Source of the DNA: Jimgerdemannia flammicorona
Taxonomy: Eukaryota
Length of the DNA: 36,529 nucleotides
NCBI GenBank assembly: GCA_003990765.1
Contig: RBNJ01000214.1
Location: 1-36,529 of the forward strand
Direction of reading: 5' to 3'
Part shown: one piece after another, positions 1-36,529 of the stretch
Position numbering within the stretch: the stretch's first letter is position 1
How the letters are laid out: the number at the start of each line of letters is the position of its first letter
Translations under genes and position numbers: made by a program
Notes under the pieces: generated by a model
What the model was told of the DNA's origin: nothing
The model's database searches: none
Seen by the model: the letters and a program-made list of their open reading frames with translations, nothing else

Positions 1-104
1 GGGGAGTCTCTAGGGAGATTGGGTAGGGGTGGGACACTGTGTATTATATAGAGGATAGACAGGTGTATTGGTAATAAAGGAGTCCAAGTGACTATAAAAA
101 AAAA
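1..104 (+). mobile_element. 3' end of a non-LTR retrotransposon (LINE-like) with poly(A) tail, inserted into the protease region of element A
   Basis: AATAAA at 73-78 and A9 at 96-104. The Gypsy protease sequence stops abruptly at 105. The tail (ttggtaataaag..gtcc..gtgactataAAAA) resembles the minus-strand tail at 31506-31545. Confidence 0.6.
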
Positions 105-2230
105 GGTATCCAGGAATTGTTTGGCAATGACATAGATAGCTGCTCCTATATCTATGAGGATTTTTGCTTTTTGTCCTCTAATATCTCTATATAAGTAGAT
201 ACTGATATATCTCTCTGCAGCCTAGGTAGATATTGGGGCTGGCTCTTGCTGTGGAATGAGAACCCAGCTAGTGCTAGACCAAGTGGTTCTTAGTAATTTG
301 TTTCAAACTCTAGCTAGTGTCAGTTGCAGGAATTGCAGGAGAGGGACTTCCATCTTGGCTTCTTGAATCTTCTGCCAGGCTTTATTGTAGATATCTCTAG
401 GTATGGTCTTTGGAGTGTACTTCTTTTTGGGCTTTGAAGTAGCAGGCTCTTGTTCTTCTTGTTTCATTTCTTCATCTTCTGGTGGCAGCTCATTTGTCTC
501 AGAGACAAAAAGTGAAGGAGTCCAGGGAGGTGTTTCTACTTATTCCTCTTTGTATTCTTTATCTTCTTCTTGAATAATTCTTCTGCTAATGTTTCTGGAT
601 GGCCTTCCTACAGGTCTCTTCCTCTTCTCTGCTGGATAGACTGTTTTTTGGATGGTAACCTTGGTGGGGTACAAGTCTAGGTTACTGTAGTCTTCACTGT
701 TACTTGCTTCCTTGAAATCTTCAACAGAATAGACTTCAGTCTTCTTGTACTGAGTTTTATTCCTTTGGTTTGGTGGTTCTGAGTCCCTTTGGTCACTTCT
801 TTTATTGTCACATTCAGTGGCATAGTGTCCCAACTATCCACAGTGGAAGCATTGGACTTGTGCTCTATCTCAGACAGAGTACCTTCTTTCCTCTTGCTGG
901 TAATTCCTATTATCTCTTGGTGGATAACCTTGGCTCCTCTGTGGTGGGTATCCTCTGTTGTCTTGGTAGCTCCAATTTTCACATGTGGTGAGTTTTTCAA
1001 TTTGTCCAACCAATTAGTCCAACTTGGAGCTGAGGTCTTGGATTTCACTTCTATTCTTCTTTCCTTCTTTGGCTGGCTTTCTTTCTTCAGATCTTTCTTA
1101 TCCTTGAAGGAGTCCTTGTAGGGCTTTGACCAAGATGTCTTCTTTATCTTCTTTCTTATCATGATCACTCCAGGTAGTTCCTTGTCTGACATCAAAGAAT
1201 CCTTGGGCTGCATCTACTTGCTCTTCAGATCTTCTGATACCTAGGATATAGATATGCTGGGCAATGTTTGGGGGAATTCTATTCATGAAAGTCATTGGAC
1301 CTATGATGTCCTAGTTTGTGGCATTGAACCCAGCAGCATGTATTCTCTTCTGGATTCTTGTGAAGAAGGCTCTGGGCAATTCTCCAAGATTCATCTTCAT
1401 TCCTATGATGGATTCTTGAGCCTTATGGGGGGTTTCATTTCCTGCATACTTTTCAATGAGCCAGTGGACCATGGCTATATATTCTAGCTCATAAGACATT
1501 GCTGCCTATATCTGTCTCACCAATTCTGAATCAGGGTTATCTACTGTTTAATGGAAAATTCCTCTGGCTGGTTCTCTGAGCTGAGCCTTGTAGATGGCAA
1601 TTTTTCTTTCATCTGAGAGATTCCTCAGAGCTACAATTTCTTCAATTCTATCAAGGAATTCTCTGGGGTCTTCCTCTGGATATCTTGCAAAGATTGGCAA
1701 TGAGGTGATCATTTTATTATCACTTTTCTCTGATTCTGGTTCTGGTCCAAATTCTGATTCTGATTCACTTTCTGAGCTGTTACTGGAGATGGGGGTGCTT
1801 GGGCATCCTGAGGATGGTGTTCTGGATCTTAGACGAAGTAGAATGAGCCTAGGTATTCTTGTAGGAACTACTTCCAATTCTGCAAGAGGTTGTGGTAAGG
1901 GTTCTATTGATGAGATTGATGAGACTGGTATGGGGTGTCTGGCTGTAAGATCTCAGGTTTGTGTGATAAGATCTTCTAGTTCTTGTGCAAGTTCTTTAAA
2001 GTCTCCAACAAGGCCACCTGTGTTGTCTAATTGATCTGGTTGGGGATTTCAGGCTGTACTGCCTTCTGGTTCTGGTTGGGATCCTTCTGATGTTGGGTAG
2101 TTGGCAAGTCTTGATGTGATTACTTCTCTTCTTGTCCAGATGCTGGTGATAACTAGTTCTTCTGTAATGGCAGAGATTGGTATTATATCAAATATATCCA
2201 GTTTGGCTGTGGGTTTTTGTGAGCTGAAAA
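105..2230 (-). pseudogene. gag: gag-protease pseudogene of element A
   Basis: Capsid-like LPIFARYPEEDPREFLDRIEE..YKAQLREPA (1548-1877 ORF), zinc knuckle CFHCG*LGHYATEC (~810-851) and degenerate aspartic protease motif IDIGAAIYVI (~125-157). Multiple stops and frameshifts. Confidence 0.8.
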
Positions 2231-2250
2231 GTCATGTCAATTTTAAAATC

Positions 2251-2268
2251 TTCCCAGTTGAGTCCCCA
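2251..2268 (-). promoter_or_regulatory. primer-binding site, tRNA-Pro type
   Basis: TGGGGACTCAACTGGGAA lies 2 nt after the LTR end (TACA|TT) and resembles the canonical Pro PBS TGGGGGCTCGTCCGGGAT, mostly with transition changes. Confidence 0.7.
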
Positions 2269-2699
2269 AATGTAATGTACCTGGCTCAATGGAGGCAAAT
2301 TATAAGGTTGGAGGTTAATGTAGTTTGGTTTGAGCCCCTAGTTACTTTGTCAAAAAGCAACAAAATATTCTAAGATTCCTGAGGTCCTTGGTGTTTAGTG
2401 GTATAATAGTCAAAGCTGGATATCTGCAAGTGATTTGTATGTCGATTTCCTAATTGGGATAGTTCTCTGAATATAGGGGCGATTTGTGTAAATGGGTTTT
2501 CTTCTTGGATCAATCTGGGAATTGGTAGAATTTCATATATGACATGATGATCTTTGTACATGATGATCTTATGTAGTATGAGTTCTTTATGTATGATTGT
2601 CTGGAAATTTAGCAGTTCTTCTTATACAATTTCTGTGTGATGATCTTGGTGCAATGATCTCTATATAGCACAATGATCTCCAAATGTATGTGATTTCTG

Positions 2700-3070
2700 G
2701 CAGATGACTTGGTTTAGCATGGCTTCCTCTAAATCAGCTCACTGGGAACAATGGATAACTTGGTAGTAGATATCTTGGATTACTCAGATAACTCAGGTGT
2801 TACAGGAGGCAGATAATTCAATAACTCAGATAGCTCAGGTAACTTGGATGTCGCAGATTCTTCCTAAATCAGTGGCTCTCTGGGAAATAACTCAGATGGT
2901 ATGGATTCTTCTGAATTGGTGGCTTCAACTGGGAATACTACTTGGATGATGCAGATTCTTCCTGAATTGGCAGGCTCTTCTGGGAATATGTTGGTGCAGA
3001 TTCTTCCTGAATCAGTGGAGTTCTCTGGAAATACAGATAACTCAGAAATGATAGCTTCAACTGGGAAATG
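2700..3070. repeat. imperfect internal repeats in LTR A
   Basis: Recurrent gcagattcttcct(g/a)aat and ataactcag(a/g)t motifs. Confidence 0.6.
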
Positions 3071-3471
3071 TGCTGGCAGCTTTTGGGAAAGGGTCTTTTG
3101 GCAAAGTTGTATCAAAGACTGGCTTCATTTGTATGAATGAATCACTGTGAAGTTGTATCAGAAACTGGCTTGAGCAAGGTGGCTTTCTCTTAGGTAGTGG
3201 AAACTTGGGTTCTTCAGGCTTATCTGGCAAGCATACTAATAATTCCAAAGGCAGCAAAGTTCTTCCTTGAACTTGGTAGCAAAATCTTCAAGCTTTGTAT
3301 CAAAAAGTAAACTGGAGTGGAAATAAGGAGACCAATGCTCAATCTTTAGAGGCTTCTTTGGTTTGCACTTTAATTTGGACTGAGGTTTATTTACTCTTGT
3401 CTCTGGGGTAATTTATACATTATGGTTGCAATCTGGTTACTACATGGCTAACTATAGATTACTATCTATAG

Positions 3472-3593
3472 TAAGTGTATAGGTCTTGCACAGGTGTGTA
3501 GGTCTTATACAGGTATATAGATCTTACACAGGTGTGTAGGTCTTATACAGGTATATAGATCTTGCACAGATGTGTAGGTCTTGTACAGATATA
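3472..3593. repeat. 19-bp tandem repeat (~6 copies, alternating two variants) in U3 of LTR A
   Basis: Units caggtgtgtaggtcttata / caggtatatagatcttaca start at 3472, 3491, 3510, 3529, 3548 and 3567. Confidence 0.9.
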
Positions 3594-3709
3594 CCTTATC
3601 TGATAGTCTGGCTATTTATACAGCTTTTCATAGCAATGGTTGCTGGTTGCTATATATTTATGTCATCTGGCTAAGTTATAATTTGGGTGGTACATTCTGA
3701 TTTGTCACA

Positions 3710-6700
3710 CTAGTTATGAGAACTTTCTTTAGAGTATAGTTTCTTAGCATATCCTTCTGATTTATTAGAGTTGGTGAGAAAGTATATCAATATTATTGTG
3801 GGCTTTCTCTGTATTATAGATAATAGTGATTTTGTAATTCTATAGAATTATGATCTAGCAGACAAGAATTCTAGTAAGTTTCTTATAGTTGAATAGCTAT
3901 TTGAGAGATAGCATATTTAGTTATTAGAGTAAACCTTTTTCTAATAAGATAGTGCTTGAAAGAGATGACTGCTTATATATTATAAGATATTCCAATTTGA
4001 TGTTACTATAGTTGACTTACTACTAGCTGATAGCTCAGCTTGCATAAGCTATTATATAGTACTGCTAGTTAGTTTCTTTTTGAACTAAGACTGCTCTGAG
4101 GCTATCTTTGGAGATATCTATATATAAGATGAATGATTTCTGTAGGTTGGGCTATATAAGAACTAGTGCTATAGTTATATAGTACTTGAGTTCTCTGAAG
4201 GCTAGTTTTTGTAGGTTTGTCTATTTATATAGTACTTCTTTCTTGAGAAGAGTTCAAATTAGTATAGTAATCTGAGCAAAGTTCATAATAAATCTTCTAT
4301 AATAGGATATTAATTTCAAGAATAATAGTATTTCCTTTAGAGTCTTGAATACTGGCCAGTTGTTGATCTTTTTAGTTTTCTTTAAGTCTAAATAGATTTT
4401 GTCTTTTGAAACTATAAATCTAAGAAATTTAAGTTTCTGTTTTCCAAAGTAATACTTCTTGATATTGAGTCTCAGATAATTCTTTCAGATGAGTTAAAAG
4501 AACTCTTCTAGTTATTATAAATATTCCTTAAAAGTTGCTGAAAAGATATTGAAGTTATCTATATAGATAATTAAATAGTAGTAAATTAATAGAATATATA
4601 CTGAGTTTATAATCCTCTAGAGATTAAAGTATATTATAGAGTTCAAAAAGTAGAGATATTTAAATAGTTTTTCTAGGGCAAGAAAGGCTGTTTTCTAAAT
4701 ATCCCTAGAGTCTATAGAGATCTTATAGAATCCTATAAAGAGATTCATACTGCTGAAATATCTAGTATTCTGTAATTGGTCTAGATGATCATCATTTCAG
4801 AGTAAGAAATAAGTATCTTTTTCTGTCACTGAGTTGAGCTTTCTGTAATCTATATAGAGTCTCTATTCTTCTTTCTTTAGTATAATAAGTATAGAGTTAA
4901 CTTAGAGGGTAATAGAGAGTTGAATAACTCTATTGTCTAAGCATTCCTAAATATATTCTTTCTCAAATATCTTTAGATAGTAGGGTATTCTATAAGGCTT
5001 CTGCTGATAGATATTATATTTTCTATATTTATACTATAGTAGTATAATAGATTTATGATATGTTACTATAGTCTATAATAAATATTATCTGATATTTATA
5101 TAGGAGTTCTGCTAGTTGCTACTATTGCTGAGATATTAATTCTTCTTTAATATTGATAGAAGGTTTTACTTTCTCTTGAATCATAGAGAGGTCTTTCCTT
5201 TCTTCTGAGACCTTTTGCCATTTCCTAATAGATTTAATTCATAGACTTCTCTGTATGTTTAATTGAGATAAAGTACTAAGTAGCCTATGATAATTTCTTT
5301 TAACAAAATAAGATTATCTCAGCTTTAATTAATTGCTCAAAAATATACAGGATTCATCTTGTTAGAAAATATGTGACCTTATATATCAAGGTTTCTGAGA
5401 TCTTTATTTAGCTTAAAAAAGTGATTTCTGGGGTCTAGTGGTATAAAGATTTCAAAGATAATATACTCTCCTAAATTCGGGATGAGATTCTTGAGAAGTT
5501 TAACTGATTGGTACTGTACTTAATGGAGTACATTTTTCTTGAAGTAATTGACTTAAAGGAGATATACTTTCTTCTTATCTGAGCTTTTAAATCCTTTAGT
5601 CCACTTTGTGCCTTGGGTCAGTTCAGAGACTTTCTGAAGTTAAAGTATCTCAATCTTTATAAAGACTACTTGAGAAATTTTCTCTTCTCTATAGATTCAA
5701 ATCTATTCAGTACTGCTATTCTTCAAGATGACCTTGATATTACCTATATATCCAGGGTCTATTATTTCTCCTTCTATAGTAACTTCTTATTTTGTAAGTC
5801 TGAATCTTAAGGTCAGTTAGATATAAGTTCCTTGGAGTAGCTATATATCAATTCCTATACTAAGAAGTACTATACTTCTATAGCTAATAGTGTCATCTCA
5901 GAGACTGCAAAGATCATAGCCTTTCTTGTAAGCTTTTGTTGGGAGTCTGGCTTCAGGGTATAGTAGAATATATATACTATATAATGGTCTTACTGAGAGC
6001 AAGCTATTCTTGGGCTGAGGCTCTAGTAGTTATGAGTCTCTATATTATAATATCAAGGTGCAGCCATCTAACTCTAGTAGAGAGGTCTCAGAGATAGTTA
6101 ATTCCTCTTTTTTTCAATAGAGAGGAGGGCTTTCATAAAGTTGATAGTATCTTTTATTCATTTTTAGTAAGCTATATATCTAATGAGAGCTAGAATATTA
6201 TCTTCTAGATTATAGATCTTGAGAGTTCTTTTTGTAGGTTTCTTGGCTTAGTCTTTTTAGATTCTAGTTTGGTCATCTCCTCTCTTGAGTATATATATTA
6301 TAATATCTTGACTGAGATATATCTTCTCATATTAGTAGCTTGGGTGTTTTTTATAGAGATAATATCTCATTACTTAGAAGTACTGTTTTTAGTTATCAAT
6401 ATCTTAATATTTTAGAAATCAGTAATCTTCTCTAGTATAGATAGAAGGAAGAGTAGCTAGAGGCTATACCTTTGTATAGATATAGTATCCTCTTTCATAA
6501 GATCATTTTGTTAATATGATAGTTGTTTCTTGATTTATAGTTATCTATATAATAATTACTAGAGATGCTAATTCAGAGTATCTTTGTCTTTCTTGCTAAT
6601 CCAATAAGTGGCACTAATAGCAGTAGTCTCAGAAAGAGTGAAAGACTATTTAATACTAGCATCTTCTTAGCTAAAAGACTCTTTCTTAATTTTTTTATTA

Positions 6701-8085
6701 TCTTAAAACAATAGTGACTATATTTGATCCTTCTTTAATATTCTAGATATTATCATATTCTAGTAGTATCTAGCAAGAGTTATATTAGAGAATTAGCTCA
6801 AAGAGTTATTCTGATTCAAAAACTTCTTAATTAATTATTTCTTATTCTCAGATCACTTGTACTTTTGTAGTTTTAGTTATAAGTATCTTTGGTGAGAAGA
6901 TATATTTTCTCTTTCTTTTTTTATATTTAGAGTATACTATATCTTATTCTAATAATTTTAGAAAAATTTTTGAGATATTTGTATCTTTTGAAATAGGTGA
7001 GACATTCTTTAGCTATCTAGAAATAACTCTAATTATGATGAGAATTATATTTTATACCCATATATTATCTTCCAGCCTGGCATTTATTAAGTTGATTTAT
7101 GCATTAAGTCTGAGATTATTTTCATCTTCAGATTCTTTCTCTTTCTCTATAGTAGATTCTTTACTGCTGATGTATTCTTCTTAGATAGTAATCTTTTTCT
7201 TCTTCTTAGATTGCTTATAGATAATTATCTTGATTTGATTTTTTTTTTTTCTCTATAGTTAAATTTGAGCATCTATTGATCAATATTAATAACTTATATT
7301 TATTTTGTTCATCTAGTTAGTATCAAGAATTATGTATAAGTAATAGCTTTGATAATAACAACCTTTAAGATAGAAAACTAGATATATCCAAGAGTAATAG
7401 TAATGTTTAATACTTCTCCTAGAGATTGAGTTTAGGCTTTATCTACTACTATGATACTGAGATTAAATAATCTATCAATGGACTACTGAAGGGTATCTAG
7501 GAATCTTTTAGCAATAATATAGATAGCTACTCCTGTATTAAGGGAATTTTTACCTTTTATCCTTTAATATCTCTATATAGATATATGCTGATATGTCTTT
7601 CAGCAGTCTGGATAATAGTTGGTATAGATTCTTGCTGTATAATTAGAACTTGGTCTGTGCTAGATCTGGTAGTTCTTAATAAGAATTATAAGAGAGATAC
7701 TTCTATCTTGGCTTTTTGAATCTTCTTCTGAACTTTATTGTAGATCTTTTAGGGTATAGTCTTTAGAGTATATTTCTTCTTGAGTTTTAAGATTATTGAC
7801 TCTTATTCTTCTTACTCTATCTCTTATCTTCAGATAGAAGATTTCCTTTATAAGTTATAGTTTTGAGAACAAAGAGTAAAGAAGACTAGAGAGATATTTT
7901 AATCTACTCTTCTTTATCTTCTCTATCTTTTTTCTGAATAGTTCTTCTGATTATACTTCTAGATAGTCTGTTTACTAGAATTTCTCTTATCTTAGTAGGT
8001 TAGACTATTTTCTTACAAATAGTCTTAGTTGAATATATGTAGGTCTAGATAGCTTATCTTTCTCTGATATTATTTGGGTTACACA
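3710..8085 (-). mobile_element. pol: heavily degraded Ty3/Gypsy element B (gag C-terminus, PR, unknown domain, dUTPase, RT, RNase H), same family as A
   Basis: 7492-8050 aligns by eye with 105-680. RT motifs RLYIDYRKLNSVT, KTAF and YIDN (~4554-4565). RNase H tail KAHNNIDILS ends ~3775. Confidence 0.85.
5578..5965 (-). pseudogene. dut: dUTPase domain of element B (degraded)
   Basis: Translation PEARLPTKAYKKGYDL...TIEGEIIDPGYIGNIKVILKN...KISQVVF...KGFKSSD matches dUTPase motifs 1, 3, 4 and 5. Confidence 0.8.
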
Positions 8086-8089
8086 AACT

Positions 8090-8623
8090 TTAGACAATAC
8101 TTTCTATAGATTTTTTGGAGAAAAGATAATAGAAACATAGTGATTAATAAGTAATTAGAAAAGTGTACTGGGCAGGATGACTTTAGTGTATTTGACTAAC
8201 AGTATATAAAGAGGAGCTATGGCTTGAGAGAAAGTCTGTTGAGCTCTCATTCAGATAGACATAAGATTGGTAATAATGAAAGGCAAGGTACTGATGGACA
8301 GAGAACTAGAAGAGTGAGCTTTACTGAAAAGGTCAAGACTGAAGGTTAGTTGATAGGCTTAAATAGCTAACTGCAGAAAGATATGAAGAAGGTAAGGGCT
8401 ACAGGGCCTAGAGAGATAGCTCAGAGTAGTAGTAGTAGCAGAACTAAGAGAGTATATCAGAAAAAAAACTTCAGTTTATATTTACTAGTTTGTATTTATA
8501 GCTATTCAGATTCATATTATTTAATATAGTTTAAGTTTACAGCTATTTAGTTTGTATTACTATATATTTCTATCTATGTACTTACTATTTAATTTATGTA
8601 GCTATATCTTCAAAAAAAAAAAA
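8090..8623 (+). mobile_element. possible 3' fragment of a LINE with poly(A) tail
   Basis: Purine-rich, degraded coding-like segment (Trp-rich, YKEELWLERK), T-rich 3' region and A12 at 8612-8623. It truncates element B. No TSD confirmed. Confidence 0.35.
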
Positions 8624-8700
8624 CAAATCTATTAGCAACTATTAGTTAGTATCTATAGTTATTCAAGTTTATATTATGAAATTATAGTTCATATATTATG

Positions 8701-10095
8701 CTTTCTCTCTATATTCTTAGTAATTTAGTATAGAAATTTAAGGCTTAGTTCAAAACTGATAAGCATGGCTATCTAGATAAGAAAAATAATAAACAAATAA
8801 TATTTATTAACAGAATGGATCTGTGACTTAACTATTCTGATTTCCTAAATAATATTCTTAATATAATCAATAAAATCCAGATATTTATTACTATATAGTC
8901 AAGATGGAAAAAAATATAAATTATAGCCAATAAAGGATTATTTTATATAAGTGAAACAGGAATAATGCCATTACTACCTCCAGCTTATAATGAAGAGTTC
9001 TCTGATATTAGAGAATGAGTCTTGATAAAACAAAAAGCTGCTATTAGTACCAAACAAAATACCAAGTACCAAAAGTAATAGTAACTTCTAAAGAAAGCCA
9101 AACAGACTAACAAAGTTAACAAAATACTTTAATAAATTGATATCTCCCTTAGATGAGCTTAGTACTCTAAATGAGTCAATTTAATCCAGATTGGATTCAG
9201 ATTGGATTCAGATTGAATCCCATCTAGATCAACCATTGTTTTGATTTTCAAATTAAATAATTTAATGTTTATATCAATAACTCAATGAATAATTATCCAA
9301 TTTTAATAATCTTAGTGTCATTTGCAAGCCCTTAATAAGGCCTTTCTAATGATACCAAGAATATTAAAATCAAATTAGGTATTGCTGAGCTATTAAGAAA
9401 AATGTTCTTTTGAAGAAATTTTCAAAATTGATAAGTCAAATAATTTCCAAAATTAGCAAGTCAGACATTTTGCTTGATAACTCAGCAATGTATGATCCAA
9501 TTTCAATGTTCTTGATTTTATTAGAAAGGCCTTATTAAGGGCTTTCAAATGATACCAAGATAATCAAAAATTGGATGATTATTCATCAAGTTATTGATAT
9601 AAACATTTAATTGTTTAATTTGGAAATCAAAACAATAGTTGATTTAAATTGCTCTGAATGGAATTTGAATCTCATCTAAGTTGATCCCATTGGAGTTAAT
9701 TCAGATAGAATTTGAATCTGATCCAGATCAACTCATTTGGAGTACTAGATGAGCTCAAGATGTAGTTTCTGGACATAACTCAAAGTCAATAAACTTAACC
9801 AGAATATACTCTGAATTGTATAAATGTGCCACCAATGTTACCTCTAAGAACACTATTATAGAAAATCATCTATTTAGTAAAAATTGTAACATAATAATAA
9901 ATTCAGTACAACAAGACTGAGAAAGAACAAAAAATAGTAATCACCCTATTTGATCAAAATAGCACCACCTTATCTTACTAAGAGAAGAAGGCCAAAAGTG
10001 AAACAATGTAGTCAAAGAAATATATCAGATTTATGATATAACTTCTCACCTAATACTAAATCAGATCCACTATCTATAAGGAGGAAATAAATGAG
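8701..10095 (+). pseudogene. unidentified degraded reading frame split by the MITE
   Basis: A single frame is maintained on both sides of the MITE after removing one TSD (e.g. GLFYISETGIMPLLPPAYNEEFSD; 54 stop-free codons from 9756). Stops are compatible with C>T decay. Confidence 0.4.
9160..9747. mobile_element. hAT-type MITE with long inverted arms
   Basis: TIR tagtactctaaatgagt / actcatttggagtacta, perfect 8-bp TSD GATGAGCT (9152-9159, 9748-9755), internal ~250-bp inverted arms. A younger copy starts at 36373. Confidence 0.92.
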
Positions 10096-10588
10096 ATTTA
10101 ACTTAAATATAAAAAGATGAGATATATATATTTACTATTCAAAATATATCTGTAATAAATCTGTAAACTATACTATAAACACTACTATACTATAAATACT
10201 ACAAATAATAAATACCACAAATACTATATATAAAAATCTCAACTTATATTAATAAAGATTTGGTTTTAATAATAATCTATAAACTCTTATATTAAATATA
10301 ATTTATTATTAAATATATACTTCTAATGTTACTATATACTTCTTAAATAAAAACTAGTCACAATTGCAAGTAATGCTAAGTTTATACAACTGTATTTTCA
10401 GTCTATATACTTTGTTATTTAGTCTAACTATATGTTTACAAATTAAATATATATTTAAAATATTTCTTCTATAATACAATCTATTGTAACGGTGACCCCA
10501 GAATGATGACATCAGCACAGGAGACAGCCTTTCCTTGCAAGCCACCAGATCGAAGCACAAGAAGATCATACAGTATACAAGATGAGCA

Positions 10589-11330
10589 ATGATGACCAAC
10601 TGTGAGTCATTGTGACTACAGCACAAGCATCCTGAAGAATATAAAAGAAGGATCAAGGAACCGCAGTAGCAGCAACCAACAAGGATCACCATTGCCACCA
10701 AATGCCTTCAAATATGGCAGGAGTACGAAATAGGAAACCTCCTCTGCTGGGAGTTCCCAGAAGCCAGCACCCAAGAGCTACAAGATGCCACCCCCATGGA
10801 CCTACGTGAAACAAGGACAGCTAAGAAGATCCATCAGATCTTCAGGCATGCACCATAGTCATCCCCAACTTGGAGTATGTTAGAGTCTCAGACTTCAGAG
10901 ACCTGTCATCCCGCCGTATCAATGCACTAGAAGCCAGAGTAGCTACAGAAGTCCAGTCCACCATCACCCTCAACAGCGAAGAAGTAGAAGACTTCTGGCA
11001 CCCTATCCTCCAGGACAACCCAGACCAATTCCTGCAAGGATTGATCTCAGTATTCCAAGGCCCAAGCATCCGGGTTAGATCTCCCCAAGACTCCACATTT
11101 GTTCCCTATTTTGTGGAAGAGAACTTCATAGACTGGAGAGCTCCAGATCTCCTTGTTCCCGATTTTCCCGCCACTGCCAAACGTGATGACATCTTCGGTG
11201 ATGACGTCATCCCGCGTGACATCGACATACGCGAAGCACGCGAAAATGATGAATTCGCGGATCTCATCTCCTTCAGTGATGAGATGATGATGATGATGAA
11301 GCCCCCATGGTCCTGAACTTTCTGCTCTAA
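10589..11330 (+). pseudogene. U3-encoded ORF of unknown function, 5' LTR copy
   Basis: Contains ORF 10870-11316. Its private lesions (stop + 1-bp deletion ~10856-10861, frameshift in the GAT run) differ from those in the 3' copy. Confidence 0.65.
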
Positions 11331-11347
11331 GTTCTTTGTTACACTGA

Positions 11348-11474
11348 ATAATGCCAGCACCGGTATTCTCATGTAACACCAGATAATGCCAGCACTGGTA
11401 TTCTGAGGTGATGCGAAATCATTCCAGCACCGGCATTTTGATGTGATACTAAATAATGCCAGCCCTGGAACTCA
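11348..11474 (+). repeat. 35-bp tandem repeat x4 with dyad core, upstream of the LTR TATA box (second set 18343-18469)
   Basis: Units start at 11348, 11383, 11418 and 11453. The core AATGCCAG-CA-C(C/T)GG(T/C)ATT is an imperfect palindrome. Confidence 0.85.
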
Positions 11475-11777
11475 GTAGTTTTAGTTATTGGAATTTATAT
11501 TTAGCTTTATATCTTAGCAACCATTGAATTATATTTTGTATAAATACCCCTCTTATTTCCTCTGAAATAAAGTCAGTTCTGGTTCACTTACATACACTTC
11601 CTTGCAAGCAATCTAAGAGATAACAAGACAGTTAAAGATAAGAAGTTTGAGGACTATAAGACCTTGGGAAGGCACTCCAATAAGAACTTGCTTATAACAA
11701 CTTAAGTTAGTCTAAGAGATACACCTTGAAGAGAATCTGGCATATTTGAAGGACTCAGCGACCACTATGTGACAACT

Positions 11778-11795
11778 TGGTGCCCATTGGCTGGT
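11778..11795 (+). promoter_or_regulatory. primer-binding site of element D (tRNA identity unresolved)
   Basis: TGGTGCCCATTGGCTGGT lies 3 nt after the LTR. An identical sequence follows the 5' LTR of element C (20823). Confidence 0.75.
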
Positions 11796-11894
11796 GATTC
11801 AAGACGAATCCCTCACTTTCAAGCTGAAAAATGAACAACCCCCACAACAACTACCCTGACTACAAGAGTCACCCCTGCAAGAATTCAAGACAAG

Positions 11895-14800
11895 ATGGAA
11901 ATGCATCCCCCCACATTCTATGGATATACTACTGAAGAGTCAATCCTGACCTTCATTGAAGACTTTGAACAATTCGCCACCATACGAGCCCTTGGTGTGG
12001 ATGCTCAATTGGCCCTTCTACCAGTCAGCCTCAGAGGACCTGCCAGAGACAAGATCAATGCAGCCACCATTGCTGATGCTGGTGCAGCCAAACTTGTCAA
12101 CATGAAGACCTTCCTCAGAACAACATATTATACTGAAGAGATCAAGCAAGCTCTCAAGGATCAACTCAATACTATCTGCCAGGGACTTAGTGAAGATCCC
12201 AACTCATTCTATACCCGAATTTGCCACCAGATTATCTTGGCTGGCTATAATGACCACCTCAAGGAACAAATAGCGGATTCAACCTTCCTCAAAGGAGTTC
12301 ACCCTGAAATTGCCCTAGCAATCCGGTCTACCCCAGCTGCACTGACCCTTGATCAGAAAGTGGTCTTTGCACAGAGATATTGGACTACCAGACACTATGC
12401 CGAACACTCAATGGAGAAAATAACTGGCATCAAGATGGAGCCATCAAAGCCAACTAGTATCCTACCTGCTACAGTTGTGAACAGACAATCAACCACACCT
12501 ACCCCCAAGACAGCCAAAGCTGACCCAGTGGAAGAACTCGCCAAGCAGTTCGCCGAGATGACTGCACACCTTGGTGATGTTGTTAGAGAAGTCCGAAGCG
12601 CCAATAGGAGACCAGTACAAAGATTTGCAGCTGCTACAGAAGAATGCAATAACATCACATGCTTCAGATGTGGAGAAGAAGGCCACTATGCAAAGAATTG
12701 CATGACTGAAACGAGATGCAAAGCCCAACCAAGCAATGCTAGCAGAACCAGAGAACAAACCAATGCAGTAGTCATTGAGGAGATTGGTGACACTGATGAT
12801 GAAGAATACTACGAGGAGCTTGAATTCTACCCTGCTACTGAAGGTACCAGAACCCAGTCCAAGTCTTATGACAAGAAGAGCAACAGCAAGCCAGTTGGAA
12901 GACCAAAGAAGACCCCAGCTGTCACCATTCAAAGCAAGACCCAACCCAAGGAGATTGATCAAGACATAGAGTTAGATGAAGCTGCCCGCCAAATCATTGA
13001 AGGCACTACTCCAGTCTCAGGAGAAAGCGAAAGCAAGAAGGAACAGAAGCTGTGCAAGACCAAGATCCACCAGTATGACATCTACAAGGACCTCAAGGAG
13101 CAGAAGGTCAATGCCACTTTTGGACAGCTAGCTGAAGTCCCTGCCTTCAGACAGCAGTTGAGAGTAGGACTTGCAACTACTGCCAAGAATCAAGAGTACA
13201 AGATTGTGGAAGCTCACAATGTACAGGAAGAATCCGAGAACTCAGGTGAAGAATCTGAAGACCAGCGCAAGACATCAGCCTATACCCCCTGCCAGATCAA
13301 AGACTGTATCTTTGATGCCATCATTGATACTGGTGCTGGAGGATGCCTCATGAGCAAGAAGGCAATTGACCGCCTAGGTTGGGATATTGAAGAGTCCACC
13401 AAGATGGTCTATGTCACAGCAGACGGTACACGAGCTACCCCCCTTGGCAAAATCCGAGAAGTCCCCATCAAGATAGGAGGAGCTACCATTCCAGTAGACG
13501 TGATTGTTACAAGTGCCACCAACTATGACATCCTCATTGGCAACCAATGGCTTCACAAGGCCAAGGCCATCATTGATCTCAATGCCCAGAAGATGCAGAT
13601 CAACTACAGAGGAAGAAAGGTACAAGTCTCTATCAATGTCCACAAAGGAGTTCTACCAGACATGGAGGAAGGAGATGAAGAAGACACAGAGGTGTTCATG
13701 CACTCGGTGAACAAGAACAAGAGCAAGACACCCAAGCTCACAGATGAGCAGTGGTACAACAAGATCATCGATAGCTATGCCCCTCAAGGAAGATGCCCCC
13801 ATGGTACTAGAATGTACTGCTCCGAACACCTGAATGACTGCTAGTCCTGTATCAGTGAAGTCAGGAAAATCCGCCAACAGAAACATGAGCAAAAAGCCGC
13901 CGAAGCAAAAAGGAAAGCCAAAGAAGATGACCAGCCCCCAGAGCTTCAAGCTGACAGCGACGATGAGGAGGAACAAGAACCAGACATCACTCTCAAGGTC
14001 AAGAAGTTTCACCCCGAAGCCAAGATCCCAGAATACAAGACTGAAGGAGCCATAGGAATGGACCTTACCAGCATTCAAGATGCTACCCTCGAGCCACAGA
14101 CCACCACTCTACTTGGCACCAGAATTGGAGTCAAGTTACTAGAAAACCATGCCGGAATCATCAAGACCAGAAGCAGTCTAGCCAAAAGCAAAATCTCAGT
14201 TGAAGGAGGAGTAATTGACCCTGATTACACTGGCGAGATCTTTCTCATAGTCAGAAATCACAACCACACCACCCCCTTCGAAGTCAAGAAGCATGACAGG
14301 ATCAGCCAGATGCTGATCCACGAAATCAAGAAGCCCAAGATCATAGAAGCCATCGAACTCATCAAGACCAAGAGAGGAGAACAAGGCTTTGGATCTACTG
14401 GAAGAGGAGCCTATGCCACCACCAAGATTACCAAACTTGAGCACAAGAAAGACAAGGATCAGAACAAGCACACATATACCATTGGAGAAAACTTTCCCCT
14501 AGAGGAACAACTCCTCAAGATTCTGCACCAGAATGAAGGAGTACTTGCTACAGACTTTAGGAATATCCACAACCAAGAACCCAAGTACTACCACGAAGTT
14601 GATACCAGTGATACCAAGCCCATCTACCAGAAAGCCAGACCCATACCACCTGCCTACAGAGAGTGGCTGCGAGCTGAACTCAAGGAAATAGAGGAAGCCA
14701 GAATCATTAAGCAAGCTATCAGCCCCTGGGCCTCACCCATTGTCCTAGCCCCAAAGAAAGGAAGCAAGCCTGGAGAGTTTGCACCAAGACTCTGCATTGA

Positions 14801-15923
14801 CTACAGGAAGCTCAATGCCATTACCAAGAAGGATAGGCAGCCCTTGCTGAATATTCAAGAAATCCTTACCACTCTTGGAAGTGAAGCCAAATACTACACC
14901 ACCTTGGATCTGTTCTCAGGCTTTCATCAGATTGGTCTCACTCAAGATGCCAGTGAGAAATCAGCCTTCATTACACCTGATGCCACCTATATCTACCTGT
15001 GAATGCCATTTGGAATGTGCAATGCCCCAGCAAGTTTCCAGCGAATGATAAACAGAGTCTTCAGCAACGAGATTGGAAAATAGCTCTTTGTCTATGTTGA
15101 TGATATGATCATCTTCAGCAACACTGCACGGGAACATATCAATCACATACAGCTAGCCCTCAAGAGGCTCAAGGAGCATGGCCTCTACATCAAGCCCAAG
15201 AAATGCAAGTTTGCAGCTCAAGAAATCGCCTACCTAGGACACCTCATCAATCAGACCGGAATCCACACAGACCCCATGAAGATTGAGGCTGTTGCAGCCT
15301 ACCTGAGACCCAGAACAACCACAGAAGTCCACGCCTTCCTTGGACTAGCCAGCTACTACAGAAGATTCATCAAAGGATACTCTAATATTGCAGCACCTAT
15401 TTACGAGCTACTGAAGAAGGAGACCAAATTCGAATGGACCAAGGAGCGCCAAGAGACCTTCAATGAACTCAAGACCAGGTTGACTCAAGCACCTATCCTC
15501 AGAAGACCAGATTGGAACCTAGAATTCATCCTGCAGACAGATGTAAGCGCCATAGGACTTGGAGCAGTCCTAGCTCAGAAGAAAGATGGACATGAATATG
15601 TCATCTCCTATGCAAGCCAAGGTACCTACGGAGCAGAACAAAACTACGAGTCATGCAAGCTTGAATGCTTAGCAGTAGTTTGGGCAGTAGACAAGTTCCA
15701 CTACTACCTAGCTAGGAAACACTTCACCATTCAAACAGACCACTCTGCTCTTGCCTGGCTATTCCACACTCTGAACCCTAAAGGAATATATGCCAGGTGG
15801 ATCTACAGGCTGCAAGAGTATGACTGTACTGTCAAGCACCGCTCAGGAAAGACCAACACCAATGCCAATGCACTCTCAAGGACACCCCGAAATACTCCCA
15901 TCAAGACTATTCAACATGAATAA
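11895..15923 (+). pseudogene. gag-pol: single-frame gag-protease-dUTPase-RT-RNase H polyprotein with three premature stops
   Basis: ORFs 11895, 14058 and 15105 are in one frame, broken by TAG 13842, TGA 15000 and TAG 15081. Motifs: CFRCGEEGHYAKNC, IDTGA, RLCIDYRKLN, YVDD, TDVSAIGLGAVL, TDHSAL. The original start is probably ATG 11831 (+1 insertion in a C run). Confidence 0.95.
13992..14402 (+). CDS. dut: dUTPase domain between protease and RT (uninterrupted)
   Basis: All five motifs present: GMDL, RSSLA, GVIDPDYTGEI, DRISQM, RGEQGFGSTG. Confidence 0.93.
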
Positions 15924-17163
15924 GGAGCTATACTATGGATTAATCAGCTACCTTGGGCAGTGGAAGATGCCCAACCACCTCGAACCCTGGACAATCACCA
16001 TCATCAACCGGACTTGGAAACAGTTTGAATTAGGCAGCACTACACTCAGAAAAGGAGGAAAGCTAGTAATACCCGAACACAAGAAGTATCAAGTAATGAA
16101 GGAAGTACACGAGCAAGGACACTTAGGAGGAACCAACACATACGACAAGGCAAGAAGAACTATGTGGTGGCCCAAGATGGAAGAAGACCTGTGCCAATTT
16201 GTCAAAGGGTGTGACAAGTGCCAAAAACAGAAACAAGATCAGCAAGACCAGGCACCCGGGTCATCAAGAATTGAGCCTATCCCCTTCCACCACATCGCAA
16301 TAGATATCATTGGACCACTACCAGTAACACTATCAGGAAACCGCTATATTATAGTTATTGTAGACCTCTTCACCAAATGGATAGAGGCAGGAGCATTACA
16401 AGAAGCCAATGCCCTCTCTATAGCCGACTTCCTGCACCAAGAAATCATCTGCCACTACAAGACACCAAAGCAAATCACAACAGACTGTGGAACGGAATTT
16501 GTCAATGGATTCCACGAGATAATGTATCAGAAATACAAGATCCAGCACATCAAGACCACCGCGTACCACCCTCAAGGAAATGGACAGACAGAAAGAACCA
16601 ACAAGACCCTCAAGAACATCCTAGTGAAGATCTCAGAGACATATGAGAATTGGGATAACTATCTCCCAACCACCCTCTCTGTCCTACGAGACATACAGTC
16701 ACAGAGCACACATTTTACCCCAAGAGAGCTGCTCTTCGGAGAAGAAGATTCTGATGGAACCTCAGCCACAAATCTAGACCTAACTTGGAGACAGGTTGAT
16801 GCAGAAATCCAGAGACTACATCAAATCAGGAAGAAGGCTGAAGATTACATCACTAAGTCACAAGTGCTGACAAGGAAGAATGCAGAAAAGAATCACAAGG
16901 CCCTAGAACCCATCCGAATTGGAGAAAAGATTCTACTGTATTGAAATATGGTAGAAGCCTCTTGGTCACGAAAACTGGAGCCCAAATGGGAAGGACCCTT
17001 CTATATGCAAGATATCAAGGGAACTACCTTCTGGCTTAGAAAAATCTCAGGGACCATACTGCCTACCACAGTACATAGGAACAGACTCAAGAAGTACCAC
17101 GAACCTATACAAGAGAAGCAAAACGTGATGATCGCCCGTGAGGTTCTAGTCCGCGAATCGTAA
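15916..17163 (+). pseudogene. integrase (separate reading frame; one internal TGA at 16942)
   Basis: HHCC (HEQGHLG...CDKCQ), DDE core (IDIIGP, TDCGTEF, NGQTER) and GPF module (WEGPF). Confidence 0.93.
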
Positions 17164-17498
17164 CAGCATGTCCCGTGACCAGCAGGCTATCTGTCTGGAC
17201 CATTCTCTAAGGGATATGGCACTGGCAACTACTCATCCGTGAGACTTTCGATGTCAGAGGAGTTCAAACCGTCAACTGATTGGTCAAGATCAGAATCAGG
17301 CCCTTGCTCTATATGAAGGGAGCGACCCTTCACCATCACACCAAAATACAAAGGGAAGATGCCAGCCCATAAACACCACTTTTCGACCCCTTGCCAGAGG
17401 TTATGGGATCAGCAAATTTTTCAGGACTGGACCAATGAATAAGGATGCTCAGGAAGATTCTTATTCAAGAGGAAGATATAACGGTGACCCCAGAATGA
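17151..17498 (+). pseudogene. putative accessory reading frame between integrase and U3 (crosses the PPT)
   Basis: Frame RIVTACPVTSRLSVWTIL*GIWHWQLLIRETFDVRGVQTVN*LVKIRIRPLLYMKG...IRMLRKILIQEEDITVTPE has pol-like codon usage. Its four stops are all TAA/TGA, revertible to CAA/CGA. Confidence 0.45.
17467..17476 (+). promoter_or_regulatory. polypurine tract of element D
   Basis: AAGAGGAAGA immediately before the 3' LTR. Confidence 0.85.
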
Positions 17499-18769
17499 TG
17501 ACATCAGCACAGGAGACAGCCTTTCCTTGCAAGCCACCAGATCGAAGCACAAGAAGATCATACGGCATACAAGATGAGCAATGATGACCAACTGTGAGTC
17601 ATTGTGACCACAGCACAAGCATCCTGAAGAATATAAAAGAAGGATCAAGGAACCGTAGTAGTAGCAACCAACAAGGATCATCATTGCCACCGAATGCCTC
17701 CAAATGTGGCTGGAGTATGAAATAGGAAACCTCCTCTACCGGGAGTTCCCAGAAGCCAGCACCCAAGAGCTACAAGATGCCACCCCCATGGACCTACATG
17801 AAACAAGGACAGCTAAGAAGATCCATCAGATCTTCAGGCATGCACCATGGTCGATCCCCAACTTAGAGTATGTTAGAGTCTCAGACTTCAGAGACCTGTC
17901 ATCCCGCCATATCAATGCACTAGAAGCCAGGGTAGCTACAGAAGCCCAGTCCACCATCACTCAACAGCGAAGAAGTAGAAGACTTCTGGCACCCTATCCT
18001 CCAGGACAACCCAGACCAATTCCTGCAAGGATTGATCTCAGTATTCCAAGGCCCAAGCATCCGGGTTAGATCTCCCCAAGACCCCACATTTGTTCCCTAT
18101 TTTGTGGAAGAGAACCTCATAGACTGGAGAGCTCCAGATCTCCTTGTTCCTGATTTTCCTGCCACTGCTGAACGTGATGACGTCATCGGCGATGACGTCA
18201 TCCCGCGTGACATCGACATACGCGAAGCACGCGAAAACGATGAATTCGCAGATCTCATCTCCTTCAGTGATGATGATGATGATGATGATGATGAAGCCCC
18301 CATGGTCCTGAACTTTCTGCTCTAAGTTCTTTGTTACACTGAATAATGCCAGCACCGGTATTCTCATGTAATACCAGATAATGCCAGCACTGGTATTCTG
18401 AGGTAATGCGAAATCATTCCAGCACCGGCATTTTGATGTGACACTAAATAATGCCAGCCCTGGAACTCAGTAGTTTTAGTTATTGGAATTTATATTTAGC
18501 TTTATATCTTAGCAACCATTGAATTATATTTTGTATAAATACCCCTCTTATTTCCTCTGAAATAAAGTCAGTTCTGGTTCACTTACACACACTTCCTTGC
18601 AAGCAATCTAAGAGATAACAAGACAGTTAAAGATAAGAAGTTTGAGGACTATAAGACCTTGGGAAGGCACTCCAATAAGAACTTGCTTATAACAACTTGA
18701 GTTAGTCTAAGAGATATACCTTGAAGAGAATCTGGCATATTTGAAGGACTCAGTGACCACTACGTGACA
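17477..18769 (+). repeat. 3' LTR of element D
   Basis: TATAAC (TG>TA)...GTGACA, direct repeat of 10485-11774. Confidence 0.97.
17581..18325 (+). pseudogene. U3-encoded ORF of unknown function, 3' LTR copy (~250 aa consensus, acidic C-terminus)
   Basis: ORFs 17704-18069 and 18032-18325 join when a 2-bp deletion (~17960) is repaired from the 5' copy. Confidence 0.65.
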
Positions 18770-19619
18770 CTATATACTTATTTACTAAATATGAATAAAA
18801 AGAATATAAATTCAATCTACTTACTAAATTCTTTCTTACTGAATCATATTTCTCAAATAAGAGTTGTATGTGTACTGTATGAACAATTAAATCTATAGAT
18901 ATAACATTGAACTGCTCAGTCTGCATAGTGACAGCTATTCCTATCTCACAATTATGAGAGATCATATTTTTAGTACTAGAATGCTCAATATCTACTATAT
19001 TATATCACTCCAAGTATATAAGTCAATGAACTTAGCAATCTTACTTGATTTTGAAGAGAAGGTAAACTTGAGCAAAAGAATATTTGTCTATATCTTGTCT
19101 TATCTCAAACTGCTTGTCTATAAGATTATACAATACTACTCAGTCATATTATAGACTTCTATGGAACTGTTACTTATAGCAAATAAGTTGATAAAATATA
19201 GCTAAATCTAATTTTATATCTACATATAAAAGATTCATGAACTCCAATTAATAAAGTGGTAAAGATATTAATCTACAGAGATTAAGAAGAGATATTAGAA
19301 ATATCACAAAAAAAGTTTACCAGCTAACTTAGTATAAATAACTTACTATTGGATTTGAAAGTTTAGAAAGATTTTTTCTATTTACTTAATAATGATATCT
19401 ATTTCCAAATATAAACTGGAGATTATGGAAAAACATCTGAGTAGTAAGTTCAAGATTACATAGTCTAAACAATTTTAAAACTTCATTAATATAGAGTGTA
19501 CCTTCAGAGATACTAGTACTCAGGTTCAGTTATTAGTAAGCTTAAGATATCTGTAAGCTTACTATGTAATTGTAATATGATCAAGCTTGTCCTTAAGTAC
19601 TATTCAGCACTATACTAAC

Positions 19620-20436
19620 TTGATAACTTAGGAAAGAGAATCACATTTGTTTGTTCATCAATATAGTATCTTAACTTTCATACAATGTTAATATTAGTGT
19701 TATCTCTATATTAGTATTATCTGATATATCAAATATTCAAGTTGACTCAGAAATATGCTATAGAGAGTAGTGTTTTTCAAAGTTCAGTAAACTTGGTAAG
19801 ATCTCTATAAACTGCTCTTTTGGTTTATTGAATTGAGATAATAGCATATTTTAATCTGTAAATATTTTTTCAGTAATGAGGTATAGAAGTACTACTCAAT
19901 GAAAATTATGAGGTATTTGACAATACTAAGTGATTTGAAAATCCTTCTCATATATGAGAGTAATATTTTTTAAAAGATTTTTTTTTTTTATTAAAGAGTT
20001 CACAAATAGTTCATGAACTCACTGTAATATATATAATACTTATATACATCAGTTGTTAATATTCAGCTGTAGTTATTTAACTAAGATTTGAAATTCCAGT
20101 AGAGAATTTTTTAAGCTTAGAATATTAAGAAACAAGTTGAATACAAAGTTTAGCTCTAGTTTACCATATATATATCAAATGAACTCTTGATAAGATTAAG
20201 AGTTAGATTGATTTTTTACTTAATAAAGTATATTAGGCATAATTATTAAATAAATATTTATAAGAGATAGTTTCCATAGTATATTCTAGAGTTTGGTTAA
20301 CAGATGATGTAATTGTTAGTAAAAAAATATTTATTTAAAAATAAGCAAAATTAATATATATAGTTAGTCCCACAATCTATGCTCTTGAAGACTCTTTTCA
20401 GCTATTTTATATTTGTCTTTTGAATGATAAATCTGT
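19620..20436 (-). pseudogene. Plavaka-type transposase, C-terminal part (degraded)
   Basis: KLKKFSTGISNLS*ITTAEY*QLM (~20115-20050) and NFEKHYSL*HISEST*IFDISDNTN (~19785-19715) resemble Plavaka motifs (F..Gi..l.q.T..E; NfpK.H...H). Confidence 0.65.
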
Positions 20437-20819
20437 TGTGATGTATGATATGAAATAGAAATAGAAAATAGATATTTAATTATAGTACCTGAATCCAATT
20501 TCCAATTTAGTATAGTCCTTTACTATGGATACTGCATCTAAAACATTATCAGTGAAACTCTTGTTACTTTCATGAATTTCAAATAGGATTTCACATGAGA
20601 TTCTACCTGAGAATTTTACATGAAAAGACTTAATACTTAGCTATATATTTAGTAGCAGAATAAGCACACAAATCTGTATAAATAACTCAGTATTTTAGAG
20701 TAAATAAACCTCAGTCAGATTGAGTCAGTTCAATTCCAAAAATAAGTCTTCTTTATATATCCTTCTTCTCCATTTCAAAATCTTTCCAACTCAACAAGTT
20801 CTATGTCTGCTACATTATA
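20437..20819 (+). repeat. 5' LTR of element C
   Basis: TGTGATG...CATTATA, direct repeat of 28668-29048. TGTATAAAT and AATAAA present. Confidence 0.92.
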
Positions 20820-21776
20820 ACTTGGTGCCCATTGGCTGGTAATTCAAGATGAATCCTCACTTTTAAGCTAAAAAATAAACAACTGCCAGACTGCCATACA
20901 GACTGTCATATTGTACATGGTATTTATCTGCACCATCTACTGTTAATTACTTGTTCCAGTAGTCAGCCTCATTTCTGTGAATCTGTAATAGTTCTAGTTT
21001 CTTTAAGAGAAAGTGGCTAAATCTGGAAGTTCTAGTTGGCCTAATGTAGTTTGAAGAGATACTTAAAGGTTCAAGTGTTCTTGAAGGATTTCTAGAAGAA
21101 AATATTCTGAGCTTTATTCAGACAGAGAACAAAGATATTTATACATAATCTGAAAAGAAAGATCCAGAAGGATCTTGGAAAGAAAGAGAAATGCCAAGAA
21201 ATAGGTTCTTGGCAAAGCTGACTAATACTATTCTATAATATTCCAAAAGGTTCTATAACTAGCTATAATAATATACTTGGCACCAAGGAAAGACAAGAAT
21301 ATTCTAGTAGTGTCTGGGTGCTGAGAGAAGATTTCTAAGCAAGTAGAAGATAGTGGAATATAGTAGAATATTCAAGAAATGACAAGAAAAGACTAACTAA
21401 AAGATGCGAAAATATACTAAGACTAAATATGACTGTGAAATTGTTACATCTCTCTCTCCTTAAGAACCAATGTTCTCATTGAGTTTTTAGGTAATACAAG
21501 ACTAGATATACTTAACCAAAATTTCTCAAACTTGTATCAGTACATTGGTGGGAATTGGCCATCCTCATATAGAGTAGAGGGCCTATTACTAGACTAATCA
21601 ACTGAGAGAGATTCAAACCCAGCTAGTAGCTTCATTTTGGTAGGCTTCTTATTCATTAAATGTTCTGCTAGTTCCAGGGTCCCAAAGTAAACTTCCAATA
21701 TATAAAGTACTGGTCTTTGCTATAGGTTGTCAATAATCCAAGAAAGTCACTACAGAGATTGGGCAATGTATTTTAC

Positions 21777-21926
21777 CTCGAAGTCTTGAACTAGATCTTG
21801 AGAGTTCTTAAGGTTGACCAGTGGTTCTCAGGTAGCATCATATTCAGGATAACCCATCCACTTGACTAGGTATTTGGGACAGTGGTAGTGGATTCGTTTG
21901 TCAAGAATTTTCTCAGCTTTATACTC
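21777..21926 (-). pseudogene. chromodomain
   Basis: EYKAEKILDKRIHYHCPKYLVKWMGYPEYDAT*EPLVNLKNSQDLVQDFE. Confidence 0.92.
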
Positions 21927-24900
21927 GATATAGTCTTCAATAATCACAGGGGCAGAAGGCTTAGAAATTCAACCAGGGTAGAGCAGTAACTGGTTCTAGA
22001 TCTTAAGGTGTAATATATGAAAGATCAGGTGTACTCTTATGATTTCAGGTAGCTTGAGGTGGTAGGAGGATACAGAGACTTGTTCAGTGATCTTGAAAGA
22101 TCTAATATACTTGGGTTGGAACTTGTTTGAAGGGTGGTTGACTTGAGATTATATCTTAAGGTTCTCAGTAGACAGTAGGACTTAGTCTCTAATAGTATAA
22201 GTAACATCATAGTGTTTCTTATCAGCATACTTGGCTTGATACTATTGAGCCTTCTGGAGGTTCATGGTAGCATTCTTGAAAGAGAATAGACTTACAGGGG
22301 TCTCAGGATCTTGACTGTGGAGTAATCAGAAAGAGAAAAGACTAGTAGATGATTTGACAGCATTGTTGTATACAAACTCCATATAAGTCAGATAGTGGTC
22401 CTAATTATCTTGCTCATAAGAAATATAGTTTCTAAGCATTTGTTCTAGGGTTCTGTTCATACACTCAGTTTGTCCATCAGTTTGTGGGTGAAAGGCAGTA
22501 GACATAGCCAATTTGATTCCCAGGGTCTTAAAGAGAGTTTGCCAGAAGTGACTGGTGAACTTGGGGTCATAATTACTGATAATTACTTATGGTAGGCCAT
22601 AGTAATAGAAGATGAACTTAAAGAAGATTCTTGCAATACATATCAAGTATAGTAGCATTGGTAGTGGTTGGTTTAGCAACCATAGTCTTGGTCAGGCAGT
22701 CAATGAATATGATAATAGTATTTGCACCAGATTGAGTTCATGATAGTTGAGTTACAAAGTCCATAGTGATTTGCTCAAATGTCTTGATAGGAATTGGTAG
22801 TGGTTATAGCAAACCAGCAGGTACTTGGTTGGTAGACTTGTTGCACTGACATAGATCACAGCTGGCAACATAGTTCTTGATTTCCTTGACTATGTTTGGC
22901 CAATAGTAGCAATATTGGATGTTCTTGACAGTCTTCTCAATTCCCAGATGATCAGCAAGAGGGGAGTCATGGTGTTCTTATAAAACCTTATAGTGTAGGT
23001 TCATGTTTTCAGATAGGTAGACTTGATCTTGATGATAGATCAGATTGTTCTCAACAATATATATATCCTTGAACTTATTCAAGAAAACTCTAGTAGCAAC
23101 TATATCTTCTTTGTAAGCTTGCTTGATTTGGTCTAGGAATTCTGATGCCAAGGTAATCTGCATGATTGTGGTGAGGTCTGGGCATCTTGATAAGACATCT
23201 GATACTATAAGTATCTTGCCAGGCTTGTAGATAATCATTGAGTTGAAGGTTTGAAGCTTGAGGCTCTACTTGGCTTATAGATACGTATGACAGGGTAGGT
23301 TGGGTGTTGATATACTTGAGAGATTGATGATCAGTAATGACATCAAACTCAACACCTTCTAAATAGTATTGCCAGTGGTCTAGTGCATATATTATTGCCA
23401 GTAGTTCTTTTTCATGAGTAGCTAGCTTTTGTTCAGCTGGGGCTAGCTTGCAGGACTCAAAAGCAATAGGGTGATGTCCTTTGCCATCATCTTGTAATAA
23501 GACTGCTCTAATGGCAAAATTTGATACATTAGTGATAATTATAAATTTTAGGCCTTGATCTGCATTATTCAGAACTGGAGTATGGGTCAGGTAGTTCTTG
23601 AGTTCTTAAAAGGCTTGTTGACAGAAGAGGTCCCAGGTTAGGGTACATAGTGGTCTGAGTGCAGGGCCTTCCTCATGAGGTTAGTCAGTGGCTTGGAATA
23701 TCAGAGAAGTTTCTGACAAAGCAGCAGTAGTAGCCAGCTAGACCAAGGAAGGATCAGAGTTCTGTGAGGTTCAATAGAATGGGCTATTCTTCAATTGCTT
23801 CTATCTTGTGTGGGTCTACTTGAATTCCTTATGCAGAGACAATGTGGCCAAGGTATTTGACTTGTTCTTTGAAGAATTCACACTTCTTGAGCTTAGTATA
23901 GAGCTTGTGTTTTCACAGAATCTCCAAGACTATTTGAATGTATTTGAGATATTCTTCTTTAGTTGTACTAAAGATCAGGATGTCATCAAGATATACCAAC
24001 AGGAAAATAAATAGTTGGTCCTTGAATATCTTGTTCATCAGAGTCTGGAATATGGCAGATGCATTTATGAGACCAAATGCTAAGACCAGGAATTTGTAGA
24101 GTCTAAAGGGGGTCATGAATGCAGTCTTGGAAATGTCTTCTGGTTTGATTTGAATCTAGTGGTATCCTGATATAAGGTCTAACTTGGTGAAGTACTTGGC
24201 ATTCTTGAGAGCATTGAAGATTTGATCAATCAAGGGTAGTAGATAGCAGTTCTTGACAGTAAGTTTGTTGAGTACATGATAGTCTATACACATTCACAGA
24301 GTACTATCCTTCTTCTTGATTAATAAGACTGGTGAGCCATAACGCTATATGGCTCCTCATACAAGTAGTTCTTCTAGTTTCTTCTTGACTGCTTCAATTT
24401 TGAGTGGCAACATACAGTATATATGTTTCTTGGGTGGTATAGCTCCTGGGGTCAGTTCGATTTCATGATCAACTTCTCATATAGATGGTAGACCTGATAG
24501 CTTGTCTGGAAAGACATTCTTGAATTATTCTAGTAGTAACTTAATGCTTTCATTGACTAATAGTCTCTTGTCTTGTTTCTTGGGATAGACCATTATAATA
24601 AAGATATGCATTGCTTTCTTGAGTACTCTCTTGTACTATAGCTAATAGTATTGCAATCTGGGTCTTGCTTGTGGTCTTGTCTGTCTTGATAGTGATATTG
24701 GCTCTATCTTGAAGTAGGGTGACTTCATTCTTGTACCAATCAATATCTGGGTTGTATTTTGTAAGCCAGAGTTTTCCTAATATCAGAGCATGATCTCCTA
24801 GTAGTGCAATCTCAAAGTCTACTTGTTCCCAATATTTCTGGATCTTGATGGGTATTTTGGTGGCAATTGACTCAATGGGGTGCAGAGTACTATCTGCAGT

Positions 24901-25080
24901 GACTATACTATTGTTCTTGAGTACAGGCTTGGTAAGGATCTTGAGGCTTTTGATGAGATTCTGATTGATGAAGTTTCCTGCAGCTCTGCTGTCTATGAGT
25001 ACTTGAACTTCTTTTCCTTTGACTAGGCCTTTGAAAATGATCATATCTTGAGCTCAATTTTCACTAAGACTTGCTGCTTG

Positions 25081-25491
25081 ATCAGTGCTGCCAAAATCTT
25101 TTTAATCTTGTTTAATTTCAGGGAGTTCTTGGACTTCTGTAATCTTGAGTTGACTGGCTTTTTCTAGGATCATTTGTATAACTCAGTCTCCTTTCTTGAC
25201 TATGTAGTCTTGATCCTTCTGATTGATAAGTAGAACTTGAACTTGTCCTCAAAAGTCTGAGTCAATGATACCAGTGCCTATGTCTAAATGATGTTTGATA
25301 CTGAGTTCTGATTATGGTGCAATTCTGGTATAATGTCCTTCAGGACATTGAACTGCAATTCCAGTAGGCACCAGAGTTCAGCCCTTGGCTGGAATAGTGA
25401 CTTGTTTTACTGAGTGTAGGTCAAGACCTATGGCTCCTTCTGTTTAATATTGAGGGGTCTGGGCCTTTAGATGAAGCTTCTTGACCTTGAG
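25081..25491 (-). pseudogene. dut: dUTPase domain between gag and protease in E
   Basis: LKVKKLHLKAQTPQY*TEGAIGLDL...VPTGIAV...RIAP*SELS...GIIDSDF*GQVQVLLIN...KGD*VIQM...FGST (frameshifted). Confidence 0.9.
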
Positions 25492-27022
25492 CTCAGGTTG
25501 ACTGGTAGTGGGATTGACAGATATATCCTTGGACAATATGGTGACTGGTCTTGAGGGTTTGCTGTTCTTCTTAGGACATTTAGTTGCAATATGTCCTGTT
25601 TGGTGACAAAAAAAACAGGCTCTGGATTTCTTTAGATAGTCCTTTTTTTCAGAGTTGAGCTTGGCATTCTTTTTGTTCATAGTGTCTAGGTCTATTAATA
25701 TCAGGCCAACTGTTCTTGGTTGGTTCTTGTGGTGGTTCTTGAAGTGGTTTTTCTTGTGGTGTTCTGGTTCAAAGTAGTTACTAAAGGTGATGACATCAAA
25801 CCTATCAGCAATTCTCATGACTTCATCAAGGTTTTTGGGCTCTTCTAGCTTGACCTTGACTCATGTGTTTCTCTTCAAGCCTCAGACATAGTGGTCTATC
25901 TTTTTATCCTCAGATATTGCTGGTAGCTCAAGTAGGATTGACAGGAATTGTATATTATAGCTTTATATAGACTAAAGTTGCTTGATGTTTGCTAGCTTGT
26001 CTCTAGCTAGTTTGGTGGCATTAGCAGGCTTGAACTGCTTGTGAAGGGCTCTCTTGAAGACTTCCCAGTCTCTGATTTGTATATATGAGTATACAGAGAT
26101 AACTATGATATAATTGTACTAATAGATGACTGTATTTTCTCAGAGAAGTGTGGTAGCAAATTGGACTTGCATGTCATCTTCCATTCTTGTGAGCTTGAAG
26201 TATTGGTCCAACTGAAAGGTCCATGTATCTGTAGATAGTCCTCCTCAATAGCTGTCAAAGGTATCTGGTTGAGTGGCTTGAAACTGACTAGTGCTATAGT
26301 GGAATGTGATATACTTACAGTTTGTGTTTTCTGCTATTCTAGTTATACTTGAAGTTCTTGGATTTGGTGGACCATAGTATTGATCATGTCCTCTATACTG
26401 AGTTGCTGTCCTCCTGCTTCTTCTGTAGCAGAGGGGTCTAGCTGGTAGACTGACTCTTCATAGCTCATTTCGGATTTATGTGACTATTTGTGACTGGTTT
26501 CCAAATTCATATGAGGTTTCTTAATAAGGCAAGATATATTGATACTGCTGCTACCAAGTGTAATGGTTCTAGTTTCTTTAAGAGGAAATGGCTAAATCTG
26601 AGAGTTCTAATTGGCCTAAAGTAGCTTGAAGAGATACTTAAAGGTTCAAGTGATCTTAAAGGATTTCTGGGAGAAAATATTCTGAGCTTTATTTAGGCAG
26701 AGAATAAGGATATTTATATATAATCTGAAAGAAAGATCCAGAAGGATCTTGGAAAGAAAGAGAAATGCCAAGAAATAGGTTCTCAGTAAAGCTGACTAAT
26801 ACTATTCTATAATGTTCCAAAAGGTTCTATGACTAGCTAAGACATGATACTTGGTGCCAAGGAAAGACAAGAATATTCTAGTAGTATCTGGGTACTGAGA
26901 GAAGGTTTCTAAGCAAGTAGAAGGTAGTAGAACATAGTAGAATGTTCAAGAAATGATAAGAAAAGACTAACTAAAAGATGCAAAAATGTACTAAGACTAA
27001 ATATGACTGTAAAATTATTACA

Positions 27023-28550
27023 GAACTATTGGTATTAAACAATAGATACTTTGCAAAAGACTGCATCATTGAGTTAATAGCCAGATCACTTCTTAGTTTA
27101 AGAGACAATGTTACAAGAATTAATTACTGAAAAATTCCAAATGAACTACTATACCAAACAGACTTCTGTCACCCACCGCTTTTAAAGATATAAACCTCCT
27201 AAATTTGAAGATACTGTTTTGTCTCTATGCCATCTGCTGTTAATTGCTTGTTCTAGTTATCAGCCTTATTTCTATAAACTATTAGTATTAAATAATAGAT
27301 GCTCTGTAAAGGACTGCATTGTTGAGTTAATAGCCAGATCACTCCTTAGTTCAAGGGAAAATATTACAAGAATTAATCATTAAAAAATGCCATATGAATC
27401 ACCATGCCAAATAGACTGCTATTATCCAACTTTTGAAGATATGACCTATTAACCACACTTGATAAGTCTGGAAGCCATCTCATAACGTATGATTTGCTGC
27501 TACCTGACTTTTGAAGATATAACCTATTAACTACACTTAATGAGTCTGGAAGCCATTCTGCAACATATAATTTGCCACCTGACTTTTGAAGATATGACCC
27601 ATTCTGTAATATATGATTTGCTGCCACCCAACTTTTGAAGATATAAACCTCTTGAATTTGAAGATACTGTTTCATCTCTATGCCATCTGCTGTTAATTGG
27701 TTGTTCTGATTGTCAGTCTTATTTCTGTGAACTATTGATATTGAACAATAGATGCTCTATAAAGGACTGCATCATTGAGTTAATAGCCAAGTCACTCTTT
27801 AGTTCAAGAGACAATATTATAAGAATTAATTGCTAAAAAATATCAAACAAACCACCATATCAAATACTATCTGACTTTTGATGACATATGAACTGCCTGA
27901 GTGAAGAATATTACTCAACATATGAATGGACCATCATAGAGAATTAAAAGACATCATATATGAACTGCCTAAGTGAAGAATGCTGTCTGACCTTTGAAGA
28001 TACTGTCACCCACCTGACTTTTAAAAATACTGTTGTCTGACTTTTGACAATATATGAACAGAATGGACCATTCAGAAGAATTAAAATGATATCATTTATA
28101 AACTATCCAAGTGAAGAATACTGCCTGACATAAGAATACTGCCTAACTTTTGATAACATACAAACTGCCTGAGTGAAGAATACTGCTCAATATATAAATA
28201 AACCACTCTGAAGAATTAAAAGATATCACCTGAGTTAATTATTTGAAGAACACCACCTGCCACAAACAAACCACCTGAGATAACATGTAAATAGACCACT
28301 ATACAACATATGAATAGACTACTACAGAGAATTAAAAGATGCCATACAAACTGTCATCCAACTTTTGATAACATATAAATGGAACAGACTACCCTGGAGA
28401 ATTTGAAGATAAGCTGTCACCCAATTTTTGAAGACCCCATCACCTAAACTGCCACCTAAACTATTATCTGATTTTTGAAGACCCTGTCACCCAAAACTGC
28501 TGCCTGAATTAATTATTTGAAGACTTTTGAAACCTTGAATAACATTTTAA
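27023..28550. repeat. mosaic repeat array forming the interior of element C
   Basis: Three copies of a ~190-bp unit (first split by E; ~27225; ~27680), ~75-bp units at 27420-27650, aactgcctgagtgaagaata units, and over a dozen (c/t)(a/g)acttttgaaga motifs. Confidence 0.85.
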
Positions 28551-28667
28551 CAATTGCCTGGATATATCATAAATATGTCTATATAGGGGAAACAAATGTA
28601 TAAACATTATAATGTAAGAATTTGAATAGGTATTTTTGTGTCAAAAATAACCTATTCAGGGGGAAGA

Positions 28668-29048
28668 TGTGATGTATGGTATGAAATTGAAATAGGAAAT
28701 AGACATTTGATCATAGTACCTGAATCTAATTTCCAATTTAGTATAGTCCTTTACTGTGGATACTGCATCTAAAACATTATCAGTGAAACTCTTATTACTT
28801 TTATAAATTTTAGATAGGATTTCACATGAGATTCTACCTGAGACTTTTACATGAAAAGACTTAATACTTAGCTACATATTTAGTAGTAGAATTAGCACAA
28901 AATCTGTATAAATAACTCAATATTTTAGAGTAAATAAACCTCAGTCAGATCAAGTCAGTTTAATTCCAAAATAAGTCTTTTTTATATACCCTTTCTCTCT
29001 ATTTCAAAATCCTTCCAACTCACCAAGTTCCACATCTACTATATTATA
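28668..29048 (+). repeat. 3' LTR of element C
   Basis: Direct repeat of 20437-20819, preceded by the PPT and followed by TSD CTGT. Confidence 0.92.
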
Positions 29049-30770
29049 CTGTATATTTACAACTACTCTCTATATCTTAGAAACTGTTTTCAGAGAATAT
29101 ATCTTATCAAGGTATGAAAATTGCAAATAAGAGGCCATACATTTTGGGCAGATTTAATTTATATTAATTAGGCAGATCAAATATACTTCTGAATAATTGA
29201 CCATAAAGGACATAACTACTAGATAGCAATCATGAAGTTTGTTATCTGGTCTATATATATATAATAATACTACTACAAAATATATTTGTGATTAGCTATC
29301 AAATAAAATTTTTATCTAAATAATTTTGTAATTACAAATATTATCTTTTTTCTGCTACAGATAGTCTATAAAGTACTCATGATATATATCTATGATATAG
29401 AACTGTTTTCACTTTATAAAAGAAGTATTTTTTGGTCTCTTTAGGAGTTTCTTTAATAATTGGAAAATATACAATTACTGGGAATATATTTTATAAGTAT
29501 ATTCACTGAATATAGTTAGAGAGATTATTAATAGAAATATATAGTAGATACATTTTGGTTCATCTAAGCAAATCACAATATATTTGATCAATCTCAAGTA
29601 ATACTAGAATTACTATTGTACTAAGTGAGAGTTTCTCCTATAGTTTGGAAAAAGAATTATAGTTTATGAACAGTGAGTATACTGACTGATTATCTGTGAA
29701 CTTATTATTTTATCTATATTTACTACTAAAAATTATTCCAATATATCTCAGAGTACTTTTATATATTATCTATAGTATAGTATTTCTCTACTTTAAATTT
29801 CATATTGTTCTTGAATAAAGCATTTGACATCAGCTTATATAGAACAGCAAATAGATCTCAATAAAATAATACATATTTACCAGTTCAAGTTTCAGATATA
29901 TGAGTAATATATATTAAACTTTATAATTGAAGAGCTAATTTGAAAAAGAGAATTACTAAATATTTATTGATTTAACAGAAACATTAACTATTTAATTATA
30001 TACTACTCTATTTTTGGCTACTATATCTAAAAGTTTTATTATCTCTCTTGAGTTTGTGAACTGGAGCTACTCATTCATCATTGAAATTTTTCTATCTACA
30101 AATGTATTAAGAAGTTTATCTGCAATATTTCAGAATATATTTCTACTTTGAAGTAATAGATTCATGAGCCAAATTTCTTCCAAGAATATTAAGGATTATT
30201 TGCATCAGTTAGAGGTATCCATCTAAGTTTAGAAATAAATATATTATGCTGTATAAGTACTTTCTTACTATTGTTAATCTGACCATCAGTTAGTTCATAA
30301 ATAATATAATCCTTGCTGAACTCTAATATAGTAGATAGACTTCTCTGATCTTGAATTAAATTATCATTCTCTTTAAATAATTGTTTTTTCTCTTAAATTG
30401 AATTATTACTTTTGCTAAATAATAAACTTTCTTAATCTTAAAGATAGACTATTACTGCTGATATTATTTTGAATTATATATATATACTTAGCATGATTAT
30501 CTGAAATCTTCCAAGTTCATTTACATAGATTGCTCAAACTTGAAATATGTATAGAATTTAAGGTTAACTTATGAACTGTAGGTAAATTTATAGACAATAT
30601 TAAAGTTACTAAAATCTTGACAAACTGGAAATTCAAGGATAGACTTATCATTCTGATATTATATAAGTATATCATGTATTTTGCAGATATATCAAGTCAA
30701 TTCTGAGGCAGATTTGTACTTTAGGTTGTAATATGAGTAAGAAAGTTTTATATTAGTATTAGGTTTGAAG
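29049..30770 (-). pseudogene. Plavaka-type transposase, N-terminal/core part with degenerate C2H2 finger, probably intron-containing
   Basis: YVLFY*DLFAVLYKLMSNALFKNNMKF...KYSEIYWNNF** (~29875-29720); DQIYCDLL..MYLLYISINNLS; LYHRYIS; RPDNKLHDCYLVVMSFMVNYSE..CPKC. Zinc-finger remnant SYSYYNLKYKSASELT*YICKIH (30745-30674). Confidence 0.65.
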
Positions 30771-31505
30771 TAGAAGAATAATATAAATTTTAACAGTAAG
30801 TTTGTGATCATAAAACATGCTAGTCTAAAATCAAATTCTTTAAATTCTTTATCTGATTGGCTTTGCACTTTTGCTCTTAATATACTTACTTGAGATACTT
30901 GCTTAATATATACTTATTTAATATACTTATACTTTATTATATTAACTAAATATAAGTAAACAAGCTTTATATTCACTTATTAGACTTTCTGACAATATCT
31001 GCATATATGTTCATTATAAACATTATAAATATAAAAAGAGGTCTTCATCTGAAAGAATTATATCTTTTCTTACTCCTCCTACTATAATCTCTTCATACCT
31101 AAAGATAACAGATTACATCCTAAGATGAATAAAATATACCTCAGTATGAATAATAAGTGCTAAGCTATAAACAATATATACTAAGCTACAACCAAATTAT
31201 ATCAGTTCTGTGAAACTAAGAAGCAGTAGACTACAAACAGAATATAGACTATAAAGGTGTACAAAACTAAGGAGCAGACTACAGACAGACTACACCAGAT
31301 CATAAAGGTTTACAAAATCAAAAAGTAGACTATATTATATCCAGACAAGGTCAATACCAGTAAGTTTATAGCTTCCAACTTCAATGAGAGAGCAGTTAAA
31401 TAACAAAAGACTATATAATATCAAGATGAAGACAGAGTTAGTGGATAAGGTAGGATAGTAAACAAGACAGAGATGATGAATGACCTGAGCTTATAATTAG
31501 TACTC

Positions 31506-31817
31506 TTTTTTTTTTATAGTTACAAGGACTTCTACTTTATTACCAAACCATCTATGATATACTTATATACTTAATATAGAAGAACCCCTTACCTAATTCT
31601 ACTTGAGAGCTTACTATTCCTCTAAAATGCCACCAACTCTTCTATTACTCTAATTCTCCCCCCACTCTTCCTACAGATTGTCTCTACCAGTCTTCTCCAG
31701 TACTCCTTCCCAGCACTCTATCCCCTCTACTACCCATTTAATAGGTCTATCATCAGCCACTCTCATCTAGCAATTCTCACCCCCAAAGTCAGCTATTTGC
31801 TATCTTCAAATATATAC
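31506..31817 (-). mobile_element. 5'-truncated LINE 3' fragment
   Basis: T10 at 31506-31515, AATAAA on the minus strand, flanking 14-bp duplication TATAATTAGT(A/G)CTC (31492-31505, 31818-31831). The tail resembles 1-104. Confidence 0.7.
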
Positions 31818-31823
31818 TATAAT

Positions 31824-32175
31824 TAGTGCTCTCAATAAATCAAATCAAAGGTCCAATTTGATTCAATTTTGAATTGAATCAAAGATCAAATTTGATTTAA
31901 GATTTGATTTGAATCCTATTTTTTGAAATATAATAACTTTACAAAAACATGTTTAAATTTAATAATCTTTATCTTATTATATTTCTCTATATAGGAGAAA
32001 TCTAATAAGCAAAAGATATTTAATTTTGGACATGTTTTCATCAAGTTATTACATTTTGAAAAATAGAGTTCAAATTGGACCTTTAATTCAATTTGATTTG
32101 AACTTGATTTAAATTAAAAAAACCCCAATTTAATTTAATTCAAATAACTCTCAATTTAATTCAATTAAATTCATT
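31824..32175. mobile_element. degraded palindromic MITE-like element
   Basis: Starts TAGTGCTC like the hAT MITE and has inverted arms centred on atttctctatataggagaaat (~31990). Right end and TSD uncertain. Confidence 0.55.
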
Positions 32176-32189
32176 ATATAATTCAGGAT

Positions 32190-33493
32190 AATAATGTATT
32201 TCTGTATAGTAAGATGCTTTTGGATAATAAGGTGCTTTTAAATAATGAGGTGCTTCTAGACAATGAGGTACTTCTAAACAATGAAAAGCTTCAAGATGAT
32301 GATATAGAAGCTTGTTTAGTCAGGTATATAGAACAGATGGTTAAGTAAGATAGAAAAAGAAATAGATAAGTTGTTTTTAAAAATGAGTTCAGGAATTATA
32401 GTTTATATATTATAACTTATTTGTAAATTTTTGTATCATAATTTAGTAGATCTATAGATATTAACAACCTTTGTCAGAAATATAAGATTAATGAAGTAAT
32501 CTGAAAGCTTGTAGTAGATATGCTTCTTCATTATCTTTTTCTTAAAGATCTTTTCCCAAAGTGTGATAGTAATCTGAAAACAAATATTATTGTTAAAATT
32601 TTGAAGGATATAGGCTTAAAGGCCAAAGACAGTGATGGTTCAATTTATGCTATAGTGAGTATTTAATTCTCATTCTATTCATATATTTATTTGGCAGTTC
32701 ATAAACTCAACCATTTTCATTTTTATTAAAAAAATATTTATACTATCAAATTATAGTCTACCATTTCTACATTTGTAAAGTCTTTGATAAAAAGTTTGAT
32801 CAAATCTTCTCTAATATAAATCAGCCATGATCTATAACTTCAAAATCTCTTTCTTATGCTTACCAATAAGCTGTATAACATTTGTAAGTCTATAATAATA
32901 ATATTTATCTGAAGGATAATAAGAGTGAGCTCAATAAGCTATTCTATAACAACTATATAAAGTAACTACACTATTTCATATTTTTCAAATAGAAATCTCA
33001 GTTCATAAATATATTTCAAAAAGACAAACATATTAACTATTATATATTTACTATTATTTGCATATTTGTAAGTATATTTTCAAGTTTGTAGATTTATATT
33101 ATTTACTAATATATATTTATTTAGTATATACTTATCTCTTTATAATTATAGCTGGATTATATTATCTGGTCTGATGTCTAACTAAGGACTTTCAATGATA
33201 GAGAGTCTAAGAAAATATATATAAAATAGTTTAGAATAATTAACAAGATTTGTAACTATATTAATCTATTTGAGATTGAAAAAACTATTTATAACCTATA
33301 TAAAGATATTAACTCAGATGAAGATGATGAGACAATTGACATCTTTAATGTTTCTCTTTTATTGATCTAGTTCAAGAGAGAGATAAGCAGAATATAGAGA
33401 AGAATATATAGTATGAGAAACTGTTTACAAAAAAAGAAAGTATTTGTAAAAGTGAAGTGTCTGCAGAGGAAAATATTCACAGAAGTATTTTAA
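32190..33493 (+). pseudogene. unidentified degraded, probably intron-containing gene remnant
   Basis: 18-bp coding-like repeats (DNEVLL, 32205-32295) and protein-like segments (LKDLFPKCDSNLKTNIIVKILKDIGLKAKD; DINSDEDDETID) separated by AT-rich gaps. Confidence 0.3.
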
Positions 33494-33559
33494 ACAAAAA
33501 AAGAAATTAAATAATCTTTTTTGAAAATTAAATCTTATATTTATCTATTGTTTGCAAGC

Positions 33560-33700
33560 TATTCATATCTATAAAATATAAGTTCATACTTATATTAAAG
33601 AGTTCATATCTATCATTAATAAAATAAATTCATATCTATAGTAAATGTTCAAATCTATATATATTCTTATCTATAAAATATGTTCAAGTTTATAATATAC
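33560..33700. repeat. cluster of short TTCATATCTATA-like repeats
   Basis: About six imperfect copies at ~20-bp spacing. Confidence 0.55.
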
Positions 33701-33769
33701 TATTATAAATATATATTAGAATTCATGAATCTCTGATGAATAAACTTAGAACTGAATTATTTTTTCATA

Positions 33770-36372
33770 ATATAGTAGCTGAAGAGAGAGGGAGGACTAC
33801 TAATAAAGAGAGAATTACTAATCTGGAAAAAAATCTAGATATGACAGCTGATGATAGATCTAGGTAGAGGGGTGATATAAGGTCCAGAGACTTGACTGAT
33901 AGTATAACAGATCTGGTAGTGGTACTATTACTTAAGAAATTAGTTTCTGAATTTACTATTATATTGTAATTTCAGAGCTTAGTAGTCACAATGAGAATAG
34001 TTCTGAGGCTTCTGGCTCAGGAGGTAAAGAGAGTAATCTTGGTAAAGTTTCTGAAGCTAGAGAGTAGAGGTGGGCTTTGAGGAGGAGAATTTGATGCTGG
34101 AAGTATTAAAGATAGAGGTAATAGTCAGGGAGGTGATCTCTATGGCTTAGTATCTTTCTGGTAATTGTAAATAATCATATAGCTTATCTGTGGGCCCAAG
34201 AAAGAGACTGGCAAAATGGCAGATAGTGTGTAAGAAATATAGACTTCTATGAAAGTACAGGATAGAGAGGACTATCTGGAGGTATTAATATCTCTGGATA
34301 CTCAGTAGAGAGAGATGGATAAACTTAAGACTGAAAGGAACTTAGATGTAACTGATAATATAATAAGTATGGAATTATAGAGTAAGTGGTTCTTTTTTAA
34401 ATATTATTCAATATATAGTATAACTAGAATCTTTTCTTTAAATATTAATAGATTGTAGGAGATATTGAGGTGTTGAAATATTTTCTACTAGCTAAGGAGA
34501 CTGGATGCTGATCTGTTCTTACTATAGGATGTGAGATGTGATAAAGACTTAGATATGTTAGACTGGATGAGAGAATGGTGAGATGTGACTGTATGGAGGG
34601 ATAGAGTGAGTATTCTAGTTTAGAAGAGAAAGAGAGACATTGGGGATATTGGAAACTAGAGAAACAGAGTAGTGTGAGGAGTGTGGTAGAGGTCAGGCTG
34701 GGGTCCAGTAATAGTTGGATCTTGCTACTGTCTAGCAGAAAGAGGGGCTTACATAGAGTAGATAAGTAGATGGTAGAATTCAGATACTCTAATAGAGGCA
34801 GAGATTGACTGCTTGGGTGGAGACTTTAATATGGTATATGATGAGAGGTTGGACAGGACAGATAGAGAGAGGAGGCTGTCTATAAGGAGTGGAAGAATAG
34901 AAGGCTGAGAGAAGATTGAAAGATTGAGCTCTCTGGTAGATGTGGGCTGTCAAGGATAGGGAGAGTACTGGGTCTATATATATTAAGTAGCTGGGCTGGG
35001 CTTAAGAATTGACTAAATCTTGACTGCTAAGTACTGGGGTGAGTGATGTCTAAGAAATATTAGAGACAGTATAGTGCCTATAGTTTGATTATTAGAGTCT
35101 CCTAAGATGTGAAAGATTTAGAGGAAGTAGGAAGGGGCCTGGATATTAATATCTGAATACTTCTTTATTAGATAGGCTCTCTTTATAAGATGCCTGAGTA
35201 GTAGACATTAACTTCAGAATCCTTAGTTAGTAGACAGAAGGGCTTACTATTGGAGATTAATAGTAGTAATTGCAGTCTGATGCTCAGCAGTTCTGGGAGA
35301 AGACTGGGAGAGAGAAGAGCTCTCAAAGAAGAAGCTGTATGAGGTAGACTTCACATTGGTTAGAGAAGCTGTTAATAGAATGGACTGGATTGCTGGAGGG
35401 TGAGGAGGGGAGAATTGGAGGGTCCAGTATGTCAGGCTTGAGATAGAGGAATTACAGAGACTACTAAGACAGAAGAAGAACTTGTAGGTAAAAAGTATAG
35501 TGGCCCTGCTATAGAGGTAGGGTTTGGAAGAGGGGGAATGGCCTACAAAGTTTTTGTCTAGACTTCTTCAGATATAAGAGTATGATAGTAGTGAGATGGA
35601 GTATTAGATGAGTCCAGAGAGATAGTAGTGGAGACTCAGGGGATCTTGGGCCAATTGAGTGAGTGTTGGAAGTTATTATAGAGCAAAGAAAAAGGTAGAG
35701 AGGATACACTGGCTATTTAGTGGTATCTAGAAGACTGGTGCTCAGATCTAGCAGAAAGTCTGAGTGAACTTAAAGTATTGGTCCAATAGGAGGAGATTCT
35801 TTGAGTTTTGATAATGATAATCCTTGAGATAGTATCTGATGAGAATGGCTCACTCTAGAATTTCTAGAAGTGAATGGTAGGCATTAAGGTAGTATTAGAG
35901 AAGATGACTTAGATATATAATAAAGTTATTAACTTAGAGACTTAGATTAGAGGACAGCATTTGGGACTTATAGCTTTATTATATAAGAATAAGGAGAGAA
36001 GAGAGAAGTGGAAGAACTGAAGGCTAATTATGTTTCTAGATATAGATCACAAACTAGTTATAAAAATATTAGTGACCAGACTACAAATAATGACTCAGTA
36101 GATACTAGAGAAGAAGTAGAGGGACTTCATCAGTAGCAGATTGATCTGAGATAGAATAGTATAGATACATAAAGTTATTGAGAAAGTGTGAGCTATAGGG
36201 GTAAATAGTTGTTTAGTATTTTTAGACCAAGAGAAGGCTTATGACAGGGTCCAGCAAGTGTGACTAAAGAGAGTACTAAAGCATATTGGGATTCTCTCAG
36301 GATTCTAGTAGTCCTTGATCAGTCTGTTGGAGAAGAGTCAGGTGACTATTTTGGTAAATAGACACTAGGGGG
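33770..36372 (+). mobile_element. degraded L1/Tx1-like LINE (possible ORF1 remnant, AP endonuclease, start of RT)
   Basis: SLNINRL...DLFLL*DVR (~34430-34535), LGGDFN (34813-34830), KN*RLIMFLDIDHKL and FLDQEKAYDRV (36219-36251). Left boundary approximate. Confidence 0.85.
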
Positions 36373-36529
36373 TAGTGCTCCTAACGAGTCAATTTAATCC
36401 GGATTGGATTCGGATTGATTCGGATTGAATCCCATCTGGATCAACTCGGATGGGATTCGAATCAACCATTGTTTTGATTTCCAAATTAGACAATTAAATG
36501 TTTACATCAATAACTTGATGAATAATCAT
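36373..36529. mobile_element. young copy (left end) of the hAT-type MITE, inserted in the LINE RT
   Basis: tagtgctcctaacgagtcaatttaatccggattggattcgg aligns with 9160 onward and retains CpGs that the older copy has lost. Confidence 0.9.

What the first reader, a model, noticed from the sequence alone, without database searches (positions are those of the whole stretch)
5575..25491. All three Gypsy pol regions carry dUTPase, in different architectures, with a hint of module exchange
Seen: B has PR-[~1 kb]-dUTPase-[~450 bp]-RT, D has PR-[Cys/His linker]-dUTPase-RT, and E (chromovirus) has gag-dUTPase-PR. The D and E dUTPases begin almost alike (LKVKKFHPEAKIPEYKTEGAIGMDL vs LKVKKLHLKAQTPQY*TEGAIGLDL; first 15 nt identical) despite different lineage and position. 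Established: dUTPase is known in betaretroviruses (gag-PR junction), non-primate lentiviruses and ERV-L, and only sporadically in LTR retrotransposons. Inference: repeated capture or lateral swapping, suggesting host-specific pressure from uracil in retroelement cDNA.
Basis: partly seen in the sequence, partly recalled or inferred. Interest (0 to 1): 0.7.

Follow-up and report, generated by a model that had tools for sequence, protein, structure and literature searches.

The report
dUTPase-carrying Gypsy retrotransposons of a fungus
Three decayed jumping genes in this fungal DNA each carry a uracil-clearing enzyme (dUTPase) in layouts already described in other fungi; the domain was inherited rather than swapped between them, but it is unusually common among this genome's Gypsy-type elements.

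Summary
The three dUTPase domains are real (Pfam). There are two layouts, not three. B and D belong to one non-chromoviral lineage (PR-linker-dUTPase-RT); E is a chromovirus (gag-dUTPase-PR). Both layouts were described in Postia elements (PMC2864245). Module exchange is not supported: D and E are 40% identical overall, each groups with its own RT relatives, and a D+E clade is rejected (p-AU 0.0004 and 0.0002). The shared N-terminus is no closer than unrelated, free-standing dUTPases are to D. No recent capture from the host gene is seen. What is less ordinary is prevalence: 26 of 31 Gypsy RT regions in a 600-kb sample carry dUTPase (the other 5 are cut), against 0 of 80 outside chromovirus-like loci. 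The domain is under purifying selection (dN/dS about 0.14-0.25). Best reading: at least two old acquisitions, inherited vertically, keeping dUTP low during reverse transcription. A host-specific uracil pressure is unproven: the host has dUTPase, UNG and thymidylate synthase genes, and a Copia family here lacks dUTPase. The scan noted dUTPase-Gypsy elements before, in this genome and in another.

The parts
5574..5972 (-). dUTPase of element B, decayed (7 stops)
   Evidence: PF00692 64 bits; profile match 5574-5969
6587..6691 (-). Cys/His motif in B's PR-dUTPase linker, decayed (coordinates approximate)
   Evidence: 45 bits to a profile of B, B2, P0137 and P0418 linkers; place read
7261..7536 (-). 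protease remnant of B
   Evidence: 15 bits with own PR profile; no Pfam hit
3975..5009 (-). RT (4350-5009) and RNase H (3975-4208) of B, decayed; no integrase found after it
   Evidence: RVT_1 28 bits, just under the cut-off
10485..11774 (+). 5' LTR of D (TG...CA), preceded by CTAT
   Evidence: 97.0% identical to the 3' LTR over 1288 columns, 37 transitions and 2 transversions
11835..13841 (+). gag (zinc knuckle) and protease (13278-13604) of D
   Evidence: PF00098, PF13975
13794..13850 (+). Cys/His motif in D's PR-dUTPase linker; holds a stop at 13842 in this copy
   Evidence: pattern found in 19 of 35 D loci scanned, some of which lack the region; no Pfam family
13992..14402 (+). dUTPase of D, open, all five motifs present
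   Evidence: PF00692 99 bits; aligns to solved trimeric dUTPases; 12 of 12 checked motif positions
14610..15833 (+). RT and RNase H of D, same frame as gag-PR-dUTPase, stops at 15000 and 15081
15917..16944 (+). integrase of D in its own frame, start codon overlapping the RNase H stop; no chromodomain
   Evidence: PF17921, PF00665; frame comparison across families
17477..18769 (+). 3' LTR of D, followed by CTAT
20983..21452 (-). 3' LTR of E (ends approximate)
   Evidence: 90.6% identical to 26558-27024
21780..21950 (-). chromodomain of E
   Evidence: PF00385 42.5 bits
22323..25032 (-). protease (24715-25032), RT (23778-24440), RNase H (23309-23623) and integrase (22323-22992) of E, decayed
   Evidence: PF08284
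25078..25491 (-). dUTPase of E, between gag and protease and in their frame, decayed (6 stops)
   Evidence: PF00692 107 bits; frame
26558..27024 (-). 5' LTR of E (ends approximate)

Best explanation
B, D and E are dead copies of three high-copy Ty3/Gypsy families of an Endogonales-type fungus. They descend from two lineages that each took up a trimeric-type dUTPase long ago: a non-chromoviral lineage (D, D2, D3, B, B2) with the domain between protease and RT behind a Cys/His linker, and a chromoviral lineage (E, E2, E3, E4) with it between gag and protease. The position has since been inherited with the RT; later replacement of the domain in place cannot be excluded. Shown: domain, position, reading frame, purifying selection, prevalence. 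Inferred from retroviral precedent: the domain is made as part of the Gag-Pol polyprotein, packaged in the particle, cut out by the protease, and hydrolyses dUTP to dUMP where cDNA is made. RT then inserts less uracil, and host uracil-DNA glycosylase has less to nick before integration.
For: RT tree splits the two layouts. On RT+RNase H+IN (631 columns), E, E3, E4 and outside P0171 form one clade (SH-aLRT 98) nested among 40 dUTPase-less relatives, B and D form another (100), and the trait changes twice. dUTPase groups D+D2+D3 (100/96) and E+E2 (100/100) mirror RT groups. Under the mixture model one origin per lineage is not rejected (p-AU 0.30 non-chromoviral, 0.25 chromoviral, 0.54 for B+B2). 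dN/dS of the domain: 0.22 among D copies (the window's and six sampled by position), 0.25 in B, 0.14 D vs D2, 0.21 E vs E2, like RT (0.11-0.28); one small set gave 0.43 (B2, 3 pairs). Motif residues kept in 34-36 of 36 D copies (29 of them were picked by protein similarity). Same layouts in outside metagenome proteins P0125, P0137, P0418 (PR-dUTPase-RT) and P0169, P0171 (dUTPase-PR). Host has UNG exons at two loci. Role in non-dividing cells is established for lentiviral dUTPases (PMC4531489, passages).
Against: Deep dUTPase branches are unresolved (138 columns). Under LG+G4, one origin for the non-chromoviral set was rejected (p-AU 0.017) and for all elements of this genome (0.019); the chromoviral set gave 0.07. 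E and E2 have a cellular-type motif 2-3 region, one residue longer than in D, B, B2 and E4 (alignment), which suggests a replacement. In one tree B grouped with E3 and P0171 (SH-aLRT 91, long branches). No activity, expression or packaging was measured.
Confidence: 0.72

Rival explanations
1. D and E exchanged the dUTPase module (template switching between co-packaged RNAs); in a weaker form only the first 75 or so nucleotides were converted long ago.
For: First 25 residues are 61% identical between D and E families against 33% in the rest; D vs its RT sister D2 is 48% there. Identical-codon share at shared residues is 0.53 against 0.40 in the rest. Only 3.7% of 8,018 outside pairs of like divergence reach 60% in this stretch. 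A deep common origin of the D and E clades is not rejected (p-AU 0.37).
Against: D+E as a clade is rejected (p-AU 0.0004; 0.0002). Outside the first 25 residues D is 56% to D2 and E is 59% to E2, but D to E 33%. The pair was picked after the fact from 45 family pairs, where 3.7% predicts 1-2 such cases. Unrelated free-standing dUTPases match D's first 25 residues at 74-75% (5 listed, from a set found by similarity to D). 305 of 2,163 outside pairs have some 25-residue window at 65% or more. Codon sharing of 0.53 lies inside the range of other pairs.
Confidence: 0.1
2. More than two captures: the slot is old, but its occupant was replaced several times from different donors, giving up to six dUTPase lineages (D group, B, B2, E group, E3 group, E4).
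For: Between-group identity is only 29-42%, no higher than to the host-type enzyme; LG+G4 tests reject single origins; motif 2-3 length differs within the chromoviral clade; D leans to bacteria-like solo proteins with modest support (91/55; SH-aLRT 83-84). Independent sources were proposed for the Postia elements (PMC2864245).
Against: Mixture-model tests do not reject one origin per clade. No element dUTPase falls inside the cellular eukaryote clade (100/94) or has a close donor among 120+55 database hits or 80 viral loci (best unrelated hit 46%).
Confidence: 0.3
3. A host-specific uracil pressure (high dUTP/dTTP in resting spores or slow-growing hyphae, plus active UNG) filters Gypsy lineages so that only dUTPase carriers proliferate here.
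For: 26 of 31 Gypsy RT regions in the sample carry dUTPase and none of the other 5 is an intact dUTPase-less copy. Two unrelated lineages show it, against 0 of 80 outside chromovirus-like loci and 1 of 53 protease-bearing outside polyproteins. Two UNG loci.
Against: Two founding lineages are only two independent events. The host has an intact intron-bearing dUTPase gene (L182) and thymidylate synthase. A Copia family with recent copies has no dUTPase (2 copies of one family read, of 1,188 candidates). C-to-T changes are symmetric on both strands and CpG-led, the pattern of genomic methylation, not of cDNA damage. Carriers with the same layouts occur in outside data of unknown host.
Confidence: 0.3
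4. The domain is kept for a non-catalytic job (trimerising scaffold, binding a host protein).
For: Precedent in bovine immunodeficiency virus (PMC4531489, passages; PMC4261571, title only). E and E2 have no motif-3 tyrosine in 59 of 59 copies (phenylalanine in the copies printed).
Against: All five motifs, the C-terminal loop included, are kept in D; most are kept in E2 and B. Tyr-to-Phe is a conservative change, recalled from active betaretroviral enzymes (memory, no call).
Confidence: 0.06

Closest known systems
PosPlaTy3-3 and PosPlaTy3-5 of Postia placenta (PMC2864245; section 5 and passages read)
   Same: Fungal Gypsy elements with dUTPase at the N-terminus of Pol (as E) or between PR and RT (as B and D); several positions within one genome; independent acquisition already proposed.
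   Different: There 'several' elements; here nearly all sampled Gypsy copies. B and D lack a chromodomain and have a Cys/His linker and a separate integrase frame. Sequences were not compared: the supplements are .DOC files that I could not read.
Juno, Vesta and TelKA LTR retrotransposons of bdelloid rotifers (PMC5408684; passages read)
   Same: dUTPase between PR and RT in three of four lineages of one genome, that is the same near-saturation; an extra zinc knuckle beside it in Juno.
   Different: Animal host; one position only; the knuckle follows the dUTPase rather than preceding it.
Tmt1 of Tuber melanosporum and the Phanerochaete chrysosporium dUTPase elements (not seen; cited in PMC2864245 and PMC5408684)
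   Same: Fungal Gypsy elements with dUTPase; PR-RT position according to PMC5408684.
   Different: Single families; not compared here.
Retroviral dUTPases (non-primate lentiviruses, betaretroviruses; PMC4531489, passages read)
   Same: Polyprotein-borne dUTPase; needed in non-dividing cells; E's gag-dUTPase-PR order matches the betaretroviral one (order recalled, also given as 'between gag and RT' in PMC5408684).
   Different: These elements are Ty3/Gypsy, with no env domain found by Pfam; no retroviral sequence was placed in my trees.

Membership tests
Ty3/Gypsy LTR retrotransposon | Two LTRs with TG...CA ends and a target-site duplication | tested here: met
   D: LTRs 97% alike, 5' LTR begins TG (3' copy TA), both end CA, CTAT on both flanks. 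E: LTR pair 90.6%, duplication not established. B: no LTR pair found.
Ty3/Gypsy LTR retrotransposon | Order PR-RT-RNase H-IN with RVT_1-type RT | tested here: met
   D and E; B has PR-RT-RNase H and no integrase in the window
Chromovirus | Chromodomain at the integrase C-terminus (E) | tested here: met
   PF00385 42.5 bits; E groups with chromodomain-bearing P0171
Chromovirus | Chromodomain at the integrase C-terminus (D) | tested here: not met
   No chromodomain hit in or after D's integrase; separate RT clade
Named fungal Gypsy clades (Tcn1, MarY1, Ylt1 and others) | Placement with reference elements in an RT-IN tree | not testable with these tools
   No named reference element came back from any search
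Trimeric dUTPase (PF00692) | Family score over cut-off and five conserved motifs | tested here: met
   intact in D; broken by stops in the window copies of B and E
Trimeric dUTPase (PF00692) | Homotrimer that hydrolyses dUTP and spares dTTP and UTP | not testable with these tools
   Needs an enzyme assay; no structure or complex prediction was run
Recent capture of the host dUTPase | Element domain nested among fungal cellular dUTPases | tested here: not met
   17 cellular enzymes form a clade (100/94) without any element domain; element-host identity 29-43%, host-human 69%

The most novel reading that the evidence does not exclude
This fungus imposes a uracil barrier on reverse transcription strong enough that its Ty3/Gypsy complement is reduced to dUTPase carriers: two unrelated lineages, with several independently recruited dUTPases, make up essentially all copies (some 8,000 or more domains). 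That would be a genome-wide case of host nucleotide metabolism selecting which retrotransposons can spread, paralleled by bdelloid rotifers and perhaps Entomophthora muscae.
Probability: 0.3. Interest if true: 0.6.

Novelty: new member of a known kind. Interest (0 to 1): 0.35.

Why it matters
dUTPase is called rare in retrotransposons, and its role there was left open in PMC2864245. A genome where it sits in nearly every Gypsy copy, in two unrelated lineages and under purifying selection, gives a natural test of whether host dUTP levels and uracil repair decide which retroelements proliferate. The layouts themselves are not new, and the proposed module swap does not hold.

Tried and rejected
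Whole-domain D/E swap: rejected by two AU tests. Three layouts: B and D are one. Host lacks dUTPase: the first host-like hit (L091) had damaged motifs, but it is an intronless retrocopy of an intact three-intron gene (L182). Host lacks UNG: PF03167 found only a TDG/MUG-like exon, but TIGR00628 found UNG exons at two loci, below the whole-gene cut-off. Recent host, bacterial or viral donor: none close. The RT-only tree scattered the dUTPase-bearing chromoviruses among dUTPase-less ones; the longer RT+RNase H+IN alignment joined them, so I dropped 'three separate chromoviral gains'. The representatives search was crowded with proteins holding several RT stretches and is a poor control. The ESM Atlas gave only dUTPase clusters. 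No tRNA gene in the window; the primer tRNA was not identified. Strand-biased cDNA damage: not seen. Paper searches found no survey of dUTPase-bearing Gypsy elements in Mucoromycota; the library lacks most subscription papers.
Full report
OBSERVATION. The window holds three Ty3/Gypsy pol regions: B (minus strand, about 3975-7540, heavily decayed), D (plus strand, 10485-18769, LTRs 97% alike, CTAT duplication) and E (minus strand, about 20983-27024, LTRs 90.6% alike, nested between another LTR pair). Each has a dUTPase above the Pfam cut-off: D 99 bits and open, E 107 bits with 6 stops read as X, B 64 bits with 7. D keeps all 12 motif positions I checked and aligns over its length with solved trimeric dUTPases. 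All three window copies have broken polyproteins.

HOST. The genome is 231 Mb in 35,354 contigs. The best database hit to its cellular dUTPase is labelled Jimgerdemannia flammicorona (96% to the retrocopy used as query), followed by Umbelopsis and Mucorales, so the host is an Endogonales-type fungus (Mucoromycota).

TWO LAYOUTS, NOT THREE. The 30 best loci for each window domain were read. PR precedes the dUTPase in 28 of 30 D loci (the other two are short or rearranged). All 30 E loci have dUTPase directly before PR. In B loci PR lies at the edge of the cut-out, 1.3 kb upstream. B and D fall in one clade on RT and on RT+RNase H+IN (SH-aLRT 100). A profile of the Cys/His motif from B, B2, P0137 and P0418 linkers scores the window's B linker at 45 bits and D's sister D2 at 8.9 bits, against a best of 3.3 among 400 shuffles; D itself scores only 2.8 and -0.5, within the shuffles, but D and D2 linkers are homologous (E 2e-31). 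D, D2, D3, B and B2 copies put integrase in a frame of its own; E3, E4 and an E copy do not. B is therefore D's layout with longer spacers.

NO SWAP BETWEEN D AND E. The domains are 40% identical, the same as E to the host-type enzyme. In the dUTPase tree D groups with D2 and D3 (100/96) and E with E2 (100/100), as their RTs do. Forcing D+E together is rejected under LG+G4 (p-AU 0.0004) and under the mixture model (0.0002). The N-terminal likeness is real at family level: 61% over 25 residues against 33% in the rest, and 3.7% of 8,018 outside pairs of like divergence reach 60% there. But it was picked from 45 family pairs, unrelated free-standing dUTPases match D's first 25 residues at 74-75%, and 305 of 2,163 outside pairs show some window at 65% or more. 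An old, short conversion is not excluded; a deep common origin of the D and E clades is neither shown nor rejected (p-AU 0.37).

HOW MANY GAINS. With 40 dUTPase-less outside loci added, E, E3, E4 and P0171 form one clade (SH-aLRT 98) and the trait changes twice. The RT-only tree had scattered them, and a tree with all carriers together is not rejected (p-AU 0.23), so two gains is the most economical count, helped by the two different positions, not a proven one. Whether each lineage kept its first dUTPase is open: LG+G4 rejects one origin for the non-chromoviral set (0.017), the mixture model does not (0.30; chromoviral 0.25). No element domain nests among 17 cellular eukaryotic enzymes (100/94; element-host identity 29-43%). 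No close donor appeared among 120 and 55 listed database proteins or 80 viral loci (best unrelated hit 46%).

PREVALENCE. The PF00692 search gave 8,265 first-look candidates, of which 150 were scored and all 150 passed; candidates are not copy numbers. All 150 scored D hits are 91% or more identical to D; all 150 scored E hits hold stops. I took 60 stretches of 10 kb at spaced positions from contigs over 10 kb. They hold 30 dUTPase hits and 32 RT hits. One RT (L128, 37 bits) was set aside as non-Gypsy, DIRS-like by eye. Of the other 31, 26 have a dUTPase upstream; 5 are cut or interrupted before that place, and 4 of these match carrier families. Shorter contigs were not sampled. Outside controls: 0 of 80 metagenome loci with chromovirus-like RT carry dUTPase, 52 of them with protease and 800 or more bases upstream in view; 1 of 53 protease-bearing proteins among 150 RT hits does, and it is one of the nearest relatives of the B/D clade. 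Neither control is a random sample, and records of this genome's close kin may have been left out.

FUNCTION. The domain is under purifying selection: dN/dS 0.22 among D copies (the window's and six sampled by position), 0.25 in B, 0.14 for D vs D2 and 0.21 for E vs E2, like RT; B2 gave 0.43 on 3 pairs. It is in frame with gag and protease in D and E. By analogy with lentiviral dUTPases, which matter in non-dividing cells with low cellular dUTPase (PMC4531489, passages), it most likely lowers dUTP inside the particle during cDNA synthesis. This step is inferred, not shown.

IS THE HOST SPECIAL? It has an intact dUTPase gene with three GT-AG introns (L182), UNG exons at two loci, a TDG/MUG-like exon and thymidylate synthase. 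A Copia family with a 1,522-residue open frame has no dUTPase (2 copies of one family read, of 1,188 candidates); the fragment beside one copy belongs to a Gypsy element it jumped into. C-to-T differences are equal on both strands and ranked CpG > CpA > CpC > CpT. None of this points to an unusual uracil load, but stage-specific nucleotide pools cannot be read from sequence.

WHAT IS KNOWN. PMC2864245 (section 5 and passages read) reports dUTPase at the N-terminus of Pol, at its C-terminus, or between PR and RT in Postia Gypsy families, cites Phanerochaete and Tuber elements (papers not seen) and proposes independent sources. Its supplements are .DOC files I could not read; they may give the share of carrier families. 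PMC5408684 (passages) finds dUTPase between PR and RT in three of four rotifer lineages and calls it rare in retrotransposons. bioRxiv 10.1101/2023.09.13.557621 (passages) lists PF00692 among TE-related domains enriched in Entomophthora muscae, a Ty3-inflated genome; its supplements were closed. PMC7928374 (passages) has no mention of dUTPase. Searches found no account of these elements in Mucoromycota. Earlier notes of this scan describe the same families in this genome.

VERDICT. Observation confirmed; exchange not supported; layouts known. New member of a known kind. The near-saturation of one genome's Gypsy elements by two carrier lineages is the part worth a follow-up. Interest 0.35.

Noticed in passing
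window 15917-15923 (+); also L129, L131, L133, L136, L158, L168 and others: Integrase is a separate frame whose start codon overlaps or adjoins the RNase H stop in D, D2, D3, B and B2; outside P0137 and P0418 end after RNase H. Already noted several times by this scan. One paper search (listing only) showed no obvious description.
   Followed up: partly
window 10825-11316 and 17936-18325 (+): D's 1.29-kb LTRs hold an open frame of 163 and 129 residues with no Pfam match for the first; earlier scan notes report LTR-borne genes in this genome.
   Followed up: no
L091:1400-2115 (-) and L182:134-1147 (+): An intronless retrocopy of the host dUTPase gene, 97-99% identical to the gene's exons; the 13 clear substitutions listed are all at CpG. 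Host dUTPase mRNA is thus still being reverse-transcribed, the raw material for capture.
   Followed up: partly
P0126-P0175: Many outside polyproteins with Copia-type domains (PF07727, PF13976, PF25597) carry a dUTPase; hosts unnamed. One search (listing only) showed no paper devoted to this.
   Followed up: no
window D LTR pair and D, E, F copies: Besides CpG, CpA and CpC sites mutate several times faster than CpT on both strands (e.g. 0.20, 0.16, 0.06 for D vs L131), hinting at non-CpG methylation or a RIP-like process in a mucoromycete.
   Followed up: partly
L185, L186: Two distinct UNG-like loci in the genome.
   Followed up: no
window 20437-20819 and 28668-29048: An LTR pair (91% alike) encloses element E; its primer-binding site is nearly the same as D's, but no coding domain of its own was found.
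   Followed up: no
E and E2 families (L031-L060, L092-L120): The motif-3 tyrosine that screens the sugar is absent in 59 of 59 copies (phenylalanine in those printed).
   Followed up: no
window 9160-9750 and 36373-36529: A long inverted-repeat element (arms about 81% complementary), with a related copy inserted in the RT of L144.
   Followed up: no
B and E3 families (L072, L081, L155, L160): Their dUTPases share an N-terminal TKAH motif and group weakly in two trees, across RT clades; the best remaining hint of an old exchange.
   Followed up: partly

Follow-up and report, generated by a model that had tools for sequence, protein, structure and literature searches.

Results

A decayed Ty3/Gypsy element with long LTRs

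The window (the whole stretch of DNA analysed, 36,529 nucleotides in length) contains a degenerate Ty3/Gypsy retrotransposon whose LTRs each measure 1.29 kb. The target-site duplication CTAT is present on both flanks of the element, which comprises the following parts:

10485-11774, + strand: 5' LTR (1290 bp; TG..CA ends; CTAT flank)
11775-11792, + strand: primer-binding-site region, directly 3' of the 5' LTR
11835-17163, + strand: decayed gag-PR-dUTPase-RT-RNase H-integrase region
17164-17466, + strand: spacer between pol and the polypurine tract; no coding signal; holds most of the stop-free run 17243-17584
17467-17476, + strand: polypurine tract (PPT) AAGAGGAAGA
17477-18769, + strand: 3' LTR (1293 bp; CTAT flank)

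The order of its Pfam domains (zf-CCHC, aspartyl protease, dUTPase, RVT_1, Integrase_H2C2, rve) is that of Ty3/Gypsy elements, with E values of 2.1e-27 for dUTPase, 5.7e-18 for Integrase_H2C2 and 3.8e-11 for rve. The gag-pol region is interrupted by in-frame stops at 13842-13844 and 16942-16944, changes frame near 15002-15084 and 15775-15923, and terminates in a TAA at 17161-17163. In the ESM Atlas, the integrase finds matches from mixed phyla, with Basidiomycota the commonest in the top ranks; this is only a lead, and a fungal nature of the element is probable. In four out of four sequencing runs, all analysed in the form of assembled contigs, the end of the 5' LTR is joined to primer-binding-site sequence. 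The summed contig depth is greater over the LTR than over the interior and is unsuited to ranking the parts of the element. The two LTRs differ from each other by 36 transitions and 2 transversions. The flanking DNA is nearly devoid of CpG (observed/expected 0.00-0.08); the RIP indices of the AT-rich flanks are mixed, and the loss of CpG is their striking feature. Rfam and tRNA scans of the whole window returned no match.

Both LTRs carry a broken protein gene within U3

A conserved protein gene is present in each of the two LTRs as a broken copy truncated at its front, and lies entirely within U3. About 220 codons of one frame are recognisable in either copy, and the sites at which this frame is broken differ between the LTRs:

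10679-10855, + strand: U3 gene, 5' LTR, piece 1; followed by an in-frame TAG (10856-10858) and then a 1-base loss
10861-11283, + strand: U3 gene, 5' LTR, piece 2; 141 codons, the longest unbroken piece; followed by a 4-base loss, GAT run
11286-11330, + strand: U3 gene, 5' LTR, final piece; last 14 codons plus stop, in a third frame
17671-17961, + strand: U3 gene, 3' LTR, piece 1; 97 codons, terminated by a 2-base loss (17959/17960)
17960-18325, + strand: U3 gene, 3' LTR, piece 2; 121 codons plus TAA (18323-18325)

Contigs in all four runs have two extra bases behind 17959. The second piece in the 3' LTR (17960-18325) contains the acidic tail and the C-terminal hydrophobic motif of the protein, and positions 11286-11327 of the 5' LTR match the C-terminal 14 residues of the relatives P0001, P0002 and P0009, as identified by tblastn. 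Across 199 codons of the gene, the two LTR copies differ by 10 synonymous and 15 non-synonymous changes, indicating that the two copies decayed independently, and about neutrally, after insertion. The copy in the window is unable to make the protein. Coding scores of its frame range from +0.23 to +0.47 bits per codon, compared with +0.29 to +0.53 for the pol segments, and the off-frames of the same region score -0.35 to -1.31.

A preliminary description of this DNA had proposed that U3, and thus every LTR copy, holds an extra gene whose single frame bears different lesions in the two LTRs. The alignment of both LTRs and the presence of the gene in each of them bear out this view. Two further details proved accurate, namely the end of the frame about 210 bp before the TATA box (208 bases by our measurement, from the gene stop to the TATAAATA box at 18534-18541) and its pol-like codon usage, which is seen in the ORF frame alone. 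In place of the proposed ~250 amino acids, however, the window contains only ~220 homologous codons.

The supposed start of the gene, by contrast, had to be revised. For all five query relatives, tblastn homology starts at 17671 in the 3' LTR and 10679 in the 5' LTR. A gene that crosses the PPT, as previously suggested, is not supported, since the homology begins 194 bases inside the LTR and the gene lies wholly in U3. The region 17478-17664 shows no coding signal (its three frames score -0.43, -0.77 and -0.44), and the two shared stops previously placed near the 5' end of the ORF are located upstream of 17671, in sequence without coding signal. We also considered an intron that would hide these upstream stops, but discarded it, as neither homology nor coding signal is seen before 17671.

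Similar considerations apply to the second coding-like frame that had been assigned to 17151-17498 or beyond. In the spacer (17164-17477), the coding scores are -0.25, -0.09 and 0.00, and Pfam finds no match for the frame 17243-17584 or for 16945-17163. The stop-free run 17243-17584 comprises 113 codons, a length reached in 221 of 5000 first-order Markov simulations. The spacer frame has no coding signal, and the suggested coupling of the U3 gene to a second ORF is not supported. Nor was an extension of the integrase found: pol stops at 17161-17163 and is followed by a 303-base non-coding spacer. Consistent with this result, albeit as weak evidence, none of 884 candidates of 378-2000 aa represents a fused or longer relative at E <= 0.01.

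The U3 gene belongs to a conserved family

The U3 gene has about 15 relatives, which fall into three subgroups and extend down to ~29% identity. Their full-length forms measure 271-342 aa, and the intact ORFs begin with MP..R. Five of 12 candidate relatives were matched at E = 1.8e-66 to 2.0e-35, and a profile search retained 13 of 6234 candidates at E <= 0.01. A search of 1.84 billion representatives gave six proteins at E <= 0.001, one of which (P0011; 2833 aa, 18 stretches, E 4.6e-4) was taken as spurious. The alignment reveals blocks that are conserved across the three subgroups, with in-frame indels in the tail. Among JGI metagenome contigs, one alignment produced 250 pattern matches with no relative among them; an alignment including the distant subgroup identified one relative out of 183, L001, which contains an intact ORF of 291 codons. 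None of the relatives comes from named genome annotations. Within the window, a weak tblastn match of P0008 to 25555-25181 (E 0.010, 23% identity, with stops) and the remaining matches elsewhere (E > 0.1) were taken as chance.

Comparison of the window pieces with L001 over 199 aligned codons gives a pN of 0.379 and a pS of 0.704, with identities of 0.55, 0.68 and 0.42 at codon positions 1, 2 and 3, respectively. In addition, the ORF region is represented, at >= 88% identity, by contigs of four runs from as many studies. Among the 40 of 663 differences listed between the window copy and the family contigs, both fixed differences in the ORF are synonymous third-position changes; for the dUTPase-to-integrase region, 17 of 22 fixed differences in the same set are synonymous. 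The proposal that this is a conserved gene rather than an oddity of a single copy is therefore upheld by ~15 relatives and by the coverage of the ORF region in four runs, and the suggested analysis of dN/dS points to purifying selection relative to L001 (pN 0.38, pS 0.70). As for the integrity of the ORF, it is broken in both LTRs of the window but intact in full-length relatives. As these relatives were predicted by gene callers, ascertainment accounts for part of the openness of their frames; P0005 has a C-terminal frameshift, and internal methionines form the starts of P0003 and P0004.

Taken together, these data make it very probable that the U3 frame is a genuine gene shaped by purifying selection. 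One could instead invoke an open frame that arose by chance in a long LTR, on the grounds that both window copies are broken and devoid of a start codon. However, this explanation, which we consider extremely unlikely, is refuted by relatives with E values down to 1.8e-66, conservation across ~29-85% identity, an identity that peaks at codon position 2 and is lowest at position 3, and pol-like codon usage.

The N-terminal part of the gene was probably lost at a short repeat

The window copy lacks the start codon and ~63 N-terminal codons of its full-length relatives. Its homologous part begins at the following site:

17670-17675, + strand: junction AACAAG, common to both LTRs; family copies diverge on either side

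In several runs, 17670 and 17675 are the sites of loose contig ends. Other copies have, before 17670, a start codon and N-terminal residues matching P0001, and copies that match the window upstream of the junction diverge after 17675. No contig among those analysed joins the upstream U3 of the window type to an intact N-terminus. The lineage of the window copy lost the 5' UTR, the ATG and ~63 codons, most likely because the segment between two AACAAG repeats was deleted during reverse transcription. We infer this deletion from paired loose contig ends, and recombination between two LTR types would leave identical traces. The N-terminal loss is common to both LTRs, and the parent element must therefore already have been devoid of this segment. 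It follows that the parent transposed without an intact gene, so that the gene either is not needed in cis or is provided in trans; by the same token, the gene may contribute little.

Control sequences surround the gene

Several potential control elements are found in the LTRs:

10640-10647, + strand: TATAAAAG box, 5' LTR, in the 5' part of U3
17632-17639, + strand: TATAAAAG box, 3' LTR, 30 bases upstream of the junction; candidate LTR-internal promoter
18342-18480, + strand: about four 35-base tandem repeats showing partial dyad symmetry; located between gene stop and main TATA box
18534-18541, + strand: main LTR TATA box TATAAATA
18561-18566, + strand: AATAAA poly(A) signal, downstream of the gene and 20 bases after the TATA box

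The 10-mer TATAAAAGAA is common to the window and L001, where it is located at 296-305, 72 bases before the ATG; as a 10-base match, it could have arisen by chance between stretches of such size. In a blastn comparison of the window with L001, the upstream regions were not among the similarities reported. The TATA-like box before the gene in both the window and L001 suggests an LTR-internal promoter. The 35-base repeats vary in copy number among family copies (contig joints 18387-18430 and 18362-18332) and are candidate enhancer or binding sites.

Residence in an LTR is seen directly for the window's own family, the surroundings of L001 not being recognisable as LTR or pol-adjacent sequence: a comparison of the region upstream of its ORF with the C-terminus of the window integrase gave no match (best E 0.16, inside the ORF), and neither did a Pfam scan of its ORF and upstream frames. 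We nevertheless think it likely that the gene is native to the LTR rather than recently captured. A capture scenario would hold that the LTR took up a host gene, or one from a different mobile element, that is of no service to the retrotransposon, and that the relatives are host paralogues. It could account for the mosaic structure of the window LTR at 17670-17675, and most relatives lie on small contigs (567-4848 bp) in which the genomic context is not visible. Gene transduction by LTR elements is known, yet transduced genes sit in one or few copies, according to parts of a review (PMC7264820), whereas the ORF region occurs, like the rest of the element, in many variant contigs from four runs. 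The codon usage of the gene equals that of pol, named genome annotations yield no relatives, and L001 has the TATAAAAGAA box at the same position upstream of its ORF, all of which argues against capture and renders it very unlikely.

The product is a soluble acidic protein by prediction

The encoded protein is acidic (pI 4.5-4.9). The highest 19-residue Kyte-Doolittle mean ranges from 0.59 to 1.07 in four relatives, indicating the absence of a membrane segment. The last third carries a net charge of -17 to -21 in the four relatives and contains the conserved hydrophobic tail motifs DLI.F and P.VLNF. The N-terminal 60 residues of P0012 are arginine-rich, with a net charge of +8; members of the third subgroup have not kept this basic patch. 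The product is thus predicted to be a soluble, acidic and partly disordered protein with a net-basic stretch of ~60 N-terminal residues, a helical middle part and an acidic-hydrophobic tail. Charge and hydropathy of the four relatives agree with the earlier view of a protein with an acidic tail that has no transmembrane segment and is not env-like.

Pfam returned no match for four ORF pieces. Its sole match in the family, to ATG5_HBR in two of eight members (best E 0.088), was taken as chance. The family profile produced no match among PDB sequences at E <= 10, and its comparison with the gag-PR region of the window by hhalign (probability 0.05) revealed no relation to gag. In the ESM Atlas, the cluster nearest to P0002 is a 244-aa family with 61 members, which is probably P0002's own family; other matches were < 0.9. 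The structure prediction and Foldseek search suggested previously were carried out, but with a mean pLDDT of 35.9 for five sequences and 47.8 for eight sequences, they permit no verdict on the fold. Using these low-confidence models, Foldseek found no PDB match at E <= 0.001 (best 0.79), and a wide VIA-align search reached a best Z of 3.9, with no match >= 5; because the models are this poor, the fold searches are uninformative on the fold. None of the domain and fold searches (Pfam, PDB profile, Foldseek, VIA-align) linked the protein to DNA binding or transcription.

These features bear on two alternative roles for a conserved gene. On the one hand, it could be expressed from a spliced subgenomic mRNA and act post-transcriptionally, for instance in the export of unspliced RNA in a Rev- or CERV-like manner. 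As the last ORF at the 3' end of the genomic RNA, the gene occupies the place of retroviral env and accessory genes, and P0012 of the close subgroup has an arginine-rich N-terminus. Similarly, the sections on CERV of Cer1 in PMC10309623 describe a 3' ORF that is expressed from a spliced mRNA and needed for the export of genomic RNA. However, inspection by eye of L001 and the loose contig ends revealed no polypyrimidine tract with an acceptor before the ATG, the gene is preceded by a TATA-like box instead, and the arginine-rich patch is not kept in P0013 and P0015. We therefore regard this alternative as unlikely. On the other hand, the product might act on particles or on the host, as a chaperone, an assembly cofactor or an antagonist of RNA silencing or of a restriction factor. 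A conserved, acidic and partly disordered family with tail motifs (DLI.F, P.VLNF) typical of host-docking proteins would fit such a role, as would the strong host pressure on repeats that is apparent from the loss of CpG in the flanks (0.00-0.08). Domain and fold searches, however, detected no similarity to a known antagonist or chaperone. The data do not separate this idea, which we consider quite unlikely, from a regulatory function.

Discussion

A model for an accessory gene in the LTR

The best overall explanation, to which we assign a probability of roughly 60%, is that the gene in the window is a defunct copy, shortened at its front, of a conserved LTR accessory gene that would operate as follows. 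As judged from the window and L001 combined, the intact ORF would be situated wholly in U3, preceded by the TATAAAAG box and followed by the 35-base repeats, the main TATA box and the poly(A) signal. It would be transcribed from its own promoter within the LTR, and its mRNA would end at the LTR poly(A) signal, such that each LTR, including solo LTRs, would constitute a self-contained gene. Its product would be nuclear and would regulate the LTRs of its own family in trans, either activating transcription or counteracting silencing.

The individual parts of this model differ in strength. A dedicated promoter for the U3 gene is conceivable, at somewhat below even odds, given the TATA-like box. 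A role of the product as an activator or anti-silencer is less likely than not and draws on composition only: the last third (charge -17 to -21, DLI.F, P.VLNF) might be an acidic-hydrophobic activation region. Rather doubtful is the complete circuit, in which each LTR would form a complete gene and solo LTRs would supply a nuclear factor that binds the 35-base repeats and activates or de-silences the main promoter family-wide. If true, it would represent a two-promoter feed-forward circuit resembling that of foamy-virus Tas as well as the first gene known to ride inside a retrotransposon LTR, and the supply of the factor in trans by solo LTRs would explain the transposition of the truncated parent.

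Retrotransposon LTRs are treated as non-coding control regions, and their contents are discarded by gene finders and repeat maskers. A conserved protein gene in U3 would be duplicated with each LTR and persist as solo LTRs once the element itself is gone. Since it would survive in this form, hundreds of expressed copies of a factor made by a transposon could be present in one genome. Such a gene would also reveal that complex organisation, including accessory genes and perhaps a further promoter, has arisen among Ty3/Gypsy elements that are not retroviruses. For a host that removes CpG from its repeats, as the flanks show, a function in anti-silencing would be especially interesting. Moreover, the family is without a name, domain or fold, which makes it a clean target for learning what retrotransposons need beyond gag and pol.

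Comparison with known systems

Protein genes inside U3 are otherwise known mainly from complex retroviruses. In HIV/SIV nef and foamy virus bel2, the coding sequence extends into U3, and foamy virus Tas (Bel1) is the product of a 3' accessory gene with an internal promoter that activates the LTR. Unlike the element studied here, these are complex retroviruses of vertebrates; we found no similarity to Tas or nef in sequence or fold, and activation is only hypothesised for the U3 protein. Full-text literature searches did not, within the portions of text they cover, turn up a description of a conserved ORF residing in a retrotransposon LTR; this is weak evidence that none has been published.

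Among retrotransposons, a dUTPase between protease and reverse transcriptase is described, in parts of PMC2864245, for the fungal Ty3/Gypsy elements PosPlaTy3-5 of Postia placenta, Phanerochaete and Tuber Tmt1, and the dUTPase domain of the window element occupies the same position. The 'add. ORF' that a figure legend of this paper mentions without a position may be similar. The additional ORFs (aORFs) of plant elements are, in the relevant passages of PMC7264820, family-specific, conserved in most copies, without an assigned function and often proposed to be regulators; they include env-like sense ORFs and the antisense ORFs of Grande, RIRE2 and Retand. Like these, the U3 ORF is extra to gag-pol and conserved across copies and relatives. 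It differs in its location inside both LTRs, at least 194 bases from the LTR 5' end, and, with regard to the env-like aORFs, in that its product lacks the membrane segments that these possess. Another parallel is CERV of the C. elegans Ty3/Gypsy element Cer1, an accessory, nuclear and regulatory protein that is encoded 3' of pol, has no homologues outside its group and is joined by splicing to upstream exons sharing sequence with gag, according to the sections of PMC10309623 that deal with it. In both cases, an accessory protein of a Gypsy-type element is encoded 3' of pol. The present gene, in contrast, lies inside the LTR and is unrelated to gag (hhalign 0.05), CERV being likened to it by description.

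MMTV sag shares with the gene described here its containment in U3, so that it is present in every LTR. Sag is a membrane glycoprotein, whereas the protein here has no membrane segment; there is also no sequence similarity between the two (the Pfam scan assigns no family), and a mammalian retrovirus stands against a Ty3/Gypsy retrotransposon. The MMTV LTR has two promoters, as stated in a passage of PMC2723071 citing Gunzburg et al. (1993). The U3 described here has a comparable layout, with a TATA-like box, as part of a putative promoter, upstream of the gene and the main TATA box downstream of it.

Results

The window carries, on its plus strand, a Ty3/Gypsy LTR retrotransposon that is flanked on both sides by CTAT and whose internal region codes for a gag bearing a CCHC knuckle, followed by aspartyl protease, dUTPase, reverse transcriptase and integrase (Pfam). 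Its dUTPase domain (13845-14400, E = 2.1e-27, Pfam) lies between protease and reverse transcriptase, an arrangement that excerpts of PMC2864245 likewise describe for fungal Gypsy elements, including one Postia placenta family. The copy is decayed, with in-frame stops at 13842-13844 and 16942-16944, which break pol without changing its frame, and two frame changes; between its LTRs there are 36 transitions and 2 transversions. DNA of this element family is present in soil metagenome runs and in those of an organism coded A, and the nearest Atlas clusters of the integrase are mixed, with Basidiomycota being commonest.

Features of the element and its U3 open reading frame
10485-11774, plus strand: 5' LTR, 1290 bp, TG...CA ends
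10679-10855, TAG, 1-base loss, 10861-11283, 4-base loss in a GAT run, plus strand: U3 ORF in the 5' LTR
17161-17163, plus strand: TAA, end of pol
17467-17476, plus strand: polypurine tract AAGAGGAAGA, abutting the 3' LTR
17477-18769, plus strand: 3' LTR, 1293 bp, TA start, CA end
17632-17639 (10640 in the 5' LTR), plus strand: consensus TATAAAAG box, 30 bases before the junction at 17670-17675
17671-17961, 2-base loss, 17960-18322, stop 18323-18325, plus strand: U3 ORF in the 3' LTR
18534-18541, plus strand: main TATA box, 208 bases after the U3 ORF stop
18561-18566, plus strand: AATAAA, after the main TATA box

U3 of each LTR is traversed by the same reading frame, whose interruptions fall at different sites in the two copies, in line with the complementary lesions noted in the preliminary description; at the frameshift of the 3' LTR, contigs from all four sequencing runs contain two extra bases, as does the 5' LTR. 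The ORF ends close to the distance from the TATA box initially estimated (~210 bp). Using a log-odds score trained on the element's own gag-pol, we obtained +0.23 to +0.47 bits per codon for the ORF frame and -0.35 to -1.31 for its off-frames, compared with +0.29 to +0.53 for pol segments, which bears out its pol-like codon usage. The acidic tail (net charge of the last third, -17 to -21) and the absence of a membrane segment were upheld as well.

With the longest unbroken ORF piece as a query, 5 of 12 candidates proved to be relatives (E = 1.8e-66 to 2.0e-35). Searching 1.84 billion representatives with a profile returned six proteins at E <= 0.001, a profile word search matched 13 of 6234 candidates, and a metagenome scan identified one DNA locus, the contig L001. 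The sixth profile match, a protein of 2833 aa with 18 short matches, was taken as spurious. Judged by these similarities, the U3 frame is a gene with relatives, which form a family of ~15 members in three subgroups (72-85%, 40-58% and ~29-32% identity to the close forms), all from short contigs (567-4848 bp) in JGI or ENA.

Full-length relatives
P0012, 271 aa
L001, 291 aa
P0013, 325 aa
P0009, 342 aa

All four begin with MP..R. Some members are incomplete: P0005 has a C-terminal frameshift, and the frames of P0003 and P0004 open at internal methionines. The blocks W.EYEI, AKK.HQ.F.H.P, NP.LQDNPDQ.LQ and F.GPPI are kept across subgroups, as are DLI.F and P.VLNF within the acidic tail, which otherwise varies by in-frame indels. 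Searches of Pfam and PDB sequences, and Foldseek and VIA-align comparisons that used low-confidence models, returned no family, solved relative or fold for the protein. As a less probable alternative to a gene proper to the element, it may be a captured host gene.

Codon-wise alignment of the two 3'-LTR ORF pieces, each taken separately, to the L001 ORF (199 codons) gave 44-49% amino-acid identity, pN of 0.379 and pS of 0.704, which is close to saturation. The fractions of identical bases at codon positions 1, 2 and 3 were 0.55, 0.68 and 0.42, a pattern that is indicative of a protein under constraint. The window differs from family contigs at 663 places; among the 40 of these listed, both differences inside the ORF (2/2) are synonymous third-position changes, 17 of the 22 between dUTPase and integrase are synonymous, and five lie in the 208-base non-coding stretch that follows the stop. 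Within this copy, by contrast, the ORFs of the two LTRs differ by 10 synonymous and 15 non-synonymous substitutions, roughly as expected if decay is neutral and proceeds by transitions only. The gene is under constraint in the family but not in the window copy.

Homology to the five relatives begins only at 17671 (10679 in the 5' LTR), corresponding to residues 38 and 64 of P0001 and P0009, respectively, and the N-termini of these relatives have no match anywhere in the window (tblastn). Contigs matching the ORF diverge from the window before 17670 (eight from run X1, one from X3, three from X6), and their divergent sequence, which has a start codon at its end, reads like the N-terminus of P0001. 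Conversely, contigs matching the upstream sequence diverge after 17675 (six from X1, five from X2, three from X6), and both types have in common the six bases of the junction, AACAAG. We interpret this junction as the product of a deletion in which a pair of short direct repeats recombined out the 5' UTR, the ATG and ~63 codons and the frame was shifted, although an exchange between two LTR types would give the same picture. Since the junction is common to both LTRs, it must already have been present in the parent RNA. The window copy of the U3 gene is dead.

The stop-free run of 113 codons at 17243-17584, previously regarded as a second coding-like frame, has neither a coding signal (log-odds score) nor a Pfam match, and its length was reached in 221 of 5000 Markov simulations; among longer proteins, none of 884 candidates is a fused pol form. 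The gene therefore neither crosses the polypurine tract nor extends integrase. The two stops described as shared by both LTRs lie upstream of the junction, in a stretch that lacks coding signal (17478-17664 scores -0.43, -0.77 and -0.44 in the three frames). Taken together, the original observation is largely confirmed and its interpretation partly supported.

The minus strand at 20437-28902 carries another Gypsy-type element (RT_RNaseH, RVP_2, zf-CCHC), which is older and rearranged and has repeat pairs at 20984-21448/26559-27022 and 20437-20671/28668-28902; its LTRs gave only chance-level matches to the U3 protein family (tblastn). Local repeats of 152-235 bases (families D5 and D7; 27024-27881), spaced 253 and 453 bases apart, adjoin it. 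The CpG observed/expected ratio is 0.00-0.08 in the AT-rich flanks and older repeats (1-10500, 19000-36000) and 0.21-0.44 in the young element, a scarcity suggesting that repeats in the host decay heavily through methylation-driven C-to-T change; family-wide differences are likewise mostly transitions. GC skew is very strong at 34000-36000 (+0.45 to +0.53; 38% GC), where the single long frame matches no Pfam entry.

Discussion

Since transcription from the main start site begins only downstream of U3, a gene in U3 must be expressed either by splicing of the genomic RNA or from a dedicated promoter. A candidate for such a promoter is the TATAAAAG box, whose 10-mer TATAAAAGAA recurs at positions 296-305 of L001, where 72 bases separate it from the start codon of the intact ORF. 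A match of so few bases may be fortuitous, and blastn reported no upstream similarity between the window and L001; by eye, the sequence of other copies after 17675 resembles the L001 5' UTR. If this is a genuine promoter box, every LTR would constitute a full gene, comprising promoter, ORF and the LTR's own AATAAA. After the stop of the gene, L001 (1371-1383) and the window (18335-18347) share a 13-base string without mismatch (E 1.5), which could represent a conserved LTR signal or a coincidence.

The relatives have a pI of 4.5-4.9, a net basic N-terminal stretch of 60 residues (+8 in P0012) and a middle part predicted, at low confidence, to be helical. Between the gene and the main TATA box lie approximately four tandem 35-base repeats with partial dyad symmetry (18342-18480), whose number varies, with some family copies skipping or repeating units (joints 18387-18430 and 18362-18332). 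By composition alone, the acidic-hydrophobic tail and the adjoining repeated sites would fit a trans-acting activator or anti-silencing factor. Production from a spliced mRNA could instead suit an RNA factor similar to Rev or CERV (excerpts of PMC10309623), and a particle or host-defence factor is a further candidate.

Additional ORFs are known from LTR retrotransposons, where the portions of PMC7264820 and PMC10309623 available to us place them in the internal region, and supplementary tables of PMC2864245 record fungal elements that have an "add. ORF". In the literature, surveyed mostly at the title and abstract level, we came across no description of a conserved ORF lying within the LTR of a retrotransposon. 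The U3-borne gene described here belongs to a protein family without a name, and its dead window copy is a pointer to a conserved gene carried in LTRs, one that merits study at the RNA and functional levels. Genes inside U3 are known from retroviruses, and the known parallel is MMTV, which carries sag in U3 and, according to an excerpt of PMC2723071, two promoters in its LTR, whereas here we infer the promoter.

What the first reader, a model, noticed from the sequence alone, without database searches (positions are those of the whole stretch)
20437..29048. Non-coding LTR element that borrows D's replication signals but has different LTRs
Seen: C 20820-20883 matches D 11775-11839 (PBS, leader and probable gag start; 5 transitions and 1 indel by eye). 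The PPT context tattcagggggaaga resembles tattcaagaggaaga, the pre-PPT hairpin is shared, and both have 4-bp TSDs (CTGT vs CTAT) whereas E has 5 bp. The 380-bp LTRs show no evident homology to D's 1.29-kb LTRs, lack the U3 ORF, and the interior has no gag/pol. Established: LARD/TRIM elements are mobilised in trans. Inference: a parasite-helper pair that defines the minimal cis signals, with LTR replacement.
Basis: partly seen in the sequence, partly recalled or inferred. Interest (0 to 1): 0.75.

Follow-up and report, generated by a model that had tools for sequence, protein, structure and literature searches.

The report
Gene-less Gypsy retrotransposon with inherited signals
This is a decayed 2.6-kb gene-less jumping element, with an unrelated 6-kb retrotransposon inserted into it, whose terminal repeats and copying signals match a protein-coding relative of its neighbour, so it likely inherited them by descent rather than borrowing them, which makes it an ordinary kind of genomic hitch-hiker.

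Summary
The anatomy holds: C has 383/381-bp LTRs, a CTGT target duplication, and D's PBS-leader, pre-PPT hairpin and PPT. Two corrections: 6,039 of the 8,612 bases are nested element E, so C is 2,568 bp; and the shared leader contains no gag start.

The 'borrowed signals, LTR replacement' reading is not supported. A scan for the PBS found one contig, L001, a gag-PR-dUTPase-RT-RNaseH-IN element 70% identical to D, with the same leader, hairpin and PPT, and ~455-bp LTRs homologous to C's (z 7-8; 210 background windows at most 3.0; D's LTR at most 3.1). The signals are clade-wide and do not single out D.

C is likely a non-autonomous derivative of a short-LTR sister family, moved in trans by enzymes of the D clade. 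Which family helped is open, and no second copy with its own TSD was obtained. L001 is a relative, not C's direct parent. New member of a known kind; low interest.

The parts
20433..20436 (+). Left target-site duplication of C (CTGT)
   Evidence: identical to 29049-29052
20437..20819 (+). C 5' LTR, 383 bp; TATA box at LTR position 241, AATAAA 26 bases further on; homologous to the LTR of coding element L001
20820..20883 (+). PBS (20823-20839) and conserved non-coding leader, shared with D and L001; no gag start
20884..20983 (+). Start of C's repeat-built interior; 20918-20981 is a copy of the unit that recurs at 27215 and 27668
   Evidence: family D7
20984..27022 (-). Nested element E: decayed Ty3/gypsy, LTRs 20984-21448 and 26559-27022, imperfect 5-bp TSD GAATC/GAACT; not part of C
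27028..28623 (+). Rest of C's interior: dispersed and tandem repeats (spacings 253, 453, 78, 49), no coding homology, not more folded than shuffles
28624..28657 (+). Pre-PPT hairpin; base stem GAATAGG/CCTATTC as in L001's 3' end, GAATAAG/CTTATTC in D
28658..28667 (+). Polypurine tract
28668..29048 (+). C 3' LTR, 381 bp
29049..29052 (+). Right target-site duplication of C (CTGT)
10485..18769 (+). Neighbouring element D: Ty3/gypsy, gag-PR-dUTPase-RT-RNaseH-IN broken by stops and frameshifts, LTRs 10485-11774 and 17477-18769, TSD CTAT; candidate helper clade
11775..11839 (+). D's PBS-leader; 97% identical to L001 over its first 60 bases, the highest of 95 interior windows (next best 87%)

Best explanation
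C is a 2.57-kb non-coding LTR element that likely descends from a short-LTR coding sister family of D, kept that family's LTR, PBS-leader, hairpin and PPT while losing its genes, and was likely copied in trans by enzymes of the D clade. Shown: the anatomy, the absence of coding remnants, the LTR homology to L001, and clade-wide sharing of the signals. Inferred: transcription from the LTR TATA box, packaging by a helper's Gag, tRNA priming at the PBS, plus-strand priming at the PPT, and integration with a 4-bp TSD; this follows the standard LTR retrotransposon cycle and was not tested. E then inserted into C in the opposite orientation, and both decayed by C-to-T and G-to-A change. D's 1.29-kb ORF-bearing LTR is likely the derived, enlarged form. 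The helper is unidentified: D or a short-LTR sister.
For: L001 matches D over 5,448 columns at 70% and encodes zf-CCHC, protease, dUTPase, RT, RNase H and integrase. C vs L001 by blastn: 46 nt at 89% (TATA-polyA core, E 1e-10), 132 nt at 71% (hairpin-PPT-LTR start, E 3e-12), 84 nt at 86% (LTR end-leader, E 6e-21). Global LTR alignment z 8.0 and 8.2, 0 of 200 shuffles; controls E vs L001 0.3, D vs C -0.4. Composition-matched z 7.1 against a maximum of 3.0 in 210 background windows, 3.1 in 14 D-LTR windows and 1.3 in 20 L001 interior windows. TATA-to-AATAAA spacing 26 in C and L001, 27 in D. All 5 leader substitutions of C against D are G>A or C>T, and L001 has D's base at each. In run X1 one 233-bp contig spans C's interior, PPT and LTR start with 12 differences; 9 of the 11 listed are toward G/C, and the 3 inside the LTR all equal L001's base. 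X1 also shows 3 joints that skip 459, 1124 and 165 bases of the interior repeats, which suggests further variants. Empty target sites of C and D match at 9 of 10 bases; 106 of 400,000 random flank pairs reach this.
Against: L001 is a single contig from another sample; its two LTR copies differ (79% over 128 nt) and it begins with a second hairpin-PPT, so it may be a tandem or a chimeric assembly. C and L001 LTRs agree in only 231 of 362 and 238 of 359 aligned columns, so L001 is not the direct parent. C's interior repeats match neither L001 nor D (best score reached by 1 of 60 shuffles), so their origin is unexplained. No second C copy with its own TSD was obtained. On raw score alone one AT-rich background window reached 171 against L001's 177.5; the separation depends on composition matching. 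The target-site window was chosen after looking, and wider windows are weaker (10 of 14, 977 of 400,000; 13 of 24, 6,263 of 400,000). L001's LTR also resembles D's LTR ends (z 3.6). X1 is a soil metagenome, so its contigs need not come from one genome.
Confidence: 0.65

Rival explanations
1. C is a one-off relic: an autonomous short-LTR element with a long repeat-rich 3' UTR inserted here and later lost gag-pol by deletion; it never moved as a non-coding unit.
For: No independent insertion with its own TSD was found. In X1, summed depth over C-specific bins (2-6) is close to that over flank bins (about 2), against 510-650 over D's coding region; the tool warns that this is no copy number.
Against: No coding remnant at either junction. 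L001 has a third ORF, not repeats, between integrase and PPT. A less decayed X1 contig and three interior joints suggest several related copies.
Confidence: 0.17
2. One reading: C took D's PBS-leader and PPT by recombination, joined them to foreign LTRs, and depends specifically on D.
For: Leader 60 of 66 identical to D. Both have 4-bp TSDs and similar empty sites. D's family is abundant in X1. C shares one leader transversion state with D against L001. Such pairs are published (PMC10886601).
Against: C's LTR is homologous to that of a D-clade coding element. C shares another leader transversion state with L001 against D, so the leader does not choose. The hairpin stem and the LTR termini are L001-like. 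This D copy is about three times younger than C (K2P 0.030 vs 0.094).
Confidence: 0.13
3. C and E moved together as one 8.6-kb LARD-sized unit, with antisense E carried as cargo.
For: LTR divergences are indistinguishable (K2P 0.094 for C, 0.096 for E); an antisense insert would not be expected to end C's transcript (inference).
Against: E has its own, imperfect, TSD inside one of C's repeat units. Insertion soon after C's arrival explains the ages. No second C+E copy was seen.
Confidence: 0.05

Closest known systems
[quoted passage not shown]
   Same: LTRs, PBS, PPT and TSD without coding sequence; interior with short duplications; moderate (50-70%) LTR similarity to an autonomous family is that paper's class ii (12 families).
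   Different: Probably fungal host; dUTPase-bearing Ty3/gypsy partner clade; 4-bp TSD; only one full copy examined here.
Helenus LTR-1_PTrit with Copia-9_PGr in rust fungi; SMART with FRetro64 (Kojima 2024, PMC10886601; abstract, passages and sections 3.6 and 4.2 read)
   Same: A non-coding LTR element shares the 5' and 3' ends of the internal region with a coding element whose LTRs differ, which is the layout of C against D; the paper also concludes that a close relative is the likelier helper.
   Different: C has no tRNA gene found in its LTR, uses a Gypsy rather than a Copia partner, has a 4-bp rather than 5-bp TSD, and its LTR does have a coding homolog (L001).
dUTPase-bearing fungal Ty3/gypsy elements such as PosPlaTy3-5 (PMC2864245, passages read)
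   Same: D and L001 carry dUTPase between protease and RT.
   Different: No chromodomain hit in D or L001; relationship to those elements not tested by a tree.
Soybean LTR swapping (Du et al. 2010) and Dasheng/RIRE2 (Jiang et al. 2002): titles seen only in a reference list, content recalled
   Same: Autonomous and non-autonomous partners, with LTR exchange as a described route.
   Different: No LTR exchange needs to be invoked for C.

Membership tests
Non-autonomous LTR retrotransposon (broad sense) | Two LTRs with TG...CA-type ends flanked by a TSD | tested here: met
   91% identical LTRs, TG start, ends decayed to TA, TSD CTGT/CTGT
Non-autonomous LTR retrotransposon (broad sense) | PBS after the 5' LTR and PPT before the 3' LTR | tested here: met
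   the primer tRNA was not identified
Non-autonomous LTR retrotransposon (broad sense) | No coding capacity in its own interior | tested here: met
   26-60 stops per frame in six frames of 27023-28667; no tblastn or blastn match to coding regions of the window or L001. The interior frames were not scanned against Pfam.
Non-autonomous LTR retrotransposon (broad sense) | Several gene-less copies with independent TSDs | tested here: inconclusive
   No host genome held. X1: 42 contigs on 27030-29400, 3 interior joints, no independent LTR-flank junction among the rows shown
LARD | Length above 4 kb | tested here: not met
   2,568 bp without E; threshold
LARD | Structured internal domain (criterion recalled) | tested here: not met
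   27028-28667 folds at -264 kcal/mol against -300 +/- 10 for 12 shuffles; only the pre-PPT hairpin is significant
TRIM (strict) | Length below 1-1.5 kb | tested here: not met
   2,568 bp; falls in the unnamed 1.5-4 kb range
Helenus / Cassandra / Ajax (TRIMp3) | tRNA- or 5S-derived sequence in the LTR | tested here: inconclusive
   ARAGORN finds no tRNA in the window, but a decayed copy could be missed; Rfam was run only on D's leader region. The LTR has a TATA box and AATAAA.
D/L001 clade of dUTPase Ty3/gypsy | Clade PBS-leader, pre-PPT hairpin and PPT | tested here: met
D/L001 clade of dUTPase Ty3/gypsy | LTR homologous to that of a coding member | tested here: met
   z 7-8 to L001
D/L001 clade of dUTPase Ty3/gypsy | Placement by RT phylogeny | not testable with these tools
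   C has no RT
LTR-swapped parasite of D | LTR foreign to the helper's clade | tested here: not met
LTR-swapped parasite of D | Co-packaging or mobilisation by D proteins | not testable with these tools
   needs an experiment

The most novel reading that the evidence does not exclude
The roughly 65-nt PBS-leader is a clade-wide priming and packaging signal: it is 97% identical between D and L001, more than any coding window (at most 87%). With the covarying pre-PPT hairpin it lets C be carried by D, a sister family whose LTR has diverged beyond alignment. C would then be a natural minimal vector that shows cross-family mobilisation and a sequence-specific 4-bp-TSD integrase in an early-diverging fungus.
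Probability: 0.25. Interest if true: 0.4.

Novelty: new member of a known kind. Interest (0 to 1): 0.2.

Why it matters
It matters little as it stands: gene-less LTR derivatives are common, and the shared-interior, different-LTR layout is published for rust fungi and plants. The useful residue is comparative. Three elements (C, D, L001) bracket a short leader and a hairpin that are conserved far beyond the surrounding sequence, which makes them testable candidates for priming and packaging signals. How non-autonomous elements stay tied to a helper is described as unknown in both papers read. The case also shows that 'no LTR homology to the neighbour' is not evidence of LTR swapping until sister families have been sampled.

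Tried and rejected
Host genome: none held. Viral contigs: 0 matches for the PBS and the LTR core; 0 loci by protein. Genome contigs: 0. The D gag-PR homolog search gave nothing; the RT-RNaseH search gave 928 hits, the close ones unnamed, so the host was not placed by me. Sequencing runs: one listed, X1, share 0.07; no RNA holder listed. X1 summed depth is reported but is not a copy number; uncovered bins, including C's right junction, are not used as evidence. Idea that the leader is a tRNA or other small-RNA copy: no Rfam match to E 10, no fold signal on the minus strand (z 0.0). Self-priming: no complement of 7 or more PBS bases in any of the four LTRs. Idea that L001's third ORF is D's U3 ORF: not detected by pairwise alignment (best case 49 of 300 shuffles reach the score). 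Idea that C keeps the end of that ORF: the last codons look alike but are not significant (23 of 300). C interior vs A's or D's LTR: chance level. Atlas searches gave no family for either accessory ORF. Look-ups of earlier findings by sequence returned nothing for C or for the D control, so they say nothing on copy number. Du et al. 2010 is not held. Four literature searches listed no paper on this clade; they were word searches and Repbase was not searchable, so this is no proof of absence. No supplements were read; they could list related families.

Full report
Anatomy. Self-comparison of the window shows three LTR pairs here: D (10485-11774 / 17477-18769), C (20437-20819 / 28668-29048) and E (20984-21448 / 26559-27022). 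C's LTRs agree in 348 of 383 columns with 29 transitions and 4 transversions. TSDs are CTGT/CTGT for C, CTAT/CTAT for D and GAATC/GAACT for E. E lies on the minus strand inside C and keeps zinc-knuckle, protease and RNase H remnants. C without E is 2,568 bp, with an interior of 1,804 bp built from repeats. In six frames that interior has no match to coding regions of the window or of L001. D encodes gag-PR-dUTPase-RT-RNaseH-IN, broken by stops and frameshifts. K2P LTR divergences are C 0.094, E 0.096 and D 0.030. CpG observed/expected is 0.0-0.05 in C, E and the flanks and 0.3 in D, consistent with methylation-driven decay (inference). No host genome was available. Earlier scan notes call the host an Endogonales fungus; I did not verify this, and the close protein relatives are unnamed.

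What C shares with D. The PBS-leader matches in 60 of 66 bases, with 5 transitions and 1 indel, all five being G>A or C>T in C. The PPTs differ at 2 positions, and both pre-PPT hairpins fold better than all 200 shuffles. The shared stretch holds no gag start: D's ATG at 11831 opens a short out-of-frame ORF, is ACG in L001, and the in-frame start that aligns with L001's gag lies at 11895. The LTRs are unrelated in bulk apart from a weak TATA-AATAAA core (2 and 3 of 200 shuffles). The empty target sites match at 9 of 10 bases around the TSD (106 of 400,000 random pairs), more weakly in wider windows (977, 806 and 6,263 of 400,000). These are two sites and the window was picked after looking, so this is a hint of a common integrase preference only.

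The decisive comparison. One exact scan of metagenome contigs for the 21-base PBS gave one locus, L001. It aligns to D over 5,448 columns at 70% and encodes the same domains, plus a 154-aa ORF of no known family between integrase and the hairpin. Its LTR is about 455 bp and matches C's: blastn finds the TATA-polyA core (46 nt, 89%), the hairpin-PPT-LTR start (132 nt, 71%) and the LTR end-leader (84 nt, 86%). Global alignment gives z 8.0 and 8.2 with 0 of 200 shuffles, and z 8.4 for the partial second LTR; E vs L001 gives 0.3, D vs L001 1.3, D vs C -0.4. Because one AT-rich background window came close in raw score (171 vs 177.5; 192 windows), I repeated the test with composition-matched z-scores: L001 7.1; maximum 3.0 of 210 background windows, 3.1 of 14 D-LTR windows, 3.4 of 17 A-LTR windows, 1.3 of 20 L001 interior windows. 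C's LTR ends reduce to L001's by transitions only, whereas D differs by other changes at each end. In the leader, C sides with D at one transversion and with L001 at another. The first 60 leader bases are 97% identical between D and L001, the highest of 95 interior windows (next 87%). The hairpin's base stem covaries across C, D and both L001 copies. So leader, hairpin and PPT mark the clade, not D. Limits: L001 is from another sample, agrees with C in about two thirds of aligned LTR columns, has two unlike LTR copies and may be a tandem or a chimera; both of its LTR junctions nevertheless join a C-like LTR to D-clade coding sequence. Its RT-RNaseH cluster has 20 members.

Is C a family? One run, X1 (soil metagenome, contigs), holds part of the region. 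Summed depth is about 510-650 over D's coding region, 36-120 over E's interior, 2-6 over C-specific bins and about 2 over flanks; the tool states that this is no copy number. On 27030-29400, 42 contigs were laid (1, 4, 16 and 21 at 99+, 95-99, 90-95 and under 90% identity), with joints skipping 459, 1124 and 165 bases. One 233-bp contig crosses interior, hairpin, PPT and LTR start; 9 of its 11 listed differences are toward G/C, and the 3 inside the LTR equal L001's bases. This suggests a younger or collapsed set of C-type copies. Loose ends at the LTR core include one that resembles L001's LTR by eye (6 of 40 rows shown), hinting at L001-like families in that sample. No independent TSD was recovered, so family status is likely but not shown.

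Mechanism. Most likely (0.65), a short-LTR D-clade element lost its genes, kept its LTR and cis signals, gained or expanded a repeat interior, and was copied in trans by a D-clade helper before E inserted. The steps of transcription, packaging, priming and integration are inferred from the standard cycle. Rivals are a one-off deletion relic (0.17), a true LTR swap onto D's signals (0.13) and joint movement of C with E (0.05). That D's long LTR is the derived state is inferred from the short LTRs of C and L001, which share D's ends and TATA core; I could not link D's U3 ORF to L001's third ORF.

Known kinds. The sugar beet survey (passages and section 21) defines TRIMs as under 1-1.5 kb and LARDs as over 4 kb, notes that 1.5-4 kb has no name, and lists 12 families with 50-70% LTR similarity to an autonomous element. 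dUTPase between PR and RT is known in fungal Gypsy elements (PMC2864245, passages). PMC3701649 was seen only for two references and PMC7011435 for one unhelpful passage. An earlier scan note reports a similar 2-kb non-coding element beside a dUTPase-Gypsy elsewhere in this genome, and others report families with the extra ORF before the PPT; these are unchecked AI notes.

Verdict. Observation partly confirmed; interpretation partly supported; new member of a known kind; interest 0.2.

Noticed in passing
window 2271-3709, minus strand: The 1.44-kb LTR of another element (A) shares the TATA-polyA core with C (3461-3357, 68%; score 28 against a shuffle maximum of 24) and has similar termini, but a different PBS; its gag is distantly related to L001's.
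   Followed up: partly
window 25222-25491, minus strand: E also has a dUTPase remnant, apparently between the zinc knuckle and the protease, whereas D and L001 carry it between protease and RT.
   Followed up: no
window 10825-11316 and 17665-18325: ORF in D's LTR (U3); no Pfam hit, atlas scores at most 0.85, not detectably similar to L001's third ORF.
   Followed up: partly
L001 227-688, minus strand: 154-aa third ORF between integrase and the pre-PPT hairpin, whose stop codon lies at the start of the hairpin's 5' arm; no Pfam family.
   Followed up: partly
L001 6403-6479: The contig starts with a second ORF-end, hairpin and PPT in front of the 5' LTR, and the two LTR copies are only about 79% alike: a tandem of sister elements or a chimeric assembly.
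   Followed up: no
window 9160-9649 and 36373-36529: Fold-back element (80% inverted repeat over about 420 bases) with a second copy cut by the window end; looks like a MITE.
   Followed up: no
window 3978-5012, minus strand: A further decayed RT-RNaseH remnant, about 33% identical to D-clade proteins; also 102-479 resembles 7489-7831 at 76%.
   Followed up: no
window 20430-20436 / 29049-29059 and 10478-10484 / 18770-18780: The empty target sites of C and D resemble each other and a TATA-box-like sequence, a possible integrase preference.
   Followed up: partly
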